This document shows positions 1 through 64,000 of a stretch of 64,000 bases of DNA, piece after piece. The notes beneath the pieces were generated by a model. That model had not been told where the DNA came from and did no database searches. It was given only the letters and a program-made list of their open reading frames with translations. A program made the position numbers and the translations under genes. The stretch is from Dehalococcoidia bacterium (GTDB lineage Bacteria > Chloroflexota > Dehalococcoidia > Dehalococcoidales > Fen-1064), in contig DUFD01000017.1 in assembly GCA_011171075.1 (NCBI GenBank), positions 1,777 through 65,776 of the forward strand. The letters run 5' to 3'. The first letter of the stretch is position 1. Every line of letters starts with the position of its first letter.

Positions 1-1
1 C

Positions 2-877
2 TACTTTGACCCGGCAGGTATCGAACTTGAGACCGATGACTATGTAGTGGTTGAGACGGCCCACGGGCATGAGGTGGGGCTGGTTGCTATCGCTCCGAAG
101 GAAGTATCGGATGATGACATTACCGCAACGCTGAAGCCGGTAGTGCGTAAGGCCGAACCGGAAGAAATCAGTAATGCCGAGCAATTCGAGGAGAAGAAAA
201 AAGAGGCACTGTCAACCTGCAGTGATTTAATCGCTGAACTGGACCTGCCGATGAAGCTACTCTCTGCGGAGTATAGCCTTGATGGGAAACACCTTACGTT
301 CTATTTCAGTGCCGCCGAGAGAGTCGATTTCCGGCAATTGGTCCGGGAGCTGGCCGGGCATTTCAAGATGAGGGTCGAGTTGAGGCAGGTGGGTGCCAGG
401 GATGAGACAAAGCTGCTGGGTGGATATGGGCGCTGTGGTCGCCCCCTGTGCTGTGCCAGCTTTTTGTCCGAATTTGCCCCCATATCTATCAGGATGGCCA
501 AGGAGCAAAGCCTGCCGCTTAATCCGATGAAGATATCCGGCCTGTGCGGTCGTTTGCTGTGCTGTCTCGCTTATGAGAACGAGCAGTACCGCGAGCTAAA
601 GGAGAAAATGCCGCAGGAAGGCCAGCAGGTAAGTACGTCTATGGGGAAAGCCCGGGTGGTCGGGAGTAACCCGTTAAAGGAAAGCGTGCTGGTTGAACTG
701 GAGAGCAAAGTGAGCGTCGAACTGCCTCTTAGTGAGGTTAAGTTTGGCGACGGCAAGACTGAGGTTGACACGGAAAACAAGACTGAGGAGCAGGCTGAAG
801 AGACTAATGATGTGAAGCCATCTCCTGCGAAGTCGGGGCGGAAGCGGGGGCAGCGAAAGAACCAGTCGCGTAGTTAG
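2..877 (+). CDS. PSP1 domain protein (RicT/YaaT-like), 5' end truncated by window edge
   Basis: The frame is open from nt 2, so the listed GTG at 47 is internal. Cys-rich PSP1 signature GRCGRPLCCASFL...ISGLCGRLLCCLAYE. Stop is TAG at 875-877. Confidence 0.85.
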   Translation, partial: YFDPAGIELETDDYVVVETAHGHEVGLVAIAPKEVSDDDITATLKPVVRKAEPEEISNAEQFEEKKKEALSTCSDLIAELDLPMKLLSAEYSLDGKHLTFYFSAAERVDFRQLVRELAGHFKMRVELRQVGARDETKLLGGYGRCGRPLCCASFLSEFAPISIRMAKEQSLPLNPMKISGLCGRLLCCLAYENEQYRELKEKMPQEGQQVSTSMGKARVVGSNPLKESVLVELESKVSVELPLSEVKFGDGKTEVDTENKTEEQAEETNDVKPSPAKSGRKRGQRKNQSRS

Positions 878-1389
878 TGGGGGAGGTACCGCTGCCACTC
901 CTCGCGGGTTTCAAGATATTGACTGGGAATATATGAGTAGCGGTTGCTGCGTGGTGCGATCGGGGCCTGCTTGAGTTTCATCCTGGCTTCCTCAGGTGTT
1001 TTGCCGGCCTTACGCCGGTTACAGGGTACACAGGCACTGACCAGGTTTTCCCAGGTGTGCGGACCACCCCGATATCGCGGAATGACGTGATCCAGAGTAA
1101 GCTGCCGGGTCTGTTTACCGCAGTACTGACACGTAAAGCGGTCGCGGGTAAAAATCTCGAGTCGACTAAGCTTTCTTCCGGCACGGAAGGGGCGCTTAAC
1201 CAGGTAGGGCAGCCGGATTACCGAAGGTATCTGGAAGTCCTGATTCGCCCCATGAATAAATCCCCTACCGTCCTCCAGCATCTCGGCCTTTCTCTGGTAG
1301 AGCAGTACCACCGCACGGCGGGCCCGGCAGACGTTCAGCGGCTCGTAGTTTTGATTTAGCACCAGTACGGGAAGGTTTAGTACAGACAA
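874..1389 (-). CDS. HNH endonuclease
   Basis: HNH zinc-finger motif CQYCG..LTLDHVIPRYRGG..WENLVSACVPCNRRK. Its stop overlaps the convergent RicT stop within the tetranucleotide TTAG. Confidence 0.8.
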   Translation of the reverse strand: MSVLNLPVLVLNQNYEPLNVCRARRAVVLLYQRKAEMLEDGRGFIHGANQDFQIPSVIRLPYLVKRPFRAGRKLSRLEIFTRDRFTCQYCGKQTRQLTLDHVIPRYRGGPHTWENLVSACVPCNRRKAGKTPEEARMKLKQAPIAPRSNRYSYIPSQYLETREEWQRYLPH

Positions 1390-1609
1390 GACAGTTCTCC
1401 GTATCCAGACCAGCCTATTTTACTACGTGAGTGAGGACTGTGCAAATTATGATGCGTAATATTGTAGTTAGGGTGATTTATATGGGGCGTTGCACTCTGT
1501 ATACGGGTACTGGCCCTATCCCCTACCTCTCCTTCCCCTCTGGAGAAGGGGAAGGTAATCATACGAAGGCTGTGCACCTTTTTGGCTACCTCTACCTGTC
1601 ACCTCATCC

Positions 1610-1638
1610 TTGACGCTATTCAATGGTACTGCTATCAT
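1610..1638 (+). promoter_or_regulatory. sigma70-like promoter candidate upstream of pyrF
   Basis: TTGACG (1610-1615), a 17-nt spacer, then TATCAT (1633-1638), about 40 nt before the pyrF ATG. Hand-indexed. Confidence 0.4.
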
Positions 1639-1676
1639 CAGGTACACCGTACCCGATTTGAATAGGAAACCGTGAC

Positions 1677-2492
1677 ATGAAGTTTGTCGAGAAGCTAACC
1701 AGGGCAATGCAAACTAACGATAGCCTGCTTTGCGTCGGCCTGGACACCGACCCTAAACGGATGCCGGAGGGTATCAGCATCGTGGACTTCAACCGGGCAA
1801 TAATTAGGGCTACGTCGGACCTCGTCTGTGCCTACAAACCTAACCTGGCCTTCTACGAAGCCATGGGGGACGAGGGGTGGTCTGCCTTGAAGGAGACCGT
1901 GAAAAATATACCTGACAATATCCCCGTAATCGCCGATGCCAAGCGAGGTGACATTGGTAACACAGCTACCGCCTATGCTAGGGCTATCTTCGACAACCTG
2001 GGTTTCGATGCTACCACCGTTAATCCGTACCTGGGTTTTGATGCGGTAGAGCCATTCCTATCCTACGAGGAGCGGGGGGTGATTATCCTCTGCCGAACAT
2101 CGAATGCAGGCGCAACCGACTTCCAGGACCTGCTCTGCCAGTACGGAGACGGGTACCGCCCTCTGTACGAGATAGTCGCCCTCAAGGCCAGCCAGTGGAA
2201 TATCCACGGCAATATCGGGTTGGTCATCGGGGCAACCTACCCGGAGGAACTGAGTATCATCCGGCGACAGCACCCGGAGATACCATTCCTTGTGCCTGGA
2301 GTGGGTGCACAGGGCGGAGACCTTGCACAGGCAGTCCGTCATGGTATTGATGCGAACGGCCGGGGTATGATTATCAACTCGTCACGACAGATTCTATACG
2401 CCTCGACAGGGAATGATTTCAACAGCGCCGCCCGACAGGCTGCCACAGAACTACGCGACGAAATAAATCGGCACCGGTCCGGCCTTGCCTAA
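1677..2492 (+). CDS. pyrF: orotidine 5'-phosphate decarboxylase (type 2)
   Basis: LCVGLDTDP and ADAKRGDIGNTA catalytic motifs. The 271-aa length fits the long PyrF subtype. Confidence 0.9.
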   Translation: MKFVEKLTRAMQTNDSLLCVGLDTDPKRMPEGISIVDFNRAIIRATSDLVCAYKPNLAFYEAMGDEGWSALKETVKNIPDNIPVIADAKRGDIGNTATAYARAIFDNLGFDATTVNPYLGFDAVEPFLSYEERGVIILCRTSNAGATDFQDLLCQYGDGYRPLYEIVALKASQWNIHGNIGLVIGATYPEELSIIRRQHPEIPFLVPGVGAQGGDLAQAVRHGIDANGRGMIINSSRQILYASTGNDFNSAARQAATELRDEINRHRSGLA

Positions 2493-2501
2493 GGACAGCC
2501 A

Positions 2502-2705
2502 ATGGTTACCGAGATAAGGCTGGGAGATGTGGTTCGCCTCAAGAAAAAACACCCCTGCGGCAGTGACCAGTGGGAGGTGGTAAGACTCGGGGCCGACATC
2601 GGTATCAGGTGCCAGGGATGCCAGCACCGCGTTCTCCTGGCACGCAGTGTTTTCGAGCGCCGAATCCGGGATTTCATCTCCCGTGGACCGCAGTCCGATA
2701 AATAG
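2502..2705 (+). CDS. DUF951 family small protein
   Basis: 67 aa. [39 protein letters not shown] matches my memory of the DUF951 (YyzM-like) pattern. Confidence 0.65.
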
Positions 2706-2749
2706 CACCGAATCAGCAACGATAATGGTGAAGTGAAGGGACCCTGCTG

Positions 2750-3730
2750 ATGGCGGATAAAGACAGACCTCTCGTAGTAGTCGAAAACCTCTGTACTCAC
2801 TTTCCCATAAAAACTGGCGTCTTCAAGAAAACGGTAGCTTACGTCAGAGCGGTGGATGGCGTCAGTCTCACCATTCGTAAAGGTGAAACAGTGGGGCTGG
2901 TTGGCGAGACCGGCTGTGGCAAGACAACACTCGGGCGTTCTATCCTCTGGCTGCAGAAGCCCACCAGCGGACGGGTATACTTCGATGGCGTTGACCTTGA
3001 TAAGCTTAGCGATGGCGAGTTACGCAGCAAGCGACAGGATATGCAGATGATATTCGAGAATCCTTACAGCTCGATTGACCCCGGGATGAGGGTCGGCGGG
3101 ATAATCACCGAACCGCTACAGATTCATAACCTGGCCGGTAAGGACGAACTAGATGACCGGGCCCGGGAACTGCTGGTCCTGGTGGGACTCGACGCAGATA
3201 TGGTGGAACGTTATCCGAGTGAGCTCAGCGGTGGCCAACGGCAGCGTGTTGAGCTGGCACGAGCACTTGCCCTGAGACCGAGTTTTATCGTCTGTGACAA
3301 TCCGCTGGCACATCTAGATGTCTCCATGCAGGCTCAGCTTACACAGATGCTCACCTGGCTCCGCGACTGGCGGCAGCTTGCTTACCTGTTTATCGCCCAT
3401 GACCTCGCTTTGGTACGGAGAATCAGCCACCGTGTTGCGGTAATGTACCTGGGACAGATTGTAGAGAGCGCTGAGACCGATGAGTTGTTTGATAATCCAT
3501 TGCATCCATACACCCAGGCCTTAATATCAGCCGTGCCGGTACCGGACCCGGCCGAGCGTGACCGCAAAGTGCTCCTGCTACCAGGAGAGCCACCCAGTCC
3601 TGTCGACCCACCCTCCGGCTGTCGTTTCCACCCAAGATGTAACGTCGCTGTCAATAGGTGCAATCAGTCAGTACCTGAGCTGAGGGAAACTGACCAAGAA
3701 GGGCACGAGGTCGCCTGCCACCTTGTTTAG
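2750..3730 (+). CDS. oligopeptide/dipeptide-type ABC transporter ATP-binding protein (OppF/DppF family), orphan
   Basis: Walker A GETGCGKTT and signature LSGGQRQRV. The C-terminal oligopeptide-type extension ends HPYT..GCRFHPRC. No permease or binding-protein gene is adjacent. Confidence 0.85.
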   Translation: MADKDRPLVVVENLCTHFPIKTGVFKKTVAYVRAVDGVSLTIRKGETVGLVGETGCGKTTLGRSILWLQKPTSGRVYFDGVDLDKLSDGELRSKRQDMQMIFENPYSSIDPGMRVGGIITEPLQIHNLAGKDELDDRARELLVLVGLDADMVERYPSELSGGQRQRVELARALALRPSFIVCDNPLAHLDVSMQAQLTQMLTWLRDWRQLAYLFIAHDLALVRRISHRVAVMYLGQIVESAETDELFDNPLHPYTQALISAVPVPDPAERDRKVLLLPGEPPSPVDPPSGCRFHPRCNVAVNRCNQSVPELRETDQEGHEVACHLV

Positions 3731-3880
3731 ACTAGCGAATCATCAACACCTCTGACCTCTATACCGAACACAAGGGCTTGACATGTATCAATCTGGACGC
3801 GTAAAGTTAATTGCTCAAGGGCATACATATTCTAGATATTACTACCCGTCAATGCAGAGCCAGACAACTACTCAAGCTTT

Positions 3881-4987
3881 TTGAGGTGGACAGTGCTACC
3901 CGAATTCGCAGAAGGTTCACCACTCTGGGAATCCTTGTGGTCAATAGGTGTATTCCTGGTATACCTGCTGGCTGCCTCGTTGATTTACCTGTTAATGCGT
4001 TACGTAGAGCGAAAGCTGGAGGGTCGAAGAAGAAGAACCAGACTAATCCGCCAATTAATATCAAGTCTCCACAAGCCCGTCTTTCTGCTGATAGTCACCC
4101 AGGGCATTATCTGGGCACTAGCCACGCCGTCCTACCTGTTTTCGTGGCATCCCGTGTTACAGGAAATAAGTATCGGCGTAGCGATTGCTATTGCCGCCTA
4201 CGGTGTGGGACTGGTTGTCGCCGCTATCGTCGAATGGTACATGCGCTCGCGTGGCATCCGACGCAAGGCACAGATTGACGAAGGCCTGATCCGCTTTGTT
4301 CGCAGGATTTTACTCATCTCATTCTACCTAGTTGGTCTTCTAATTTTGCTGGCATATTATGACGTTGATATCACGCCCATTATAGCCGGTCTTGGTGTTG
4401 GTGGTCTGGCCGTAGCCCTGGCACTCCAGCCCACACTGGGCAATTTCTTCGCCGGTACACAGATAGTATCCGACCGCGTTGTGCGGGTTGGGGACTATAT
4501 TGAGCTGAACGATGGCACCAGGGGTTATGTCACCGATATAGGCTGGCGTAGTACCCGAATCCGCACCCAGCAAAATAATATGGTCATCATTCCCAACTCG
4601 AACCTGGCAGCGAGTGTCATCACCAATTTCTACGGCCCCACCATGGAGATAGGCGTTATCGTCAACTGTGGCATCAGCTACAGCAGCGACCTCACAAAGG
4701 TCCAGGAAGTAGCCCTGGATGTTGCCCGAAAGGTAGTCGCTGAAATGGACGAAGCAGCTAAAGACTTCGAGCCCAGATTCTATTATGAAGAGTTCGGTGA
4801 TTCCAACATAAACTTCTGGGTCTGGGTCCAGGCAATAGACCGGCTGGCTTCATTCCGATTAAAAAGTGAGCTTATCAGACAACTCCACGCCCGCTTTGGG
4901 CAAGAGGGTATTACCATCAACTACCCGGTACGGCGGCTTGTCTATGATGAAAGAAACCCACCGCTGCTACCGGGTAGTCCGCAATAA
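3881..4987 (+). CDS. mechanosensitive ion channel (MscS family)
   Basis: N-terminal TM helices, then the MscS core QPTLGNFFAGTQIVSDRVVRVGDYIEL..GYVTDIGWRSTRIRT..NNMVIIPNS. GTG start. Confidence 0.85.
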   Translation: MRWTVLPEFAEGSPLWESLWSIGVFLVYLLAASLIYLLMRYVERKLEGRRRRTRLIRQLISSLHKPVFLLIVTQGIIWALATPSYLFSWHPVLQEISIGVAIAIAAYGVGLVVAAIVEWYMRSRGIRRKAQIDEGLIRFVRRILLISFYLVGLLILLAYYDVDITPIIAGLGVGGLAVALALQPTLGNFFAGTQIVSDRVVRVGDYIELNDGTRGYVTDIGWRSTRIRTQQNNMVIIPNSNLAASVITNFYGPTMEIGVIVNCGISYSSDLTKVQEVALDVARKVVAEMDEAAKDFEPRFYYEEFGDSNINFWVWVQAIDRLASFRLKSELIRQLHARFGQEGITINYPVRRLVYDERNPPLLPGSPQ

Positions 4988-5005
4988 AGGGAAGGAGAGC
5001 AAATT

Positions 5006-5791
5006 ATGGATTTATCACGGTTCTCACTTGAGGGTAAGGTAGCCCTGGTAACCGGCGCCAGCCGTGGTATCGGTAAAGCTACAGCGCTCGGGTTTGCCAA
5101 CGCCGGCGCTGACGTAGTGGTGACCAGCCGCAAGCTGCCGGACCTGGAACTGGTGGCCGAAGAAATTAGAGAGTTAGGGCGAAAATCTTTGCCAGTAGCC
5201 TGTCATGTAGGGCGGATGGACCAGATACAGGAACTGGTCAAAACGGCAGTAGGCGAATTCGGCACGATTGATATACTGGTAAACAATGCCGGCACCAGTC
5301 CTGTCCTGGCCTCATCGCTAGACCTAGAGGAAAGGGCCTGGGATGTGGTGATGAACCTCAATCTGAAAGGACTGTTCTTCCTCAGCCAGGCAGCGGGCAG
5401 GGTAATGAAAGAGCACGGCGGTGGCAGAATCATCAACGTTGCTTCAATCGATGCCTATAAGCCTGAATATCACGTCGGAGCGTACTCAATCAGCAAAGCG
5501 GCCGTTGTCATGGTGACCAAGGTTATGGCCGTGGAACTGGCACAGTATAATATCCGTGTTAACTGCATCGCACCGGGTGCGGTGGAGACCCGTATCTATG
5601 ATTCCCACTGGTTTAACGTCTCTGAAGAGCAGATGAAAAAGGACAAAGCAGAGATTGCCAAGAGAATACCGGTGGGCCATATCGGACAGCCGGATGAGAT
5701 AGCCGGTGCCATGATATACCTAGCATCTGACGCCTCGAGTTACATGACCGGCGAGACTATTCTGATAGATGGCGGTAGTTTTCTGGTATAG
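5006..5791 (+). CDS. SDR family oxidoreductase (FabG-like)
   Basis: TGASRGIG cofactor motif, NNAG, and catalytic YSISK. Confidence 0.9.
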   Translation: MDLSRFSLEGKVALVTGASRGIGKATALGFANAGADVVVTSRKLPDLELVAEEIRELGRKSLPVACHVGRMDQIQELVKTAVGEFGTIDILVNNAGTSPVLASSLDLEERAWDVVMNLNLKGLFFLSQAAGRVMKEHGGGRIINVASIDAYKPEYHVGAYSISKAAVVMVTKVMAVELAQYNIRVNCIAPGAVETRIYDSHWFNVSEEQMKKDKAEIAKRIPVGHIGQPDEIAGAMIYLASDASSYMTGETILIDGGSFLV

Positions 5792-5861
5792 ATACCAAAG
5801 TCAACCACACGCGCTGCGGCATCCGGTGATAAGGGCCCTTTATTTCTAAAGGTGGGTAGCG

Positions 5862-6698
5862 ATGAGAAAATTCCTGGCGATATTTTTTGGTTTTCTGCTG
5901 GTGTTGACTCTGGTGACATGGTCTTGCGATGAAACGACACCCGTGGACGGGGAACAGGAAGAAGAGGAGGAAGTGGTAGAGGTTATCTTCACCGACCCAA
6001 ACCTTGACGCAGCTGTAAGAGAGGTTATTAGCAAGCCCATAGACGCCATCTTCGTTTCTGATCTCACAGAACTGACCTTTCTTGACGCGCAAGAAAGAGG
6101 CGTTACCGACCTCACTGGATTGGAATATTGTACTAACCTGACCATCCTATACCTTAGCGGGAACCAGATAAGCGACCTCTCACCACTGGCTTCACTCACC
6201 AACCTGAGCATGCTTGACCTTATCAGGAACCAGATAAGCGACCTCTCACCACTGGCTTCACTCACCAACCTGACTACCCTCTACCTTAACTGGAACCAGA
6301 TAAGTGATCCCTCACCGCTGGCTTCCCTCACGAGCCTAACCGATCTCTGGCTCTACGTAAACCAGATAAACGACATTTCATCATTGGCTTCATTGACCAA
6401 CCTGACCACTCTACACCTTAGCAGCAACCAGATAAGCGATATCTCACCACTGGCTTCACTTACCAACCTGACCACTCTCTACCTCACCAGCAACCAGATA
6501 AGCGATATCTCACCACTGGCTTCACTTACCAACCTGACCACTCTCTACCTCACCAGTAACCAGATAAGCGATATCTCACCACTGGCTTACCTTTCCAAAC
6601 TGATTGAGCTCTGGCTTTCAAATAATCCCCTGGATGAGATCGCAACAAATATACACGTCCCCCAGCTTGAAGAAAGAGGGGTAAAAGTTATTCGCTGA
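5862..6698 (+). CDS. leucine-rich repeat lipoprotein (internalin-like 22-aa LRRs)
   Basis: Signal peptide ending LVTWSC (lipobox-like). About eight 22-aa repeats NQISDxSPLASLTNLTxLxLxx. C-terminal cap NPLDEIATNIHVPQLEERGVKV. Confidence 0.85.
   Translation: MRKFLAIFFGFLLVLTLVTWSCDETTPVDGEQEEEEEVVEVIFTDPNLDAAVREVISKPIDAIFVSDLTELTFLDAQERGVTDLTGLEYCTNLTILYLSGNQISDLSPLASLTNLSMLDLIRNQISDLSPLASLTNLTTLYLNWNQISDPSPLASLTSLTDLWLYVNQINDISSLASLTNLTTLHLSSNQISDISPLASLTNLTTLYLTSNQISDISPLASLTNLTTLYLTSNQISDISPLAYLSKLIELWLSNNPLDEIATNIHVPQLEERGVKVIR
6425..6556 (+). repeat. perfect 66-bp tandem duplication (2 copies) inside the LRR gene
   Basis: 6425-6490 and 6491-6556 are identical on reading (caaccagataagcgatatctcaccactggcttcacttaccaacctgaccactctctacctcaccag). 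A third, diverged unit follows. Confidence 0.85.
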
Positions 6699-6843
6699 TC
6701 CCCCTCTTTGTTTAGCAAGCCTCTTCGGTTTGCCCAGATGCATTCAATTCTTTCGACGTATGCCCTGCCCCTCTCACTTGTTAGAGAGGTCAAAATAGAG
6801 TAAATATCGGGCTGAAACCCTCCCCTCAACTCTCCCGTTCGAA

Positions 6844-7701
6844 CTAGACCACTGGTTCCACCGGTGCATTGCCGAAATAGACCTTGGTGTGCGGCCACGG
6901 AATCTCGATACCCTCGCTATCAAACGCCTTCTTCATGCGGAGTCTCAGTTCTCCCATAACACCCCACTGCTCACTGGGCTTAACATCACCGAGCATCTTG
7001 ATGTCTATCCCCGAATCTCCCAGGTTATTCACCCTCAACACCTGGGGTGGTGTTACGATTAAACTCCTCCACTTTTCGTCCTCGGCCAGTTCCTGGCCCA
7101 CGCGATTCATCACCCTGATAGCGTGGTCTAAATTGGTACCATAGGCTACCGAGAAATCAAGGTTTACCCTGGCGAAGTGCCTGGTGAAGTTGCTGGCCAC
7201 TCTTATCTCGCCGTTGGGTATGTGATGCACGATACCGTCCAGATCACGTAGGACCGTCTTGCGGAGTGTGATGTCCTCCACCAGACCTGGGACATCAGCT
7301 ATCCTGGCCACATCACCAACCCGGTACTGGTTCTCCATGATGATGAAGATGCCGGCTATGAGGTCTCTTATCAGGTACTGCGCGCCGAAGCCAACGGCAA
7401 TACCGGCAATACCAAAGCCAGCCAGTATCGGCCCGATATCTACCCCAAGCTCTGATAAAATGAGTAACAGCACAATCACCACGATAACCACCCGGCCTGT
7501 CCCCGTAAGAATGCCGACCAGTGTATCGTGCCTTTTGGCGACACCCCTGGCACTTTCACCTTTTGTCCTGACCATGAAGCGTCGGACAATTGGTCTCAGT
7601 ATTTTCCTTAAAAGGAACCAGAGGACAGCCCCCACTGCCAGTATGGCAAGGATACGTATCCCGTGCGACAGAAACCAGTCCCATGCAGTAGCCCAGTCCA
7701 T
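6844..7701 (-). CDS. mechanosensitive ion channel (MscS family, small)
   Basis: Three TM helices plus LIRDLIAGIFIIMENQYRVGDVARI..GLVEDITLRKTVLRDLDG..HIPNGEI. Confidence 0.85.
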   Translation of the reverse strand: MDWATAWDWFLSHGIRILAILAVGAVLWFLLRKILRPIVRRFMVRTKGESARGVAKRHDTLVGILTGTGRVVIVVIVLLLILSELGVDIGPILAGFGIAGIAVGFGAQYLIRDLIAGIFIIMENQYRVGDVARIADVPGLVEDITLRKTVLRDLDGIVHHIPNGEIRVASNFTRHFARVNLDFSVAYGTNLDHAIRVMNRVGQELAEDEKWRSLIVTPPQVLRVNNLGDSGIDIKMLGDVKPSEQWGVMGELRLRMKKAFDSEGIEIPWPHTKVYFGNAPVEPVV

Positions 7702-7878
7702 AATACTAACCCTCCTGAATGACAGACTTGGATTAGATTATACTATATTTTCATGTGGGAACCCTGCCACCAGCAGTACCCGGCAAAATCGTTTCTCTCT
7801 CCACTTTGACTTTCCAGATTCACGATGCTATCCTTGGCACGATATGTACGTCACACTTAAATTCGAGAGGCGAGCTAG

Positions 7879-8745
7879 GTGATGCACCGGGTTATATTAT
7901 GCCTCTTAACGACAGCCATTTTTCTGATTTGTAGTACCTCTATAGCCTGTGACCCGCAAGAGATAACTTTTCCCGATTCAAAACTTGACTCAGCTATAAG
8001 GGAAGCAATCAATAAGCCCGAAGGTACCATACTTGTTTCTGACCTCAAAGAAATAACCTTTCTTAATGCGCAAGAAAGAGATATCACCGACCTCACCGGA
8101 TTGGAATATTGCACTAATCTTTCAGAACTCTGGCTTAACACAAACCAGATAAGCGATATTTCGCCACTGGCTTCACTGACCAGCCTGACTAAACTCGTGC
8201 TTGACGAGAACCAGATAAGCGACCTCTCTCCACTGGCTTCCCTTACCAATTTGACCGAACTCTGGCTTAATACGAACCAGATAAGCAATATCTCACCACT
8301 GGCTTCTCTAACCAACCTGACCAAGCTTGCCCTAGCCACGAACCAGATAAGCGACCTCTCGCCGCTGACTTCCCTCACCAATCTAACTAGCCTCAGGCTC
8401 AGCGAGAACCAGATAAGCGACACCTCGTTTCTGGTGTCCTTGACCAACCTGAGTGTGCTCAATCTAGCGATGAACCAGATAAGTGACCTCTCTCCACTGG
8501 CTTCTCTAACTAGCCTGACCAGACTCACACTTGATGGGAACCAGATAAACGACATCTCTCCACTGGCTTCGCTTACAAATTTGACCGGGCTCGCTCTCGC
8601 CACGAACCAGATAAACGACATCTCTCCACTGATTTTCCTCCCCAACCTGGGCGGTCTCTGGCTTAGAGATAATCCCCTGAATGAGACATCAGTAAATATC
8701 TATATTCCCCAGCTCCGTGAAAGAGGGGTTGAAGTTGTTGACTGA
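7879..8745 (+). CDS. leucine-rich repeat lipoprotein, paralog of 5862..6698
   Basis: Signal peptide ending STSIAC. Nine 22-aa LRRs. N-cap and C-cap are the same as in the first LRR protein (..NAQERDITDLTGLEYCTNL.. / NPLNETSVNIYIPQLRERGVEV). GTG 7879 or ATG 7882 start. Confidence 0.85.
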   Translation: MMHRVILCLLTTAIFLICSTSIACDPQEITFPDSKLDSAIREAINKPEGTILVSDLKEITFLNAQERDITDLTGLEYCTNLSELWLNTNQISDISPLASLTSLTKLVLDENQISDLSPLASLTNLTELWLNTNQISNISPLASLTNLTKLALATNQISDLSPLTSLTNLTSLRLSENQISDTSFLVSLTNLSVLNLAMNQISDLSPLASLTSLTRLTLDGNQINDISPLASLTNLTGLALATNQINDISPLIFLPNLGGLWLRDNPLNETSVNIYIPQLRERGVEVVD

Positions 8746-8788
8746 TACTTCATTCAATCAGTAAGGTACTTCAAGAGCTACCGGGATA

Positions 8789-8858
8789 GGCCACAGGATT
8801 TTTACCAGTGGTAGTCCTGTGGCCCTGTTGAAGAAAAGAGAGGGCTGGCGCCCTCTCT
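8789..8858. terminator. two hairpins between convergent genes (possible bidirectional terminator)
   Basis: GGCCACAGGA(8789-8798)/TCCTGTGGCC(8815-8824) form a 10-bp stem. AGAGAGGGC/GCCCTCTCT (8837-8858) form a 9-bp stem. There is no clear U-tract. Confidence 0.35.
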
Positions 8859-8889
8859 CAAACTCTCCTCTATCTTTATGCTAAGCTCC

Positions 8890-9144
8890 CTACGCCTTCT
8901 CTTTCTTAGCTCTCTTGGCCTCGGCTTTGGCGCGTTTCTTGTCTACCTTGGCCTGAGTAGTGGCGGCTATCTCAGAGGGCGAAGGTGGTGGAGTAGCAGG
9001 GGCTTCGGGTGCCGGAGGCTCAGACTTTTTATGACGCATTTTTTCAATCAGCATCATCGCCAGGTGCCGCCCGAAATACCCGATAAACCCGGCGGCGAAG
9101 ACTATACCAACCCACTTCAATACCTCTATAGCTGTGTCACCCAT
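8890..9144 (-). CDS. small membrane protein with Pro-rich linker and Lys/Ala-rich tail (hypothetical)
   Basis: 84 aa with one TM helix (WVGIVFAAGFIGYF), then a PAPEAPATPPPSPS linker and a KKRAKAEAKRAKKEKA tail. It lies directly downstream of mfd on the same strand. Confidence 0.4.
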   Translation of the reverse strand: MGDTAIEVLKWVGIVFAAGFIGYFGRHLAMMLIEKMRHKKSEPPAPEAPATPPPSPSEIAATTQAKVDKKRAKAEAKRAKKEKA

Positions 9145-9182
9145 GAAATAACTAACCTCGTAACTGATTCACCAGCATTATA

Positions 9183-12100
9183 TCATCCGGCCCGCCTTAA
9201 CACATCCACCAGCACTTCACGCCACTCCCTGCCCAGTCTCCTCCGGCTGAGGCCAATCTGATTCTTCCCCAATCGAATACCATCGCGTAGTACTGGCTCT
9301 AGCTTTTGCCTGTTGAAGCGTAGTCCCTCCACCAATCGCAGGACTATCTCACCACGCTCGGTAATGATAGACTCAATATAGGCACGGGCAGCCAGTACCT
9401 TGGCTTTGGCTGCATAGAGCAGGTTTTCCACCTCGGGCGGCAGTGGTCCGAACCTGTCTTTGAAATCGGCCGCCAGGTTGTCGACCTGCTCGGGGCTTTC
9501 CAGCTTGACCATTTCCTGGTACAGGTCGAGTCGGGTAATGAGGTCGGGTACGTATTCCTCCGGGATAAAGGCCACCAGAGGCAAATCTATCGAAGGAGAT
9601 GGCAGGTGTGATGGCACCAGCTCGGTCTCGGGGATGCCAGCCTGCTTTGCCTTGAGTTTCTCAACCGCCGATGCCAGGAGCTGGGTATAGAGGTGAAAGC
9701 CGACGGCGGTGATGTGGCCGCTCTGCCTCGTGCCGAGCAGCGTTCCGGCACCGCGTATCTCCAGGTCCTTCATGGCAATACCGAAACCAGCCCCTAGTTC
9801 GGTGGCCTCGTAAATCGTGCGCAGGCGCTTCTCCGCCACCGGCGTCAGGTTCTGCCCTTTGTCGAAAAGGAAATAGGCATAGGCCAGTTTGGCACCGCGT
9901 CCCACCCGGCCCCGAAGCTGGTAGAGCTGGGTCAGCCCGAATTTGTCGGCGCGGTTAACAATCAGGGTATTGACGTTGGGCATATCAAGACCCGACTCAA
10001 TAATAGTGGTGCAGAGCAGAATGTCGCTCTTGCCATCAACGAAGTCGGTAGTCACCTGTTCAAGCTCATACTCCGGCATCTGGCCGTGGGCGATGGCTAT
10101 TCTTGCTTCGGGCACAAGCTGCTCCAGCTTCTCGGCGACGATGGGAATGGACTGGACACGGTTATGCACGAAGAAGACCTGACCATTACGCTCCATCTCG
10201 CGTAATATCGCCTCACGGATTAAACGTTCGTCATACTCAGCGACGTAGGTCTTGATGGGCAGGCGTTCCTCAGGCGGGGTCTCCATAGTGCTCATGTCCC
10301 GCACACCGGTCAGGGCCATGTGGAGCGTTCGCGGGATTGGTGTAGCACTCAGGGTGAGTACATCCACTTCCTGACGCATCTGCTTCAGGTATTCCTTGTG
10401 GGCCACGCCGAAGCGCTGCTCTTCGTCGATAACCAACAATCCCAGATCCTTGAAGCTGACATCCTTCTGTATCAGGCGGTGTGTCCCGATGCAGATATCC
10501 ACCCGGCCGCTGGCCAGACCGTCGATAATTACCTGTTGCTCTCTGGGCGAACGGAACCGGCTCAGCACCTCGACTACCACCGGGAACGCTTCGAGTCTCT
10601 CTTTGAACGTGGTGTAATGCTGCTGGGCAAGCACAGTGGTAGGCACCAGTACCGCCACCTGCTTACCGTCAAGTACCGCTTTGAAGGCAGCGCGGAGGGC
10701 TACCTCGGTCTTACCATAGCCGACGTCCCCGCAGACGAGCCGGTCCATCGGCTTGCCCTGCTCCATATCCTCTTTAACATGGCCCTGCACCTCAATCTGG
10801 TCCGGCGTCTCCACATAGGGGAAGGAGGCCTCAAGCTCCCTCTGCCAGAGTGCATCCGGTGAGAAAGAGAAACCAGGCACAACATCGCGGGCGGCGTAGA
10901 GTGCCAGTAGCTCCTCCTCCATCTCCTCCACCGATTCCTTGACCTTCTGCTTTGTCCGCGCCCACTCCTGCGTACCGAGTCGACTCAGCACCGGGGTATG
11001 GTCACCGCTGCCACCAACATAGCGGGCCACCCGGTCAATCTGGTCGGACGGCACGTAGAGCCGGTCACCGGCGGCATATCGCAGTACCAAGAACTCCTTC
11101 TCGCCGTGCTCAGTCTTCATCATGCGGAAGCCGGTAAACTCGGCGATGCCGTGCTCAATGTGCACCACATAATCACCCGGTTTTATGTCAACCGCCAGCT
11201 TTCGCCGTGGCACAGGGCGTTTCTTCAGCAGACGTTGCTGCTTGATAAAGCCAAAGATCTCGGAATCTGCGAGTAGGGCCGTACTGCCCTTCAGCACCCA
11301 GCCTCCATCAAGCAGACCCTGCACCAGCATCAGTGAACCAGCCAGAGGAGGTTGTTTAACCTCATTTAAGGGTGGGGCAATAATATCCTCCTCAGCAAAT
11401 AGCTCCGAGAGCCGGCTTGCCTGATGACTGACTACAATGATACGCTGCTTTCGGGCCAGCATCTGCTTTACCCGGTTGATAAAGTCCGGTAGCTGGCCAG
11501 CATAGCTCGGGGCAGGCGTAAACACCAGCCGGTATTTGCCGTCATCAGAAGTACCCCAGGCAGTAATCGCCAGGCGCTGTCGACTCTCTACATCCTCTCT
11601 TAGTTCATCCCAGGTTAAATGTGGTTTCGGGAAAGTGACAGGCAACTCTCCCCGCTCACGCTTCCCGGCACGCAGTTCCTCTGACTTGGTATCGAAGTCG
11701 GCTACCGATAGTTCAATTCGTCGTGGCTCATCAAGCACGAACAAAGTACTATCTGGCAAGTAGTCTAGTAAGCTATCCTTATTAAACAGCGGTGCGTAGA
11801 ACTGGAAGTTCATCGGCCGCTGCTTCTGGGCAAGCATCGCCAGGTCGCGCTGATACTGCTCCCTGGCCTCGTTGTTGCACCCGCTCAGGTCAACGTCGCT
11901 CAGTAGGGCTCCTATTTCCGACTGTTCACCGAGCAGGGGAGTCAGTAGCTCGGTCGCCGGGCCAACGGTAACAGACGGCACATCCCGTAAAGAACGCTGG
12001 CTGGTTGGGTCGAAGAGACGTATGCTCTCCACGGTATTTCCGAAGAACTCGAGTCTGACCGGTATTTCGGCGGTCGCCGGGAAGATGTCTAAAATGCCAC

Positions 12101-12659
12101 CGCGGCGGCCGGCCGTCCCCGGCACCTCGACGATACTTTCTACCCGATAGCCTATCGATTGCCAGCGTTCGAGCAATTTAACAGGCTCGACCTCCATACC
12201 AACCTTTATAGTATGGAAACTCCCAGCGAAATCCTCATATGAGGCTGCCTTCTGGATAAAGGCAGGTGTAGAGGCAACTACAAGCGGTGGCTCCCCAGTA
12301 CCTTCCGCCAGGCCAACTAACGCCGATAATACCCGGAGCCTTTCGTGCTCCGACGGTGTATCCGAGATGACACGTTCGTAAGGCAGGGCATCAGGTTCGG
12401 GGAGGAGTCTGACCTCATCACACCCACACCATATCATCAGCTGGTCGTAGAGCTTACGGGCATTATCTGGTTGCGCTGTTATCATTACCAGCGGACGTTG
12501 CAGCCTCCGGTACAGGGCTGCAACGAGAAAGGGTTTTGCGGCTTCGAGTACCGTTACCTGCGTGCTTCCGTCGGCGCGTTCCAGTTCCTCAGCAAGCTGT
12601 CGATATTCAGGCACTTCATCAAAAAGATGCAGCAGCTGGCTCAGGTCCAGGGTCTCCAT
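9183..12659 (-). CDS. mfd: transcription-repair coupling factor Mfd
   Basis: UvrB-homology N-terminus. CarD/TRCF RNAP-interacting domain ([15 protein letters not shown]). SF2 helicase motifs ([18 protein letters not shown]). TRG and C-terminal D7 regions. I prefer the start at METLDL (12659) over the listed 12755. Confidence 0.95.
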
Positions 12660-12764
12660 TTTCTCCTCAAACACCCTTAGGGCTAGCCATAGCGGACTAG
12701 CCCTCGATATAAAGATTCTAACACAGGAAAGAGCATTAGGAAAGCTGGTCAGCAACCCGTGGCA

Positions 12765-13946
12765 TCATATCCCCCTCTTCGGGAATATCACCACGACCAT
12801 TACCAGCGCCAGCGCCATGACCACCGAGGTCAGCATGAGACCGGTGCCCACACCCACCGCCTCCCCAACCCAGCCCATCACCGGGGCACCGATGGCTACC
12901 CCTGCAGTAAGCAGAGCATGAAAGATGCCAGTGGCCACACCTCGCTCATCAGGGTTGCTGTGGTCAGCGACCAGCGCCGAGATTGAAGGAAAAAGCAGCC
13001 CGTAGGCCAGGCCATAAACCACCATCATCACGGCTAACAGTGGGAACGTTGTCTGGGTCGGTAACAGCACCAGAGAAGCAATGCCGAGACACAAACCAGC
13101 GACTATCGGCAGCCGCCTCCCCTTCCTGTCAGATAAGGCCCCGCTCGGAAACTGGGAGATAATAAACACCCCGGAGAAAACAGTCAGAAGCATCCCCACA
13201 TGAAAAGCGTCCATGCCGACATCACTCACATAGACGGGCAGCAGCGTTACCACACCCCCGAAGCTGAAGTACTGGGCAAATGTTGAACCATAGGCAACTG
13301 CCAAACCCTTCCTTCTTATCAGGGCTTTCACCATGGGGAGGCCCCCGCCAGATGTTGTTGGTGAAACTTGAATCTCTTTCCTCGCTGCGGGCAGTAACAG
13401 GCTGAGGCCAGCACCACCGAGAAGCATTGCCGCCCCGAAGAAGAACAACCATTCAGGGCCCAGCCGGGAGAACATGACACCGCCAACCCCGAATCCCACA
13501 AGGTGGGCGGCCGCAATCGAGATGCCGTAGATGCTCATTGCCCTGCCCTCCCGCTCTGCGGTGGCATAGCCAGCAATCGCCGACATCGTGGCCGGACCGA
13601 CCACCGCTCCCGTTATTCCGTGAAATACCCTCACCAGCGCCAGGTGCAGGGGCAGGCGACATAGCGAATAAAAGACCATCGCCAGGGCATCACCCAGCAG
13701 CCCGAAGATTAAGGGGAGCTTGTGGCCTAACCGGTCAATCAGACGACCAAAGAGCACGTTGACCGGGGTATTGACTATCGAGTACAGGCCAACGATGAGC
13801 CCCGTTATCCCGACACCGGCGCCAAGCTCCTCTGCATACAGAGCTATTATCGGGACAAGCAAAGTGGTGTCAAGGAAACCAGTAAAGGTAACGGCAGATA
13901 TTACTGGCCATATACGGCGGGGCTGGCTAGTTTCTGTTGTAGCCAT
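12765..13946 (-). CDS. MFS transporter
   Basis: About 12 predicted TM segments and an MFS loop motif G.L.DR.GRR-like (GALSDRKGRRLP; GRLIDRLGHK). The start is uncertain (13946 vs 13991). Confidence 0.8.
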   Translation of the reverse strand: MATTETSQPRRIWPVISAVTFTGFLDTTLLVPIIALYAEELGAGVGITGLIVGLYSIVNTPVNVLFGRLIDRLGHKLPLIFGLLGDALAMVFYSLCRLPLHLALVRVFHGITGAVVGPATMSAIAGYATAEREGRAMSIYGISIAAAHLVGFGVGGVMFSRLGPEWLFFFGAAMLLGGAGLSLLLPAARKEIQVSPTTSGGGLPMVKALIRRKGLAVAYGSTFAQYFSFGGVVTLLPVYVSDVGMDAFHVGMLLTVFSGVFIISQFPSGALSDRKGRRLPIVAGLCLGIASLVLLPTQTTFPLLAVMMVVYGLAYGLLFPSISALVADHSNPDERGVATGIFHALLTAGVAIGAPVMGWVGEAVGVGTGLMLTSVVMALALVMVVVIFPKRGI

Positions 13947-14034
13947 AACACTCAAATGGTAGCAGGAAGCCCTCACCCATTCAAACGGCAAGTTGTTATG
14001 TTATAATGGGGAAACTCCGTGGAGGCCAATTTCC

Positions 14035-15171
14035 GTGACAAAGAAGAGCAAATCAAGTCTAGCCTATCGACGAATCGTGGCCAAGTTCGGCACCAGCCTT
14101 ATTACGGGCGGTACAAATCAGCTTGACCAGTCGGCCATGACAGGGCTGGTCGACCAGATAGCACGTCTTCACCAGCAGGGCAGCGAGCTACTGATAGTCT
14201 CATCCGGAGCCATTGCCGCTGGACGCCAGAAGCTGGGGCTGACCAGGAAGATTCGGGGTATCCCTTTCCGGCAGGTAATGGCCTCGGCGGGGCAGAGTCG
14301 CTTGATGAACATCTACGAGCAGCTTTTCGATAAACACGGTATCAGAGTGGCGCAGGCGTTGCTCACCAGACACGACCTCTCCGACCGCGCCGGATACCTG
14401 AACACCCGTAATACCCTGCTCGCTCTGCTGGAGCTCGGTGTTGTCCCGATTGTCAACGAGAACGACGTCGTTGCTGTCGACGAGATACAGGAGGCCAGCT
14501 TCGGCGATAACGATAACCTCTCGGCAATGGTGGCCAACTTAATTGATGCCGACCTGTTGCTGCTCCTGGGCGACATCGGGGGGCTCTACACCGCGGACCC
14601 GCATCGGCGTACGGATGCGCGCCTCATACCGCAGGTAGAGCGGATAGACAGGGAAATTGAGAGGCTGGCCTAGGGTACGGCCAGCGAGTCTGGCACGGGC
14701 GGCATGATAACCAAGATAGAGGCCGCCAGACTGGCGACTGCCTCAGGAGTAACTGTTGTTATCGCCGACGGCCGCGAGCCGGACGTAGTCATGAGATTGG
14801 CCGCCTGTGAGGCTATCGGTACCCGCTTTGTCACGAAGACCACCAGGCTGGAAAGTCGACAGCGCTGGATGCTGAGTGGGCTCTCCACCAGGGGAAAGCT
14901 GGTGGTGGACGCCGGGGCAGCCAACGCCCTCAGGAAGCAGAACCGCAGTCTCCTCGCCGCCGGTATCGAGCGCAGCGAGGGGCGCTTCCAGCGGGGGGAC
15001 ATCGTCGAAATCCATGACCCCGAGGGGGTGCGTATCGGCTGCGGCATTACCAACTACGGCTCGGCGGATATCGAGGTGCTCAAAGGAGCGCACTCCGGCA
15101 AGATTGCCGAGCTCCTCGGCCACGACTACGGCTCCGAGGTAGTCCATAAGAATAACCTGGTGGTTTTATAA
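14035..15171 (+). pseudogene. proB: glutamate 5-kinase ProB interrupted by one in-frame TAG (14671-14673)
   Basis: ORFs 13993..14673 and 14704..15171 are in the same frame. Reading through gives ..IERLA*GTASESGTGGMITKIEAA.., which is the conserved ProB GTGGM-TK motif, followed by a PUA domain. SD GGAGG lies 9 nt before GTG 14035. Confidence 0.85.
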
Positions 15172-15177
15172 GGGTAA

Positions 15178-15219
15178 CCCATCCCCCTGACCCCCTTCCC
15201 TTGATAAGAGGGAAGGGGG
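15178..15219. repeat. REP-like hairpin element, type 1 (copy E2)
   Basis: CCCATCCCCC flank, then CCCCCTTCCCT-TGATAAG-AGGGAAGGGGG (11-bp stem). A second hairpin AGAGAGG-TTTTCAC-CCTCTCT lies at 15231-15251. Confidence 0.6.
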
Positions 15220-15321
15220 AAGACTAGGTTAGAGAGGTTTTCACCCTCTCTACAACACTCCCGGCAGGACGATATTGTGAGGTGGCCTTTAGTGGAAGCA
15301 CCAACTCGAAAAGAAAGAGAA

Positions 15322-15984
15322 ATGGATAACATTATCGAACGCATGCGCATTAACTTGGAAAAAGCACATGTAAAAGGTATTCCAGAGTACATAAAACGAC
15401 TACATGATAATCGTAAAAGTGAGAAGTTTGAGGACTTCCATCTTGAGGGCAGGGCAGCCCTTATGTTCAGTCAAGCAGGTTTTGACGTGACCTTGCGGGA
15501 ATCTCCCGACTTAGCCCTCCAATTCAACAATAAACAACTCTATGCAGAAGTTACACACTTTAGAAAGAAGGAACAAGATAGACTCGACGATGCTAAGATG
15601 AGAGGGCTTGGTGACGAAGATGAATTAGTGCCATATGGCAATACGTATTCGCTCGAAGGTAAACACGCCTGGGAACAAGTTTATGAAGTAGCTATAAAGA
15701 AGATAAACCAATATAAAGAACACGCCCCTAATATGCTGGTCATTGAGAGTAGCAGTAGCTGTATCGAAGATACAGAAATACCTTCAGCAATTGATATGAT
15801 TAACGAAGATGTTAATTCCGGCAAATGCCCAGGACTTGCTAGACTAAATGGCATTCTGTTAATAACGGTAGATGAATTTAATATCCCTCAATGGCGAGAA
15901 GTATTTCCTTATTACACATGCAATCCTAGCGTCACGCTTAGCAAGGAACTTAAACATTTACTTGACAATATTCGTCTTAGCTAA
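15322..15984 (+). CDS. hypothetical protein in an AT-rich islet between proB and proA
   Basis: 220 aa starting MDNIIERM. Visibly lower GC than its neighbours. I recognise no family. There is a weak PD-(D/E)xK-like pattern (E..SPDLAL..LYAEVTHFRKK). Confidence 0.5.
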   Translation: MDNIIERMRINLEKAHVKGIPEYIKRLHDNRKSEKFEDFHLEGRAALMFSQAGFDVTLRESPDLALQFNNKQLYAEVTHFRKKEQDRLDDAKMRGLGDEDELVPYGNTYSLEGKHAWEQVYEVAIKKINQYKEHAPNMLVIESSSSCIEDTEIPSAIDMINEDVNSGKCPGLARLNGILLITVDEFNIPQWREVFPYYTCNPSVTLSKELKHLLDNIRLS

Positions 15985-16014
15985 CCAATAACCTATACGC
16001 AAAATGGGCAGTCA

Positions 16015-16124
16015 AAGAGGGGCGTAGCCCCTCTTACAAAAACCTATCCCCTTTTCCCCTTTTGGGGAGTCCAGAGGGGTGTAACCCCTCTTGGCGGGGG
16101 ATACCAAGGGGGTGTCCCCCTTGG
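16015..16124. repeat. array of GC-rich hairpins (REP-like type 2, plus a degenerate type 1)
   Basis: AAGAGGGGC-GTA-GCCCCTCTT (16015-16035). CCTATCCCC..CCCC-TTTT-GGGG (16043-16067). CCAGAGGGGT-GTA-ACCCCTCTTGG (16071-16094). CCAAGGGGG-TGT-CCCCCTTGG (16104-16124). Confidence 0.6.
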
Positions 16125-16204
16125 TAATACGGATGGGATTACATTTAGCCCCAATTCAATGTAGAATAGATAATAACTAACCCTGAACCAGAGGAGTAAT
16201 CAAC

Positions 16205-17479
16205 ATGGAGAAAGCAATCGATGAACTGCGGGCCAAAGGCAAGGTCGCCAGGGAGGCCTCGCGGCGGCTGGCCTACCTCTCCACCGAGGTAAAGAACCAG
16301 GCACTAAGCAACATCGCCGATGACCTGCTGGCCAAGAAAGACGAGATACTGGCCGCCAACCGGAAGGACTGCCAGGAGGCCAAGGCATCCGGTATGGGCG
16401 CCGCCATGCTCGACCGCCTTATGCTCGACGAAAGCAGGCTGAAAAGCATATCCGACGACGTACGAACGGTGGCAGGGCTCCCCGACCCGGTCGGCGAGGT
16501 GTTTGACATGCGCACCCTGCCCAACGGCATGCTTATCGGCCGCAAGCGGACACCCCTGGGCGTCATCGGTACCATGTACGAAAGCCGTCCCAACGTCACC
16601 ATCGATATCTCCGTCCTCTGCCTGAAGTCCGGAAACGCGGTTGTCCTCCGTGGCGGCAAGGAGGCAATCAACTCCAACTCTGCCCTGGCCGGGCTGGTGC
16701 AGGCAGCCATTGCGCGTGCCGGAATGCCCGAAGGCGCCGTGCAGTTCGTTGACAACACCGACCGCGCCCTCGTAAGCCACCTGCTCAAGATGAGCGACTA
16801 TATTGACCTGTTTATACCCCGCGGCGGTGCCGAGTTGATTACGTTTGTCAGGGAAAACGCCACCATGCCGGTCATCGGTGCCGGCGTCAGTGTCTGTCAT
16901 ACCTATGTCGACCGTACCGCTGATATAGAAAAGGCAGTGGCCATAACCTACAACGCCAAGGTGCAGCGTCCTTCCGTGTGCAACGCCCTGGACACCCTGC
17001 TGATTCACGCCGATATCGCCCAGAGCTGTCTCCCCCGGATAGCGTCCGAGTGGGCAAAGGCAGGGGTCGAGATGCACTGTGACGAAATGTCGATGGCTAT
17101 CCTGAAAGCAGACTCCTCCCTGAAACTGGCACCGGCTACCGAGGAAGACTGGGGCAAGGAATTCCTGGCACTGGTGGCAGCAGTAAAAGTGGTAGACTCG
17201 CTGGACGAAGCCCTGAAACACATCGAACTCTACAGCTCACAGGCCGACGAGGCTATTGTAACCGAAGACTACAGCTCTGCCATGCGCTTTCTTAATGAAG
17301 TGGACGCTGCCTCCGTATATGTAAACGCCAGCACCCGCTTCACCGATGGCGGGCAATTCGGGCTTGGGGCTGAGGTGGCTATCAGCACCCAGAAAATGCA
17401 CGCCCGTGGGCCACTAGGTCTGAAGGAATTAACGAGCTACAAGTGGATTATCTTCGGTGACGGGCACGTCCGACCCTAG
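16205..17479 (+). CDS. proA: glutamate-5-semialdehyde dehydrogenase (gamma-glutamyl phosphate reductase)
   Basis: Full-length ProA pattern (..[14 protein letters not shown].., ..[10 protein letters not shown].., ..[17 protein letters not shown]..), 424 aa. Confidence 0.95.
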
Positions 17480-18219
17480 AGCTCTGACTGCTTACCCCTT
17501 AAGGCATCGAGCGCTTCCTTTTGTATCTGGAACAACTCCCTGATGCCCTTTTCGGCCAGTTCGAGCAGGAAATCTATCGTCTCCTTATTGAAGGTTCGGC
17601 CTTCAGCCGTGCCCTGTACCTCGACGAACTCGCCCTGACTGGTCATCACCACGTTGAAATCGACCTCGGCATTGAAGTCCTCATCGTAACACAGGTCGAG
17701 GAGACGCTGTTGGTGCGCCACGCCAACACTGGTGGCCGCGACAGCGCACCGCAGTGGCAGTGATGGTATCATCCCCATGCCGGCGGCGGTCTCCAGCGCC
17801 TGGTGCAGAGCAACATAACCACCAGTGATAGCCGCCGTCCTGGTACCACCGTCAGCCTGGAGCACATCGCAGTCAATTATCAGGCTGCGTTCACCCAGCA
17901 CCGCCAAGTCTACCGCCGCTCTCATTGAGCGCCCGATAAGCCTCTGTATTTCCTGGCTCCGTCCGGCTATCCTGCCCACAGAGATATCACGGGCGGAACG
18001 TGTCAACGTTGCCCGCGGTAACATCGAATACTCGGCGGTAATCCAGCCGGTACCCGAACCTTTGAGAAAAGCCGGCACCCTGTCTTCAATAGTGGCGGAG
18101 CAGAGCACCCGTGTCTTTCCCTGCTCTATCAGCGCCGAGCCTTCGGCAAAACTCTGATACCCCGGTGTGATACGTACTGGCCTCAACTCGTCATAAGCAC
18201 GACCATCGGCCCTTTTCAC
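17476..18219 (-). CDS. rph: ribonuclease PH
   Basis: [19 protein letters not shown].., ..[11 protein letters not shown].., ..[19 protein letters not shown] prefer GTG 18219 (AAGGAG SD upstream) over the listed 18261. Confidence 0.9.
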
Positions 18220-18350
18220 GTGGCTCCTTCCTTCCTGCCAACTTCTGCCAAAGTATAACACTCACACATGGTGGTGGCAATCACTTATGCAGCTTTACGC
18301 TACTAGCGTGCCTCGATTTTCTAACTCACATACCCTTCTGGCAGTGGTGG

Positions 18351-18419
18351 CCCCATCCCCTTAGTTCCCTTCCCCAATGGGGAAGGGAAAGTTATGGTAC
18401 AAGGGGCTGCGCCCCTCTT
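18351..18419. repeat. REP-like composite element (type 1 + type 2 hairpins, copy E3)
   Basis: CCCCATCCCC flank. TTCCCTTCCCC-AAT-GGGGAAGGGAA (18365-18389, 11-bp stem). AAGGGGC-TGC-GCCCCTCTT (18401-18419). Confidence 0.6.
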
Positions 18420-18429
18420 TAACTCCTCT

Positions 18430-18804
18430 TCAGTCCTCACCTTGCTCAAGCTCCCTCAATCTGGTATCGCTTATCCCGAAATGATGGGCTATCTCGTGCC
18501 TGACCACCCGTCTCACCTCAGCCTCAATCTCATCCTCAGAACGGCAACGGGCTTCAATCGGCCCCTGGAATATGGTTATTTTATCCGGAAGAACCATCCC
18601 GTACCCACGACCACGCCGGGTCTGCGGCACACCTTCGTAGAGGCCGAGCAGGGTATACCCAGAACCCAGTCCTGCTTTTCGTCGCTGGCTGATAGTGGGA
18701 CGGTCCTCAACGACAATGTCCAGGTTGTGCATCTGCGACAGGAACTCCTCGGGCAACTCGTTGACCGCCCTGACCACCAGTTCCTGAAATCTCTCTCTAT
18801 CCAT
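18430..18804 (-). CDS. zincin-like metallopeptidase family protein (COG3824/DUF1025-like)
   Basis: 124 aa with HEIAHHFG near the C-terminus and an N-terminus typical of this small family (F..LV..A...LP..F). Confidence 0.65.
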   Translation of the reverse strand: MDRERFQELVVRAVNELPEEFLSQMHNLDIVVEDRPTISQRRKAGLGSGYTLLGLYEGVPQTRRGRGYGMVLPDKITIFQGPIEARCRSEDEIEAEVRRVVRHEIAHHFGISDTRLRELEQGED

Positions 18805-19006
18805 TAAGCCACCAGCTCACCAGCTATATACTACCACAGCACCAACGACTGTAATTCTAATGACCTAGTAAGATATGTCAACCTACCTATTTTCACATGG
18901 TCAAAACTTACCAGGAGATTTACCTCCTTCAGGTGATGCAGTACGGCGCTGACTAAGGTAACCTGTGGTGTTAATAGTACACTTAAAGGATGGAGGAGTA
19001 ATATTA

Positions 19007-19264
19007 ATGAGAACTCGAAAAAGTAACGGGAACCTGCTGACGACCAGCGAAGTAGCCCGTATGCTCCACATACACATCAACACGGCCAGAAGATGGAGCA
19101 ATCGTGGCTTTTTAAGATCTTGCCGCGTGGGACCCCGCCGCGACCGACGTTTCCATCGCGAAGACATCATGGAGATACTCACTGATATCAGGGGCGTGCC
19201 CGACAAAGAAGCATACAAAGAAACAGAGCGTAAAAAAACGCCTGTCCGGGCAGGCAGCAGTTAA
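19007..19264 (+). CDS. helix-turn-helix (excisionase/MerR-type HTH_17) DNA-binding protein
   Basis: LLTTSEVARMLHIHINTARRWSNRGFLRSCRVGPRRDRRFHREDI. GGAGGAG SD lies 8 nt before ATG 19007. Confidence 0.6.
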   Translation: MRTRKSNGNLLTTSEVARMLHIHINTARRWSNRGFLRSCRVGPRRDRRFHREDIMEILTDIRGVPDKEAYKETERKKTPVRAGSS

Positions 19265-19331
19265 ACCCCTCCATACCTGCTTCAATATTACCGGGGCCTA
19301 AACAGAAGCACGCTTCTCGCCCAAACCAGAC

Positions 19332-19369
19332 GAGGGTGTGGTAGTCCGACCTCCTGACGCCACACCCTC
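19332..19369. terminator. hairpin between convergent genes
   Basis: GAGGGTGTGG/CCACACCCTC form a 10-bp stem with an 18-nt loop. No U-tract. Confidence 0.3.
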
Positions 19370-19494
19370 ATGGTACTTCTGAAAAATTCGGCCAATAATC
19401 CCGGATTTCCAAAGGGATAGTATGTGTCTTGTCTCGCGTCCAGAGGCAAAGACGCACTGTGCTGGCCGTCCTGTCATACCAGAACGGCCATTTG

Positions 19495-22224
19495 CTAAGA
19501 CCCTGAGACATAGCCAATGGAGTAGCTGATAGCATCACTGGTGGTGATTTCACTACGAAATGACAGGATGATATAAACCAGATTCCAGATATCCATATCA
19601 GTTTGTATGTCTATCTGGGCTGAGGTATCACCTGTCGCCAGCAGCCCGCTTGCCCAGGTAATATAAAAGGTATCAACATCCACACCATCGGCAGTCATAC
19701 CGAGAGACTGGCCGTTCCAGACATCTTCAAGACTCTCAGCCTCAGTACCATCCCAGAGTTTCTGGCCGTTAAGAGCAATATAATCGCCATCGTAATAATC
19801 ATCGCCTTCGGTAACGAAACATGACATGGTTGCTGCATTGACCTCGCCTGTAATCGGTGCTGGTACCAGGAAACCACTCAGAAGACCCCCCTCCTCGCCG
19901 TCACCATCAAAGTCTAGATTTTCATCGTGATTACAGTAGAGGAAATTATCATAGAGGTACAACTGGTGCCCCTGAGTCTCGGGACTAGTGTAGATGATTA
20001 CCAATGACCACCCGGCATAAGCCCACTCGTCCTCAATATCGGCATCCACCCCACCCACAGTGTAGGTCCCGTTGCCCGGGTGTTTTCCACCATCACCCTC
20101 GGCAGAGTATTCCCGAACCAGTTCGGTGACGTCCTTGAAGCTAGCATAGGAATAGCCGTGAGGATTGCCATAGTGCATGTTGTCGATTACCTGCGATGAG
20201 TCTGCAACCAGCTCCCCGGCACCCTGCATGGGAGTCGCCCCATCAAGGTAGACCTGGACGCCATCTATCTTGAAAATAGCCGTAGTATCGGCGGCTGGCA
20301 GAGCACGTTCGTAGACAGCGATATCATCAAGGTAACAATATTCTCCACTGCCAGCAAAGCCGTAGAGGTAGAACCGTATTTTAAAGTCAGCTGTCAAATA
20401 CTCATCCGGAATGACCTCACTGAAATCAGCCGGCGGGTTATCATCTCTAAAAGCTTGATAACTACTACTCCAGGTACTACCACCATCGGCAGAGAAAGCG
20501 AAGTAGAGCCGGTCATCGGATTCCAACGACCCGTTTTCACGCTGCTCCCAGCCGACTGCCAGCTCTCCACTGGAGTAGCCGCTCAGGTCCAAGCTGGACT
20601 GCATAGTGAGATACCGGTCAGACTCACTACCAACGTGGTGCCCCTCGAACTCCCCGGAAGAAACACTCCAGTCAGCGCCGGCATCCCAGTTATTCAAGTT
20701 ATTGCAGGGGTCCAAAAAGGCATTAGACGTGGCGAAGATGGTCATATTGTCCAGGGAGCAATACTCTCCGATGTCAGCAAAGCCGTAAAGGTAGAACCGC
20801 AACTTGAAGTCCGCCGTCAGGTACATTGCCGGGATTGTATAGCTGAAGCTGGCCGGGGGATTGTCATCACGAAAGACCTCGATATTGCTGCTCCAGGTAT
20901 TACCACCGTCAGACGACAAAGAGAAATACAACCGGTCATCACTCTCCAGCCATCCACTCTCGTCCTGCTCCCAGGACAGGGTTACTTCATCACCGGCGTA
21001 GGCGCTCAGGTCCAGGCTGGTCTTCTTGGTGAGATACCGGTCAGACTCGCCGCCATTATGGTGCCCCCGGAATTCACCCGAGTCGACACTCCAGTCAGGC
21101 CCGGCGCCATTCCAATCAGACATGTTGGAGCAGTCTTCCTCCCACAATATCTGCCCGCTGGCAACGTCCTCATCGCCTCCCTCATACCAGCCTGACCAGT
21201 AGAGATAGGCAGCCGCCACCTGGGCATTTGCCGGGATATTAGAAATCGTCGCCGAGCTCTCGGCAAGCAGGGTATCCCGCTGGGGACCTCCCCAATCCCA
21301 ATTCAAATCCAGCATCAGGCTGTTTCCAATAGCACGGTAATCACCTGAAAACGCCGAGCCCAGTTTACGTATCTCGCTCTTTATGTTATAGGACTCGACC
21401 ATGGTGCCGTCGGCGACCGAGGTGATGTGGTAGACCCGGCTGTCAGCATCCCACGTATAAGAGACGCCTGTAACCCCGCTTGTTGTCACCCAGGACACGG
21501 TTGCAGGGTTAGTTCCTGGTTGGTGGGCGGTATACTGAAAAGTAATAGTACTCCTCTGCTCAGATATTCCGGCACCCACCCCCGGAAAATCAGTGAAGGG
21601 AGTTGAGTTAAAGTCCCAGATAACCGCCTCACCACCGGCATGAGGCTGAGTTATAGGAACACCGAAGCTACTTGAGTCAGTCACATAATGAAAGCCAGGT
21701 GATAACCAGATACCCACTATCTCAATTTTCAGGTCGTCCCCTGATTCCGGATAGAATATTATGTCTACCTGACAGGTAGATGCGTTGGGCGTGCTGCCGT
21801 ACGTAATCAGCCTGCCAGATTCAATAATATTCCTGGCCGTCATCTTATTAGGCACTGATATGCCAAATGGAATCCATACATGCTCCATAGATACATTGAC
21901 ATCCCTGGTATTAAGCTGTTCGGAGAGGTCATAGCTCCAGGTGGTGTTGTAATCATAGATATCATAGACAGGACTGGTCAACACAGACTCAAGGTCGCCA
22001 TATTTTATCTGCCACAGAGCATGTTCCAGGCCGCTATCGGCAGCATACGCCTCATGTGCCTTGCTCTCATACATTTGGCCAGCCTGAATACCCGTCATTG
22101 ATAACGATAAAAGAGGAGGCAGCAAGAGACCACTAACGAGCAGCAGCAGCAATACCAGCATAAGCACCTGGCCGCTCTCTGACTTCACCTGTTTCAGGAC
22201 ATTTTTAAAATAGTTGATGCTCAT
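19495..22224 (-). CDS. large pilus-associated surface protein (PilX-like N-terminus, duplicated beta-sandwich domains)
   Basis: Last gene of the pilus operon. The N-terminal hydrophobic anchor SESGQVLMLVLLLLLVSGLL resembles the PilX_N type and lacks the G/FxxxE prepilin site. It carries two tandem ~137-aa repeats and a C-terminal domain with AGWSLVIIY. Confidence 0.6.
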   Translation of the reverse strand: MSINYFKNVLKQVKSESGQVLMLVLLLLLVSGLLLPPLLSLSMTGIQAGQMYESKAHEAYAADSGLEHALWQIKYGDLESVLTSPVYDIYDYNTTWSYDLSEQLNTRDVNVSMEHVWIPFGISVPNKMTARNIIESGRLITYGSTPNASTCQVDIIFYPESGDDLKIEIVGIWLSPGFHYVTDSSSFGVPITQPHAGGEAVIWDFNSTPFTDFPGVGAGISEQRSTITFQYTAHQPGTNPATVSWVTTSGVTGVSYTWDADSRVYHITSVADGTMVESYNIKSEIRKLGSAFSGDYRAIGNSLMLDLNWDWGGPQRDTLLAESSATISNIPANAQVAAAYLYWSGWYEGGDEDVASGQILWEEDCSNMSDWNGAGPDWSVDSGEFRGHHNGGESDRYLTKKTSLDLSAYAGDEVTLSWEQDESGWLESDDRLYFSLSSDGGNTWSSNIEVFRDDNPPASFSYTIPAMYLTADFKLRFYLYGFADIGEYCSLDNMTIFATSNAFLDPCNNLNNWDAGADWSVSSGEFEGHHVGSESDRYLTMQSSLDLSGYSSGELAVGWEQRENGSLESDDRLYFAFSADGGSTWSSSYQAFRDDNPPADFSEVIPDEYLTADFKIRFYLYGFAGSGEYCYLDDIAVYERALPAADTTAIFKIDGVQVYLDGATPMQGAGELVADSSQVIDNMHYGNPHGYSYASFKDVTELVREYSAEGDGGKHPGNGTYTVGGVDADIEDEWAYAGWSLVIIYTSPETQGHQLYLYDNFLYCNHDENLDFDGDGEEGGLLSGFLVPAPITGEVNAATMSCFVTEGDDYYDGDYIALNGQKLWDGTEAESLEDVWNGQSLGMTADGVDVDTFYITWASGLLATGDTSAQIDIQTDMDIWNLVYIILSFRSEITTSDAISYSIGYVSGS
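20308..21144 (-). repeat. intragenic tandem duplication (2 x ~137 aa) within the 909-aa protein
   Basis: aa ~361-497 (C.NMSDWNGAGPDWSVDSGEFRGHH..ESDDRLYFSLSSDGGNTWSS..FRDDNPPA..YLTADFKLRFYLYGFA..EYC) versus aa ~503-639 (C.NLNNWDAGADWSVSSGEFEGHH..ESDDRLYFAFSADGGSTWSS..). Confidence 0.8.
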
Positions 22225-22239
22225 AGCTATCTTTGACCA

Positions 22240-22767
22240 CTAACTTGCTCTCGGGTCAACCGTGAACTGTTGACTTTCATTTATTACTCGTGAGCCCTGA
22301 CCCACGGTCACAGTTACCTCAAAGGACAGCTTATTCCCGTCATACGTACAGTTGGTCAGGGTTGGGTCAGCATTAATGCTCTCCGCTACCATGAGCGATA
22401 TCGGTGTGCCCCCATTGATAACGTGATTACGTATCAATTTGTCACCCACGAGAGAGTAAGTAATCTCATGCTGAGTATTATCCCATTCATCCCATGACAG
22501 CACCAGTGGCAGACCCGAGGCGCCGGAATCCACCTGTACCATTTGCGCCATCTTGGCATCGCGTCGTACCCAGTAGATGACATTGCGAACCTGTTTGGTA
22601 GCCACGGTATGGTCGCTATTCTGGGCGCTGGTAGTGAACACCTGAGAAATACTCATGACCACGCCACCACCAATGATACTGGCAATAGTAACGGCTATGA
22701 GCATCTCAGCCGCAGTGAAACCCTTCTGCCCTCTGAAAATCGCTTTTATCTTATTGGACATGGTCAC
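22240..22767 (-). CDS. prepilin-type N-terminal cleavage/methylation domain protein (minor pilin)
   Basis: Class III signal ..RGQKG|FTAAEMLIAVTIASIIGG, with Glu at +5. Confidence 0.75.
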   Translation of the reverse strand: MTMSNKIKAIFRGQKGFTAAEMLIAVTIASIIGGGVVMSISQVFTTSAQNSDHTVATKQVRNVIYWVRRDAKMAQMVQVDSGASGLPLVLSWDEWDNTQHEITYSLVGDKLIRNHVINGGTPISLMVAESINADPTLTNCTYDGNKLSFEVTVTVGQGSRVINESQQFTVDPRAS

Positions 22768-23150
22768 TTTGCCCGATAGGCCTCGATTTTAGTTGCTGTT
22801 ATATTATGATAAACAACAGAGACTGTTATTTTCTGAAGGCCGTCATCATCACCGGGCCCATCTCCCTCCAGGTCAAGTCGGACGGCATCATAGCTCACGC
22901 TGTAGCCACCAGGAATATCCGCAAGTAACAGATATTGTGGAGGGTCATTATCTATGTCATCATCATATGGCTGGCTCCGTATAAATTCTATCTGACCCTC
23001 CGCCAGATTCTGCGCGGTAGTCTGTACGTCATTGGTAATGGTAGCCCTGGAGGAAGTAGCCAGCGCACTGAGAATACCCGCAACAACTATGCCAATAAGT
23101 GCCAGCGACACCAGCACTTCAAGCATAGCGAACCCTGCCTGGTTCTTCAT
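22764..23150 (-). CDS. prepilin-type N-terminal cleavage/methylation domain protein (minor pilin)
   Basis: MKNQAG|FAMLEVLVSLALIGIVVAG. 4-nt overlap with the downstream pilin gene. Confidence 0.75.
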   Translation of the reverse strand: MKNQAGFAMLEVLVSLALIGIVVAGILSALATSSRATITNDVQTTAQNLAEGQIEFIRSQPYDDDIDNDPPQYLLLADIPGGYSVSYDAVRLDLEGDGPGDDDGLQKITVSVVYHNITATKIEAYRAK

Positions 23151-23204
23151 TATGCCCTTCTCCTGTATTAACGACTGATTAAATCAGGGCTTTTAGTCAG
23201 CAAA

Positions 23205-24677
23205 TCACCTGGTAATATCGATGAAGTAGTAAATTAATGAATCCTCTCCTGGAACTACAACCTCATCAATCTCAGCAATACGGGTCTCCACAAATGCCTC
23301 GGCTTCAAGAGCCCGTGCATAGCTCAAGACTGTAAAGGGATTATCCACAATACCCTCTATCATGATGCTATACCTGTCCATTTCGACCGCGGTGAAGGAG
23401 GCCTGTGATGGCAGAAGCCCTGTAACCAGTCCTAGATTGCCTGCGAAGTCACCTGCTCCGGCAAGCATCATCATATGTTCCTGTTGCAACGCCTGTAGAA
23501 CGGCAGCCATTTGGTTCACAAGTACCTCAGCATCGGCTTCGCCTGCGGCCGCCCGGCTGAGAGCGAGTTCAGCTAGATTCAGCTCGTGGGTTACCGTGTT
23601 TAACTCAGACTCCAGACGAGCTGTCTCGGCTACAGCATCATTCTTGAACTGGAAAAACGGAATTAATAGACCGGCAATGACTGCCAAGACACAATAAGGT
23701 ATCACATTTTTAAGCGATATATGGACATGCTTGGTTTGGTACGTTCCAGCCAGTATATTCAGCTGTGTATCATGGAAACCGTTAGTGGCCCTGATTTTCC
23801 GGAGAGCCAGGCCCATATTGGTTGCATAAAGAGCTACCGGTAATTCAGGCTGGAAGTGCAGAGGGGGGACTAGAGGCTTGACCGGATACTCCATCTCAGC
23901 CTGAATAAGCTCAGTGGTAGCACTGTTGGTCGCTAGCTGTCCCGTCAGCAGCAGTGGTGTATCAGCACTAAGCGGGTCTTCCGAATGACCGCTATTGTAG
24001 TACTTAACTGTCCTGGATAACTCATCAGTCAACTGTCGGACATGGTCGTGTATAGTCGCGCCTTCGGTCTTTGGGGTTACCGCATGCATTACCTCGGTAA
24101 TGCCATTGACTGATAAAACGATATCAAAGCACTCCGGCTCCATGGATACTACTATGGCATCGTTTTTGGCAGGTGCCCTGGCCAGAGCCAGAGGTTTCAG
24201 GTCCATTATATAGGGTTTTATACCAGCCCCAGTCAGTGTCTCCACCACAGCGGTAACAAGGTTGCGCGGCACGCCCAGAACGAAGAAATCGCTTTCATCG
24301 TCTCTTTGCGCAATAACCTGCCACGACAGGTACAGTTCGTCCACAGGTAGTGGCATCTCACGCTTCGCGGCACGCTTTATGGCCTCATCCAGAACCTCCG
24401 AGTCCACATGCGGCAAGCTCAGGATACGGTAGGTGAAGGATAGACCGGTCACGCTTACGATGACCCTCTTCTTGGGGATTCCCATTGTCTCGAAAAGGAG
24501 ATGAATGGCTTCGGCTACGGCATTCGGCTGCAAAATGAGACCGTCCCTGACCAATCCCGGGGCCAGAGGAGTGCTCCCCCATTTCTTCACCCGGCCACCT
24601 TTCATCGAAAATGCCCGGATATCACCAGCATTGATGTTCAGCGTGACATATGTTCGGCTAAAAAGTCCGTTAAGCAT
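23205..24677 (-). CDS. pilM: type IV pilus assembly protein PilM fused to a PilN-like TM/coiled-coil region
   Basis: Actin-like ATPase N-terminal ~300 aa, then a TM helix (VIPYCVLAVIAGLLIPFF), a coiled coil and a small C-terminal domain. Operon context. Confidence 0.65.
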   Translation of the reverse strand: MLNGLFSRTYVTLNINAGDIRAFSMKGGRVKKWGSTPLAPGLVRDGLILQPNAVAEAIHLLFETMGIPKKRVIVSVTGLSFTYRILSLPHVDSEVLDEAIKRAAKREMPLPVDELYLSWQVIAQRDDESDFFVLGVPRNLVTAVVETLTGAGIKPYIMDLKPLALARAPAKNDAIVVSMEPECFDIVLSVNGITEVMHAVTPKTEGATIHDHVRQLTDELSRTVKYYNSGHSEDPLSADTPLLLTGQLATNSATTELIQAEMEYPVKPLVPPLHFQPELPVALYATNMGLALRKIRATNGFHDTQLNILAGTYQTKHVHISLKNVIPYCVLAVIAGLLIPFFQFKNDAVAETARLESELNTVTHELNLAELALSRAAAGEADAEVLVNQMAAVLQALQQEHMMMLAGAGDFAGNLGLVTGLLPSQASFTAVEMDRYSIMIEGIVDNPFTVLSYARALEAEAFVETRIAEIDEVVVPGEDSLIYYFIDITR

Positions 24678-24688
24678 TATCTATCTCC

Positions 24689-25240
24689 TTACGGTTTGGC
24701 AAAGACGGCCACATCCAGGCTAGCCACAACTGGTGTAGACCCACCGGCATAGACCTCTTCACCATCTCCATAGTCCACATTAACAATCAAACTCTCGACA
24801 ATGAGGGTTTTAAAATCGCCACTTTCGAGACGGCTAACATAGTTTTTCACTGATGAGAATAATCCTGTAATATCTACATTAATTCGGAGGATGCTGTATG
24901 TATTCACGCCAATATGTACCTCCATCCACGGTTGGGTAATCAGTGGAATAGCCTTTACACCAATATCATCGGCCAGGCTAAGGATGGTATCAAGGACATC
25001 AGTACTATTAATCTCACCGGGTATCGTCACGCTCTCGGCGTCCAGAGCAGCCTGAATTACCACCAACTGCTCAGAGAAATATGTCGAAGGTTCCGGTAGC
25101 GCCTCCCGTGACTGGTTAATCTCTTCGATTTCCGATAGCAACCTCTCATGCTCCGGACCTTGCTTCATGTAGTCCATGGCCAGAAGACCATAAACTACCA
25201 GCAGGACAATGCCTATAAGTATAATAGCCAGCTTGTTCAT
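24689..25240 (-). CDS. PilO-like pilus assembly protein
   Basis: Architecture is a single N-terminal TM helix, a coiled coil and a small C-terminal domain. Position is between pilC and pilM. Confidence 0.45.
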   Translation of the reverse strand: MNKLAIILIGIVLLVVYGLLAMDYMKQGPEHERLLSEIEEINQSREALPEPSTYFSEQLVVIQAALDAESVTIPGEINSTDVLDTILSLADDIGVKAIPLITQPWMEVHIGVNTYSILRINVDITGLFSSVKNYVSRLESGDFKTLIVESLIVNVDYGDGEEVYAGGSTPVVASLDVAVFAKP

Positions 25241-25295
25241 TAAAACATCCCCTCTTTCTTATTTCTCGCAGACCTGTATTCGCTTCACAATACGG

Positions 25296-26507
25296 TCACC
25301 CCATAGTCCCCACAATGGAATACAATGGCCCGATGAAGGAAAGAGCAATGAAACCAACCAATAACCCAGAAAGCACCGTCATGGCAGGCTCTATCATCCT
25401 CACCAGACCAGCAATTCGCTGGTCAACAGCGTACTCATATCGGTCAGCAATATTGGCAACCATAGATTCCAAGTCACCGGTTTTCTCACCCACAGCCACC
25501 ATCTCAACCATCAGGCTGGGGAACAGCCCAATTTCTGCCATCGGGCGTGACAGACCCTGGCCCTGAACCAGTTTTTCCCTGAGTTCTACCAGAGCCTGAT
25601 GGACAACTCCGTTACCGATGGACGGAACCACGATATCCATTATCTCTGGCAGGTGAAGTCCGGCTTTCAGCAACATTGCCGTCGTATGGCAGAAGTGGTA
25701 CATGTTACGCTGCAGGACAATTGGGCCTATAACCGGCATTCTCAACAGGAATTTATCAAAGGCCAGTTTTCCTTCCGGAAACCTGAGGCAAGCAATACCC
25801 AGTCCGGCTAATGCAACCAGACCTACCAGAATGTGTATTTTATAGTCTGTCAGGAAATTTGAAACACCGATAAGTATTCTTGTCTGCAGAGGCAGAGTGG
25901 CATTAAGTGTCGAGAACATTTCCACCAGTGGTGGCAGAGCTACGGTAAGCAGTATGACGGATACCCCAATCCCCATCAAGCCCAGCAAAATAGGATACGC
26001 AAGCGCACCCTGTATCTTTTTCCTTGCAGCCGCCTGCTTGTCAATATATTCTGCTATATGCCTCAGCCCAGCCTCGAGGCTCCCCGACCGCTCGCTCGCC
26101 TTCATCACCTGGCAATAGGTGCGCGAAAATACCTGTGGATATTTACTTATCGCCACAGAGAAAGAACTGCCACCCCGAAGGTCATTTATCAGGTCAGCGA
26201 TGACCTTTTTGAAGGCGGAGTTTGTGTTCTGTTCCTGCAGTAGCTGCAGTGCGTTGAGGATATTTACACCGGATTCAATCAGGGTGGCCAATTCACGCGA
26301 AAAGTCAACAACGTCACCGCCCTTTATCCCGAAGAAGCTTGGCATCAGCTCTCGGATACTTTTTTGGGGACGCACTTCTGTCAGGCTGAGGATACGCTGA
26401 TACCCTGCCTGATACAGGGCGTCTTCAGCCATAGTTTCAGAAGTGCCGTCAATCGTACCTTTTACTGTCTTTCCATCCGCCGTATAAGCTGTATACTCGA
26501 ATATCAC
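25296..26507 (-). CDS. pilC: type II secretion system F family platform protein (PilC)
   Basis: Two GspF repeats and three TM segments, 403 aa. Typical motifs ..LSRPM..FP..MV..GE.TG.L. Confidence 0.9.
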   Translation of the reverse strand: MIFEYTAYTADGKTVKGTIDGTSETMAEDALYQAGYQRILSLTEVRPQKSIRELMPSFFGIKGGDVVDFSRELATLIESGVNILNALQLLQEQNTNSAFKKVIADLINDLRGGSSFSVAISKYPQVFSRTYCQVMKASERSGSLEAGLRHIAEYIDKQAAARKKIQGALAYPILLGLMGIGVSVILLTVALPPLVEMFSTLNATLPLQTRILIGVSNFLTDYKIHILVGLVALAGLGIACLRFPEGKLAFDKFLLRMPVIGPIVLQRNMYHFCHTTAMLLKAGLHLPEIMDIVVPSIGNGVVHQALVELREKLVQGQGLSRPMAEIGLFPSLMVEMVAVGEKTGDLESMVANIADRYEYAVDQRIAGLVRMIEPAMTVLSGLLVGFIALSFIGPLYSIVGTMG

Positions 26508-26534
26508 AATCTCCTCCCGGTTAGCTGCCTCGCG

Positions 26535-28241
26535 TCAGGAAATAGACAATACGCTGCGTAGCACTTCACTCGCCGTCGTGACGCCCTCTTTCACTTTCAG
26601 CATGCCGTCGCGCTGCATTGTTACCATTCCCTGTTTGATTGCCTCGGCCTTGATATCGTCAGCACTGACCTTGGTAAGCATCGCTCTTCGAATCTCCTCG
26701 TTCATCACCAGCATCTCAAAAAGGCCAGTCCGTCCGCGGTAGCCGGTATTGGCACACAGCTTGCAGCCGGTACCTCTGTAGAAGGCAGGCGTCTCATTCC
26801 CCATTTCAGCAGAGTAAATCACACGCTCGTCCATTGTCGGCTCAACCGTGGTACGGCAATAGGGACAAATCCGACGTACCATCCGCTGAGAAATCAGTCC
26901 GGCCAGTGTTGAGGTAATCAGATACGACTCGATACCCAGATCCATCAGCCGGAAGACCATGCTAATAGCATCGTTAGCATGAATCGAGGCAAGCACCAGA
27001 TGTCCGGTAAGAGCTGCCTGTACCGCCGTCGAGGCTGTATCTTTATCACGTATCTCGCCGACCAGAATGACATCAGGATCGTGTCGAACAATAGCCCGTA
27101 GACCGCTGGCGTAGGTAATGCCAGCCTTGAAATTAACCTGAGTCTGACTTATGTCCGGAAAACGGTATTCGATAGGGTCCTCAATAGTAAGGATGTTGTT
27201 GGCATCGCGGTCCAGTTCATTAATCGACGCGTAGAGGGTAGTCGTTTTACCCGAACCTGTAGGTCCACCCACCAGTATCATCCCGAAAGGACTCTTCAAC
27301 AGCGCTTTGTATTCCTTCAGAGTGTCCGAACGAAAACCAAGCTCGGAAAGAGTGAACAGGGAGAGTGACTTATCAAGAATTCGCAGGGTCACTCGCTCAC
27401 CATAGGCAGTAGCCATGGTAGCCGCCCGAATGTCAACATCCCGACTACCCACCTTGACCGAAAACTGGCCATCCTGGGGACGTCTCTGCTCCGCAATATT
27501 CATCTCGGCCAGGATTTTGATACGGGACAACAGGGGCACATGAGCATTCAGTGGCAGCGAGAACATCTCCTGCAAGATACCATCGATACGGTAGCGGACA
27601 CGCAGGTTCTTCTCATTCGGTTCCAGATGAACATCAGAAGCCCGGTCACGAACCGCCTGCTGTATCAGCAAATCCAAGCTTTGAGCAATCGGTGTCTTGG
27701 CAATTACTTTGGAAGTGATATCGACTTCTTCGTCTAGAGGCTTGGAAAACTGGCTGACCTGTTTCTCTATCTCACCACTGGACCTGTAATTAATGTCTAT
27801 CGCCCGCTCGATATCGGAAGGAACTCCCAGCGCCACCTCAATCCGCATTCCCGTCTGCGCTCTAATGTCGCGGATAGCCCGGATATCATCAGGGTAAGCC
27901 ATAACCACCGTCAGCGAATCATTAACCACCTCCAGCGGTATAAGCGTATATTTCCGTGCCATATCCTCCGGTATCATTCGCAACGAATCAGCTTGCACGA
28001 CATGTTTCTGCAGGTCAACCAGTGGTACATTAAGCTGGACGCCGTACACTGCAGCCACGTCTTCAGCCGTAACCACCCCTTGCTTCACCAGTATCTCACC
28101 GAGTTTACCACCCTTCTCCTGCTGAACCTGCAAGGCTTCTTTCAGTTGCTCGGGAGTTATCAGTTCCTCCTCAAGCAGCAACTGCCCGATGGGCTTATGC
28201 ATCATGTTCTCGGTAGAAGACTTCAATCTCTCAATAGCCAA
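26535..28241 (-). CDS. pilB: type IV pilus assembly ATPase (GspE/PilB family) with N-terminal MshEN/T2SSE_N domain
   Basis: Walker A GPTGSGKTTT, Asp box, Walker B ILVGEIRD, His box, and tetracysteine CPYC..C..C. Confidence 0.9.
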   Translation of the reverse strand: MAIERLKSSTENMMHKPIGQLLLEEELITPEQLKEALQVQQEKGGKLGEILVKQGVVTAEDVAAVYGVQLNVPLVDLQKHVVQADSLRMIPEDMARKYTLIPLEVVNDSLTVVMAYPDDIRAIRDIRAQTGMRIEVALGVPSDIERAIDINYRSSGEIEKQVSQFSKPLDEEVDITSKVIAKTPIAQSLDLLIQQAVRDRASDVHLEPNEKNLRVRYRIDGILQEMFSLPLNAHVPLLSRIKILAEMNIAEQRRPQDGQFSVKVGSRDVDIRAATMATAYGERVTLRILDKSLSLFTLSELGFRSDTLKEYKALLKSPFGMILVGGPTGSGKTTTLYASINELDRDANNILTIEDPIEYRFPDISQTQVNFKAGITYASGLRAIVRHDPDVILVGEIRDKDTASTAVQAALTGHLVLASIHANDAISMVFRLMDLGIESYLITSTLAGLISQRMVRRICPYCRTTVEPTMDERVIYSAEMGNETPAFYRGTGCKLCANTGYRGRTGLFEMLVMNEEIRRAMLTKVSADDIKAEAIKQGMVTMQRDGMLKVKEGVTTASEVLRSVLSIS

Positions 28242-28641
28242 TGTACTTCTCCAGTCTAGCGGACTCCACCTTTACAGGACTCAGTACCATGAGGCTATCA
28301 ACCACGTTGATAACCGTCGAAGGAGAGACCGGCTTAATAAGATAGTCATTAGCTCCAAGCTTAAATCCGGTCGCCATGTCCGCTTCTCGCGCTTTGTCAG
28401 AAAGCATTACTATCGGCAAGCTGTCACCCTCTGTCCTTAGTCTGTGGCAAACTTCAAAGCCATCCATTCCAGGAAGCATGACGCTCAATATAACAAGGTC
28501 AGGTCCTTCCGTCCTTGCTTTGTTCAATCCATCTGACCCATTGGATGCAATCAGTACCTCGTAGCCGTGTTGGGTCAGGGCATATTGCATCAGCTTCAAT
28601 GAAGCCGGGTCATCCTCAATCACCAGGACTTTCTTGTCCAT
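28231..28641 (-). CDS. stand-alone receiver-domain protein with Ser at the phospho-acceptor position
   Basis: KKVLVIEDD.., ..PDLVILSVMLPGMDG.. (Ser where the Asp is expected), ..IVMLSDK.., ..DYLIKPV. GGAGG SD lies 8 nt before ATG 28641. It overlaps the pilB start by 11 nt. Confidence 0.8.
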   Translation of the reverse strand: MDKKVLVIEDDPASLKLMQYALTQHGYEVLIASNGSDGLNKARTEGPDLVILSVMLPGMDGFEVCHRLRTEGDSLPIVMLSDKAREADMATGFKLGANDYLIKPVSPSTVINVVDSLMVLSPVKVESARLEKYIGY

Positions 28642-29124
28642 GTGTAAGACCTCCAACCTGAGCTACCACCAAAGCGGACCCCAGGTCCGATGCGGTAGCA
28701 CCGTAGCCTACAACAATCCGTCCAGTAGCCCGCCGTTTTGGCATATACTCTGAGGCTATCACCAACTTAGTTCATTCTTGCATCACGGTACTCTTACAAC
28801 AAGCCACTGGGGACCAAGTCTTCTGAACTACGCGGGCACACTTCGTGAGATATAGAGGCCATTGTCATGACCCCTCAGTGCCGTTCGGATGAATAGGCAG
28901 TCGGATAATATGACCCGATTGGACTTAAACAGGCTTTAACCTGTAACAAGATAGTATAGGGCGATACCAAATATCAGAATGGTGACATGATATTTAGTCC
29001 AGAGGGATTATGCGAGACAGGGGTCATTTCAAAGGTCTAGTTTAAGTGACAGCCAGAAAGAAAAGCAGCATTGCCGACTGTTATGAACGTATCGGAATGA
29101 TAAGCGGTAGTAATCTAATTGCTC

Positions 29125-29730
29125 TCAGCTGTACTTCTCGTAGCAAATGATTTTTTCAAGAGGCTTTCTGGGCCTCGGCTCCGGCCAGGAATCAGTGTAA
29201 CCAACGGGCATCACCACCAGCACCTTTTTGTCCTCCGGCACCGAGAGCAATCTCTTTATCTCGTGTTCATCAAGGGCAGCAATCCAGCAGGTGCCCAGGC
29301 CTTCGGCAGTCGCCACAAGCGTGAGGTGGTCCAGTGCAATCGCCAGGTCAATATCCATGACACTCTGGTAGTCGGCCTGATTTCTGTCAACCTCAGGTGG
29401 AACATCCCACCCGGTTGTCAGGGTAACCCCCTCGTCAGTATAATAGCGGACAACCGCATTATTCACCGAACCACAGGCGACAATCACGACAGGGGCTTCA
29501 GCAATGAATCCCTGGCCCTGCGGCCTTCCCGGATACCACCTGCAGGCCGCGGCAATCTTTTCTTTTGTATCCTGCTCCCGCACGATGATGAACCGGTACG
29601 GCTGGCGATTACCGCCCGATGGGGCCAGCCGTATTGCCTCCAGCAACTTCTCCATTATCTCATCAGGGATTCCATCGGGTTTGTAGCTCCTGATACTTCT
29701 CCGCTTTTGGATTGCGCTATACACGTCCAC
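29125..29730 (-). CDS. nitroreductase family protein
   Basis: RRSIRSYKPDGIPDE..LLEAIRLAPSGGNRQPYRFIIV. I prefer GTG 29730 (GGGAGG SD) over the listed TTG 29778. Confidence 0.85.
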   Translation of the reverse strand: MDVYSAIQKRRSIRSYKPDGIPDEIMEKLLEAIRLAPSGGNRQPYRFIIVREQDTKEKIAAACRWYPGRPQGQGFIAEAPVVIVACGSVNNAVVRYYTDEGVTLTTGWDVPPEVDRNQADYQSVMDIDLAIALDHLTLVATAEGLGTCWIAALDEHEIKRLLSVPEDKKVLVVMPVGYTDSWPEPRPRKPLEKIICYEKYS

Positions 29731-29913
29731 GACTGGGTACCTCCCTGTCAGTATGTCTATACCACTACTATTGACCAATACCTTAGCCGTTTAGCCCTGA
29801 CTGTGTCAAACAATTGCGCCAAATCTGCTATTTTTACTGCTTGACATCTGCGTGGCTCTCGCATACACTTTAGCCATTCGGTACTTGGACGTTCGCCTGG
29901 AGGGTAATAAACG

Positions 29914-30456
29914 TTGCAGTGCAAGGTCTGCGGACAGGACAATCCCCCGGAAGCGGGCTTTTGTGGCAACTGCGGTGCTGTTCTGGCTACCACAGCGGAG
30001 CCAGCTACGCCAGAAGCTATTCCCACTCCCCCAACCGTAACTCCGGAGGTACAGGCCGAATACATAGGCTTCTGGGTACGCTTTGTGGCTGCAATCATAG
30101 ATGCCATAATACTGGGAGCTGTTTACGCTATATTGTCCATACCAGTTTTCCTAGACCTGATGTTATTCCCCCCTCTACGTTTCTCATTATTCTTACTGTC
30201 CTGGCTGTATTTCTGGCTCTTCACCGGCTTGAAGGGACAGACACCGGGCAAGATGGTGGTGGGCATCAAAGTGGTAAACGTCCGGGGTGAAAAACCGGAA
30301 CTCTTTCTTGCCGCCGTACGAGAGATACTGGGCAAATTCATCTCCGGCGCCGTTTTCTGTCTGGGCTACCTGTGGATTGCCATCGATGAAGAGAAACGAG
30401 GCTGGCACGATAGCATCGCCAATACCCACGTCGTCAAGGTAGAACCCAAAGAATAG
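29914..30456 (+). CDS. zinc-ribbon + RDD family membrane protein
   Basis: N-terminal CKVCG..FCGNCG ribbon. RDD-type core (FWVRFVAAIIDAIIL.., GQTPGKMVVGIKVV, WHDSIANTHVV). TTG start with a GGAGGG SD. Confidence 0.75.
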   Translation: MQCKVCGQDNPPEAGFCGNCGAVLATTAEPATPEAIPTPPTVTPEVQAEYIGFWVRFVAAIIDAIILGAVYAILSIPVFLDLMLFPPLRFSLFLLSWLYFWLFTGLKGQTPGKMVVGIKVVNVRGEKPELFLAAVREILGKFISGAVFCLGYLWIAIDEEKRGWHDSIANTHVVKVEPKE

Positions 30457-30472
30457 AGAGGGAGAGCATACG

Positions 30473-32476
30473 TTGCAGTGCCCCAACTGTAAGAAAGAGA
30501 ATGACCCTGAGAACAGTTACTGCATCTTCTGCGGCTCTGTTTTAAAGACGCCTGACGTCGAACCGACTCCGGAGACAGTACCGGGTGATAAAGATGTAAC
30601 TCCCGGAGAAGCACAGGCACTGCGTGAGGAGATTGGCCGTCTGGGAAAGCTAGTTGCCCTGATGCAGGAGCGGCTGGTAATCCTTGAACGTGTGCAGGGA
30701 ATCTCTGCCCCACAACGGGAGTCCCGACCTGCTCCTCCAGCAGTGACGCCGGTTAAAGAAGCCATCCCACCACCCGAGCCAGCGAAGGTTACCCCGGCAG
30801 TAACACCACCTCCCCCGAAACCACGCACTCCCACAGCCATAGAACGTGAGTGGGAGCAGATTCTGGGCGGCAGCTGGCTCGCCAGAATAGGTGTCCTGGC
30901 AATTATCATTGGCGTGGGCTTTTTCCTAAAATACGCCTTTGACCAGAACTGGCTCGGTCCTACGGCGCGGGTCATTATGGGTGCTGTCGCCGGTCTGGCC
31001 ATGCTCGGTGGCGGTCATTACTGGAGAAAGAAATACCCCACCTTTGCTCAGGCTATAAGCGGCGGCGGCATTGCTCTTCTATACCTTTCCGTCTTTGCTG
31101 CATACAGTATATTCGGCCTGATTGGCTTCTTCCCGGCAGTAGCTCTATTGCTGCTGATTAGTGTAGGTTCGGCGCTGCTGGCACTGCGCTACGACTCCAT
31201 GGCACTGGCTATCCTCAGCATCGTTGGTGCCTTCCTGGCACCCTTTGTGCTTTCGGTATCCACCGGCGGGGCGTCCGGTACCGGGGGCACTGTCGAGACC
31301 GACCAGAGCTTCTGGTTACTGGTATACGTCATGGTAGTAGACCTGGGTGTCCTCTGGCTATCTACCTTCCGCAACTGGCGCTGGTTCACTCTCCTGGCAC
31401 TCTTCGGCTCTTTAATAGTATTCGGAGTGTGGTATAACCGCTTCGGTGACGATGTAAGTCTGCTGACCTCCATGGGTAGTCTAACCATCATCTTCCTCAT
31501 CTTCGTGGCCGCCACCACGCTTTATCACGTCATCTGGCGTAGAGCTCCACGGGACTTTGACTATATACTAATGGCGCTCAATGCCACCGCCTACTTCAGT
31601 ATAGGTTGCGCACTGATGTGGAACGAGCTACCCGGGTGGGTTGGGGGCTTTTCCTTCCTGCTTGCCCTTTTTTACGGTGGTCTGGCCTACGCGTTTATCA
31701 AGAAAGGCCCCGAGAATATCACTCTCGCCTTTTTTGCGCTGGGTATCACTCTACTCTTCCTCACAGTAGCCATTCCGGTCCAGCTTAAAGACACGGCGTG
31801 GACAACTATTGCCTGGGCTGCCCAGGGTACTATACTGATGTGGCTCTCATTAAAATTCCGGATGCCACTACTGCGTATCTCCAGCTACATTGTTTTCGTG
31901 GTGATGTCCATACGGTTACTGTCCTTTGATACACAGTTGAGCCTGCGTGACTTCACGCCGTTCCTCAATGAACGCTTCCTGGCTTTCATTGTGAGTATCG
32001 CCGCCGTATACCTTACCGGCTACCTCCTGTGGAGAGAAAGGGAGTCATTGCGGCCACAGGAGAAAACGGCCTGGTCGGTCTACCCGTTCTTCTTCGCCGT
32101 GGCCAATTTCTTCACCATCTGGGTGATAAGTTTTGAGGTCTGGGACCTCTTTTCTGAGCGAATCTATGCAACGACAGACTGGGCCGCCAGGGATGGCCTC
32201 CGCAGCGCCCGCAATCTCTCCCTGACAGCTGTCTGGGCAGTTTACGCCGTGATACTGCTCGTGGTGGGCCTGACGAGAGGCTGGCGATTAGTGCGACTGG
32301 CCGCTCTGGGACTACTGGTGATACCCATTGTAAAGGTGTTTATCTACGACGTCTTCGCCCTGGAGCAGGTATACCGCATCATCGCTTTCATAGGTCTGGG
32401 CATTCTGCTCCTCACAAGCGCCTATCTCTACCAGCGTCACCGGAAGGCCATCATGGGCTTTCTCACCAAGAAATAA
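30473..32476 (+). CDS. zinc-ribbon + DUF2339-type polytopic membrane protein
   Basis: N-terminal CPNC..CIFCG ribbon, a coiled coil, a Pro-rich linker, then many TM helices beginning W.ARIGVLAIIIGVGFFLKYAFD. TTG start. Confidence 0.7.
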   Translation: MQCPNCKKENDPENSYCIFCGSVLKTPDVEPTPETVPGDKDVTPGEAQALREEIGRLGKLVALMQERLVILERVQGISAPQRESRPAPPAVTPVKEAIPPPEPAKVTPAVTPPPPKPRTPTAIEREWEQILGGSWLARIGVLAIIIGVGFFLKYAFDQNWLGPTARVIMGAVAGLAMLGGGHYWRKKYPTFAQAISGGGIALLYLSVFAAYSIFGLIGFFPAVALLLLISVGSALLALRYDSMALAILSIVGAFLAPFVLSVSTGGASGTGGTVETDQSFWLLVYVMVVDLGVLWLSTFRNWRWFTLLALFGSLIVFGVWYNRFGDDVSLLTSMGSLTIIFLIFVAATTLYHVIWRRAPRDFDYILMALNATAYFSIGCALMWNELPGWVGGFSFLLALFYGGLAYAFIKKGPENITLAFFALGITLLFLTVAIPVQLKDTAWTTIAWAAQGTILMWLSLKFRMPLLRISSYIVFVVMSIRLLSFDTQLSLRDFTPFLNERFLAFIVSIAAVYLTGYLLWRERESLRPQEKTAWSVYPFFFAVANFFTIWVISFEVWDLFSERIYATTDWAARDGLRSARNLSLTAVWAVYAVILLVVGLTRGWRLVRLAALGLLVIPIVKVFIYDVFALEQVYRIIAFIGLGILLLTSAYLYQRHRKAIMGFLTKK

Positions 32477-32631
32477 CCAGGACCGGGCGCTGGTGGCCGT
32501 GCCCAAGAGCCCGGATTACGCCATGGTAGCTCTTCATTACCCGAAACACCACAACCAGCCCCTGACTGTAATGGCTTTAGTTGTCTGTTCCTATTTTCAA
32601 CGTGGCTGATGCATGGAAAATTGAGTAAAGT

Positions 32632-32660
32632 TTGACAATAACCGACTGGCACAATAGTAT
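32632..32660 (+). promoter_or_regulatory. sigma70-like promoter candidate upstream of the PAS histidine kinase
   Basis: TTGACA (32632-32637), a 17-nt spacer, then TAGTAT (32655-32660). An overlapping TATAAT lies at 32660-32665. Confidence 0.4.
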
Positions 32661-32713
32661 ATAATTTTATCTATACAAGCAGTGAAACTGTACTATCACT
32701 AGAACCCGAAAAT

Positions 32714-34561
32714 ATGGTAAGACAAACGCTGAATGAGGAAAGAGCCAGCCAGACAGCCGGCGACACGGTGGAGTCTGCATTCCAAATATTCGAAGCATCG
32801 CCCGTAGCTACCCTGGTTGTCGGGCCAGACAGCACCATCGAATACGCCAACCTGGCCTTCCAGGAACTGACACAGTTTTCAGCCGAGGAACTGGCGGCAC
32901 TTCGAGCGCCCTATCCGTGGTTACCCAATGAAGAGAGGGGCGAGTGCCTGAAGAACCTGCGTGAAGCCGGACGCCGCGGCTGGAAAAGGACAGAAAAGCT
33001 TATCCGTAAGAGAAACGGACACGAATGCTGGACCGAGATAACCGTGGTGCCAGTAAGAGAAAATGGTACTCTCAAGCACTACTTCCAGACCTGGATTGAT
33101 ATTACCGGTAGTAAAAAGGTCGAACACAAAACAAAGAAGAAGTCAGAGCTTTTACAGTGGAACTACGACGTAGCCAGGATGGCCTCAAGGACAGATATCT
33201 CCTTCGATGAGATATTCAGGGAATTGTGCACTCTCCTGCAGAACGCCTGCCCACTGCCTGAGAAGACATCTGTCAGGATGGTGGTCAATACCGACGAGTA
33301 TAAGACCCCCAACTTCAGGGAAACCCCGTGGCAGCAGGCATCACACATCAGAGTAAGAGGAGTAAGGGTCGGTCGCGTTGAGGTACACCACCTCGAGGAA
33401 ATCACCGATAAAGCCATCCTCGAAGAAGAGAAGCCCTTGATTAGCAGCATCACCAGGACAGCCGCAGATGTGGTAGTGCGAATGCGTGCCAGGGAACTAT
33501 CGCGGGTGCTTCTGGATAGTTCGCCGATTGGAATATACATTGTGCGCGATGGGAGGTTCCTCTACGTCAACCCGGAATTTCAGAGGTACACAGGTTATAC
33601 AGCCGAAGAATTGATGGGAAAGAACTCGCTAAACCTCGTCTACCACGAAGACCGTGCCCAGGTAAAGCAAAACACGGTAAACACGCTGAAAGGGCAGATG
33701 TTCTCACCTTACGAATGCAGAGTGGTCAGCAAGGACGGTCAAATCCGCTGGATAGTCGAAAAGACTACCTCCATAATCTACGAAGGTAAAAGGTCGGTAC
33801 TTGGCTACTATATGGACATCGATGACAGGAAGAAGCTCGAATGGGACGTCGCCAAGTACAAAGAGCTCGATGACTTGAAGAAGACCCTGCTATCTACCGT
33901 TTCTCATGAACTGCGAACCCCTTTAAGCAACGTCAAGGGCTATGCCAACCTGCTTCTCGAACACCAGCACAAGCTGAATGAAGATGACTGGCTGGACTTT
34001 GTTCGTGGCATTGATAAGGATACCGACCGGTTGACCATTTTTGTGAACGACCTGCTTAATCTTTCGCGACTGGAGGCAGGTCTGCTCAGTGTGGATAAAA
34101 AGCTGCGTAGTATTAATCGGTTGGTAAAAGAGGTTGTCAGTGAGGCCCAGATTCGTCATCCGCACCACCTGATTACATGCAAGGAAACCGGCAGATTACC
34201 CAGGGTAAGAATGGACACAAGGAGAATCAGGCAGGTGCTTGATAATCTGATTGATAACGCCTGCAAGTATTCGGCGGATGGCACCAGGGTAAAAGTCTCC
34301 GCAAGCCAGACAGGGAACGAGATATTGTTAGGCGTCAGCGACCAGGGTATCGGTATCGCAACCGAAAACCTTGAGAAGGTATTCGACCCCATGTATCGTA
34401 TCAAACATGAGGGTTCTGAAAAAATCCCCGGTATTGGCCTGGGTCTATCCGTCTGTAAAGGACTGATTGATTCGCACGGTGGTCGTATCTGGATGGAGAG
34501 CGAACTCGGGAAAGGGAGCACCTGCTGGTTCACCCTGCCACTTGCTACCGGGAATATATAG
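32714..34561 (+). CDS. PAS-domain sensor histidine kinase
   Basis: Two PAS-like regions, H-box SHELRTPL, and N/G boxes (DNLIDNACKY, GIGLGLSVCKGLIDSHGG). Confidence 0.9.
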   Translation: MVRQTLNEERASQTAGDTVESAFQIFEASPVATLVVGPDSTIEYANLAFQELTQFSAEELAALRAPYPWLPNEERGECLKNLREAGRRGWKRTEKLIRKRNGHECWTEITVVPVRENGTLKHYFQTWIDITGSKKVEHKTKKKSELLQWNYDVARMASRTDISFDEIFRELCTLLQNACPLPEKTSVRMVVNTDEYKTPNFRETPWQQASHIRVRGVRVGRVEVHHLEEITDKAILEEEKPLISSITRTAADVVVRMRARELSRVLLDSSPIGIYIVRDGRFLYVNPEFQRYTGYTAEELMGKNSLNLVYHEDRAQVKQNTVNTLKGQMFSPYECRVVSKDGQIRWIVEKTTSIIYEGKRSVLGYYMDIDDRKKLEWDVAKYKELDDLKKTLLSTVSHELRTPLSNVKGYANLLLEHQHKLNEDDWLDFVRGIDKDTDRLTIFVNDLLNLSRLEAGLLSVDKKLRSINRLVKEVVSEAQIRHPHHLITCKETGRLPRVRMDTRRIRQVLDNLIDNACKYSADGTRVKVSASQTGNEILLGVSDQGIGIATENLEKVFDPMYRIKHEGSEKIPGIGLGLSVCKGLIDSHGGRIWMESELGKGSTCWFTLPLATGNI

Positions 34562-34592
34562 AAAAGGCTTTCATAACTCTGATTGGATAGTT

Positions 34593-35291
34593 ATGTCTAC
34601 CAAAAATCCAACAATACTCGTAGTAGATGACGATGAGCGTACACAGCATATGCTGGGCAGCATGCTACGCCTTGAGGGCTACCGTGTGATTACAGCCAGC
34701 AATGCTGATGAGGCACTCAAGCAGTTCAACTACGAATCCCCTGACCTCATCCTCCTCGATATCATGATGCCGGAGATTGATGGCTACGACCTGTGCCAGC
34801 GCATTCGTGAGTTTTCACAGGTGCCCATCATCATGCTCACCGCCAAGGACAGCGAACAGGACACCATTGATGGCCTCGACGTGGGTGCCGATGACTATAT
34901 CACCAAACCCTTCCTGTCAAAAGAACTTCTGGCCAGAATAAGGGCTGCCTTGCGTCGCACTAGACTATGGGATGAACGCCCTTCACCACCCTTCCATCTC
35001 AATGACCTGACCGTTGATTTTGATAATCACCAGGTGCTTCAGAAAGGGAGAGAAATACGTCTCACGGCAACCGAGTACCGTCTGCTTTCCTATTTGGCGC
35101 GGAATGCCGGGCGCGTGCTGACGGCGGATGCAATCCTGAACGTGGTCTGGGGTGACAGATACTATGGAGACGTACACCTGCTGCAATCGACCATGACCAA
35201 TCTGAGGAGTAAACTGGGTGATAACGCCAGGAATCCCCAGTATATTGTAACGAGAAGTGGCATAGGCTATATGATGAGAAAAGAGTCCTGA
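34593..35291 (+). CDS. OmpR/PhoB-family response regulator (copy 1)
   Basis: Receiver ILVVDDDE..DLILLDIMMPEIDG..IIMLTAK..DYITKPF, plus a winged-helix output (..LTATEYRLLSYLARNAG..). Confidence 0.9.
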   Translation: MSTKNPTILVVDDDERTQHMLGSMLRLEGYRVITASNADEALKQFNYESPDLILLDIMMPEIDGYDLCQRIREFSQVPIIMLTAKDSEQDTIDGLDVGADDYITKPFLSKELLARIRAALRRTRLWDERPSPPFHLNDLTVDFDNHQVLQKGREIRLTATEYRLLSYLARNAGRVLTADAILNVVWGDRYYGDVHLLQSTMTNLRSKLGDNARNPQYIVTRSGIGYMMRKES

Positions 35292-35323
35292 ACGGTAATC
35301 TGTTAACAGACAATCGATGTTAC

Positions 35324-35357
35324 AAAGGGAGCCTTCACTTGAAGGCTCCCTTTATTC
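35324..35357 (+). terminator. intrinsic terminator-like hairpin after response regulator 1
   Basis: AAAGGGAGCCTTC-ACTT-GAAGGCTCCCTTT (13-bp stem), followed by ATT. Confidence 0.55.
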
Positions 35358-35536
35358 GGTAACCGGACAGCTTATAGCACCATTATCCACGATATTGAGT
35401 ATTTTTTGACATCTCTCCATTAATTATTGAGTTATTTTTGAGAACAGTCACGTAATATGAGAGAATCACCCATCTTACAACGGGGTGCAGGAGGAATAGA
35501 ATAACACTGCTTAATAACAACAAGGCAACGATACTC

Positions 35537-36208
35537 GTGGTGGATGATGACGAGCGCACTCAGCATATGCTGAGCAGTATGCTGCGCCTCGATGGTTACC
35601 AGGTGATTACGGCCAACGACGGACACGAAGCGCTTGAGCATTTCAACCACGAAATACCCGACCTTGTCCTCCTCGATATCATGATGCCTGAAATTAACGG
35701 CTACGACCTGTGCCAGCGCCTTCGCGAGTTTTCACAGGTGCCCATTATCATGCTCACCGCCAAGGACAGCGAACAGGACATGATTGAAGGCCTCGATGTA
35801 GGTGCCGATGACTATGTCACCAAGCCCTTCCTGGCAAGGGAGCTGCTGGCAAGAATAAGGGCCTCATTGCGCCGTACCAGACTATGGGACGAACGCCCAT
35901 CACCACCCTTCCAGCTCGACGACCTGACCGTTGATTTTGATAATCACCGGGTACAGCAGGGTGGAAAAGAAATATGTCCTACAGCCACTGAGTACCGGTT
36001 ACTCTCCTACCTAGCGCGGAATGCCGGGCGGGTGCTGACGGCCGATGCAATCCTGAACGTGGTCTGGGGAGAGGGATACTACGGAGACGTACACCTGCTG
36101 CAATCGACCATGGCAAACCTCAGGAACAAGCTGGGTGACAGTGCCAGAAGGCCCAAGTACATACTGACCAGGAGCGGGATAGGCTACATGATGAGGAAAG
36201 AGGCCTGA
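35537..36208 (+). CDS. OmpR/PhoB-family response regulator (copy 2, tandem paralog); start codon ambiguous
   Basis: Visibly near-identical to copy 1 at the protein and DNA levels. The listed GTG start removes part of beta-1. In-frame ATA 35501 sits 5 nt after AGGAGGA (35489-35495), at roughly the position corresponding to copy 1's ATG. Confidence 0.8.
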   Translation: MVDDDERTQHMLSSMLRLDGYQVITANDGHEALEHFNHEIPDLVLLDIMMPEINGYDLCQRLREFSQVPIIMLTAKDSEQDMIEGLDVGADDYVTKPFLARELLARIRASLRRTRLWDERPSPPFQLDDLTVDFDNHRVQQGGKEICPTATEYRLLSYLARNAGRVLTADAILNVVWGEGYYGDVHLLQSTMANLRNKLGDSARRPKYILTRSGIGYMMRKEA

Positions 36209-36228
36209 GAAATAGAATAAGATACGTA

Positions 36229-36276
36229 CTAAAATAGAAGGGGGAGTCCTCACACAGACTCCCCCTTCTATTTTAG
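36229..36276 (+). terminator. strong hairpin after response regulator 2
   Basis: CTAAAATAGAAGGGGGAGTC-CTCACACA-GACTCCCCCTTCTATTTTAG. The 20-bp stem is perfect, and its 3' arm contains a T-run. Confidence 0.65.
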
Positions 36277-36406
36277 TTCCATTCGTTGACTTTTCCTTGA
36301 CATTATCCTGAGATTTTATTGATAAAAATATACTCTGCTTTGAGATGTTTCTGACAATAGCCTTGTATGATGATAAATACCGGAGAAGGGAAAGGGGGTC
36401 TATACC

Positions 36407-36868
36407 ATGGAACAACAGGACCTGAGCAAAGTAGATGAGATTATTGACAAGTACGAGAGCAATAGTGAATCACTCATACAGATTCTGCTTGATGTCCAGA
36501 ACGAGTATCGCTGGCTCTCAAGACCAATCCTGTCCCAGGTATGTGAGCGACTGGACATACCCATGACCCACGCATATCATATAGCGACGTTCTACAAGCA
36601 TTTCAGCCTGCTACCGCAGGGTCGCCACCCGATATCGGTCTGCCTTGGCACAGCCTGTCATGTTCGCGGTGCAACGCGCCTGCTTGACCGCGTTGTCCAG
36701 GCAATCGGCATTGAGCCGGGACAGACAACACCTGATGAGAAGTTTACGCTGAACACGGTAAACTGCCTGGGGTGCTGCGCGCTGGGGCCAGCCCTGGTCG
36801 TTGACGGAGAATACCGCAGCAATCTGAACGCCAAGGAGCTCGCCGATATCGTCGCCAGTGCCGACTAA
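36407..36868 (+). CDS. NuoE/HymA-like thioredoxin-like [2Fe-2S] subunit
   Basis: Complex I 24-kDa family pattern (..SLIQILLDVQ.., C..AC....., NCLGCCALGPA). Confidence 0.85.
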   Translation: MEQQDLSKVDEIIDKYESNSESLIQILLDVQNEYRWLSRPILSQVCERLDIPMTHAYHIATFYKHFSLLPQGRHPISVCLGTACHVRGATRLLDRVVQAIGIEPGQTTPDEKFTLNTVNCLGCCALGPALVVDGEYRSNLNAKELADIVASAD

Positions 36869-36886
36869 CCGGAGAAGGAGAATAGC

Positions 36887-38791
36887 ATGCCGAAGTTAAA
36901 ATCACTTCTTGACCTTGAAGAACTGCGTAAGGGTATCATTGCCAGTAAGGACCCCTCCAAGCAATGTATCACGATATGCTCGGGTACCGGTTGCCACGCC
37001 TATGCCAGCGAGAAAGTAGCCGACACCTTCGCCTCGGAACTGGAGCAGCAAGGTCTCAGTGAAAAAATAGACCTGCGACGGACCGGATGCCACGGTTTCT
37101 GTGAGAGAGGGCCCATCGTCGTTATCTTCCCGGACGAGATATGCTACCTCAGCGTCAAGCCTGATGACGTCTCGGAGATTGTATCCGAAACCCTCGTAGG
37201 GAAGAAAATCATTGAGCGTTTGCTCTACGTGGGCGATGACGGTAAGCCAATAACGCACGAGAATGATATCCCGTTCTACAAACACCAGATTCGCCTCGTG
37301 TTCGGGGACAACCGCCTGATAAATCCGCAGAGCATCGAGGACTATATTGGCCTCGGTGGATACGAGGCACTGGGCAAGGTACTCTTCGAGATGACGCCTG
37401 AGGACGTAATTGAAGTCGTCAAGAAGGCCAACCTGAGGGGGCGGGGCGGCGGCGGTTTCCCCGCGGGGATTAAGTGGGAGACAACCAGAAACGCCCCTGG
37501 CGATGCCAAGTATGTAATAGTTAATGCCGATGAAGGCGACCCCGGCGCCTATATGGACAGGAGCCTCCTTGAGGGCAATCCACACAGTGTGCTCGAAGGG
37601 CTAATGATTGGTGCCTATGCTATCGGTGCTAACCAGGGCTATATCTACGTACGCCAGGAATATCCTCTGGCCGTGGAGAATGTCGGTGTTGCCATAGAAC
37701 AGATGCGGGAATACGGACTCCTTGGCGAAAAAATCCTCGGGACCGGCTTTGATTTCGATGTCATCGTTCACCGCGGTGCCGGTGCCTTTGTCTCAGGCGA
37801 ATCGAGCGCCCTGATGACTGCCATCGAAGGAAGGGTCGGTGAGCCAAGACCCAAGTACATCCGCACCGCCGTCAGCGGTATACACGGTAGGCCGAGTAAT
37901 TTGAATAACGTTGAGACCTGGTCTAACGTGCCCCTGATAATAAAACATGGCGCCAAGTGGTTCGGCGGCATTGGTACCGAAGGCAGTAAGGGGACCAAGA
38001 TATTTTCACTGGTAGGCAAGGTGAACAATACCGGTCTTGTGGAAGTACCCATGGGAATGCCGCTCCGCGACATTATATATAACATCGGCGGCGGCATCCG
38101 CGGTGATAAGAAATTCAAGGCCGTGCAGACCGGTGGTCCCTCAGGCGGGGTAATCCCCGAAAGCCTCCTTAACCTGCCTGTTGATTTCGACGAGCTCTCC
38201 AAGGCAGGCTCTATGATGGGTTCCGGCGGCATGATTGTAATGGACGAGGACACCTGCGTGGTTGATGTCGCCCGGTATTTCCTGGACTTCCTCGCCGACG
38301 AGTCATGTGGTAAATGCATACCCTGCCGTGAAGGCATCCAGCAAATGCTGGTCGTGCTGAACAGGATATGTGAGGGGACCGGCAGAGAAGAAGACCTGGA
38401 CACGCTGGCAGACCTTGGCGATATGATGCGTGACTGTGCCCTGTGTGCCCTCGGACAATCGGCGCCGAACCCGGTGCTAAGTACGATACAGTACTTCAAA
38501 GAGGAATATGAGGAGCACATTCAGAATCACCGCTGTCCTGCCGGAGTCTGCAAAGAACTGATTAACTACTATATCGACCCTGAGAAATGCCAGGCGTGCA
38601 TGATATGCATGAGGAATTGCCCCGTGGGTGCCATAGATGGCGGCAAGAATATAGTACACGTGGTCATCCAGGAAAAGTGTACCAAGTGCGGTACGTGTCT
38701 GGAGGTCTGCCCACCACGTTTTGGTGCGGTGAGCAAGCTTTCCGGAGTAGAAATTCCTGAAGCTGCCGCGGGTGGTATAAAAGTAAGGTAG
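36887..38791 (+). CDS. NuoF/HymB-like NAD(P)H-binding flavoprotein with extra N-terminal [2Fe-2S] and C-terminal 2x[4Fe-4S] domains
   Basis: GRGGGGFP FMN/NADH motif, SLBB, ESCGKCIPCREG, and C-terminal CQACMICMRNCP / CTKCGTCLEVCP. Confidence 0.9.
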   Translation: MPKLKSLLDLEELRKGIIASKDPSKQCITICSGTGCHAYASEKVADTFASELEQQGLSEKIDLRRTGCHGFCERGPIVVIFPDEICYLSVKPDDVSEIVSETLVGKKIIERLLYVGDDGKPITHENDIPFYKHQIRLVFGDNRLINPQSIEDYIGLGGYEALGKVLFEMTPEDVIEVVKKANLRGRGGGGFPAGIKWETTRNAPGDAKYVIVNADEGDPGAYMDRSLLEGNPHSVLEGLMIGAYAIGANQGYIYVRQEYPLAVENVGVAIEQMREYGLLGEKILGTGFDFDVIVHRGAGAFVSGESSALMTAIEGRVGEPRPKYIRTAVSGIHGRPSNLNNVETWSNVPLIIKHGAKWFGGIGTEGSKGTKIFSLVGKVNNTGLVEVPMGMPLRDIIYNIGGGIRGDKKFKAVQTGGPSGGVIPESLLNLPVDFDELSKAGSMMGSGGMIVMDEDTCVVDVARYFLDFLADESCGKCIPCREGIQQMLVVLNRICEGTGREEDLDTLADLGDMMRDCALCALGQSAPNPVLSTIQYFKEEYEEHIQNHRCPAGVCKELINYYIDPEKCQACMICMRNCPVGAIDGGKNIVHVVIQEKCTKCGTCLEVCPPRFGAVSKLSGVEIPEAAAGGIKVR

Positions 38792-38802
38792 GGAGGCGAA
38801 CA

Positions 38803-39624
38803 ATGTCAACAGAAGAGAGAGAAAAGCAAAACAGCAGCGAAAGACAGACCAGAAGAGCCGTAAGCGACCGAAGAGTAGAGGGTGTCACCCAGCCGATTGC
38901 ACCCGCTGTCGAAGCAGCCAGGCAGGTCGAACTGACCATCAATGGTCAGGCGGTCGAAGCCTGGGAGGGAATGACCCTACTTCAGGCAGCCCAGAGTGTT
39001 GGCATCTCTATCCCCACCCTCTGTCATCACAAAGAGCTCTCCACCTACGGTGCCTGCCGACTTTGCAGCGTGGAAGTGATAAGGGGAAGAAGATCACGAA
39101 TAGTGGCATCCTGTATCTATCCGGTCGAGGACGGGATAGAAGTACTGACCGAATCAGAGAAGGTCGCAAAGCACCGCAAGATAATACTGGAGCTAATTCA
39201 GGCCCGGTGGCCATGGGTGGATAAGGAATTACTCGAAAAGTACGGTGCCCAGCCAGGCCGGTTTGAGGAAAAGACAGACTTCTGTATTCTGTGTGGCCTG
39301 TGCGTACGGTACTGCACCGAGGTCAAGAAGGCAAACTGCCTTGGCTTCGTAGGCAGAGGCGCAGAGCGTCAGATAGTCATCTACCCCGAACGTGCCATTG
39401 AAATGTGTCCCACCTGTGAAGGCGGCAATATGGGGTGTCGCTCGGTCTGCCCAACAGGCACCATGCCTAACGAGTTCGCGCATACTGGTCCGCGATTCGG
39501 CAAGAAGCTACCCCTGGCATACCCCGTCAAGAGCTACAGCGAAGATAACGTGCGGGAGGTGCTCCACACAGTGGGTGACTGGCGGATGCCTTGGGTACGC
39601 AGCCAGACCATGCCCGGCAAGTAG
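38803..39624 (+). CDS. 2Fe-2S/4Fe-4S ferredoxin-like subunit resembling only the N-terminal part of NuoG/HydA
   Basis: ELTINGQ..TLLQAAQSVGISIPTLCHH..GACRLCSVEV, then CILCGLCVRYC and CPTCEGGNMGCRSVCPTG. At 273 aa it has no molybdopterin or H-cluster domain. Confidence 0.7.
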   Translation: MSTEEREKQNSSERQTRRAVSDRRVEGVTQPIAPAVEAARQVELTINGQAVEAWEGMTLLQAAQSVGISIPTLCHHKELSTYGACRLCSVEVIRGRRSRIVASCIYPVEDGIEVLTESEKVAKHRKIILELIQARWPWVDKELLEKYGAQPGRFEEKTDFCILCGLCVRYCTEVKKANCLGFVGRGAERQIVIYPERAIEMCPTCEGGNMGCRSVCPTGTMPNEFAHTGPRFGKKLPLAYPVKSYSEDNVREVLHTVGDWRMPWVRSQTMPGK

Positions 39625-39666
39625 TAGTGCTATCTTAAGAAATACAATCGATACCCTTATCGAAGT

Positions 39667-39704
39667 ACAGGCACGTGTTACTTGACACGTGCCTGTCGTT
39701 TTTT
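39667..39704 (+). terminator. rho-independent terminator
   Basis: ACAGGCACGTGT-TACTTG-ACACGTGCCTGT (12-bp stem) followed by CGTTTTTT. Confidence 0.8.
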
Positions 39705-40124
39705 CCAGGTAATGCCTCTTTCATGTTGTTCCATAAATGCGTGTAATCCCACCACAGAATCATATTACCTCACAATATACGGCTTCGCTTTACCAATTGT
39801 AACCAGACTGTAACCACGATTTTACCCAGACTACCTGTGATTAATCTCCTTTTAACCCCAGAGGGTTATACTCAAAATATAGTCAAATATCAAGAAATTC
39901 TCAAGGCTATTGAAAAATTATTTGAAAGGGATAGAAAGAGATAAGCAATTTGGCTCACCGCAGGACAAGTTAAAACACTCGCTCCAATCAGGTCTTCTCA
40001 GGTACTGCCAACATTGCGGAAAGAGTAAATAACTCGATGGCACCGAATAATATGAGTGTTAGTCTGATTATAGAGAGGATAAAGCAGTAACGAGCTACCC
40101 TGAAGATTAGCAGAGGGGGAAAAG

Positions 40125-40511
40125 ATGAACAGCAAAGAGCAGATTGTCAATGAGGTCATTGCCGAGTGGGTCGGATTCAAGGAGAGGCTGACCCCGGGCA
40201 CACAATCAAGCTGGTGGGAATATGATGGCTACCCGTACGCTCAATGTCCTGACTTCATGAACTCAGAAACCGACTGCTTCAACTGGATAGTCCCGACCCT
40301 ACAGAAAAGGGGGTACGGGGTAGACATTACCGTCGGTAAATGCGGGGCATTCATCAACCTGTTCGAACTCGAAGAAAAACACGAAGAATGCGAAGAGGAT
40401 TCAGTCCACGCCACTGCTCTGGGTATTGACACCAGTGTATCGACTGCCCTCTGCACTGCTGTACTCTCGCTGATAAAGATAGAACGAGCAGGAGGAGTCA
40501 GCAGATTCTAG
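40125..40511 (+). CDS. hypothetical protein (faint resemblance to phage ABA-sandwich-domain proteins)
   Basis: 128 aa, preceded by ~420 bp of AT-rich non-coding DNA. The pattern ..VIAEWVGFK..W..YDGYPY..P.F..ETDCFNWIVP.LQKRGY.. recalls that family only loosely. Confidence 0.4.
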   Translation: MNSKEQIVNEVIAEWVGFKERLTPGTQSSWWEYDGYPYAQCPDFMNSETDCFNWIVPTLQKRGYGVDITVGKCGAFINLFELEEKHEECEEDSVHATALGIDTSVSTALCTAVLSLIKIERAGGVSRF

Positions 40512-40570
40512 CCCTGAGTCCAACCGACCCGGCCTTCCAAAATCATAACCGATACCAGGGAAGGCTATAT

Positions 40571-42541
40571 CTACAATTTCCAACGTTCGCCCGGTACCTC
40601 CAGGATTACCTTCGTGCCCTTACCTAGACTCGAGTAGATATTAAGAGTACCACCGAGCAAGTCCGCCCGCTCCTGCATACCCGCCAGGCCTATCTTACCG
40701 CCCTGAACAAACTTCAGGCCCTCTTCCATCTCGAATCCCCTACCGTCATCGCTGATTTCCACTCTTGTCTTTTCTTCGGAAAACCTGACGACTACCCGAG
40801 CTTTCTTCGCTCCTGAGTGCCTCCAGACGTTACGCAAAGCTTCCTGAACAAGACGATATATCAGGAGCTCATCCCCTTCCGCAAAGTGCCGCTCGGTTCC
40901 GATGGTCTGCAATTTGCATTGAATGCCACTCTGTGATTCCCATTGAGACACCAGCTCTCTTAGAGCTGGTAGAAGTCCCAGATAGTCAATCGTAGGTGGA
41001 CGCAGGTCCTGCGTGAAGTGGCGTATCTTATCCATAATCTCGTCCACTTCCCCACGGATGCCTTCCAGGCGGGCTTCGCACTTTGAATCCAAATTCTCAC
41101 TGGAAGTGATGTCATCTATCTTCCTGGATAAGACAACCATTGCCTGTATGGGGTCGTCATGCAGTTCCCGGGCAATCCGCTTCCGCTCCTCTTCCTGTGC
41201 TCGGGTTATCTGGCGCGCGTAGAGACGAAGGTTCTCCTGCAGTAGCTTTTCCTGGGTAACATCACGCGAGATATGCTGAAAAACCGGCGGGCCACCTTCA
41301 TCGCCGATAAGCGAGGTGGTCAGCATAATAATCGCTTCGCTGCCATCCTTTCTTATCACTTTCTGCTCGTATGGTTGCTTTACTTCTTCCCCGGAGAGCA
41401 GCTTGCGGCGTATCTCTCTTGCCAACTGCATGCCTTCAGGCCGAAGGAACTCGGAGACATTCATACCGACCAGTTCACCGAGTGAATACCCGGTGTATTC
41501 AGCAGTTGCCTGATTGGCCGTCTGTATTATCCCTTCAGAATCCTGTACCCAGATGGCATCATGCGCCTTCTCGAACAGTTCCTGGAACCTCTTTCCGGCG
41601 CGTTTCGATTGCTCGTCGAGCTCAGCTTTCTCCACAGCCACGCCGAGCTCTGTCCCGATTAGCTGAAGGAGCTGCTGTTCTTCTCGCACAAAGTGCCTGG
41701 CGCTCCGTGAAATGACACTGAGTGTCCCCACCACCTTGTCCCTGGAAACCAGGGGCACAATGAATTGAGACACTACACCTTCGTTTCTCACTATTTCCCG
41801 CGACAGCCTGGGGTCATTTGACGAATCTTCTATTACGGCAGGTTCCCCTGTCTGGGCAACCCATCCGTTGAACCCCTCGCCTACCTTCAGTTTGTCTACT
41901 TTTCTGGCAAAATTGTCAGAAACACCCCGATACGTTTTTACCACCAGTTCAGTGGTCTCCTCCTGGAGCAAGAAGACAAGTAGACCGTCGACGTCAACAG
42001 CCTCCATTATCTTGTCCGCTGCCGTGTTGATTATCTCGTCTAGACTGCTCAACTGGTTGATGGCAGTGGTGATGGAGTGAAGAACAGAGAGACGCTTCTC
42101 ATTTTCCCGGATAGTCTGGATATAAGATTGCAACTCCCTGCGTACGGCCTCAAGCTTAAGGAGCGCCTGCTCTCGCCGGCCTATCTCAAGATGACGGGAC
42201 TCCAGCCACCAGATGACACCGCCGCCGATAACGGACACTCCTATCGTTTCGAAAAGGGCATCCGCAACTTGAGGGGAAATAATGAGTGCCCGGGGCAGCA
42301 TGGCGGCAATAGCGAGTGCCAGGCAGATGAACCCACCCCTCAACCCGAATACCAGACCGGCAAAGACGACCAGAGCCAGGAACAGGATACGCTCCACGCT
42401 ATGGCGTCCAAGGCCCAGGATAGAATTAACTTCCACGTCCAGGAAAGGCATCTTCTCTGCGTAATGCAGAATGACACAGAAAATAAAGAGAACGATGAGT
42501 ACCCAGAAAAGGGGATTACGCAGTACCGCCAGGTATCTCAT
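40571..42541 (-). CDS. membrane GAF-PAS sensor histidine kinase (HisKA_3 / NarX-type)
   Basis: N-terminal TM helices, GAF and PAS regions, H-box ARELHDDPIQ, and a C-terminal HATPase (DDGRGF..GLAGMQERADLLGG). Confidence 0.9.
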   Translation of the reverse strand: MRYLAVLRNPLFWVLIVLFIFCVILHYAEKMPFLDVEVNSILGLGRHSVERILFLALVVFAGLVFGLRGGFICLALAIAAMLPRALIISPQVADALFETIGVSVIGGGVIWWLESRHLEIGRREQALLKLEAVRRELQSYIQTIRENEKRLSVLHSITTAINQLSSLDEIINTAADKIMEAVDVDGLLVFLLQEETTELVVKTYRGVSDNFARKVDKLKVGEGFNGWVAQTGEPAVIEDSSNDPRLSREIVRNEGVVSQFIVPLVSRDKVVGTLSVISRSARHFVREEQQLLQLIGTELGVAVEKAELDEQSKRAGKRFQELFEKAHDAIWVQDSEGIIQTANQATAEYTGYSLGELVGMNVSEFLRPEGMQLAREIRRKLLSGEEVKQPYEQKVIRKDGSEAIIMLTTSLIGDEGGPPVFQHISRDVTQEKLLQENLRLYARQITRAQEEERKRIARELHDDPIQAMVVLSRKIDDITSSENLDSKCEARLEGIRGEVDEIMDKIRHFTQDLRPPTIDYLGLLPALRELVSQWESQSGIQCKLQTIGTERHFAEGDELLIYRLVQEALRNVWRHSGAKKARVVVRFSEEKTRVEISDDGRGFEMEEGLKFVQGGKIGLAGMQERADLLGGTLNIYSSLGKGTKVILEVPGERWKL

Positions 42542-43212
42542 GCTTCACGACTCCCCTGCTCTTCCAGAGTCAGCCAGCCTTTTTTCAGGCAATGGACTAT
42601 TGCTTCAGTGCGTGAGTATACCCCGAGTTTATCGAAGATATTACGCCAGTGTGTCTGGACAGTGCGAGGCCCGATTGATAAAGACGCCGCTATCTGCTTG
42701 TTGCTCATTCCGTCAGCACCCAGCCGAACAACCTGGCGTTCTCTTTCACTCAGCAGGTCAACCTTCTCACGACTGGGTTTGGTCTGCGAATGCACTAATT
42801 GATTAAACAACGCCTTGGCGATGGCCGGATGGAGTACGGATTCACCGGCGTGAGCAGTACGGATCGCGTTGGTCAACTCCTTCCCCCGCACATTCTTCAG
42901 CAAATAGCCTTCTGCCCCGGCCCCGATAACCGCAGAGACAAACTCCGGGTTATCATAGGCCGTCAGTACCAGAATGCAGATACGGGGAAGGGCTTCCTTT
43001 ATTTGCTGCGTGGCCTGAATGCCGTTCATCCGGGGCATGGCGATGTCCATCAGCACAACGTCCGGCTTCAGTTCCAGCACCTGGCGCACTGTCTCTTCGC
43101 CGTCCTCAGCCTCACCAACGACCTCCATGTCCACTTCCCGTGAGATGAGTTCGCGAAGCCCCTCTCGCACTACCGAGTGGTCTTCCGCCAGAAAAACTGT
43201 AATATTCTCCAT
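42538..43212 (-). CDS. NarL/LuxR-family response regulator
   Basis: Receiver VFLAEDH..PDVVLMDIAMPRMNG..VLTAY, plus a LuxR HTH (LSERERQVVRLGADGMSNKQIAASLSIGPRTVQTH). 4-nt overlap with the kinase gene. Confidence 0.9.
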   Translation of the reverse strand: MENITVFLAEDHSVVREGLRELISREVDMEVVGEAEDGEETVRQVLELKPDVVLMDIAMPRMNGIQATQQIKEALPRICILVLTAYDNPEFVSAVIGAGAEGYLLKNVRGKELTNAIRTAHAGESVLHPAIAKALFNQLVHSQTKPSREKVDLLSERERQVVRLGADGMSNKQIAASLSIGPRTVQTHWRNIFDKLGVYSRTEAIVHCLKKGWLTLEEQGSREA

Positions 43213-43343
43213 CTCTACATAATTATACCACAGGGCTTATCTCACCATCCCTCAAATGGCATACGCAATTTGGCGCTTATCGGTAGTCTCTACGTAAGTT
43301 AGTATAAAAGTGTACACACTAATGGAATGTAAGGAGGCATGTA

Positions 43344-43754
43344 ATGTCAGGAGGTAAGAAAGTCATAGTAGTCGATAAGGGAACAGAACTGACCAAGATT
43401 GCACAAAAGGCTGCCGAGCTCTCATCGTGGGAGTTAGCAATTGCAACTGATACCAAGCAAGCACGGGAACTGGCAGCAACCAAGAATCCGGGAATCATCA
43501 TCCTGGGATACCTTGAACCTCAGGGTGAGGCTTTTCGTCTACACAAGCAGCTCAGGGAAAACGCGAAGACCGAGAGCATCCCACAGGTAGTGATAGACGT
43601 CGCTCCCGATGAGCAACTACAAAAGGGATGGCGTAAGGCTGACGGCCTGAGGATGGATGCAGAGCATTATCTTTGCATGCCGGTCAGTCCATCTGAGCTG
43701 GCAAAGGTTGTAGATGATGTCGCTGCACTCAATGAGGCAATTGGCGTAATCTAA
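43344..43754 (+). CDS. receiver-like (pseudo-receiver) protein, paralog 1
   Basis: 136 aa with a REC-like (beta-alpha)5 pattern. It reads GIIILGYLEPQG where DxxMP is expected. It also has IPQVVIDVAPDE, KGWRKADGLRMDAEHYLCMPV. AAGGAGG SD upstream. Confidence 0.6.
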   Translation: MSGGKKVIVVDKGTELTKIAQKAAELSSWELAIATDTKQARELAATKNPGIIILGYLEPQGEAFRLHKQLRENAKTESIPQVVIDVAPDEQLQKGWRKADGLRMDAEHYLCMPVSPSELAKVVDDVAALNEAIGVI

Positions 43755-43785
43755 CCACCACTATTGGTAATCATGGAGGCGAAAA

Positions 43786-44265
43786 ATGGGGAAGGATAAG
43801 AGGATTCTGATAATTGATAGCGAGCCTGATTTCCTGAAAGACACGGGGGCGGCTTTAAGCGACTTTTACACGGTAATTACGGCGACCAAGGCAGATGAAG
43901 GACTGGACAAGGCAGAGCGCGAAAGTCCCGATGCAATCATACTGGGATATCTGAAACCACGCGGCACTTCTTTCAAGGTCCACACAGAGCTTCGCAGTAG
44001 ACCGTCGACGCGGGATATCCCCCTCCTGATAGTTGATGTCCGCCCCGAGGAGCACTCCCGGAAAGGGTGGAGGATGTTTGAGGGATTGAAAATGAACGCG
44101 GAGGACTATATCTCACGGCCAGTCGAGCTTGCCGAACTCACCAGTTCGATAGAAGGCATAATCCGCAGGACCTCTGTAGAACCTATGGGATTGAGAGAGG
44201 CGTCGGAGCAACTGGAGAAGGCACTGGAGCGTATTAACAAGATAGAAGAACTCCTTATAACGTAA
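43786..44265 (+). CDS. receiver-like (pseudo-receiver) protein, paralog 2
   Basis: 159 aa. DAIILGYLKPRG, IPLLIVDVRPEE, KGWRMFEGLKMNAEDYISRPV, and a C-terminal helical tail. Confidence 0.6.
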   Translation: MGKDKRILIIDSEPDFLKDTGAALSDFYTVITATKADEGLDKAERESPDAIILGYLKPRGTSFKVHTELRSRPSTRDIPLLIVDVRPEEHSRKGWRMFEGLKMNAEDYISRPVELAELTSSIEGIIRRTSVEPMGLREASEQLEKALERINKIEELLIT

Positions 44266-44270
44266 GCAGT

Positions 44271-46301
44271 ATGGAGGACGTAATGAAAGATATGGCAGAG
44301 GGAAACGGAAACGGAAAACCGAAAATCCTCGTGATAGGCAACGAGGCTGAATTTCTGGAGAAAGCGAAAGAATCGCTCGACGAGGCCGAATATGATGTCA
44401 GCCTGACATCGGACGAAGAAGAAGCCCTGAAGAAGGCACGGGAGGAAGCCCCCGATGCCATTATCCTGGGTTATATGGAACCCCGCGGTTCTGCCTTCAA
44501 ACTTCACAGCGAGCTTCGAGAGGGTTGGCTGACCAAGAATATACCTTTACTCGTGGTCGATATTAACTCCGATGAGCATACACGTAAAGGGTGGCGGCGA
44601 GAAGAGGGGATGATGATGGATGCGGAGAACTACATTGCTATCTCCGGACAGGAATCCATCCCCGTTGCCCGCTTGCTGGACCCCGTCAGGATAAGAGAAA
44701 GAGTTAACGGGCGCCTCAAGGAGAGGGTAAACACGCTCAGCCAGGCCATCCTGGACCCCAGTACGTTCTGCGTTACCTGGGAGCAGATACCGGGAAGGGG
44801 AGCCCTGGAAACACAGCAGGGTGAACTCATTGATAATGCCCGAAAGGCAGCCAAGAGCGGTAAAATCCACGGTATGAGCGTCACCGATAACCCCGGCGGT
44901 AACCCGGCCCTCTCAACCGAAATGCTGTGTACTGAGATAAAGAAGCTGGGAATTGAACCCCTCGTCCACCTGGCCTGTCGTGACAAGAACCGAAATGAAA
45001 TCGAGAGTATGCTCCACGGTCTGACGGCTGCCCAGGTAAGGAACCTGCTTATATTGACCGGCGACTTTCCGGCAAACGAGGCCTTCGGGGGAAAGTCCAA
45101 GCCCGTATTTGACCTGGACCCGATACATGTCCTGCAACTGATAGAAAAAATGAATGCCGGGCTGGAACACGAGGTTATGCGCCGAACGATGACACTGACA
45201 CCCACGGAGTTCTTTGCCGGGGCCTGCGTTTCGCCCTTCAAGAAGACCGAGGCCGAACTGATGGGGCAGTACTACAAGCTCAAAAAGAAAATAGAGGCCG
45301 GCGCGAAGTTTATTATCATACAGGTCGGTTATGACGCCAGAAAGTTCCATGAAATCCTGCAGTGGCTTAAGGTAAACGGCTACGACATCCCGGTGCTGGC
45401 CAATATCTACATCCTGCCCCTCGGCACAGCCAGGTTGATGAACTCCAACGGCATTCCCGGATGCGTGGTCACCGATAAACTAGTGGCCGAGCTGGCCGAA
45501 GAAGCAAAGGCAGATGACAAAGGCAGGGCCAGCCGACTTCTCAGGGCAGCCAAAATGTATGCCATCGCCAAGGGCATGGGCTTCGCCGGTGCCCACATCG
45601 GGGGACACGGTGTAACCTACAAGATGGTCGAATATATCATCGACAAGGGCGAGGAGCTAGCGCCGCACTGGCAGGAGCTGGTAGCTGAGTTTGACTTCCC
45701 TCAGGAAAACGGCTTCTACTTCTTTGAGCGCGACCCCAGAACAGGACTGAACACCAATAACCCGGCCATGCGACCCCTGAAGCCCTCGAAGCCACTGATG
45801 TACCGCTTCTCACGGTTGGCACATAAACTCCTCTTCAACCCGAAGAGTATCATTCTCAAGGCATTTCAGCGCATCGCACCGCGTATAGACTCCTCACCAC
45901 GAATGAAGAGGACATTCGGTTACTTCGAACATCTTGCCAAGGTAGCGCTCTTCGGCTGTATGAACTGTGGCGACTGCGCCCTGACCGATGTCGCTTACCT
46001 GTGTCCCATGTCGCAGTGCCCCAAGAACCAGAGGAATGCACCATGCGGGGGAAGCTATGACGGCTGGTGTGAGGTCTACCCGAACGAGAGGAAATGTGTC
46101 TGGGTGAAGGCCTACGAAAGGCTGAAGGCTTACAGGGAAGAGGACGAAATAGGCGACCATATCGTTCCGCCATGCAACTGGGAACTGTTTGAGACCCCCT
46201 CCTGGCTGAACTTTGCCCTGGGTAAAGACCACTCGTCAAAAAGTGTGGGGATAAAACCACCAGAAAAGAAGTCGCTAAAAAAGAAGACAACCACTGATTA
46301 A
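44271..46301 (+). CDS. metF: pseudo-receiver (paralog 3) fused to methylenetetrahydrofolate reductase and a MetV-type (MTHFR C-terminal) zinc-ribbon domain
   Basis: N-terminus: DAIILGYMEPRG..IPLLVVDINSDE..KGWRREEGMMMDAENY. Middle: MTHFR core (..MSVTDNPGG.., HLACRD.N, LLILTGD, FIIIQVGYD). C-terminus: CMNCGDCAL..CP.SQCPKNQRNAPCGG..GWCEV. Confidence 0.85.
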   Translation: MEDVMKDMAEGNGNGKPKILVIGNEAEFLEKAKESLDEAEYDVSLTSDEEEALKKAREEAPDAIILGYMEPRGSAFKLHSELREGWLTKNIPLLVVDINSDEHTRKGWRREEGMMMDAENYIAISGQESIPVARLLDPVRIRERVNGRLKERVNTLSQAILDPSTFCVTWEQIPGRGALETQQGELIDNARKAAKSGKIHGMSVTDNPGGNPALSTEMLCTEIKKLGIEPLVHLACRDKNRNEIESMLHGLTAAQVRNLLILTGDFPANEAFGGKSKPVFDLDPIHVLQLIEKMNAGLEHEVMRRTMTLTPTEFFAGACVSPFKKTEAELMGQYYKLKKKIEAGAKFIIIQVGYDARKFHEILQWLKVNGYDIPVLANIYILPLGTARLMNSNGIPGCVVTDKLVAELAEEAKADDKGRASRLLRAAKMYAIAKGMGFAGAHIGGHGVTYKMVEYIIDKGEELAPHWQELVAEFDFPQENGFYFFERDPRTGLNTNNPAMRPLKPSKPLMYRFSRLAHKLLFNPKSIILKAFQRIAPRIDSSPRMKRTFGYFEHLAKVALFGCMNCGDCALTDVAYLCPMSQCPKNQRNAPCGGSYDGWCEVYPNERKCVWVKAYERLKAYREEDEIGDHIVPPCNWELFETPSWLNFALGKDHSSKSVGIKPPEKKSLKKKTTTD

Positions 46302-46377
46302 AATAGGTAAAGGTGGCCATATGCCTGGATGCCACTCAGGGATATGGCCACCAGGACTATCCATCAGGCAAGATGCA

Positions 46378-47193
46378 CTACGGCCACATCACAAATTCGC
46401 CAACGAGCTCACTAACTATTAACCAGATTGCGATAAAGAGTAACAGCACTGCAAATAACCTTCTGAGCAAGCCCGTTCTCGTCTGTATAGAGAGACCGGA
46501 GCCGAGCCACCCCCCTACGAACGCAGCCGCCGCCAGGGGCAGGGCGATAAGGATATCGAATGACCCTCCGACGATATGCCCGCAAAGACCGGCAATTGCC
46601 GTAAAACCTACCATGAGAGCTGAAGTACCGATAGCTATCCGTACAGGCACGCTTCCCAGTAATACCATCGCCGGCACTTTAAAAACACCCCCCGATATAC
46701 CAATCATACCTGCCATAAAGCCGGCGATAGTGGTAATGGGCATAAGCCAGGGCAACCGTACCATATAGTTGGAATCGCCCAGGGTCCGCTGCCAGTAGCC
46801 CCATCGGCGTACCGGGATACTCTCCCTCTCTACAATATCCCTGACCATGAAGAAACTCACCAGGACAAGCGCTGCCGCAAACACCATTTTCAGCGCCAGT
46901 GCATCGATATAGTTTGCCACCAGACCACCAATGAAAGCCATGACGAAGGTCGGGGGCTCGATTACTAGTGCTAGCTTCCAGTCAACATAGCTACGCTGAC
47001 TGTACCTGATGAACGCCGATATTGACGTGCCCAGGATAACAAAGAGACTGGTGGTGACCGCATCGTGGATGCTCATCCCAAGTGCAAGGAGTATCGGCAC
47101 ATAGATAACGCCACCACCAATACCTACCATCGAAAATGCCGTGGATGCAGCCAGGATGGCGAAAGCAGCAATAATTACTGAAGCAACCGGCAT
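46378..47193 (-). CDS. TauE/SafE family sulfite-exporter-like membrane protein
   Basis: 271 aa with ~8 TM segments and repeated GIGGG(V) motifs (MVGIGGGVIYVP; MIGISGGVFKVP). Confidence 0.8.
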   Translation of the reverse strand: MPVASVIIAAFAILAASTAFSMVGIGGGVIYVPILLALGMSIHDAVTTSLFVILGTSISAFIRYSQRSYVDWKLALVIEPPTFVMAFIGGLVANYIDALALKMVFAAALVLVSFFMVRDIVERESIPVRRWGYWQRTLGDSNYMVRLPWLMPITTIAGFMAGMIGISGGVFKVPAMVLLGSVPVRIAIGTSALMVGFTAIAGLCGHIVGGSFDILIALPLAAAAFVGGWLGSGLSIQTRTGLLRRLFAVLLLFIAIWLIVSELVGEFVMWP

Positions 47194-47226
47194 ATCACAC
47201 TTCTGGCGTAAATACAGTACAGACCG

Positions 47227-48330
47227 CTATACATTAAACAGGAAGGTGATTACATCACCGTCCTGAACAGTATAAGTCTTGCCCTCCGTCCGTAGCAATC
47301 CTCTCTTGCGAGCTTCGGCGAGACTGCCGCACTTGACGAGGTCGTCAAAACTGATGACTTCTGCCCGGATAAAACCACGCTCCATGTCCGTGTGTATCTT
47401 CCCGGCAGCAACTGGCGCTTCCGTGCTGTCCGTCACCGGCCAGGCCCTGACCTCAGCCGAGGCGATGGTGAAGAAAGTGACCAGTCCCAGCAGTTCGTAG
47501 GAGGCACTGATAACCCGGTCAAAGCCGGATTCGGTCAGGCCAAACTCACCGCGCCAGGTGGCGGCGGTATCGCTATCAAGCTGGGCCAGCTCCATCTCCA
47601 GCTTACCACACAGGGCAATAACACGGCACTTCGGTTGCGAGAAAGTCGAACCCAGCTCTGCCTCCATATTCCTGGCATCCGGCAGGCTGTTTTCGCCGAT
47701 GTTGACAACAATCAGCAGCGGCTTGGCAGTGAGGAACTGGAAATTACTGATGGCCTTTATCTCCTCCGGGGTCAATGTCTGCTCGCGGATAGGTATCTCA
47801 TCCTCCAGGCCAGATTTTATCTTCGTCAGCAGTTGCTGCTCTCGCAGGACAAGCTGGCGCTCCGTCGGTTTAGCCCCTTTCAGAGATTCCTCAATTCTGC
47901 CCAACCTGCGCTCGATGATAGCCAGGTCGGAGAAGGTCAACTCCAGGTTCATCGTGGAAACGTCCCGGGCAACGTCCAGACTGCCTTCAGTAGCAGGGAT
48001 GCTGTCATCCTGAAACTCACGGACAACGTTAATCAGAGCGTCAACCTTGCTCAACTGGGCCAGCAGCTGGCCTCCGATACCCTTGCCCTCAACCAAACCC
48101 TTAACGGAAGCGCCGATATCGATGTATGATACCGTGATTGGGACAGTCTTCTGGGGCTTAAGGACATCGGTCAGTACGTTAAGTCGCGAGTCGGCTACCC
48201 TGGCCACCCCCACATGCGCTACGCCTTCCTGCGGGTGCTTTGACGTGTCTGCTTCACCTGCCGTCAGGGCATTAAAAAGCGTTGTCCGGCCACTCTGGGG
48301 AAGTCCGATTATGCCGATTTCAATATTCAT
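47227..48330 (-). CDS. ychF: redox-regulated ATPase YchF (Obg-like)
   Basis: GIIGLPQSGRTTLFNALT G1 motif, a coiled-coil insert, and a C-terminal TGS-like domain (..IHTDMERGFIRAEVI..Y.VQDGDV). Confidence 0.9.
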   Translation of the reverse strand: MNIEIGIIGLPQSGRTTLFNALTAGEADTSKHPQEGVAHVGVARVADSRLNVLTDVLKPQKTVPITVSYIDIGASVKGLVEGKGIGGQLLAQLSKVDALINVVREFQDDSIPATEGSLDVARDVSTMNLELTFSDLAIIERRLGRIEESLKGAKPTERQLVLREQQLLTKIKSGLEDEIPIREQTLTPEEIKAISNFQFLTAKPLLIVVNIGENSLPDARNMEAELGSTFSQPKCRVIALCGKLEMELAQLDSDTAATWRGEFGLTESGFDRVISASYELLGLVTFFTIASAEVRAWPVTDSTEAPVAAGKIHTDMERGFIRAEVISFDDLVKCGSLAEARKRGLLRTEGKTYTVQDGDVITFLFNV

Positions 48331-48483
48331 ACCTGGCCTATACCACTACTGATAACGCCGGGAAGACGGATACTTTTAGGTATTTTACTCCCATTGGAAC
48401 TGTGGCTCAAGGCAATGTGCTTACCAGTGTGATTGGTAACAGAGTATTCATAAAGCACCCCACCACTATCTGGCGGCGGAAGT

Positions 48484-48561
48484 CCCATCTTCTAGATTCC
48501 TCTCCCCGAGGAGAAAAGGGAAACATGGTAAGGGTAGCAAAACCCCGTCCGTGCTACCCTT
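48484..48561. repeat. degenerate REP-like element (copy E5) overlapping the permease stop
   Basis: CCCATC flank, TTCCTCTCCCCGAGGAGAAAAGGGAAA, then AAGGGTAGCA/TGCTACCCTT (10-bp stem). It aligns by eye to copy E3, including the shared ATGGTA(C)AAGGG segment. Confidence 0.45.
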
Positions 48562-49771
48562 CCCTGAGATAGCGGATTATCTCACGCGGACCGGGTGTTT
48601 TACCGTACATCAGCAGGAAGACACGGAAGGCCTTGGCCGCCAGGAAGATACCGCCCACAATACCCGCTATCATCAAACCGATGCTTAACAGCAACTCCCA
48701 TAGCGGGATTTCTGACATACCGAGGCGAACGAAGACAGACATCGGGGCGGTAACCGGAATCAGGGTGAGTACCGTGCCGACCACGTGGTCAGGGTTGTCC
48801 CGGAGGAAAATGATGAAAATGTAGAAAGGCAGAACAGCCGGTAGCATCAGGGCTACCACCATTTGCTGGCTCTCCTTGGCATTAGCGCCGATGGCACCCA
48901 TACCGGCCTCAATAACGGCGAACAACAGATAGCCCAGGATAAAATAGACTATCCCGAGAAGCAACATGTTTTCCGGTATCTTGAGCCCTGCCATTAACCC
49001 ACCGACAACGTCCGAGGCCAGCTGCGTTAGTGTAATCAGCGAGACCAGCCAGACAATCACCTGAATCAGTCCAGCCGCACCGAGTCCGAGAATCTTCCCG
49101 GTGAGCAATTGCCGCGGAGAGACGGAAGAGAGCAGGACCTCCATGACCCGGTTCTCCTTCTCCTCACCCAGTCCCTGAAGCAGGTAACCCGATGAACTGC
49201 CGATGGACATTATCAGCAGGAAAGCGAATATCATAGGGACAAGGAAGGACTCGAATCCGCCCTGGTCTTCGGCTATATTGCCGGTCTCATCAAGCCTGAT
49301 ATTAGCCAGCAGCATTGGTATTTTCACCCGCTCGGCTATCTCCGGACTTGCCTGTCCTTCAAGAAGGTTACTCTGCAGGAACTTTGTCATGGCCGAACGG
49401 GTTGCCTCCGGGACCTCGAGCTCCTTTTCCAAGACATACCTGCTGACTATCCCCTGCGTCAGATAGTCCGGCGGAATGACAAAATACTCATCTATCTCCT
49501 CAACAAGCAGAGCACTTGTGGCCTCATCCTGCGAATTGAACGGGATAAAAGTAAGGTCGTCCTGAAGCGTATACTCACTGAACCCGCCGACCTCATCCAC
49601 ATAGCCAATCGTGGGAAATTCCTGCTCACCGGTGCCAACACCCTGGACAATCATGTAGATGCCAATAGCAGTAAAACCAATTAATGGAAAAACCACGGTC
49701 ATGATAATGAAGCCTTTTCGCTTCACCAGCGTGAAAAATTCGTGTCTGAAAATCAGCAGCGTCTTGTTCAT
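48554..49771 (-). CDS. ABC-2 type transporter permease (NatB-like)
   Basis: N-terminal TM helix, a large extracytoplasmic loop, and a C-terminal bundle of ~5 TM helices. An ABC ATPase gene lies upstream on the same strand. Confidence 0.7.
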   Translation of the reverse strand: MNKTLLIFRHEFFTLVKRKGFIIMTVVFPLIGFTAIGIYMIVQGVGTGEQEFPTIGYVDEVGGFSEYTLQDDLTFIPFNSQDEATSALLVEEIDEYFVIPPDYLTQGIVSRYVLEKELEVPEATRSAMTKFLQSNLLEGQASPEIAERVKIPMLLANIRLDETGNIAEDQGGFESFLVPMIFAFLLIMSIGSSSGYLLQGLGEEKENRVMEVLLSSVSPRQLLTGKILGLGAAGLIQVIVWLVSLITLTQLASDVVGGLMAGLKIPENMLLLGIVYFILGYLLFAVIEAGMGAIGANAKESQQMVVALMLPAVLPFYIFIIFLRDNPDHVVGTVLTLIPVTAPMSVFVRLGMSEIPLWELLLSIGLMIAGIVGGIFLAAKAFRVFLLMYGKTPGPREIIRYLREG

Positions 49772-49952
49772 CGGTTTTCGTCCATGAATAGTATCTTAAA
49801 TTACTTCCCCATAGTCAAGGAGCATGCCGTACTACTTACTTTAAATAAGTGGTCGCTGGGCATGCCACAATGATATTTATCAGTCTGATGAAGATACGAT
49901 TGTCTTTCTGATATAATCACATCATAGTAATCACATCACAAAGGAAATCAAA

Positions 49953-50318
49953 ATGGCCGAAATGAAGGAATTGGCTGAACAGCTAGACGAGTTAAGACCC
50001 TCCTTATCCGAGGTAGGAAATCCGCCTCATACATTTGCTGTCGAGCTTGCGGAGCAGGAGAATGAAACCAGTGTCCGTATCAGGTACGATATTTACCTGA
50101 ATGCAGAAGGTGCGCAGGAGTTAATCGATAGAGTCAGGCTAAAAAGAAATAATGAGTCGTTGGAGGTTCAGAAGCTAAGGGACTGGTTTGCCCAGCTGAA
50201 ACAGGAACGAGAAGAGGATGAGCTTTATAACCAGATACTGGACGGGATAGAGCTACATGTAGAAGAGCTTGATAAGGGGTTTATTGACGAAGATGACGAG
50301 GATGACTTTGGCTGGTGA
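49953..50318 (+). CDS. hypothetical acidic protein with DEDDEDDFGW tail
   Basis: 121 aa in an AT-rich islet. TATAAT at 49912-49917. It is on the opposite strand to the flanking ABC genes. I recognise no family. Confidence 0.45.
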   Translation: MAEMKELAEQLDELRPSLSEVGNPPHTFAVELAEQENETSVRIRYDIYLNAEGAQELIDRVRLKRNNESLEVQKLRDWFAQLKQEREEDELYNQILDGIELHVEELDKGFIDEDDEDDFGW

Positions 50319-50411
50319 CTGCCGATAGAGCGCAGGCCGATCAGGATTTTCGATAGAAAGAACCGAGATTCAAACTCACAGCTAGGTTAGGCAGATTTCA
50401 ACAAGCATCCC

Positions 50412-51311
50412 TCAGTTTTCAGCGACAACCTGAAGGAAGATGTCATGCAGGGGTGGGGTGGCTACCTCGAAACGACTTATGGTAATCCCCTTCTGTAGCA
50501 GTTGCGCCAGCACTTGCTGCGGAGTCGTGCCGCTGTCCAGAAAGAGTTCGGTGCGGCCATCGTGGTCCTGCCTCCTGGTGATGCCACTCACCTCTCCCAG
50601 CTCCCCTTCATACTCCAGCAGGACAGAGTTGTTCCGATAACGCGATTTAATCTCGGCCAGATTGCCATAGAGGACGGTACGACCCTCGTCTATCATCACA
50701 ATGCGGTCGCAGAGCTCCTCGATGTCGTTCATCCGGTGGGTGCTGAGCACGATAGCCGTACCCCGATTCCGCAATTCGAGCACCATATCCTTGATACGCT
50801 CGGTATTGACTGGGTCCAGATTGGCAAAGGGTTCATCGAGGATAACCACCCTGGGTTCGTGGATAATGGTGACCAGGAACTGGACAAACTGTCCCATGCC
50901 CCGGCTCAGTTCCTTCACCTTTTTCTGTCTGTGAGAAAAGAGGTCTGCCTGCCGGAGTAGCTCGTCAGCCCTCTCCGCAGCCAGACGACTATCCATGCCT
51001 TTCAGTGTAGCCAGATAGACAAGTGACTCGACCACCGTCAGGTTCAGGTACAGGCCCCTTTCCTCAGGCAGGTAGCCGATGCTGTCCTTAACGACTTCAC
51101 CGGAGCGTTCGCCGAGTACTTTAGCCTCTCCGGAGTCAGGCTTGATAAGATCCATGATTATGCGAATGGTCGTTGTCTTACCGGCACCGTTTGGGCCGAT
51201 AAGGCCGAATATCTCGCCCTCACCGACGTCAAAGGAGACATCATTGACCACGGTCCTGTCACCGTAAATCTTTGACACGTGATTAACTTCAATATAAGGC
51301 ATGAATTTCAA
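50412..51311 (-). CDS. ABC transporter ATP-binding protein (NatA-like)
   Basis: Walker A GPNGAGKTTT, signature LSRGMGQ, Walker B VVILDEPF, plus a C-terminal accessory domain. Confidence 0.9.
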   Translation of the reverse strand: MKFMPYIEVNHVSKIYGDRTVVNDVSFDVGEGEIFGLIGPNGAGKTTTIRIIMDLIKPDSGEAKVLGERSGEVVKDSIGYLPEERGLYLNLTVVESLVYLATLKGMDSRLAAERADELLRQADLFSHRQKKVKELSRGMGQFVQFLVTIIHEPRVVILDEPFANLDPVNTERIKDMVLELRNRGTAIVLSTHRMNDIEELCDRIVMIDEGRTVLYGNLAEIKSRYRNNSVLLEYEGELGEVSGITRRQDHDGRTELFLDSGTTPQQVLAQLLQKGITISRFEVATPPLHDIFLQVVAEN

Positions 51312-51362
51312 CCTCTACAGCGCTCTCTACTATAATATCTATCGTAGCCAATATTGCCCGGG

Positions 51363-51917
51363 CTAACTGCTTCCGGCAGCCAGTATCTCAGCCATTTGCC
51401 TGCCCATTTTCCTGGATTCCTCAATCAACTCAGTCTGGGTCTTGGGGTCAACATCAGGCGCACCGGAATTTCCACTCAAAGTAAGTAACTCGGCATCCGC
51501 CCGTCTCACCAGTTTCTTTAGCTCTTCAACAGTCTGGTCAGCCCCGCGTCGCCCGGCAATGGCAATCAGACCAGCACACTTGGCACTTAATCCCATATCA
51601 TGCCTGAAAAGGAAAAAGCTTCTATCCATAAAGGCTTTCATCTGTGCCGATATGGTACCGAAATAGACCGGACTGGCCAGAATAACCCCGTCCGCCTGGC
51701 TGAATTTCTCCAGAATCCACTGGCCATCATCCTTCTGCTGACACTCAGGAAATGAAGCACAATTCTCGTGTGCCTGGCAGGGACCGACCTTGTACTCGTT
51801 CAATACTATTTTCTCGGTTTCAATTCCGCGGGAAGCCAGCTCACCGAGTGCCTGGTCGATAAGGTAGTTGGTGTTACCATGAAGTCTCGGGCTACCTCCG
51901 ATAGCAACGACCTTCAT
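51363..51917 (-). CDS. flavodoxin-fold NADPH-dependent FMN reductase / iron-sulfur flavoprotein family
   Basis: MKVVAIGGSPRLHGNTNYL.., ..C.H.NC....C.., ..DGVILASPVYFG. GGAGG SD lies before ATG 51917. Confidence 0.75.
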   Translation of the reverse strand: MKVVAIGGSPRLHGNTNYLIDQALGELASRGIETEKIVLNEYKVGPCQAHENCASFPECQQKDDGQWILEKFSQADGVILASPVYFGTISAQMKAFMDRSFFLFRHDMGLSAKCAGLIAIAGRRGADQTVEELKKLVRRADAELLTLSGNSGAPDVDPKTQTELIEESRKMGRQMAEILAAGSS

Positions 51918-52302
51918 CTTAACCTCCACACTATTTTTAAATCGGGCAAACAGAACAGGTCTTATCGACCCGTTCTATGTGATTATAAAAAACAAACGGC
52001 CCCATAATCAAATAAGAGCCAATATCTGTTAGGTAGAAGTGGTTTACTGGTGTTGGCCCTTTACCCCGCCTGCCAAAGCCTTTTTATACCGACTTTGCTA
52101 CATAAAACCATGGGCACCCATTGACTTTATATGGCGTCATTATTGCCACAAAGCAACCTCTATTATAGAATGTGTTCGTTCTGATAGTGTCGAGGGTAAC
52201 CAAGATAGCCCGGTCCTCAAAGAATCTCGCTAAGTGTAAACGGTGTGCCTCGGCTCTCTTGTCAGGGGAATCGAAGGTAGACGAAAGGAATCCTACAAGG
52301 CT

Positions 52303-52734
52303 ATGAAAGCAAATCAAGAGACAGAAATTGCGGCGATGAATGTCATAAACCAGTTCGCCGAAGCATTCGCCAGGCGCGACCTCAAAGCAATGATGGCGCT
52401 GTATGCCCCAGACCCTGATGTAGTTGCCATTGGCACAGGGGGTGATGAGAAGCGCATCGGACCGGCTGATATCAAGGCCCTTTTCGAACGCGACTTTGCG
52501 CAGTTCGAGGACGCATCCTTGGAGGTTGGCCGGCATTCAGTTTCAGCGGCAGGTTCAGTGGCATGGGTAGCAGCAGATGCCATTGTCCACACAGACACCG
52601 GAGACCGGAGAATTAATTTACCGGTCCGATTGACTGTCGTGCTGGAGCGACGGGGAGACAGGTGGTTTATCGTACAGTTTCACGGATCCACGCCGGCTGC
52701 CGGGCAAAAAGAGGGTGAAGCATTCCCGACATAG
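52303..52734 (+). CDS. SnoaL-like / NTF2-fold (DUF4440-like) protein
   Basis: ..NQFAEAFARRDLKAMMALYAPDPDVV..G...........W...........R.T.VLERRGDRWFIVQFH. The start is uncertain. Confidence 0.55.
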   Translation: MKANQETEIAAMNVINQFAEAFARRDLKAMMALYAPDPDVVAIGTGGDEKRIGPADIKALFERDFAQFEDASLEVGRHSVSAAGSVAWVAADAIVHTDTGDRRINLPVRLTVVLERRGDRWFIVQFHGSTPAAGQKEGEAFPT

Positions 52735-52780
52735 TAGTATAATGTGAACGCTGACAAAGCTGACAAAGGAGGACTAACCG

Positions 52781-53572
52781 ATGGAATGGGGAATGGCAAA
52801 CCGTTTAGCACAACTGATTCAGAAAGACGGGCATGTCCTTGTCCTGCCGGTAGACCACGGCTACTTTCAGGGCCCCACCCGCAAGCTGGAGGAGCCGGGT
52901 AAAACAATCGAGCCACTCCTGCCATACGCCGACGGCCTTTTTATCACCCGCGGCGTGCTACGCTCATCAGTCGACCCCGAATTCTCGAAGCCAGTTATTC
53001 TAAGAGTATCCGGCGGCACCAGCATGGTCGGTAAAGACCTCGCCAACGAGGGCATCACTACCAGCATGGAGGAGGCAATCCGCCTTAACGTCTCGGCGGT
53101 GGGCCTGTCTATCTTCGTCGGTAGCGACTACGAGAAGGAGTCCCTCCTCAACCTCTCAAAGCTCGTCAACGAGGGAGAGAGATACGGCATACCGGTGATG
53201 GCCGTTACCGCAGTGGGACGCGAGCTGGAGAAGCGTGACGCCCGCTACCTGGCTATGGCCTGCCGCATCGCCGCCGAACTGGGAGCGCGGGTAGTCAAGA
53301 CCTACTGGTGCGAGGAGTTTGATAAGGTGGCCACGGGTTGCCCTGTCCCCGTCATCCTGGCCGGTGGCCCGCAAGTCGATACCGAGCGCGAGGTCTTCGA
53401 CTTCGTCTATGACGGTATCCAGAAGGGCGCTATCGGCGTAAACCTGGGGAGGAATGTCTGGCAGAACGAGCACCCGATAGCTATGATTCGGGCGATACGG
53501 GCGGTCGTCCACGACAAGGCGACCCCGCAGGAGGCCGAAGAACTTTACAATGGCCGGAAACAGGAAAGCTGA
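52781..53572 (+). CDS. class I (DhnA/FbaB/LsrF-type) aldolase family protein
   Basis: ..LVLPVDHGYFQGP.., ..AVGLSIFVGS.., ..RVVKTYW... AAGGAGG SD upstream. Confidence 0.7.
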   Translation: MEWGMANRLAQLIQKDGHVLVLPVDHGYFQGPTRKLEEPGKTIEPLLPYADGLFITRGVLRSSVDPEFSKPVILRVSGGTSMVGKDLANEGITTSMEEAIRLNVSAVGLSIFVGSDYEKESLLNLSKLVNEGERYGIPVMAVTAVGRELEKRDARYLAMACRIAAELGARVVKTYWCEEFDKVATGCPVPVILAGGPQVDTEREVFDFVYDGIQKGAIGVNLGRNVWQNEHPIAMIRAIRAVVHDKATPQEAEELYNGRKQES

Positions 53573-53578
53573 CATACC

Positions 53579-54619
53579 ATGAGCAATACGATGCGGGTGG
53601 CCATGTGGTACAACAACCGGGACGTGCGTATCGAGGAGGTGCCTGTCCCGGAAATCGGGCCCGGCGAGCTGCTGGTACGCATCGAGGCCAGCGGTATCTG
53701 CGGCAGCGATGTCATGGAGTGGTACCGCCTCGACCGTGCCCCGCTGGTGCTGGGCCACGAGATCGGCGGACAGGTCGTCGAGATGGGCGAGGGTGTGTAC
53801 AATTACCAGGTGGGCGACCGTGTCACAGCAGCCCATCATGTCCCCTGCAATGTTTGCCACTACTGCCTGACCGGCCACCATACCGCCTGCGAGACCCTGC
53901 GTCAGACGAATTTCCACCCGGGCGGCTTCGCCGAGTACGTCCGCCTGCCGGAAATCAATGTCGACCGCGGGGTGTTCCTGTTACCCGATAACATATCTTA
54001 TGAAGAGGCTGCTTTTGTTGAGCCACTGGCCTGCGTACTGCGCGGGCAGAGGATTGCCCGTGTAGCTCCGGGCAGCAGCGTGCTCGTCATCGGCAGCGGG
54101 ATTGCCGGACTGCTCCACGTAATGCTGGCCCACAGCCTGGGGGCGGGGCGGATAATAGCCACCGATATCAGTCATTACCGTCTGGAAGCAGCAAAACGTT
54201 TCGGGGCCAATGATACCATTCACGCCAGCGAAGACGTACCGGCCCGACTCCGCGACATTAATGGCGGGCGCCTGGCCGACACCGTTATCGTCTGCACCGG
54301 TGTCGCTCCCGCCATCGAGCAGGCACTTCACTGTGTGGACCGCGGGGGGACTGTCCTACTCTTTGCCCCCACCGACCCAGGTGTCACCATCCCGCTATCG
54401 ATAAACGACCTTCTCTTCCGTAACGACATCACCATCACCACCTCTTATGCCGGCAGCCCGGCCGATTACCAGACCGCCGTTGACCTGATTGCCGCCGGTA
54501 CCGTGCCGGTGCGCCAGATGATAACCCACCGCTTCGGGCTGGCAGATACTCAGGAAGGTTTCCGTCTGGTCGATGAAGCGGATGAGTCCATCAAGGTCAT
54601 CATCGAGCCACAGAGATAG
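53579..54619 (+). CDS. zinc-dependent medium-chain alcohol/polyol dehydrogenase
   Basis: GICGSD..., GHEIGG, structural-Zn Cys cluster C..C..C..G....C, and Rossmann motif VIGSGIAG. Confidence 0.85.
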   Translation: MSNTMRVAMWYNNRDVRIEEVPVPEIGPGELLVRIEASGICGSDVMEWYRLDRAPLVLGHEIGGQVVEMGEGVYNYQVGDRVTAAHHVPCNVCHYCLTGHHTACETLRQTNFHPGGFAEYVRLPEINVDRGVFLLPDNISYEEAAFVEPLACVLRGQRIARVAPGSSVLVIGSGIAGLLHVMLAHSLGAGRIIATDISHYRLEAAKRFGANDTIHASEDVPARLRDINGGRLADTVIVCTGVAPAIEQALHCVDRGGTVLLFAPTDPGVTIPLSINDLLFRNDITITTSYAGSPADYQTAVDLIAAGTVPVRQMITHRFGLADTQEGFRLVDEADESIKVIIEPQR

Positions 54620-55438
54620 CTATTCGATACAGGGATGTCGCCTCAGGAAGTCAATGATCACATTAGCGCTCTGTTCAACCGCCTCAAGGAAAAAACCGTG
54701 ACCTATCCCCTCCAGCATAACAAGTTCGGCATTGGGTATCCTCGAAGCAAGCAGCCTTGAATTCTCTGGAGAAACCATCTTATCGGTATCCCCGCAAAGA
54801 ACCAGGGTGGGAGCTTTAATCTCGGGGAGACGGCCATAGTTATCATAGTTTATTATAGCTTCGTACTGAGCTATCAGAGCATGGATAGGCGTAATATATT
54901 CCGTTACCTTCGTAATATACTGGTCAACAATATCTTTTTCGCTTCTGATGAACTCTTGACTAACCAAGAAATTAAGCATTTCCCTCTCATGCTCTTCAGG
55001 CGTCTGCTGCTGGATAAGCTCAAAGTCGTGCAGGAAGTTTCCAGCGGGTTTATCCAACTTAACAAGGTTGGGAATTCCGCAGTGAGTGCCCCCCAAGATA
55101 AGACTCGATACCCTCTCCGGGTAGCGAAGAACAAGCTGTTGGGCGATGCACCCGCCCATAGAGATGCCAAAGATATGAGCAGTATTAATGCCGACAGCAT
55201 CAAGCAATCCGGCGACATCATTTGCCATAATCTCCATTGTATAGGGGATATCGGGCTTACCACTTTGACCGGTGCCCCGATTGTCGAAAGCGACTACACT
55301 GTATTCTAGGGATAATAAAGGAATCAACCGAAACCAATGCCCTATATGACCACCATATCCCATAATCAGGACTAGCGGTTCGCCCTCTCCGTGAGTTTCG
55401 TAGTAGATGTTAACGTCACCTACTTTAACTGTGGGCAT
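54620..55438 (-). CDS. alpha/beta hydrolase (copy 1)
   Basis: HG.GEPLVLIMGYGG, nucleophile elbow GISMGG, and C-terminal GHGFFLE. Confidence 0.85.
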   Translation of the reverse strand: MPTVKVGDVNIYYETHGEGEPLVLIMGYGGHIGHWFRLIPLLSLEYSVVAFDNRGTGQSGKPDIPYTMEIMANDVAGLLDAVGINTAHIFGISMGGCIAQQLVLRYPERVSSLILGGTHCGIPNLVKLDKPAGNFLHDFELIQQQTPEEHEREMLNFLVSQEFIRSEKDIVDQYITKVTEYITPIHALIAQYEAIINYDNYGRLPEIKAPTLVLCGDTDKMVSPENSRLLASRIPNAELVMLEGIGHGFFLEAVEQSANVIIDFLRRHPCIE

Positions 55439-55447
55439 TTTGCCCTC

Positions 55448-56251
55448 CTAAGTCATTCGGTGTCGCCTCAGGAAGTCCAGCGTTATCCGGTCTGGTTCAT
55501 CTCCTGCCTCGATGAGTATATGTCCCGCACCCGGGAATATCACCAGTTCGGCGTTCGGTATCCTTGACGCCATAATACGAGCGTTTTCTACCGGGACCAA
55601 CCGGTCGGCATCCCCGTGGATTATCAGAGTAGGCGCTTTGATCTCCGGCAGGCGCTCGTAAATATCGGTAGTACAGGACACCTGCTGTTGTCTCCTGATA
55701 CCCTGTGAAGAGGCATACTGTTTCAGCCGCTCGGTCTTCATTCTTTGTATGACGCCCGGATTTCTGGCAGCGAACTCCGGTGTCACACACAACCGCATCA
55801 TGGTTTCGGCCCTTTCTTCAGGGTCTGCCATCGCCGGACTGGAAAGAATCTTCGCAACCTCAGCATCCGGCTCGACCATGTGCGGGCCCCCGCAATGTGT
55901 CACGGATAAAACGAGGCTTCTCACCCTATCAGGATAAAACAGGGCAAATAACTGGGCTATGCCTCCCCCAAGCGATGCACCAAAAACATGCGCTGAACTA
56001 ATATCAATGGCATCAAGTAATCCGGCAACATCTCCGGCCATCATCTCCATGGTATAGGGAATATCGGGGGCATCAGTCCGGCCTGCCCCCCTATTATCAA
56101 AAAAAACCAAACGATATTCTGGAGAGTATATCGGGATTAGCTCGGTGTAAATCTCGGTGGTCACGGCAGCGCCATTTATCATGACCAGCGGCTCTCCATT
56201 TCCATGTATCTCATAATACATATTGATATCGCCGACCTTTACCACAGGCAT
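55448..56251 (-). CDS. alpha/beta hydrolase (copy 2, tandem paralog)
   Basis: MPVVKVGDINMYYEIHGNGEPLV.., GASLGG, GAGHILIE. The N-terminus parallels copy 1. Confidence 0.85.
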   Translation of the reverse strand: MPVVKVGDINMYYEIHGNGEPLVMINGAAVTTEIYTELIPIYSPEYRLVFFDNRGAGRTDAPDIPYTMEMMAGDVAGLLDAIDISSAHVFGASLGGGIAQLFALFYPDRVRSLVLSVTHCGGPHMVEPDAEVAKILSSPAMADPEERAETMMRLCVTPEFAARNPGVIQRMKTERLKQYASSQGIRRQQQVSCTTDIYERLPEIKAPTLIIHGDADRLVPVENARIMASRIPNAELVIFPGAGHILIEAGDEPDRITLDFLRRHRMT

Positions 56252-56429
56252 ATCAGCACACCTCCACTCACCAGAGTAGAGAGAGCATAAACCACCAGTT
56301 CAGCCATGTCAAGGCACAAAAAGCGGAGTAATATGAAGGAAAATGCCGATTTTGACCTAATTTACCCTTGACATCGGCCAGAGAATAGCTTACCCTAATG
56401 AAGATTATCTCATTAAGGGGGGAGCACCG

Positions 56430-56570
56430 ATGGAAGCATACTGCATGAAGTGTCGCGCTAAGAGAGAAATGAAAGACACCAAAGCCATTACCATGAAGAA
56501 TGGTAAACCAGCCACTCAGGGCGTCTGCCCAAGATGCGGCACCAAGATGTTCCGCATTGGCAAAGGCTAG
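56430..56570 (+). CDS. DUF5679-type small zinc-ribbon protein (below the ORF-track length cutoff)
   Basis: Hand translation: MEAYCMKCRAKREMKDTKAITMKNGKPATQGVCPRCGTKMFRIGKG*. GGGGGGAG SD upstream, and a hairpin follows. Confidence 0.65.
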   Translation: MEAYCMKCRAKREMKDTKAITMKNGKPATQGVCPRCGTKMFRIGKG

Positions 56571-56606
56571 AGCCAGAACAGCCTCAGAACACTGCTGATT
56601 ACGATT

Positions 56607-56633
56607 ACAGCGCCGGTGTAATGCCGGCGCTGT
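56607..56633. terminator. hairpin between convergent DUF5679 and msrB genes
   Basis: ACAGCGCCGG-TGTAATG-CCGGCGCTGT (10-bp stem). No U-tract on either side. Confidence 0.4.
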
Positions 56634-56671
56634 CGATTACCTGATAAGAGACCTGCCGAGCAGCTCATTAC

Positions 56672-57079
56672 CTATGTTTTCTCCTTCTCCTCTGTGCTGA
56701 AGTCGAGCGCTATCGAGTTCATGCAATAGCGCTGACCTTCCGGCAGTGGACCGTCATCGAATACATGACCAAGGTGGGCATCACAGCGCGCGCACCTGAC
56801 CTCGGTGCGGGCCATACCAAGGCTATTATCCGGTGCCGTTTCCACCGACTCTGGTGAAATTGGCAAGCGGAAACTCGGCCAACCGGTACCAGAATCATAC
56901 TTTGCCTCGGAGCTGAACAGCCTGTTGCCACAGCACACACAAGTGTAGACACCCTTGTCCTTGGAATTGTAGTACCTACCGGAGAAAGCAGGTTCGGTAC
57001 CGCCACAACGGGCGACCTCGTACTGCTCGGGCGTTAGCTGCCGGCGCCACTCGCCGTCGCTTTTTACCACTTTTTCCAT
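56672..57079 (-). CDS. msrB: peptide-methionine (R)-S-oxide reductase
   Basis: CxxC pairs (YTCVCCG.., [13 protein letters not shown]), GTGWPSF, and ..RYCMNS. Confidence 0.9.
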
Positions 57080-57100
57080 ATTTTCACCCTGAAAAGCTTC

Positions 57101-57478
57101 TTAGCCCACGGGCACCAGGTACAGCTTACCGCCCTCACCGGCCTCTTTGACCATTTCCGAGTGCATCAGGGGTACGAGCTGGACCTTCAACTCTGTCTCA
57201 GAGAGTCCCAGCCCTTCCATCACCTCTTCCCTGGTCACCCTGCCCCTACTCTTAACAAAATCGTAGACACTCCGTTCGAGCTCGGTGAGTTTTTCAGCGC
57301 GCTTCATACCCGGCTGTACTCCGGAACGCTTGTCGACATAGGTCGCCCACGGGTCACACTCCTTCATCGACAGTCCGGTGTCCATCAGGCAGTCTTCACA
57401 AAATACCTTGCCCTGATATATGTAGCTCTGGTTCTCGGTCAGTTCGCGATGACAACGGTTACACTCCACGGTTATCAC
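57101..57478 (-). CDS. zinc-ribbon + winged-helix small protein (hypothetical regulator)
   Basis: N-terminal CNRC..(x17)..CEDC. C-terminal wHTH-like LTELERSVYDFVKSRGRVTREEVMEGLGLSETEL. Confidence 0.45.
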   Translation of the reverse strand: MITVECNRCHRELTENQSYIYQGKVFCEDCLMDTGLSMKECDPWATYVDKRSGVQPGMKRAEKLTELERSVYDFVKSRGRVTREEVMEGLGLSETELKVQLVPLMHSEMVKEAGEGGKLYLVPVG

Positions 57479-57638
57479 CCCCCTACCTCATAATGTACCT
57501 GCCCTATTTTACCATTACTCATACAAGTGCCATCAAGCAGCCATTTAATCCCGCAGTATATATTAATCATTATGTTAATCAGATACATTATTGCGCCCCG
57601 GAATCAAGCCAAGTATAATGAGCCTGAGGTCAACCACA

Positions 57639-58484
57639 ATGTCCCCTTTGGATTTCCCCAGAAGCGTTCTGGTAGAGACTACCCTGCGGTGTCCGGCCGA
57701 CTGTATCTTCTGTCCCAATAAGAAGATAACCGACCGTCCCATAGATATGCCCTGGGAACTGTTCACAAAGATAGTTGACGATTGCCGGGGAAAAGGTGTT
57801 ACAGAGTTTCATCCCTTCATAAACGGCGAGCCGCTGGCCAGCCCTTACCTGGAAGATTCCCTCGATTATATTTCTCGAAATTTACCAGAAGCAGCTGTTC
57901 ACATTTACACTAACGGCTATCTCCTTGATGATTCAACGGCTTCGATTTTGCTGCGGTGTCGCAATGTACGCGAGGTCCACTTCTCCATCGACGGTTTCTC
58001 CAAGCAGGTCTATGAACAGCACCGTCGTGGACTTGTCTACGAGCGTGTAATCGCAAATGTCAGGAGCTTCCTGGACAGGCTCAGGCATCATCCGGAACGG
58101 ATAGCCACGCGTGTGGTCTTCACCATGACGCCCGATAACGAAGGAGAGGTAACGGCCTTCCGCCGCTTCTGGGATGGGCTGGTTGATATGGTTGATGTGT
58201 TGCCGTGTGATGGCCGTGGAGGCGAAGGCCGGTTACCGGCTTTTATGGATGCACAAAGGCTCGGCTGTTTCCAGGTTACGGACCGCACTTATATTCTATC
58301 TGATGGTACTGTAGTGCTTTGCTGCAAGGACTGGGCTGGCTATACGGCGCTCGGGAACGTAAAAGATGAGTCACTGCAGTCTATCTGGAACTCCCCGGAG
58401 TACCGACGCCTGCGTGACGATATAGGCCAGGGTAGAATCGCCGATTGCGAGGTCTGCCGCCGGTGCGTGTCCGATAAGCTTTAG
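57639..58484 (+). CDS. radical SAM protein with SPASM/twitch-type C-terminal domain
   Basis: CPADCIFC (CxxxCxxC). C-terminal C-x12-G-x4-CC ... CEVCRRC. The start is ambiguous (TTG 57591, ATG 57618, ATG 57639). I prefer 57639 because of GAGG ~10 nt upstream. Confidence 0.8.
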   Translation: MSPLDFPRSVLVETTLRCPADCIFCPNKKITDRPIDMPWELFTKIVDDCRGKGVTEFHPFINGEPLASPYLEDSLDYISRNLPEAAVHIYTNGYLLDDSTASILLRCRNVREVHFSIDGFSKQVYEQHRRGLVYERVIANVRSFLDRLRHHPERIATRVVFTMTPDNEGEVTAFRRFWDGLVDMVDVLPCDGRGGEGRLPAFMDAQRLGCFQVTDRTYILSDGTVVLCCKDWAGYTALGNVKDESLQSIWNSPEYRRLRDDIGQGRIADCEVCRRCVSDKL

Positions 58485-59128
58485 GCGCTATTTGCCTTGT
58501 GCCCCTTCACAATCAGCATGATGTGCTGCGGTACTATCTCCTGCGTTTCCGCAATCTCGCCGGTGTGCTCCGTCATGATTTTATCGATAGTGAGTGTGAC
58601 CTCGGGTAACTCCGTGTTGTAGTCGTGGAAACCAAGGACACCGCCTTCGACCAGATTTTGCCAGATAATATGAAAATCGTTACGTACGTAGTCCGGATGG
58701 TGATTACCATCAATAAAACCGAAGATAAACTTCTGCTCCGGAGGAAAGGAGACCGCCTTCGAGTCCTGTCTGATAGTGACAATGTTGTCCAGACCTCGGA
58801 CAGCTTCCTCATAGACATCAAGCTGTGAACGCCCTTGGAGGAAAGCCAGGTAAATATCGGACATCCTGATACCATCGGGCGTTGCCGTATCGTCGACGTC
58901 GGGATTAAAGATGTCAATGGCGAAAATGCGTTTGTCGTGCTTACGAGCATACCTGGCCAGCTTGGCAGTACCGCCACCCACGAAGGAACCGATTTCAACC
59001 AGGTCCCCCTCCAGCCTGTGCAGCGAGCGTGCCTCTATAAAATCAAGTAGTACCTCATAGCCAACGAAGTCAATGGCTAGAGCTTTTCTGGGGTACAGAT
59101 TTCGTAGGAATTGGCGTAGACTCTGCAT
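58481..59128 (-). CDS. class I SAM-dependent methyltransferase (Methyltransf_24/CmcI-TylF-like)
   Basis: DLVEIGSFVGGGT motif I, FAIDIF, FIDGNHH, and GGVLGFHDY. Confidence 0.7.
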   Translation of the reverse strand: MQSLRQFLRNLYPRKALAIDFVGYEVLLDFIEARSLHRLEGDLVEIGSFVGGGTAKLARYARKHDKRIFAIDIFNPDVDDTATPDGIRMSDIYLAFLQGRSQLDVYEEAVRGLDNIVTIRQDSKAVSFPPEQKFIFGFIDGNHHPDYVRNDFHIIWQNLVEGGVLGFHDYNTELPEVTLTIDKIMTEHTGEIAETQEIVPQHIMLIVKGHKANSA

Positions 59129-59139
59129 CTGGGTCTATC

Positions 59140-60150
59140 TTAGAGAAGATTCAGTATGGTCGATTCGGAGTCGGCAAGTACTGCCAGTATTACGCCGGCG
59201 GCTGTCCAGGTGGTCTTTTCGTCCGGGGGATATATTATTTCCTCCGGTAGCCTGATTCCCGTCCAGAAACCGCCGTCTGTGTCCTGCATCGGCAGTACCC
59301 AGTCCAGCAGGGTATCGGCTACTTCGATTTCACCAATACCGACCAGTGCCATCGCCAGCTCACAGGTCTCGGCAACGGTAACCCAAGGCTGGTCAAGCGA
59401 ACATTTGCATCCCCAGCCATCGACGACAAACTCCGGCCACTGTCCCGCAAGGTGCTGGACAGCCTCTTCGCCAGAGACCATCCCCGTGAGTACAGGATAG
59501 TACCAGTTCATTGCATAACCACGCCGGTTATCACCTTGGACATCGAAAAGTTCGGGGTGTTCCCTGATAGCCCAGGCCAACCTAGTGGTTGCCCTCTCCC
59601 AGTCTGGGCGGTCAGACCCAAGCGTCCCGGCAATCTTTACCGCGCTGGTGATGCTCTGACAGATGCAACTCGAGCCCGTCAGCGGTGCACTCGGCCAGGG
59701 TATGTCCTGATAATCGAGTGCCCAGTAGACTTCCCCGGTCGGCTGTTGCAGGCTCAGCGTGAAATCGATGCCCTTTTCCACCACCGGCCACATATCATGG
59801 AGAAATCGTTTATCTCTGGTTACCACATAGTGGAGCCACACCCCGCTGGCTACATAGGCGCTGTGGTTGGTGTCCTTGGCAGGCTCCTTCCGTTGATCGT
59901 CATGGTAGGTATACCACCAGCTCCCGTCAGGGTTCTGTATTTCGGCCAACCAGCGATAAGCCTTCACGGCAGGCTCATGCATCCCGCACATGTCCAGAGC
60001 AATGGCACACTCGACGTGGTCCCAGGGGTCGGTCACGCCGTTCTCATACCAGGGGATAGCGCCGGAAGGCAGCTGGCGGGCAACAATGAATTCACCGATA
60101 TTATCGATAAAACGCCGCAGGTGCGAAGTCGTCATCCTGGAGCTAAGCAT
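59140..60150 (-). CDS. alpha/alpha-toroid protein (prenyltransferase/squalene-oxidase-repeat-like)
   Basis: Repeated ..Q..DGSW/GGFW.. motifs (QLPSGAIPWY, QNPDGSWWYTY, QQPTGEVYWA, QDTDGGFWTG). I prefer the start at 60150 (GGGGGGA SD, 8-nt overlap with the upstream stop). The listed 467-aa ORF is over-extended. Confidence 0.5.
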   Translation of the reverse strand: MLSSRMTTSHLRRFIDNIGEFIVARQLPSGAIPWYENGVTDPWDHVECAIALDMCGMHEPAVKAYRWLAEIQNPDGSWWYTYHDDQRKEPAKDTNHSAYVASGVWLHYVVTRDKRFLHDMWPVVEKGIDFTLSLQQPTGEVYWALDYQDIPWPSAPLTGSSCICQSITSAVKIAGTLGSDRPDWERATTRLAWAIREHPELFDVQGDNRRGYAMNWYYPVLTGMVSGEEAVQHLAGQWPEFVVDGWGCKCSLDQPWVTVAETCELAMALVGIGEIEVADTLLDWVLPMQDTDGGFWTGIRLPEEIIYPPDEKTTWTAAGVILAVLADSESTILNLL

Positions 60151-60871
60151 CGGTATCCCCCCAATGGTTCTTGCGAGCATAGAGGACGACACTCTTGGCA
60201 GTAAGGGGATTGAGCATTTTCTCAAGCAAACGAACTGGCCTTGTCCCGGTCGTGATATCCCAGACGAGGAAGCGATGGTAGAGAGCTGGAATACGTGCGT
60301 CTCTCCGGTTGATGCCGAAGATACAGCGAAGTAGCCAGTAGAAGAAGTGGAGGCCATGTTTGCGGCGACTGGTAAAAACATGGAGTCCGTTCTCCTGCAA
60401 CAGGGTGACAAGCTGCCGAAAACGGTATTTGCGGACGTGCCCCCCGGGCTGATTGCGGTATTCCGGTGATATTCTCCAGTATATGGCCTCGCTGAAGTAG
60501 GTGGGCACGCTGATGGCCAGGGTACCGTCGTCTTTGAGAACACGGGTCAGCTCACGTATTGCCTGCTGGTCATCAGGGACGTGCTCCAGCACTTCGGAAC
60601 AGATGACTTTATCGAAATGGGTATCCTTGAAGGGTAGTCGCAGGGCATCCCCTCTACAGACAGACCAGTTAGCCCGGGACTCTCCTGCCTGCTCCATAAG
60701 GTTCAGGAGGTAGTGCGTCTTGGCTACGTTTTCCGGGTCAATGTCCAGGGCACAAACGGTGCATTCGGTCTCCTTGCACGCCTGCGAAGCGTGTCTCCCC
60801 TCACCACAGCCAACATCGAGCAGCCGTTCGCCCTCTTGGAGCCGCAGCAGGTCATAGTCAACTGTGAGCAT
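60143..60871 (-). CDS. class I SAM-dependent methyltransferase (Methyltransf_11-like)
   Basis: LLDVGCGEGRH motif I, ALDID, FDKVICSEVLEHV, and DDGTLAISVP. The start MLTVDYD at 60871 overlaps the GT4 stop by 14 nt. Confidence 0.85.
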   Translation of the reverse strand: MLTVDYDLLRLQEGERLLDVGCGEGRHASQACKETECTVCALDIDPENVAKTHYLLNLMEQAGESRANWSVCRGDALRLPFKDTHFDKVICSEVLEHVPDDQQAIRELTRVLKDDGTLAISVPTYFSEAIYWRISPEYRNQPGGHVRKYRFRQLVTLLQENGLHVFTSRRKHGLHFFYWLLRCIFGINRRDARIPALYHRFLVWDITTGTRPVRLLEKMLNPLTAKSVVLYARKNHWGDTDA

Positions 60872-62096
60872 CCAGAAGCTCCTCGTATACCCGGACGGTA
60901 TTGACGGCTGTCTGACGCCATGAGAAGTTTTCCAGAACACGCTGCCTGCCGGTATTCCCCATGTTACTGCCAAGTTGTTTATCAAGGAGCAGACACTTAA
61001 GGGCTGCTGCCAGGTTATCCGGGTCTGCCGGCGGTACCAGGAGACCGGCTTTACCATCTTTACCCACCACTTCTGGCAGGGCACCGGCATTTGTCGAAAC
61101 TATCGGTAGACCACAGGACATCGCTTCTGCCGCGGGGAGTCCAAATCCCTCGTAGAGGGACGGGACAACAGCTATCTCGGTGCTGGCATAGAGCCGGGCC
61201 AGTTCGTCCTTATCTATCTTTCCGGTAAATGTTACGGCATCCGCAAGTCCGTGTTTCCGAATGAGGCGGGTCGGTTCACCATCCGGCGAACCGTTACCGA
61301 CCACGGTAAGCTTCGCCGGGATTTCCTGTCTGACCTTATGGAGGGCTTCCAGCAGGAAAGGGAGGCCCTTAATATGCCCGTTACCGCTACTAACCATTAT
61401 CAGGCTATTAGGCTCCTTGGGGAATTTGCCATTATTGTCAAAGAAGTCAGAGTCAACGCCATTAAGGATGACCCGGAGAACGTTACGTCTGACCTTAAGG
61501 ATACGGTGGATATCTTCGGCTGAGTTCTCAGAGACGGTTATAATCCGGTCCAGATTCCGGGATACCCGGTTTTGCATACCGATAAATGAGTAGAACCTCA
61601 TCAACCGGAACCTGTCCCAGAGGTTTTTTGCCTGGGACAGTGCCAGGCGACGGTCTACAGGTATCGGGTGGTGGATAGTGGCCACCACTGGTACCCCGAG
61701 GCGCTTCATCAGAAGCACTCCCCAGCCGAGACACTGGTTATCGTGGATGATATCGAACTTCACCTCTGGCATTAGAGCTCGTAGATGGTTATAAGCGCGG
61801 ATGCTGAAGGTAAATGGCTCAGGAAATGTGCCCAGAGATACCGCCAGGAATTCATACAGGCGCAGGGGATTGCGCAGGCGTGGAATCTCCTGCCACCACC
61901 TGCGCGTCGACTCATACAGGTTCAGGCTTTCCAGCTTGTGTACCGTGATACCATCAGCGACCTCAGGATAGGGTGGACCGGACAACACATGTACCTCATG
62001 CCCCAGTTTCTGGAGCTCTCTCGAGAGATAATAGATATATATGCCCTGCCCGCCGCTGTACGGATTGCCTCTATAGGATAAAAGACAGATTCTCAA
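60858..62096 (-). CDS. glycosyltransferase family 4
   Basis: N-terminal ..GGQGIYIYYLSRELQKLGHEVHV.. and C-terminal E(x7)E region ..PSLYEGFGLPAAEAMSCGLPIV. Confidence 0.9.
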   Translation of the reverse strand: MRICLLSYRGNPYSGGQGIYIYYLSRELQKLGHEVHVLSGPPYPEVADGITVHKLESLNLYESTRRWWQEIPRLRNPLRLYEFLAVSLGTFPEPFTFSIRAYNHLRALMPEVKFDIIHDNQCLGWGVLLMKRLGVPVVATIHHPIPVDRRLALSQAKNLWDRFRLMRFYSFIGMQNRVSRNLDRIITVSENSAEDIHRILKVRRNVLRVILNGVDSDFFDNNGKFPKEPNSLIMVSSGNGHIKGLPFLLEALHKVRQEIPAKLTVVGNGSPDGEPTRLIRKHGLADAVTFTGKIDKDELARLYASTEIAVVPSLYEGFGLPAAEAMSCGLPIVSTNAGALPEVVGKDGKAGLLVPPADPDNLAAALKCLLLDKQLGSNMGNTGRQRVLENFSWRQTAVNTVRVYEELLDAHS

Positions 62097-62502
62097 CTGT
62101 ATCCGCTCTTCTCCGTTATCACGGTATACGCTGGTACATCAATATGCCAATGTACCGCCAGCCCTGAAGAGGCACGAAGCGGATAAATAATACTACGAGA
62201 AAACACGAAATGCAAGTCGGAATGCATATTTATATGGAACTCTGTCCCACTTTTCCAATGCAAATCGTATCCCCTCAATCAATATTTCCGGTACAATACG
62301 CTCACCTTTGCCCACGTGACTCTCTTTATATGTTGGAAATCCCTTCCGCCAAACTGCCCCCTCACCGTTTCTTGTAGTCCGCAAGTGCGTCTCGCTTGAT
62401 TTTCCTCTCGCGGACTGGACAGAAGACTATAAAATCGATGTCTCCTGCCTGTCCTGACTGCTACTTACGTCAGTGATTGACAATACTGCAAAACTATAGG
62501 AC

Positions 62503-62525
62503 AATAGTTAATATAATTAACTATT
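62503..62525. promoter_or_regulatory. perfect 10-3-10 palindrome (candidate MarR operator) containing TATAAT
   Basis: AATAGTTAAT-ATA-ATTAACTATT (62503-62525). TATAAT at 62512-62517. It lies ~55 nt upstream of the MarR ATG. Confidence 0.5.
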
Positions 62526-62578
62526 TTGATAGGAAACTATTCTCTTTGGCAACCAATTATGCTCAAGGAGTGCCTGAA

Positions 62579-63034
62579 ATGAATACCGAAATACTCGACA
62601 GCATCGCCGAAGACCTGTTTACCATCCCGCCCCTAATCGGCAGGAGTATCCGGAGAAAGCTGCTAAGGATAGCTATGGCACACATCCAGGAGGACATTTC
62701 ACCACCCCACTTTGAAATTATGAAGACACTGGAAGAAGCCGGGGTGTTGCACGTCACTGAAATCGGTGAGAGATTACAGATACCTAAACCACAGATGACA
62801 CACCTGATAGATAAACTGGTCTTTCTGGAAATGGTAGAGAGACAGCCAGACGCAAACGACAGGAGAATAATCAATATTACCCTTACCAGCAAAGGTAAAA
62901 CACTCCTAAAAAAGCATCGCCGGATGATAGAGGACGCTATCAAGAAGAGCCTTGCTTCGCTGACCGATGAAGAACTGGCAGAGCTATCGACCTCATTGAG
63001 GAAGCTGCGCCAGATATTTTTAAAACTGGAATGA
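62579..63034 (+). CDS. MarR family transcriptional regulator
   Basis: wHTH ..FEIMKTLEEAGVLHVTEIGERLQIPKPQMTHLIDKLV..MVERQPDANDRRIINITLT.KG. AAGGAG SD lies before ATG 62579. Confidence 0.85.
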   Translation: MNTEILDSIAEDLFTIPPLIGRSIRRKLLRIAMAHIQEDISPPHFEIMKTLEEAGVLHVTEIGERLQIPKPQMTHLIDKLVFLEMVERQPDANDRRIINITLTSKGKTLLKKHRRMIEDAIKKSLASLTDEELAELSTSLRKLRQIFLKLE

Positions 63035-63089
63035 CCACAAATATCATTACGTACTAATTCAAGCAAAGCCTGTTCAAGGGATTTCTAAG

Positions 63090-64000
63090 ATGGAAAACGG
63101 GACGAAAATTATCGAAATACATGACCTGACCAGAAAATTCAAACAACTGACGGCAGTCGATTCAATTTCCTTTGACGTGTACAAAGGGGAGATATTCGGC
63201 TTCCTCGGTCCTAACGGGGCCGGCAAGACGACCACGATAAACATGCTGTGCACATTGCTAGCTCCCACTGACGGTAAGGCAACCGTAAACGGGTACGATA
63301 TCCTGAAGCAGCGAAGGCAGGTACAACGGGTAATCGGTCTGGTCTTCCAGGACCCAACCCTTGATGATTACCTGTCCGCCGAGCAGAACCTGCGCTTTCA
63401 TGCCTACGCTTACGGCGTCCCCAGGAGCGTAAGAGAAGAACGCATGAAACAGTTACTGGAATTGGTGGGACTATCAGACCGCCTCAAGAGCAAGGTAAGC
63501 ACCTACTCCGGCGGTATGAAAAGGCGCCTGGAAATTGCGCGGGGCCTGCTGCATCACCCGCAGATTCTGTTTCTGGACGAACCTACACTCGGTCTTGACC
63601 CCCAGACAAGATTTCATGTCTGGGAATATATCCACGCGCTGAGGAAAGAAGAGGAGCTGACTATCTTCATGACCACCCACTACATGGACGAGGCAGAGAA
63701 CTGCGACCGTATTGCTGTAATCGACCAGGGTAAGATAGTGGCACTGGATACCCCTGATAATCTGAAAGGCTCGCTGGGCGGTGATGTCGTCATGCTGGAG
63801 GCCGAGGAGCCGGAAAATGCCATACATGAACTGGAAGAAAAATACAACCTGTCACCCCATATTCAAGGCAAGACGATTACCTTCAATGTACCGCATGGTG
63901 AGACTTTCCTGCCTAAGTTCCTGCGCAACTTTCAGAGTAAGCTGGTTTCGGTCAGCGTGCACCGACCTACCCTGGACGACGTATTTCTGAAACTGACCGG
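63090..64000 (+). CDS. ABC-2-type exporter ATP-binding protein, 3' end beyond the window
   Basis: Not in the ORF track because no stop falls inside the window. Hand translation: MENGTKIIEIHDLTRKF..GFLGPNGAGKTTT..YSGGMKRRLEIARGLL..ILFLDEPTLGLDP..TTHYMDEAE..RPTLDDVFLKLTG. Confidence 0.9.
   Translation, partial: MENGTKIIEIHDLTRKFKQLTAVDSISFDVYKGEIFGFLGPNGAGKTTTINMLCTLLAPTDGKATVNGYDILKQRRQVQRVIGLVFQDPTLDDYLSAEQNLRFHAYAYGVPRSVREERMKQLLELVGLSDRLKSKVSTYSGGMKRRLEIARGLLHHPQILFLDEPTLGLDPQTRFHVWEYIHALRKEEELTIFMTTHYMDEAENCDRIAVIDQGKIVALDTPDNLKGSLGGDVVMLEAEEPENAIHELEEKYNLSPHIQGKTITFNVPHGETFLPKFLRNFQSKLVSVSVHRPTLDDVFLKLT

Follow-up and report, generated by a model that had tools for sequence, protein, structure and literature searches.

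A probable recent nonsense mutation in the glutamate 5-kinase gene of a nearly clonal Dehalococcoidia population

The glutamate 5-kinase gene (proB) of an uncultured Dehalococcoidia/Dehalococcoidales bacterium is interrupted by a single amber codon, which most likely arose through a very recent single-nucleotide nonsense mutation, C to A at position 14672, in one subpopulation. Positions are those of the window, the whole 64,000-nucleotide stretch of DNA that was analyzed, which lies in a 74,554-bp contig of an NCBI third-party (TPA) MAG named 'Dehalococcoidia bacterium'. The change would have converted a TCG codon (Ser213) to TAG, and the resulting allele would be a newly arisen loss-of-function form of this kinase gene that is either turning into a pseudogene or being tolerated through proline from the environment. 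The polymorphism is a single nucleotide, its direction is from sense codon to stop, it is unique to this allele and it is present in two assembly records. Nascent pseudogenes created by a nonsense mutation in a biosynthetic gene are the usual route to auxotrophy in uncultured and streamlined bacteria. The allele described here is of this kind, a commonplace nonsense polymorphism in which conversion to a pseudogene has only just begun.

The proB gene extends from 14035 to 15171 and codon 213 is its sole interruption (Table 1). Two open reading frames, 13993/14035..14673 and 14704..15171, share a frame and have the in-frame TAG between them. When read through TAG, the gene encodes 378 amino acids, and the 377 other positions are identical to two intact proteins, P0001 from ENA and P0002 from JGI, both of which carry Ser213 where the window has its stop; the junction reads ...IERLA-X-GTASESGTGGMITK. 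The part upstream of TAG equals residues 1-212 of P0001 and matches Pfam AA_kinase (E 2e-39, profile positions 2-196 of 234), while the part downstream equals residues 214-378, matches Pfam PUA (E 1e-18) and aligns to residues 204-365 of E. coli glutamate 5-kinase. Comparison of the read-through product with P0001 and P0002 revealed no second lesion. The original prediction, made from the letters of the DNA alone, that a single in-frame TAG splits an otherwise intact proB just before the GTGGM motif is borne out by these identities and by the alignment to the E. coli enzyme. Its statement that proA downstream is intact also holds, as proA scores 600 bits against NCBIfam NF001221 (cutoff 289).

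With serine at codon 213, ProB scores 434 bits against the NCBIfam proB equivalog TIGR01027 (cutoff 186) over positions 1-362 of 363, and the Ser213 allele is a full-length member of the family with both AA_kinase and PUA domains. The window allele lacks a frame that runs uninterrupted through the GTGGM loop and the kinase C-lobe because TAG falls at codon 213, six residues before GTGGM, and what the window holds is therefore a genuine proB in disrupted form. NCBI has records for both flanking genes but for neither proB fragment, an absence that would fit annotation of the gene as a pseudogene.

Table 1. Features of the window around proB and elsewhere
Feature	Position	Strand	Description
Two leucine-rich-repeat (LRR_4) proteins	5862-6698, 7879-8745	+	
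proB 5' part	14035..14670	+	Codons 1-212; GTG start (probable, 14035); most of the amino-acid-kinase domain
Predicted 7-bp hairpin GCUGGCC/GGCCAGC	14664..14685	+	TAG in 8-nt loop; not conserved
Amber codon TAG	14671..14673	+	Codon 213; derived base A at 14672; ancestral codon TCG (Ser)
proB 3' part	14674..15171	+	Codons 214-378 and TAA stop; GTGGM loop, remaining kinase C-lobe, PUA
Hairpin GCCAG-CGAGT-CTGGC	14681..14695	+	Competes with the 7-bp stem for GCCAG; not conserved
orf230	15292..15984	+	230-aa ORF between proB and proA; hypothetical protein HEY40827.1
proA	16205..17479	+	Glutamate-5-semialdehyde dehydrogenase; intact, terminates on TAG; identical to HEY40828.1
Type IV pilus or type II secretion-like cluster	19495-28656	-	T2SSE ATPase, T2SSF, PilM-like
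676-aa protein	44271-46301	+	Methylenetetrahydrofolate reductase domain and MTHFR C-terminal domain DUF5981

The read-through product aligns over its whole length with E. coli glutamate 5-kinase (PDB 2j5t, 2j5v; E 5e-87), and the two proteins have in common the kinase plus PUA architecture and the GTGGM-x-TK motif. Codon 213 is aligned to Gly203 of the E. coli enzyme (2j5t). The window allele, in contrast to that enzyme, stops at the equivalent of residue 203, about 50 residues before the end of 2w21, the shortest solved chain of the E. coli enzyme that was found (a PUA-less form, residues 6-255). Translation would halt after residue 212 and leave a truncated ProB without the GTGGM phosphate-binding loop, the conserved lysine that follows it, the rest of the nucleotide-binding lobe and the PUA domain. 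Because these elements are lost, the truncated protein should be inactive, and the TAG allele is most probably null or very leaky. Bacteria that carry it would probably need proline or peptides from outside the cell. The usual low rate of UAG misreading would be expected to supply at most a trace of full-length enzyme, which would be active since relatives accept Lys, Tyr, His and others at position 213.

The intact form of the gene occurs in assemblies that are otherwise nearly identical to the window. P0001 is encoded by an 8,250-bp ENA contig (ERZ27275860, k141_1849701; L001) that aligns over its full length to positions 12849-21098 with one mismatch in 8,250 bp. This mismatch is position 14672, where the window has A and L001 has C, giving TAG and TCG (Ser213), respectively. 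A second contig from the same sample (L165) matches the window at every one of 4,104 bases, so that the two contigs together differ from the window at one base, 14672, in 12,354 bp. The Logan contigs of SRR6208352 show no difference from the window over 2,833 bases, and a JGI contig (3300027901; L164) departs from it only in the repeat of a leucine-rich-repeat (LRR) gene and at a single other base; apart from that base, the differences in L164 lie within the misaligned repeat and thus provide no transition/transversion baseline. The population is almost clonal across the ENA, JGI and Logan data sets, and the stop is among its very few differences. A search for the exact 30-nt pattern around codon 213, with N at 14672, gave no match in metagenome and genome contig collections without this strain.

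The original prediction had proposed that orthologous proB genes be compared at this codon, and the comparison gave TCG in the sister lineage as well as in the clone-mate. The sister lineage (P0003, 92% amino acid identity) carries TCG at codon 213 in two separate assemblies (L167 and L168), which makes TAG the derived state. The close relatives listed all have serine at position 213 with the exception of P0013, which has arginine. Among 160 Dehalococcoidales loci (62-86% amino acid identity), there is no stop at codon 213 or elsewhere in the aligned proB, and residue 213 is variable (Ala 106, Thr 18, Ser 14, Gly 8, Lys 4, Val 4, Arg 2 and Met 2, with Asn, His and Tyr also found). Based on the codons of the sister lineage and close relatives and on the variability of the residue in these 160 intact loci, TAG is derived, the result of a C-to-A transversion in a serine codon whose position tolerates substitution and is non-catalytic. 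The original prediction had linked plain decay of the gene to additional proB lesions in relatives. All relatives are intact, which points to a fresh lesion and not to long-term decay. An old decaying pseudogene was rejected as a candidate, given the single lesion, the identity of the 377 other residues and the intact relatives.

A very recent nonsense mutation, a sequencing or assembly error, and site-specific readthrough or recoding had been put forward without ranking. The first is supported by the one-base difference from the near-clonal TCG assembly, by TCG in the sister lineage and by the lack of a stop in any relative, whereas a pure assembly error is less likely and site-specific recoding is unsupported because neither the stop nor the hairpins are conserved, codon 213 encodes a variable residue and more genes end on TAG than on any other stop. 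The window allele resembles ordinary nonsense (amber) polymorphisms and nascent pseudogenes in that a one-base change turns sense to stop with no further lesions, the clone-mates and all relatives are intact, and the neighboring pathway gene, proA, is intact as well. It is of the same kind as these, and stands out only for its recency, being the sole difference in 12.35 kb. A consensus nonsense codon in a core biosynthetic gene is nevertheless somewhat unexpected under purifying selection unless proline is supplied, and the base at 14672 is seen here at the level of assembled contigs.

The main rival to a recent mutation, which we consider unlikely though well short of negligible, is that the A at 14672 is a library or amplification artifact or a consensus error of one sequencing run and that the true gene is the TCG allele. 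Such an A could result from oxidative damage (C>A) or from an early PCR or MDA error spread via duplicates. C>A is the typical 8-oxoguanine artifact, and GGC-rich inverted repeats, in which the site lies, are associated with Illumina sequence-specific errors. That 14672 is the one position to differ from a near-clonal assembly, in a population otherwise almost invariant across records, is also what an artifact would produce. The change creates a CTAG and the window's sole CCTAGG. CTAG is scarce in the window, with 63 occurrences against 248 predicted from base composition, a roughly four-fold deficit; a new CTAG or CCTAGG would be expected from a fresh mutation and from an artifact alike. The TAG allele is found not only in the MAG but also in a 3,195-bp ENA contig (ERZ27275891, k141_4116596; L002) that is 100% identical to window positions 12897-16091, and the exact 212-aa and 155-aa proB fragments are on record from ERZ27275891, where the 212-aa gene was called for the 5' part. 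An assembler-specific error is unlikely given this second record. Two different assemblies, the 74.5-kb MAG contig and a MEGAHIT k141 contig, thus call A, and both contigs run through the site unbroken. For an assembler to call a base, several reads must agree, and errors that are random or tied to a motif would rarely reach a majority. Two assemblies with A and a sibling sample with a clean TCG are consistent with an allele whose frequency truly varies from sample to sample. One sequencing run may, however, underlie both the MAG and ERZ27275891; the allele does not depend on the assembler, but its independence at the level of sequencing does not follow.

Translation of UAG, by tRNA-Pyl and PylRS or by an amber suppressor, would yield a full-length active ProB from the same sequence. 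Some Chloroflexi and 'Dehalococcoides'-lineage bacteria encode pyrrolysine machinery (Mukai et al., PMC5424206), proB has no further lesions, and insertion of an amino acid at position 213 would probably be tolerated since relatives have Lys, Arg, Tyr, His, Met and small residues there. We nonetheless regard translation of UAG as very improbable. The 64-kb window has no tRNA genes and no Rfam matches, and Pfam scans of its approximately 48 ORFs detected no pyl genes or methylamine methyltransferases. Stop codon usage in the 48 window genes checked (TAG 23, TGA 15, TAA 10) agrees with the original view that TAG is an ordinary stop elsewhere and that genome-wide reassignment is unlikely; constitutive suppression would extend roughly half of the proteins, and several TAG-ended genes stop exactly at the end of their family profile, for example YchF (84 of 84). 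The scarcity of CTAG in the window coexists with TAG as the most used stop. Other long ORFs that share a frame across a TAG (at 55448, 47227 and 22240) are two alpha/beta hydrolases, YchF and TauE, and a pilin-like protein and a 909-aa protein, and each pair was found to be separate complete genes, so that no further window gene is split by an in-frame TAG. Both genome-wide reassignment and further split genes were rejected on these grounds. The pyrrolysine codons of mtmB, mtbB and mttB in Pyl-using archaea and bacteria, among them some Chloroflexi (PMC5424206), are likewise in-frame UAG codons in an intact enzyme gene. In contrast to the window codon, these are conserved at a catalytic position across orthologues and co-occur with pylTSBCD. 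Codon 213 of proB is TCG in the clone-mate and the sister lineage, is a stop in 0 of 160 relatives' loci, and encodes a variable residue outside the motif. Even given a suppressor, TAG would be an accidental mutation here and not a programmed site. It is similarly a long shot that the genome may hold a UAG-decoding tRNA (e.g. Pyl) and that the amber allele is then partly or conditionally read through; if true, an expanded genetic code would here be shielding a housekeeping gene from a nonsense mutation in nature.

A programmed readthrough signal was rejected as well. The hairpin GCCAG-CGAGU-CUGGC that had been pointed out just downstream of TAG is present, but the minimum-energy fold uses its GCCAG in another stem, a 7-bp stem that pairs 14664-14670 with 14679-14685. 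The minimum-energy fold of 14655-14735 is only modestly better than those of shuffled sequences (z -2.3; 4 of 200 shuffles do equally well). In the sister lineage both stems have lost pairing with no compensating substitution, the 7-bp stem in L167 and L168 (GCTGGCG ... GGCTAAC) and the downstream hairpin as GCTAA-CGAGT-CCGGC. The same sequence surrounds the sense (TCG) allele in L001.

Least credible of all is a split enzyme, in which ribosomes would terminate at TAG and resume at ATG 14704, yielding pieces of 212 and 155 aa that associate to give a functional kinase. This ATG is the first in the 3' part, lies within GTGGM and is in frame 31 nt past TAG, and both fragments were predicted by a gene caller. 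A working split enzyme is unlikely since a restart at 14704 would drop residues 213-222, including the Gly-rich GTGG loop, and since no clear Shine-Dalgarno sequence precedes ATG 14704, where the sequence is GGCACGGGCGGC. A split proB occurs in 0 of 160 relatives' loci, and an arrangement that is one mutation old cannot have been selected.

We favor a recent nonsense mutation, and the MAG annotation should mark proB as a nonsense allele due to one SNP, whether pseudogene or possible error. A label of two genes, or of recoding, would be inappropriate. The finding matters little beyond annotation. If the variant is real, it is a small, clean case of loss of function that is dominant in one sample and absent from another within a nearly clonal sediment population, and it is relevant to the origin of auxotrophies in uncultured Dehalococcoidia. 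It would gain interest only if the genome encodes an amber-decoding tRNA.

Other features of the window were recorded during the analysis. The spacer between proB and proA (15172-16204) is 1,033 bp long and contains orf230. In Dehalococcoidales relatives the same spacer ranges from 16 to 2,702 bp with varying small genes, and it looks like a hotspot for gene insertion within the proBA pair. Homologues of orf230 are found downstream of proB in only 4 of the relatives' loci (L014, L017, L035 and L096), and orf230 itself has no match in Pfam, NCBIfam or PADLOC. Short G+C-rich hairpins are dense at 15180-15225 and 16010-16130. One just 3' of proB has the form CCCTTCCC-TTGATAAGA-GGGAAGGG, a motif that occurs once only in the window, and those before proA include AGAGGGGCGTAGCCCCTCT, CCCCTTTTGGGG and AGAGGGGTGTAACCCCTCT. 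L002 and L003, which are contigs of other assemblies, terminate alike at approximately 16081-16091, and L003 starts at 15174; given these contig ends, the G+C-rich hairpins may break assemblies.

The differences between L164 and the window fall in the repeat of the first LRR protein (6200-6533), where they are either many mismatches or a shifted repeat register, and at base 6700. They suggest that strains of this otherwise clonal population differ in the repeats of a protein with a surface or interaction role. The pilus or secretion-like cluster also includes a protein with an N-terminal methylation motif and a response regulator. Two ORFs in this cluster, of 909 aa (19495-22224) and 183 aa (24689-25240), have no family match, and the 909-aa ORF, like a 137-aa ORF and orf230, has no NCBIfam match above the curated cutoff and no PADLOC match. 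The 676-aa protein has at its N-terminus a weak match, below the Pfam cutoff, to a response-regulator receiver, and is encoded near NuoE-like, Nuo51-like and 2Fe-2S subunits (36407-39624). Together with these Nuo-like subunits, it could form an electron-bifurcating MTHFR-type module.

Follow-up and report, generated by a model that had tools for sequence, protein, structure and literature searches.

The locus raises the question of why a methylene-tetrahydrofolate reductase (MTHFR), which catalyses the redox step in the methyl branch of the Wood-Ljungdahl/folate C1 pathway, should carry a receiver-like domain and follow two free relatives of that domain. In the window (the whole 64-kb stretch of DNA that was analysed), three co-oriented open reading frames lie on the plus strand, with intergenic gaps of 31 and 5 nt. 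These are P1 (43344..43754, 136 aa) and P2 (43786..44265, 159 aa), both free proteins, and P3 (44271..46301, 676 aa counted from the first ATG), a fusion protein. P1 is preceded by the ribosome-binding site AAGGAGG. The true start of P3 is probably ATG 44283 (Met5), giving 672 aa, because GGAGG at 44274-44278 precedes it, while the first ATG has no Shine-Dalgarno sequence. As a preliminary description of this DNA had pointed out, the three consecutive genes begin with a common module of about 125 residues; pairwise identity in this region is 31–35%, and 28 columns are invariant, those of ILGY, KGWR, and AExY among them. In P3, the module (residues 18-124, 44322..44642) is followed by an MTHFR TIM-barrel catalytic domain (PF02219; residues 161-446, 44751..45608) and a MetV-like Cys-rich domain (PF12225, MTHFR_C/DUF5981; residues 544-638, 45900..46184), all on the plus strand.

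The module is a receiver by both sequence and structure. Pfam Response_reg (PF00072) scores are 19.4, 29.8, and 23.8 bits for P1, P2, and P3, all below the gathering score of 30.2, but receiver homology is clear despite these sub-threshold values, P2 matching the PhoB NCBIfam model with E = 1e-16 and PleD in phmmer with E = 1.6e-14. The PhoB and PleD NCBIfam matches are partial and far under their cut-offs, and the Pfam and NCBIfam searches matched no characterised family beyond these and the generic PF00072, a match to an already characterised family having been set beforehand as refuting the claim; the minor Pfam pseudo-receiver families were not matched by any of the three modules in the Pfam search. 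AlphaFold models of P2 (pLDDT 88) and of the P3 N-terminus show a (beta-alpha)5 CheY/flavodoxin-like fold. With the P2 model, Foldseek gives target-normalised TM-scores of 0.82–0.88 against isolated OmpR/PhoB-family receiver domains (PhoB, MicA, and PhoP), with further matches to the RpaA and PleD receivers, so that the CheY fold proposed at the outset is borne out. The secondary structure of the P3 module runs from beta1-alpha1 through beta5, alpha5 being modelled with low confidence, and P2 has an additional conserved C-terminal helix (residues 136-158). By hhalign, the P3 module aligns with the P2 family with a probability of 100% over 111 columns (47% identity), the homology ending at beta5. 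Assignment of P1, P2, and P3 to the OmpR/PhoB- or NarL-type regulators is rejected, neither a Trans_reg_C nor a GerE domain being found by Pfam, and the database names ‘PhoB’ and ‘OmpR family’ carried by P2 homologs are misannotations, because they derive from receiver similarity.

As CheY and flavodoxin have a common fold, the module could also be a receiver fold turned into an electron carrier of flavodoxin type, supplying the MetFV enzyme, whose kind still lacks an agreed physiological electron donor in the literature on MetVF-type enzymes (PMC8760232). The Tyr of the beta3-alpha3 loop and the Trp of the beta4-alpha4 loop recall a flavin sandwich. Nevertheless, this is barely credible, given that there is no conserved phosphate-binding loop after beta1 (the segment varies among P1, P2, and P3), that the Trp is replaced by Leu in many fusions, and that every sequence and structure match is to receivers, never to flavodoxins.

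What sets the module apart is its phosphorylation site. In phmmer and profile alignments to PleD, PhoP, and PhoB, the position of the acceptor Asp is occupied by Gly in all three proteins (‘iilGylkP’ versus ‘iilLDvmmP’), as had been proposed; an Asp at this position had been set beforehand as refuting the claim, and the profile alignments contain none. The residue pair is G-Y in each case. The beta-4 Thr/Ser position, previously read as Val or Ile, is actually an invariant Asp (‘livDVrp’ versus ‘vvliTald’), flanked by the Val/Ile residues. The beta-5 Lys is indeed replaced by Met in P1, Arg in P2, and Ile in P3, whereas the reported loss of the beta-1 acidic pair is complete in P3 only (G-N), P1 (D-K) and P2 (D-S) keeping the first Asp. 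KGWR is common to the three modules and sits in an insertion of about five residues in the beta4-alpha4 loop. The catalytic quintet (DD/D/T(S)/K) is absent from P1, P2, and P3, and likewise from 182 of 183 homologs. P1, P2, and the P3 N-terminus are thus confirmed as pseudo-receivers (aspartate-less receivers), with the fold and sequence of receivers and without the phospho-acceptor Asp. Because the acceptor is Gly, their function should, on chemical grounds, be independent of Asp phosphorylation; phosphorylation might conceivably occur at residues other than the acceptor position.

The altered site is shared by a whole family. Gly replaces the acceptor Asp in 63/63 of the free P2-type homologs (a set of 63 clusters) and in 119/120 of the fusion homologs, the Thr position is Asp or Glu in all homologs, and there is almost no variation at the D+4 Pro and K-3 Tyr. 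Conservation is concentrated in the beta3-alpha3 loop and the start of alpha3 (G-Y-L-x-P-x-G-x-x-F-x-x-H), and in the inserted beta4-alpha4 loop (D-V-x-P-E-E-H-x-x-K-G-W). K-G-W is conserved among the free forms, but one large fusion subgroup has R-V-L-S instead, so that the invariance ascribed to KGWR does not extend to the family. P2-type proteins keep E13 and F16 of alpha1, the first acidic residue, and an Arg or Lys at the Lys position. The conserved Gly, Asp/Glu, Pro, and Tyr, and the K-G-W of the free forms, are counted as support for a remodelled acceptor site under selection, rather than a decaying one. Judged by sequence, the modules are one dedicated Asp-less family with three lineages. 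The ‘triplication’ first suggested is misleading if taken as recent, the P1-type, P2-type, and fused-type modules being three old, separately conserved paralog lineages.

The module might be purely structural, that is, an oligomerisation or solubility domain or a response-regulator relic without any regulatory role, P1 and P2 then being dispensable paralogs. The core enzyme occurs naturally without it in many lineages, and prokaryotic MTHFRs reach various oligomeric states through their catalytic domains (PMC13001107). However, strong, position-specific conservation of the new residue set over deep divergence, the maintenance of the free paralogs as separate lineages, and tight co-occurrence with kinases make this improbable.

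The enzyme to which the third module is joined is preserved. As already recognised in the preliminary description, P3 combines an MTHFR core (PF02219, 77.7 bits versus a cut-off of 24) with a MetV-like domain (PF12225 MTHFR_C, 99.3 bits versus 23). In Foldseek, the barrel matches the T. thermophilus MTHFR with E = 6e-13 and a target-normalised TM-score of 0.83, and the flavin/catalytic motifs (sVTdnpGG, HLaC, LtGD, and iiQ) are kept, aligning with those of the T. thermophilus, yeast, and Chaetomium enzymes. E171, H233, D265, and Q351 are invariant in 62 homologs; the reference catalytic residues, in E. coli MTHFR numbering, are T59, H88, D120, Q183, and E28, and the equivalent of E28 in P3 (WEQ) is assigned from its motif only. 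The PF12225 domain has nine invariant Cys (563, 566, 569, 578, 583, 592, 600, 609, and 635). A profile search found no homolog of solved structure for this domain, and the low pLDDT at residues 565-608 of the AlphaFold model would be expected for a metal-cluster site modelled without metal. By analogy with acetogen MetV (PMC8760232), the domain would bind Fe-S and Zn. Fold and motifs show the MTHFR and MetV-like core to be intact, and more than 120 clusters (90% identity) match P3 at ≥62% identity over about 97% of its length.

On the other side of P1 lies a divergent regulator operon, on the minus strand. Its first gene (42538..43212) encodes a NarL/LuxR-type response regulator of 224 aa, with a canonical receiver (Response_reg, 97.9 bits) and a GerE helix-turn-helix (70.6 bits), and its second (40571..42541) a sensor histidine kinase of 656 aa, with a GAF-PAS-HisKA_3-HATPase_c architecture by Pfam. 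This pair and its palindrome, as well as the receivers and kinases beside the fusion in other lineages, had gone unnoticed in the preliminary description. Orthologs of the regulator (60–78% identity) are present in all clade-A loci. Kinase orthologs (52–62% identity) adjoin Asp-less receiver or MTHFR genes in L001, L007, L024, L026, L034, and L039, and the GAF-PAS kinase architecture is also found in L056-L063 and many metagenome loci. An extended -10-like element (TGGTATAAT in minus-strand reading, 43222..43230) lies about 9 nt upstream of the regulator start codon, and this same element, ATTATA(C/T)CA, is directly beside the codon in most clade-A loci. The element would act as a promoter, and its distance from the start suggests a leaderless or very short-leader mRNA. 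The divergent promoter also contains, upstream of P1, an operator-like imperfect palindrome (TACGCAATTTGGCGCT, 43262..43277, strand-neutral), the sole exact match within the window. Palindromes of this family (consensus TACGCC-N4-GGCG(T/C)(A/T)) precede the leading Asp-less gene of 11 loci, regardless of the cargo, and stand directly upstream in L001, L007, L024, L026, L039, L056/57, L060, L061, and L063; L056/57 has two copies, one of them a perfect 7-4-7. The palindrome is a putative operator, to which the NarL-type regulator may bind.

The same association is found at a larger scale. The fused module-MTHFR form is widespread, mainly in Dehalococcoidia, and the fusion occurs across several phyla, all relatives being uncultured MAGs or metagenome contigs. 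The P1-P2-P3 layout, whose absence from every relative had been set beforehand as refuting the claim, is found in L001 and in nine metagenome loci, with L072 among the latter probably being the L001 contig; P1-type orthologs are likewise found in L001 and nine metagenome loci. The same core enzyme, at 50–68% identity for most and 37–41% for three Desulfobacteraceae/delta-proteobacterial loci, lacks the module in 26 of 55 genome loci (27 by HMM classification). Another receiver gene is found within 4 kb in 19 of 25 module-bearing versus 3 of 22 module-less loci (Fisher p = 2.6e-5, an optimistic value because the loci are phylogenetically non-independent). Two of these three module-less loci hold a free P2-type gene, and six module-bearing loci have no receiver neighbour within 4 kb. 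Unbiased neighbour clustering returned as recurrent only receivers, hybrid kinases, NarL-type regulators, and the GAF-PAS kinase. The link to two-component genes is, therefore, specific to the module. In clades B and C, the fusion adjoins a cNMP-binding hybrid kinase or a REC-PAS kinase, together with a single-domain receiver of canonical sequence (DD/D/T/K), which lacks an output domain, and the clusters encode no transcription factor.

The cargo that follows the free P2-type genes can be seen in 33 loci; in about 32 of them, it is fused MTHFR, module-less fused MTHFR, or split hdrA-mvhD-metV-metF, and one P2-led operon encodes formate dehydrogenase instead of MTHFR. P2 is, thus, more than a mere copy of the domain that the enzyme itself carries. 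The Asp-less family is an accessory conserved in anaerobic MTHFR gene clusters, and a candidate for a regulatory domain of bacterial MTHFR. In 6/6 sampled contexts, the P2-type gene is beside the kinase/NarL-type pair, and in 5/6 it opens the divergent operon. Because of this constant neighbour and of the formate dehydrogenase operon, P2 could functionally be part of the two-component system and not of the enzyme. P1 and P2 would then be non-phosphorylatable decoys on the kinase or on the NarL-type receiver, providing feedback on the operon, while the fused module would report the abundance or state of the enzyme to the kinase. The pairing holds whatever the cargo (fused MTHFR, split hdr-metVF, or formate dehydrogenase), the residues retained in P2-type proteins (E13/F16 of alpha1, the first acidic residue, and the Arg/Lys) could preserve kinase docking, and such binding competitors have been proposed for CmrT and other pseudo-receivers (PMC12632262). 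Nevertheless, neither the covalent fusion of a paralogous module to an enzyme across several phyla, nor the arrangement in clades B and C, where the fused module is paired with a canonical receiver that lacks an output and the cluster has no transcription factor, is explained in this way, and we consider it rather unlikely.

The reading we tentatively prefer, at a little under even chances, is that the family is a phosphorylation-independent protein-interaction adaptor, which would couple the MetF-MetV-type MTHFR to two-component signalling. In a first layer, the GAF-PAS kinase and the NarL-type regulator would act on the palindrome at 43262-43277 and so control how the P1-P2-P3 operon is transcribed. 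In a second, the co-expressed free P1 and P2 would assemble with the enzyme by receiver-receiver or receiver-enzyme contacts, setting its activity, oligomeric state, or choice of partner, with no need for phosphorylation. In the sister lineages, the free partner would be a phosphorylatable single-domain receiver fed by the adjoining kinase, whose sole plausible output would be to bind the enzyme's fused pseudo-receiver. Pseudo-receivers are known to act by forming heterodimers with receivers and by binding kinases (PMC12632262, PMC4125116), but a shared alpha4-beta5-alpha5 dimer surface is not guaranteed here, as P2-type and fused-type modules are homologous only over beta1-beta5. We infer the operator function, the physical interaction, and the effect on catalysis, as well as the ‘switch or scaffold controlling the C1 step’ proposed at the outset.

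The strongly conserved, pocket-like residue set (G-Y, D, E-E-H, K-G-W, and the alpha3 His) would fit ligand binding equally well, which speaks against the adaptor reading. The remodelled acidic/aromatic pocket could bind a metabolite or redox ligand (quinone, flavin, nucleotide second messenger, SAM, or folate) and regulate MTHFR allosterically, a bacterial equivalent of the regulatory domain that binds SAM in the eukaryotic enzyme. The conserved clusters coincide with the regions of quinone binding in the KaiA pseudo-receiver and of the greatest divergence between pseudo- and true receivers (PMC12632262); the pseudo-receivers of ShkA, CikA, KaiA, and JadR1 are ligand-regulated, and invariance across three paralogs at just 31–35% identity argues for a specific site. 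However, the pocket is not uniform, K-G-W giving way to R-V-L-S in the large fusion subgroup, the sequence names no ligand, and the recurrent canonical receiver and kinase neighbours are left unexplained. Small-molecule sensing is, therefore, possible but doubtful, and it does not conflict with the adaptor model. Combining the two, a two-component phosphorelay might act directly and post-translationally on MTHFR, an enzyme central to carbon fixation and energy metabolism, with a phosphorylated single-domain receiver, or P1/P2 in the present lineage, docking on a pseudo-receiver whose pocket also senses a redox or metabolite ligand, which we likewise hold at about one chance in four. If so, docking and ligand sensing would gate electron flow in the Wood-Ljungdahl methyl branch of subsurface Chloroflexi, and the module would be the first known regulatory domain on a prokaryotic MTHFR, as well as a pseudo-receiver family with a defined enzymatic target.

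Pseudo-receivers are of a known kind, while the present architecture and its dedicated MTHFR link appear undescribed. Like the known aspartate-less receivers (FrzS, PleD D2, ShkA REC1, KaiA/CikA PsR, WhiI, and CmrT; PMC12632262, PMC4395418), the family has a (beta-alpha)5 CheY fold, is recognised by receiver HMMs, and has lost the phospho-acceptor Asp and other quintet residues; protein contacts or ligand binding are the presumed modes of action. Its surplus of acidic residues in the loops beta3-alpha3 and beta4-alpha4 is also in line with the general trend among pseudo-receivers. Unlike them, it is self-consistent, with G-Y at D/D+1, Asp at the Thr position, and the inserted K-G-W loop; it retains the D+4 Pro and K-3 Tyr, residues that have disappeared from many pseudo-receivers; it has three paralogous lineages in one operon; and its partner, whether fused to it or encoded alongside, is a metabolic oxidoreductase instead of a DNA-binding, kinase, or cyclase output.

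As for the enzyme, P3 resembles acetogen MetVF-type MTHFRs (types II-IV, composed of MetF and MetV, with or without RnfC2 or HdrABC-MvhD; PMC8760232, PMC5736913) in its PF02219 barrel and PF12225 Cys-rich MetV-type domain. Those are separate subunits, joined in types III and IV by RnfC2 or HdrABC-MvhD partners, whereas P3 is a single polypeptide, MetF then MetV, with an N-terminal pseudo-receiver. Split hdrA-mvhD-metV-metF clusters of Moorella type, with HdrA- and MvhD-like genes, are headed by relatives of the regulatory cassette; in the window, no Hdr, MvhD, or RnfC2 gene is adjacent to P3. The described acetogen types have neither a receiver-like domain nor dedicated receiver-like subunits, and ‘phoBR’ genes flanking metF_1 in DscP3 are the subject of one passing remark in the MetVF literature (PMC8760232, PMC5736913); the literature searched is in line with the earlier remark that no regulatory module of this kind is known from MTHFR. 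The likeness to the C-terminal SAM-binding domain of eukaryotic MTHFR (PMC13001107), another extra domain through which the committed C1 step could be regulated, is one of analogy in function only. The eukaryotic domain is C-terminal and made of two five-stranded sheets, while the P3 module is N-terminal, CheY-folded, and unrelated; P3 has no homolog of the former, its PDB sequence and fold matches to the human, yeast, and Chaetomium enzymes (6fcx, 8qa4, and 8uy1) covering the catalytic barrel only.

The closest parallels in principle are the BldM-WhiI heterodimer (PMC4125116) and the REC-REC' pair of PleD, in which a phosphorylation-incompetent receiver fold and another receiver fold create an output. 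PleD is also the best PDB sequence match, and the OmpR/PhoB-like beta5 signature A-[DE]-x-Y is kept in the present family. The pairing here is deduced from synteny only, and all three partners in the window are Asp-less. Unlike in BldM-WhiI and PleD, the output would be a central C1 enzyme, rather than transcription or c-di-GMP synthesis.

Three co-oriented genes, P1 (43344-43754, 136 aa), P2 (43786-44265, 159 aa) and P3 (44271-46301, 676 aa), follow each other as open reading frames with gaps of 31 nt (P1-P2) and 5 nt (P2-P3). P1 and P2 are preceded by Shine-Dalgarno sequences. For P3, translation probably starts at Met5 (ATG 44283), giving 672 aa, because a GGAGG (44274-44278) precedes this second ATG while the first, annotated one (44271) has no ribosome-binding site; 672 aa is also the length of the open reading frame called from its ATG in L001, a related locus. 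The N-terminal modules of the three proteins, of about 125 residues, share 31-35% identity and 28 invariant columns, including ILGY, KGWR and AExY. Pfam finds Response_reg in each of them, slightly under the gathering score, and NCBIfam returns only partial PhoB- and PleD-type receiver matches, far under the cut-offs.

In AlphaFold models, both the N-terminus of P3 (overall pLDDT 76, pTM 0.79) and P2 (pLDDT 88) adopt a (beta-alpha)5 fold. Among solved structures, P2 comes closest to PleD and to receivers of the OmpR/PhoB family; target-normalised TM-scores are 0.82-0.88 when isolated receiver domains are the target. The preliminary description, relying on a hand alignment, had listed four replaced catalytic positions. 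Two of these hold: glycine (ILGY) lies opposite the phospho-acceptor Asp in phmmer alignments of P2 and P3 to PleD, PhoP and PhoB and in a 62-sequence family profile, and the beta-5 Lys is replaced by Met, Arg or Ile. The beta-4 Thr/Ser, taken to be Val/Ile, aligns instead with the invariant Asp of (V/I)VD(V/I), and the beta-1 acidic pair, described there as largely lost, keeps its first Asp in P1 and P2. The KGWR motif falls within an insertion of about five residues in the beta4-alpha4 loop, which forms a short extra helix in the P2 model.

P2-type proteins also carry a conserved extra C-terminal helix. Had it corresponded to the linker helix between fused module and barrel, docking in trans would have gained support, but such a correspondence is unsupported, as the hhalign comparison of the P2 and fusion families (100% probability) aligns beta1 to beta5 only and stops there.

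A second Asp-less receiver, unrelated to the P1/P2/P3 family, is encoded in the window at 28234-28662 (-), beside the type IV pilus genes PilB (26535-28241), PilC (25296-26507) and PilM-like (23205-24677). In this single-domain protein of 142 aa, Ser replaces the acceptor Asp ('dlvilSvmlp' versus 'dlivlDvmlp' in PhoP), the DD, Ser/Thr and Lys positions are kept, and PF00072 scores 100 bits.

In P3, the module is followed by PF02219 (MTHFR, residues 161-419) and PF12225 (MTHFR_C/DUF5981, residues 544-638), both found by Pfam. Superposed on the MTHFR barrels of T. thermophilus and E. coli, the central domain reaches target-normalised TM-scores of up to 0.83. It retains the flavin/catalytic motifs VTxxxGG, HLxC, L(R/T)GD and xxQ, located on or adjoining the (nearly) invariant columns E171, H233, D265 and Q351 among 62 homologs. 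The C-terminal domain, which has no solved homolog, contains nine invariant cysteines. From these barrel motifs and the Cys-rich C-terminal domain, P3 is predicted to be a MetF-MetV-type reductase in one chain that bears an additional domain at its N-terminus.

Proteins of this full-length architecture are numerous: more than 120 clusters (90% identity) match P3 at 62% identity or more over about 97% of its length. Among species-representative genomes, the fusion occurs mostly in Dehalococcoidia and other Chloroflexota MAGs, and also in Spirochaetes, a Clostridia MAG, Calditrichales, Acidobacteriota and Aegiribacteria. The core without the module is found in other Dehalococcoidia, Desulfosporosinus, Syntrophomonas, Anaerolineae and Desulfobacteraceae. 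All relatives are uncultured, and the metagenome loci may include redundant contigs.

The acceptor Asp is absent from every fused module examined, being Gly in 119 of 120 fusion homologs and in all 63 free P2-type homologs. At the Thr position, all 120 fusion homologs have Asp or Glu. Both the D+4 Pro and the K-3 Tyr hardly vary. Read from the alignments, this pattern is one of conservation of a new site, not of decay, and a structural or relic role for the modules is regarded as quite improbable. The modules are receiver folds unable to take phosphate on Asp and under selection. The conserved residues sit where KaiA binds quinone, as would be expected of a ligand-sensing pocket, a reading that we nevertheless consider rather unlikely. 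That the modules act as flavodoxin-like electron carriers is very improbable, given that there is no conserved phosphate loop, that the Trp is not universal and that all the matches are receivers.

A profile search of 1.84 billion representatives returned 38 Asp-less G...D...KGW proteins among the best 150 matches; the other 111 are hybrid kinases with multiple receivers, and as their scores add up across several canonical domains, counts at E-value thresholds are no measure of family size. Among the 38 is a subgroup of short Asp-less proteins with the pattern DD-G-T-D-(K/R)GWR-K (P0193, P0198, P0204, P0233, P0272, P0285, P0289, P0293, P0299 and P0305), which retain both the Lys and the acidic pair and are altered at the acceptor Asp and at the Thr alone.

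A neighbour-joining tree groups all Asp-less modules together in one clade and sets them apart from canonical receivers. This clade splits into P1-type, P2-type and a single fused-type group spanning all the context classes described below, each lineage having orthologs elsewhere; the tree was built without bootstrap, and its topology is approximate. Given the separation of these lineages, a recent tandem triplication is rejected as the origin of the three genes, which the preliminary description had called a triplication.

Unbiased clustering of neighbours across 55 genome loci yielded two-component parts as the sole recurrent neighbours, in three contexts. In class A (the window, L001, L007, L024, L026, L034, L039 and L056-L063), a GAF-PAS-HisKA_3 kinase and a NarL-type regulator (in the window, 40571-42541 and 42538-43212, both on the minus strand) are divergent from an operon that starts with a P2-type gene, or with a P1-type then a P2-type gene. 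In class B (12-13 Dehalococcoidales and Calditrichales loci), a hybrid kinase that binds cNMP comes first, followed by a canonical single-domain receiver (DD/D/T/K), in some loci a GNAT gene, then the fusion and finally a separate MetF. In class C (spirochaetes and about ten metagenome loci), MetF is followed by a canonical single-domain receiver and then by the fusion, and a REC-PAS kinase lies nearby. Relatives do share the exact three-gene layout of the window, namely L001 and nine metagenome loci (L064, L066-L069, L072-L074 and L091; L072 and L001 are probably one contig), the fusion being visible in six of the nine and the other three contigs stopping before it.

The genes led by the P2-type gene vary. 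They can be module-less MTHFR-MTHFR_C genes (L024, L026, L058) or split hdrA-like / hdrA-mvhD-like / metV / metF clusters of the Moorella type (L056, L060, L078-L080, L087, L088, L093, L096), to which L084, L086, L089 and L095 add a further kinase and a canonical receiver ahead of hdrA; once only, in L061, a NAD-linked formate dehydrogenase operon is found. MTHFR components are encoded in about 32 of the 33 P2-type loci with visible cargo. A second receiver gene lies within 4 kb in 19 of 25 module-bearing versus 3 of 22 module-less loci (Fisher p = 2.6e-5, an optimistic value, as the loci are phylogenetically non-independent), and two of those three module-less loci carry a free P2-type gene. 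The neighbours of module-less cores, read by eye, are housekeeping genes (QueA, SurE and others). The modules are genetically dedicated to MetFV-type MTHFR systems and two-component genes.

Several other neighbours were recorded. In most class B and C loci, a separate MetF of about 295 aa (PF02219 only; e.g., L005 10073-10960 and L016 7058-7960) adjoins the fusion, resulting in two MTHFR barrels per cluster; it is about 26-30% identical to the fusion's barrel, and the window has no stand-alone MetF beside the fusion. A small GNAT acetyltransferase gene lies between the free receiver and the fusion in L005 (7355-7804), L004, L008, L010, L062 and the metagenome loci L094 and L105, a recurrence that hints at possible Lys acetylation in the system. 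Upstream of the kinase in the window, 36887-39624 (+) encodes a NuoF-like protein (634 aa; 2Fe-2S thioredoxin-like, FMN, NADH_4Fe-4S and Fer4 domains) and, after it, a Fer2_4/NuoG-N-terminal-like protein (273 aa). These could form an NADH input module for the reductase. Considered as conserved partners, the two gave few matches: none of the 55 genome loci encodes a homolog of the NuoF-like protein, and the Fer2_4 protein recurs in just two (L021, L026); a few NuoF- or Fdh-like matches occur in metagenome loci, e.g., close to the L068 fusion. A 128-aa open reading frame (40125-40511, +), situated between the 2Fe-2S gene and the kinase, has no Pfam match and no homolog in any related locus. The selenocysteine machinery genes selA and selB lie directly beside the kinase/NarL-type/P2 cassette, upstream of the kinase, in two distinct contexts (L058/L059 and L062), which fits selenoprotein-dependent C1 or Hdr-type enzymes in those organisms. 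In L061, a receiver fused to a formate/nitrite transporter (2406-3680; PF00072 and PF01226) adjoins a REC-HisKA kinase and the P2-led formate dehydrogenase operon.

The divergent promoter of the window contains the palindrome TACGCAATTTGGCGCT (43262-43277), its sole exact match in the window. A palindrome of this family, with the consensus TACGCC-N4-GGCG(T/C)(A/T), closely precedes the first Asp-less gene of 11 class-A loci; the palindrome is a perfect 7-4-7 one in L056 and is kept in L007, where the kinase genes are downstream, and in L061, with its formate dehydrogenase cargo. It fits a candidate operator for the GerE-type regulator. An extended -10-like element, TGGTATAAT (43222-43230, -), about 9 nt upstream of the regulator's start codon, is kept at the same position in most class-A loci and suggests that the regulator-kinase mRNA may be leaderless or have a very short leader. 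A consensus promoter/terminator scan of 43100-46500 gave one promoter-like site, within a gene.

Tentatively, and at somewhat less than an even chance, we prefer a model in which the modules are adaptors through which the enzyme comes under the influence of signalling proteins. It is best supported by classes B and C, which pair an output-less phosphorylatable receiver and a kinase with an enzyme bearing a receiver-like docking domain; their clusters contain no transcription factor. BldM-WhiI and PleD set a precedent for a receiver pairing with a pseudo-receiver (PMC4125116; PMC12632262). On this model, operon transcription in the lineage of the window would be governed by the kinase/NarL-type pair, and P1 and P2, being co-expressed, would form an assembly with P3. 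P2 always lies beside that pair, which, together with the formate dehydrogenase case, favors a decoy or feedback modulation of the pair itself, a reading that we judge unlikely. Both this and the ligand pocket are compatible with parts of the adaptor model.

MTHFR catalyzes the committed, energetically puzzling methyl-branch step of the Wood-Ljungdahl pathway. For MetVF-type enzymes, the physiological electron donor and control are described as unresolved (PMC8760232), and current reviews place a regulatory domain on MTHFR in eukaryotes only (PMC13001107). Pseudo-receivers constitute about 6% of bacterial receivers, and their working is described as largely a mystery (PMC12632262). Full-text literature searches found no description of the Asp-less family, the MTHFR fusion, the free paralogs or the cassette, in agreement with the earlier remark that no regulatory module of this kind was known on MTHFR; the nearest mention is one sentence on putative 'phoBR' genes flanking metF_1 in the marine Chloroflexi genome DscP3 (PMC5736913). 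In practice, automatic annotation mislabels the free copies as regulators ('PhoB' or 'OmpR family') and always overlooks the fusion's N-terminal domain, which database annotation omits.

The family offers a tractable case joining the questions of MTHFR control and pseudo-receiver function, because it has a clear conserved partner enzyme, natural variants (fused, free and paired with canonical receivers), a conserved kinase/regulator cassette and a candidate operator. Being abundant in Dehalococcoidia and in other anaerobes of sediments and the subsurface, it may control C1 flux across much of the deep biosphere. Pseudo-receivers and MetVF-type reductases are both known kinds; what appears to be new is this specific Asp-less family, its fusion to MTHFR, the free paralogs leading MTHFR operons, and the kinase/regulator/palindrome cassette.

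Follow-up and report, generated by a model that had tools for sequence, protein, structure and literature searches.

The stretch of DNA analyzed here (the window) is 64,000 nucleotides from a Dehalococcoidia bacterium. Four of its genes are tightly packed on the minus strand. Reading downstream, the first is a predicted manT-like gene for a GT4 α-(1→4)-mannosyltransferase (60858 to 62096; TTG start, 412 amino acids). It is followed by a pmeT3-like gene for a class I SAM methyltransferase of the Methyltransf_11 family and putative 3-O-methyltransferase, termed MTase-A (60143 to 60871; 242 amino acids), and by a predicted mmpH-like gene for an (α/α)6 endo-α-(1→4)-mannosidase, termed the “toroid” (59140 to 60150; 336 amino acids). 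The last is a gene for a predicted Methyltransf_24/TylF-class sugar O-methyltransferase, MTase-B (58481 to 59128; 215 amino acids), in the meT1 position. Read from the sequence, the MTase-A gene (ATG at 60871) overlaps the end of the GT4 gene by 14 nt, and the toroid gene, again from its ATG, overlaps the end of the MTase-A gene by 8 nt. Full-length 336-amino-acid homologs back the toroid start, and MTase-B begins 11 nt past the toroid stop. Its own stop overlaps by 4 nt that of a convergent plus-strand gene for a small radical-SAM (rSAM)/SPASM protein (57639 to 58484), whose 281 amino acids match the length of its homologs and the gene call on locus L001. Across an AT-rich spacer of 160 bp (57479 to 57638; 41.2% GC versus 52.5% for the window) is a minus-strand gene for a 125-amino-acid CxxC...CxxC protein, the Zn-ribbon ORF (57101 to 57478).

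This order, the overlaps, the gap, and the spacer had all been described in a first-pass annotation and are present in the sequence. That annotation had also read the four minus-strand genes as one tightly coupled pathway, and we agree. The same four genes recur in the same order in all comparable Dehalococcoidia loci, and thus the arrangement is not due to chance. Upstream of manT is a 380-bp intergenic region (62097 to 62476; 46.8% GC), presumed to be the promoter region of the operon, with a divergent MarR-family gene (confirmed by Pfam) on its far side. It has one promoter-like match (minus strand, 62455 to 62426), and such matches are no commoner than expected by chance. Pfam also confirmed the earlier domain calls for the GT4 protein and the two methyltransferases (Methyltransf_11 and Methyltransf_24). 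No gene for sugar-nucleotide or GDP-mannose synthesis or for polyprenyl synthesis was found among the scanned window ORFs of at least 180 amino acids, which bears out the absence noted in the first pass. The cluster has no flippase or polyprenyl-phosphate transferase, no transporter or secretion signal was found at it, and none of its proteins has a transmembrane segment. All of the cluster proteins look soluble.

The toroid had been annotated as a terpenoid- or prenyl-type enzyme. In a PDB search, it matched the crystal structure of Mycolicibacterium hassiacum MmpH (7QSJ) with an E value of 1.8e-78, far ahead of the next match, and the two proteins are 45.2% identical over 305 columns. Ten of the 11 MmpH active-site residues named by Maranha et al. 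(2023, Commun Biol; PMC9883506) are kept (D47, W49, D50, N101, T163, M215, Y219, E262, E265, and W315), while F102 is His in the window protein. The catalytic residues (acid D47/D50, base E262) are invariant in 80 loci. The subsite residues F102, T163, and M215 drift within the loci of the window's type (group 1), and substrate detail may therefore differ. There is also a partial match to the GH15-type model TIGR01577 (6.4e-15), and one JGI record names a homolog “MMP endo-(1,4)-3-O-methyl-alpha-D-mannosidase.” By sequence, we assign the toroid as a glycoside hydrolase and ortholog of MmpH, the endo-α-1,4-mannosidase of the pathway for 3-O-methylmannose polysaccharide (MMP). Thus, the (α/α)6 fold of the first-pass annotation stood, while the prenyltransferase or terpene-cyclase type did not.

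We rejected a terpene cyclase or prenyltransferase toroid. The “squalene-cyclase-like” label traces to a SQHop_cyclase_C match with an E value of 2e-4 and 20.9 bits, under the Pfam cutoff of 26.1 bits. The squalene-cyclase TIGRFAM matches are weak. Both kinds of match are explained by QxxDGSW-like motifs, which are common to (α/α)6 barrels. Neither a DxDD nor a DDxxD motif is present in the 336-amino-acid sequence, and the best matches are glycoside hydrolases. The subthreshold and weak matches are all that favors the earlier proposal of an uncharacterized pathway that uses a terpenoid-type fold to make an envelope product, either a modified glycolipid or an isoprenoid-linked compound. Against it are the hydrolase acid/base pair of the toroid, the lack of membrane proteins, flippase, and polyprenyl genes, and the match of the whole cluster to a characterized pathway, mycobacterial methylmannose polysaccharide biogenesis (PMC9883506), the known product of which is cytoplasmic. 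The first pass had named a toroid that is a glycoside hydrolase and a match to a known gene cluster among the outcomes that would refute its reading, and both apply. We give that proposal almost no credence.

The GT4 protein matched M. hassiacum ManT (7QSG) with an E value of 3.2e-95 (phmmer against the PDB; 43.6% identity over 401 columns). The next best match was 4e-27, which separates the protein from every other PDB GT4 by nearly 70 orders of magnitude. Eight of the 10 ManT residues named in PMC9883506 are kept (G15, H142, K240, E313, G314, F315, L317, and E321), and these include the mannosyl-binding loop of E313, G314, F315, and L317. Among the guanine-reading residues, L291 is replaced by Ile and D293 by Lys (K296), which is flanked by D295 and D297. 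The D293 position varies in Dehalococcoidia, and the residue that follows it there is acidic in 30 of 34 cases. GDP-Man is the probable donor by analogy with ManT, albeit less certain because the proposed guanine-reading Asp is a Lys here and is variable in this class.

MTase-A (Pfam Methyltransf_11, 4.4e-22) sits between manT and mmpH, which is the slot of pMeT3 (MHAS_04403). It is 41 to 45% identical over 96 to 98% of its length to the same-slot gene in Actinomycetota loci, including that of Peterkaempfera griseoplana (L072). Its likeness to pMeT3 is thus one of synteny and of these Actinomycetota genes rather than of the mycobacterial pMeT3 sequence, and even in mycobacteria, pMeT3 has no more than putative status (PMC9883506).

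MTase-B (Pfam Methyltransf_24, 4.9e-13) has one notable sequence match in the PDB, to MeT1 (6G7D), with a phmmer E value of 0.06. Comparison of the two families by hhalign gave a probability of 97.6% (E value of 3e-12, 26% identity). MeT1 was also the top Foldseek match of the AF2 model (pLDDT of 93.5; 20% identity), followed by SpnH, MycF, and NovP. However, the family of MTase-B itself comprises at least 130 representative clusters, MeT1 is not among the best 150 matches, and the MeT1 insert HHxGSEExQPGWExH is absent. In 30 family members, residues D140, H143, D169, and Y170 never vary. The Methyltransf_24 domain, the TylF-like fold, and the D/H metal-site motifs (FIDGxH ... HD) fit the TylF class, with metal binding predicted. 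Fusions to GT2 or to Wzx-type flippases occur among relatives of MTase-B. Judged by sequence and predicted fold, MTase-B is a remote MeT1 homolog from a separate TylF-like family and not a MeT1 ortholog. Since it is not an ortholog, 1-O-capping as by MeT1, although the most plausible role, is proposed by analogy only.

The first pass had suggested a gene-neighborhood search. The four-gene set was kept in the same order in every judgeable Dehalococcoidia locus of this type, with ManT upstream of MmpH in 31/31 and MTase-B adjoining MmpH in 34/34 group 1 loci. In a second Chloroflexota group (group 2), MTase-B adjoins MmpH in 30/30 loci, and these have no glycosyltransferase. Actinomycetota loci recovered with the same query have ManT, a homolog of MTase-A, MmpH, and a true MeT1. 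Taken together, we believe that the four minus-strand genes are probably the Dehalococcoidales counterpart of the actinobacterial MMP cluster and that their product is most likely a soluble cytoplasmic polymethylated α-(1→4)-mannan that is both made and recycled. This reading is drawn from the ManT and MmpH homology, synteny, and active-site residues, the pMeT3-like synteny, the remote homology and fold of MTase-B, and the solubility of the proteins.

The same enzyme families could instead make another polymer, different in sugar, linkage, or methylation, i.e., a product like the polymethylated polysaccharides (PMPS) but not 3-O-methyl-α-1,4-mannan. The lost base-reading Asp of ManT, the variable MmpH subsites in group 1, the fourth methyltransferase from a different subfamily, and identities of only ~44 to 45% to the characterized enzymes all point that way. 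However, the window proteins keep every catalytic residue of the two solved enzymes and most of their sugar-binding residues, including the loop of E313, G314, F315, and L317, and ManT stands far from any other GT4 in the PDB. We consider another polymer very unlikely. A catabolic locus that degrades exogenous methylated mannans and does not make them would account for a hydrolase and for the group 2 loci without a glycosyltransferase. In the window, however, translation of the hydrolase gene is coupled to that of one glycosyltransferase gene and two methyltransferase genes, and no transporter, secretion signal, or transmembrane segment accompanies it. Moreover, mycobacteria need this hydrolase to make their polymer (PMC9883506). 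Scavenging is therefore highly improbable.

Under the MMP reading, ManT would lengthen short α-1,4-oligomannoside primers, using a nucleotide-mannose (probably GDP-Man) as the donor, and the pMeT3-like Methyltransf_11 enzyme would O-methylate the added mannoses using SAM. MmpH, working as an endo-hydrolase of the inverting type (acid D41 or D44, base E261), would then cleave mature chains, and the resulting oligomers would act as new primers, a “partially conservative replication.” MTase-B, as a Mg-dependent TylF-class sugar O-methyltransferase, would modify the fragments, most plausibly by capping the newly exposed reducing end. We infer the donor sugar, linkage, methylation positions, capping role, and physiological role by analogy; the last may be to bind acyl chains or to adapt to cold or stress, the roles suggested for mycobacteria.

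The small rSAM protein has Radical_SAM and SPASM domains by Pfam, as called in the first pass. No NCBIfam model reached its cutoff, and all RiPP maturase models scored far below theirs. Its CxxxCxxC motif starts at residue 18, which leaves no N-terminal domain, and it has no RRE domain. The spacer at 57479 to 57638 holds small ORFs, none of them conserved, and no conserved small ORF or precursor peptide gene was found in the spacer or in related rSAM loci, as the first pass had also noted for the precursor. On these grounds, we rejected a RiPP-type rSAM/SPASM maturase system. The clade of the window protein is found in Dehalococcoidia only (81 clusters at ≥58% identity), and its AF2 model (pLDDT of 85) resembles SuiB, BtrN, DesII, BlsE, and anSME. 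A small rSAM/SPASM gene is a recurrent neighbor of the cluster in Chloroflexota, in roughly one-quarter to one-third of loci (8/31 in group 1 and 9/26 in group 2), and is absent from Actinomycetota (0/10).

One could argue for a five-gene pathway, in which the rSAM protein is integral and acts with MTase-B in a radical-dependent modification (oxidation, epimerization, or C-functionalization) of the glycan or its reducing end, so that the product would not be MMP but a modified methylated polysaccharide belonging to a new class. Consistent with this, members of the rSAM clade adjoin the cluster and converge on MTase-B across three distinct flanking contexts. In group 2, a distant rSAM/SPASM gene follows MTase-B in the same direction after a 4-nt gap. 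In metagenomes, rSAM genes of the group 2 type always lie behind MmpH and MTase-B (36/39 within 300 nt and the other 3 slightly further; MmpH upstream in 22/22), and in P0203/L092, this rSAM type and the methyltransferase are fused in one polypeptide. The fold, without an RRE, is as near to the sugar-acting BtrN, DesII, and BlsE as to peptide maturases. However, the window rSAM gene is on the opposite strand, so cotranslation with the operon is impossible, and most loci lack such a gene. Locus L084 keeps the rSAM gene without the cluster, and adjacency in one narrow clade is explicable by inheritance alone. The window protein also shares only 29% identity with the rSAM type found in operons or as a fusion, a type that is nearer to a phage one (41%), and the fusion evidence is thus not directly transferable to it. 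Overall, we regard the five-gene pathway as quite unlikely. That the window rSAM protein takes part in the MMP-type pathway as a lineage-specific accessory, adding one further modification, is a tentative proposal with somewhat less than an even chance of being right.

The 125-amino-acid protein had no Pfam or NCBIfam match that would back the “wHTH” part of its first-pass label. Its gene accompanies the cluster in L001, L004, and L011 only, at the opposite (manT) end in the latter two. It is possibly a regulator, but its membership in the cluster is doubtful.

MMP and 6-O-methylglucose lipopolysaccharide (MGLP) have long been treated as peculiar to mycobacteria and a few actinomycetes and are studied as modulators of fatty acid metabolism and possible drug targets. 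The MMP pathway is known; its probable occurrence in Chloroflexota, the different fourth enzyme, and the rSAM neighbor are new. No paper in the literature searched ties methylmannose polysaccharides to Chloroflexota, and a 2023 survey of MMP clusters covered Actinobacteria only (PMC9883506). If this cluster, syntenic and with conserved active sites across dozens of Dehalococcoidia species, does make such a polymer, this “self-replicating” polysaccharide system would be much older or more mobile than thought and would function in strict anaerobes whose envelopes and lipid metabolism are very different. Its natural variants, with another capping methyltransferase and an optional rSAM partner, would help to dissect the control of chain length and end capping. 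The MmpH identity also puts right the “prenyltransferase/squalene oxidase repeat” label that thousands of proteins from metagenome-assembled genomes carry. A wider conjecture, which we think unlikely, is that Chloroflexota own a family of intracellular polymethylated-polysaccharide systems with an MmpH-type hydrolase, a capping methyltransferase other than MeT1, and, in many lineages, a small rSAM/SPASM protein (operonic, fused, or convergent) dedicated to a radical glycan modification not known in any PMPS. The window would then be a five-component variant in strictly anaerobic, uncultured Dehalococcoidales, with a product chemically unlike mycobacterial MMP.

Compared to known systems, the rSAM protein shares its core and a C-terminal Cys-rich auxiliary-cluster domain with the carbohydrate-acting enzymes BtrN, DesII, and BlsE and the peptide maturases SuiB, SkfB, and anSME (TM of 0.6 to 0.7) and, like BtrN and BlsE, has no N-terminal RRE domain. 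It is 15 to 20% identical to these enzymes and has no precursor peptide gene nearby. MTase-B shares its fold and the D...D/H...D metal-site region with TylF, MycF, SpnH, NovP, and CalS11, which come right after MeT1 among the fold matches. However, those enzymes act on macrolide or aminocoumarin deoxysugars and are 14 to 18% identical to it. The mycobacterial MGLP locus (Rv3030-Rv3032) encodes a GT4 α-1,4-glycosyltransferase and a SAM methyltransferase that yield a cytoplasmic polymethylated polysaccharide. The window follows this same logic of GT4 plus SAM methyltransferase (see also the introduction of PMC9883506). MGLP, however, has glucose in place of mannose, a GH57 branching enzyme in place of an MmpH-type hydrolase, and acylation, and no window protein has its best matches among MGLP enzymes.

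MMP itself consists of 11 to 14 α-(1→4)-linked 3-O-methylmannoses with a 1-O-methyl aglycon, and its mycobacterial gene cluster was reportedly described by Ripoll-Rozada in PNAS in 2019. In M. hassiacum, the cluster is manT, pmeT3, mmpH, and meT1 (MHAS_04402 to MHAS_04405) (PMC9883506). The window shares with it the first three genes, their order and tight coupling, a Methyltransf_24-fold SAM enzyme as the fourth, and soluble proteins, and its ManT (44%) and MmpH (45%) resemble the crystallized enzymes, with catalytic and most substrate-binding residues kept. It differs in its host, an anaerobic member of the Chloroflexota (Dehalococcoidales) rather than the Actinomycetota. Its fourth enzyme is a remote homolog (20 to 26% identity) without the MeT1 insert, ManT D293 and MmpH F102 are replaced, and the cluster is bordered by an rSAM/SPASM gene. 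In other Actinomycetota (Acidimicrobiia and Streptomycetaceae, L069 to L081), MMP-type clusters share the synteny of ManT, the pMeT3-like enzyme, and MmpH but have a true MeT1 (E value of 6e-70 to 6G7D), whose gene usually lies on the opposite strand, and lack an rSAM gene. The acetylated MMP of Streptomyces griseus and other Actinomycetota clusters show that the MMP cluster tolerates lineage-specific decoration of its polymer.

The cluster consists of four minus-strand genes of the window. These encode a ManT-like GT4 glycosyltransferase (62096 to 60858, TTG start, 412 aa), a pMeT3-like Methyltransf_11 methyltransferase termed MTase-A (60871 to 60143, 242 aa), an MmpH-like toroid (60150 to 59140, 336 aa), and a Methyltransf_24/TylF-class methyltransferase termed MTase-B (59128 to 58481, 215 aa). 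The GT4 and MTase-A genes overlap by 14 nt, the MTase-A and toroid genes overlap by 8 nt, and MTase-B follows the toroid after an 11-nt gap. A Radical_SAM+SPASM gene (rSAM; 57639 to 58484) converges on MTase-B, the stop codons of the two overlapping by 4 nt, and a 125-aa CxxC protein is encoded beyond a 160-bp spacer (57478 to 57101). Rereading the minus strand of 57050-62500 with the ORF table confirmed this layout as the first-pass annotation had drawn it.

The GC content of the operon (54%) is near the window average of 52.5% and thus gives no sign of recent transfer, while that of the spacer is 41%. TM-like segments are absent from all six proteins, which fits a cytoplasmic pathway. As had been claimed, no sugar-nucleotide or polyprenyl gene was present among the window ORFs scanned. 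An Rfam scan of the window gave no match, and promoter and terminator matches in it were not above chance. The protein with the N-terminal CxxC...CxxC (57101-57478), labeled zinc-ribbon/wHTH in the first-pass annotation, was scanned three times without matching a Pfam or NCBIfam family. It is only weakly tied to the cluster, being found beside it at three loci and in two positions; at the homologous loci L004 and L011, the Zn-ribbon gene is on the manT side and not the rSAM side.

Elsewhere, the window has the content of ordinary chromosome, with genes for pyrF, mfd, RNase PH, ychF, type IV pilus, two-component systems, MTHFR, a NuoF-like protein, ABC-2 exporters, and MarR. A 909-aa ORF without a Pfam match stands beside type IV pilus assembly genes for PilM-like, T2SSF (PilC), and T2SSE (PilB) proteins (19495-22224 and 23205-28241, respectively). 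A 278-aa protein at 5862-6698, on what is apparently Dehalococcoidales chromosome, is made of leucine-rich repeats nearly throughout (LRR_4, 7e-50). Two tandem paralogous alpha/beta-hydrolase genes on the minus strand (54620-56251; 272 and 267 aa; similar N-termini, MPxVKVGDxNxYYExHGxGEPLV) have a SnoaL-like gene, a DeoC-like aldolase, and a Zn-ADH before them (52243-54619) and MsrB after them (56672-57079). Related loci such as L087 have a single copy.

We searched PDB sequences with each of the four cluster proteins. The toroid matched 7QSJ, “Methylmannose polysaccharide hydrolase (MmpH)” (E 1.8e-78; 45.2% identity to the crystallised protein), and the GT4 matched 7QSG (E 3.2e-95, against 4e-27 for the next-best GT4; 43.6% identity to crystallised ManT). 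These are the M. hassiacum MmpH and ManT structures (Maranha et al. 2023, PMC9883506). The same paper describes a four-gene cluster of ManT (MHAS_04402), pMeT3 (04403, a putative 3-O-methyltransferase), MmpH (04404), and MeT1 (04405), whose product is the intracellular 3-O-methylmannose polysaccharide (MMP). ManT uses GDP-Man as donor and lengthens alpha-1,4-oligomannosides, MmpH cuts mature MMP to give defined oligomers, which act as primers of further chains, and MeT1 methylates the free reducing end (PMC9883506).

HMMER alignments were mapped onto the numbering of PMC9883506 to compare individual residues. Ten of the 11 MmpH residues named there were identical in the toroid (D47, W49, D50, N101, T163, M215, Y219, E262 as catalytic base, E265, and W315), and F102 was replaced by His. 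The GT4 retained G15, H142, K240, E313, G314, F315, L317, and E321 of ManT. L291 was replaced by Ile, and D293, the proposed guanine-base reader, aligned to Lys296, which has an Asp on either side.

Pfam agreed with the domain calls of the first-pass annotation except for its prenyltransferase/squalene-oxidase-type toroid. Here, the squalene-cyclase resemblance was sub-threshold (20.9 bits versus a cut-off of 26.1) and the Asp-rich motif was missing; given also the strong MmpH match, a terpenoid or prenyl toroid was rejected. The best NCBIfam match was a GH15-type “oligosaccharide amylase” model (6.4e-15), and neither MmpH nor MeT1 is covered by a model in that collection. Several MmpH homologues (P0063, P0064, and others) are labeled “prenyltransferase” or [quoted passage not shown] at NCBI, and the family is probably misannotated in a systematic way. 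Labels for MmpH homologues have started to appear in automated annotation, with one JGI record already titled “MMP endo-(1,4)-3-O-methyl-alpha-D-mannosidase.” The unassignable terpenoid/glycolipid pathway proposed earlier is likewise refuted on its own terms, because the cluster matches the actinobacterial MMP pathway.

At E<=1e-10, 5,479 homologues of the toroid were retrieved, of which the best 120 are metagenome or MAG proteins, the named ones from Dehalococcoidia or Chloroflexota, and JGI contig Ga0209427_10046347 carries an identical protein with the same neighbours. A contig of just 1.4 kb from a Desulfobacterales bin (L079; JAOZRC010001007.1) carries a 43% identical MmpH homologue, which could reflect mis-binning or a family that reaches a third phylum.

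A scan of species-representative genomes gave 80 loci, about 68 in Chloroflexota and the rest in Actinomycetota (Acidimicrobiia, Streptomycetaceae, and others). The nearest, each at 81%, were those of Dehalococcoidales CP070842.1 and Dehalococcoidia DUEV01. The neighbourhood search with the toroid as query, as suggested in the first-pass annotation, separated three groups by synteny. Group 1 (Dehalococcoidia, including the window) keeps the four-gene set in the order ManT, MTase-A, MmpH, and MTase-B, and ManT was upstream at each of the 31 loci that had space for it, while MTase-B adjoined MmpH in 34/34. Group 3 (Actinomycetota) has ManT, an MTase-A homologue (41-45% identity), and MmpH in 9/9 loci. 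MTase-B was not detected in group 3 loci; close by, they have instead a true MeT1 gene (6G7D matched at E 6.3e-70), mostly on the opposite strand. Group 2 (other Chloroflexota: L030, L031, L037, L039-L042, L044-L055, L058-L068, L070, and L071; metagenome loci L093-L142) has the MmpH and MTase-B pair alone (30/30). Neither ManT nor MTase-A occurred within the flanks at any of 25 loci, ManT/pMeT3 being absent within 5-8 kb, and a co-directional rSAM/SPASM gene is often present. ORF clustering around MmpH was noisy because of shadow ORFs and served solely to pick out the rSAM family and the group 2 upstream gene, rsmG; at L040, the pair is directly downstream of rsmG. The catalytic residues of MmpH do not vary in any of the three groups. 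Its subsite residues (F102, T163, and M215) show drift within group 1 and are fully mycobacterium-like in group 2, where the homologue is ~50% identical.

For the fourth gene product, MTase-B, the only PDB sequences matched were 6G7D/6G80/6H40 (E 0.06); Foldseek lists 6G7D and 6G80 as M. hassiacum MeT1. Profile-profile alignment of MTase-B to MeT1 with hhalign gave 97.6% probability (E 3e-12; 133 columns, 26% identity), with EIGS, FIDGxH, and HD motifs in common and the MeT1 insert HHxGSEExQPGWExH missing from MTase-B. MeT1 was also the top PDB match of the AlphaFold model (pLDDT 93.5; E 3e-10, TM 0.62-0.68), followed by the sugar O-methyltransferases SpnH, MycF, NovP, and CalS11. MTase-B is thus a genuine but remote MeT1 relative. 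Simple orthology was rejected, since an exhaustive phmmer search placed MTase-B in a large separate family (876 representatives at E<=1e-3, 130 at E<=1e-10). MeT1 scores only 16 bits against MTase-B and would fall outside the 150 best matches listed. Members of this family are fused to GT2, a Wzx-type flippase, or B12-rSAM, and are located in ordinary polysaccharide loci. From the separate family together with the remote homology and predicted fold, MTase-B is a TylF-class glycan O-methyltransferase that occupies the MeT1 slot without being its orthologue. As it invariably adjoins MmpH, whose products MeT1 caps in mycobacteria, reducing-end capping would be its most economical role.

The rSAM is treated here as a lineage-specific accessory of uncertain role. 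Its clade comprises 81 clusters, all at least 58% identical, with every taxon-named match from Dehalococcoidia/Chloroflexota. Two observations within this clade favour a link to the cluster: its members converge on MTase-B in at least three flanking contexts (L082/83, L085/86, and L087/88), and, compared with L087, L003, and L004, the window (57101-63034) carries the five-gene block of rSAM and the four cluster genes in inverted orientation as one piece, with the same MsrB and MarR flanks. Against this, rSAM is adjacent in only 8/31 group 1 loci and in 0/10 Actinomycetota loci. In addition, one clade member (L084:8001-8837, 60% identical) has the left flank of L082 and L085 (MscL, cupin, a 333-aa protein, and an acetyltransferase), followed by two-component and KaiB genes in place of an MMP-type cluster.

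Further support for a link comes from a second rSAM type. A distant rSAM/SPASM (29% identical to that of the window, collinear) follows MTase-B co-directionally after 4 nt in 9/26 group 2 loci. At metagenome loci of this type with room, MTase-B was always upstream (36/39 within 300 nt, the other three slightly further), with MmpH beyond it in 22/22. On L092, an apparent 478-aa fusion of MTase-B-type Methyltransf_24, Radical_SAM, and SPASM (P0203, 6001-7437) begins 10 nt after an MmpH homologue (4999-5991); it may be a true fusion or an artefact of assembly or frameshift. Carrying this evidence over to the window rSAM is weakened by the identity of only 29%, and the fused or operonic type has a nearer relative in a phage-borne type (41%) than in that of the window. 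The AF2 model of the window rSAM (pLDDT 85) matches compact SPASM/Twitch enzymes, namely the sugar-acting BtrN, DesII, and BlsE beside the peptide maturases SuiB, SkfB, and anSME. Neither an N-terminal RRE domain nor, as stated earlier, a precursor ORF near the rSAM was found, and a RiPP reading was rejected. On balance, we lean somewhat against the rSAM taking part in the pathway.

Other radical-SAM arrangements were seen. At two related loci, manT is preceded on its own strand, at a distance of 170-340 bp, by a gene for a 414-aa B12-binding radical-SAM protein (class B, methylase-like; L082:12527-13771 and L085:12572-13816); the family member P0250 fuses Methyltransf_11, B12-rSAM, and Methyltransf_24. 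On phage-like contigs (L143:46-2216, L144:2694-4876, and L145:3580-5780), a class-I methyltransferase of 460-470 aa, whose C-terminal half is weakly GT2-like, is start/stop-coupled to a 262-aa rSAM/SPASM, 40-44% identical to the group 2 rSAM. An HK97-type capsid gene upstream (L145, Pfam) and a head-tail connector downstream (L143) suggest a virion-associated modification module.

By analogy with mycobacteria, ManT would lengthen oligomannoside primers, the pMeT3-like enzyme would O-methylate the added units, MmpH would cleave mature chains to primers, and MTase-B would modify and probably cap the fragments. The analysis demonstrates homology, synteny, conserved active sites, and solubility, and from these we infer the donor, linkage, methylation positions, and physiological role. 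The 2023 survey (PMC9883506) was limited to Actinobacteria, and full-text literature searches linking methylmannose to Chloroflex*/Dehalococcoid*, or for follow-ups after 2023, found nothing. Two points are of moderate interest, namely that polymethylated-polysaccharide biology would extend to anaerobic Chloroflexota and that the MmpH, MTase, and rSAM module recurs. Taken together, the gene order in the window is that of the mycobacterial MMP cluster. Three of the four genes belong to the actinobacterial cluster, the exception being the fourth, which is not a MeT1 orthologue. The system probably works like the actinobacterial one, with an optional rSAM partner added.
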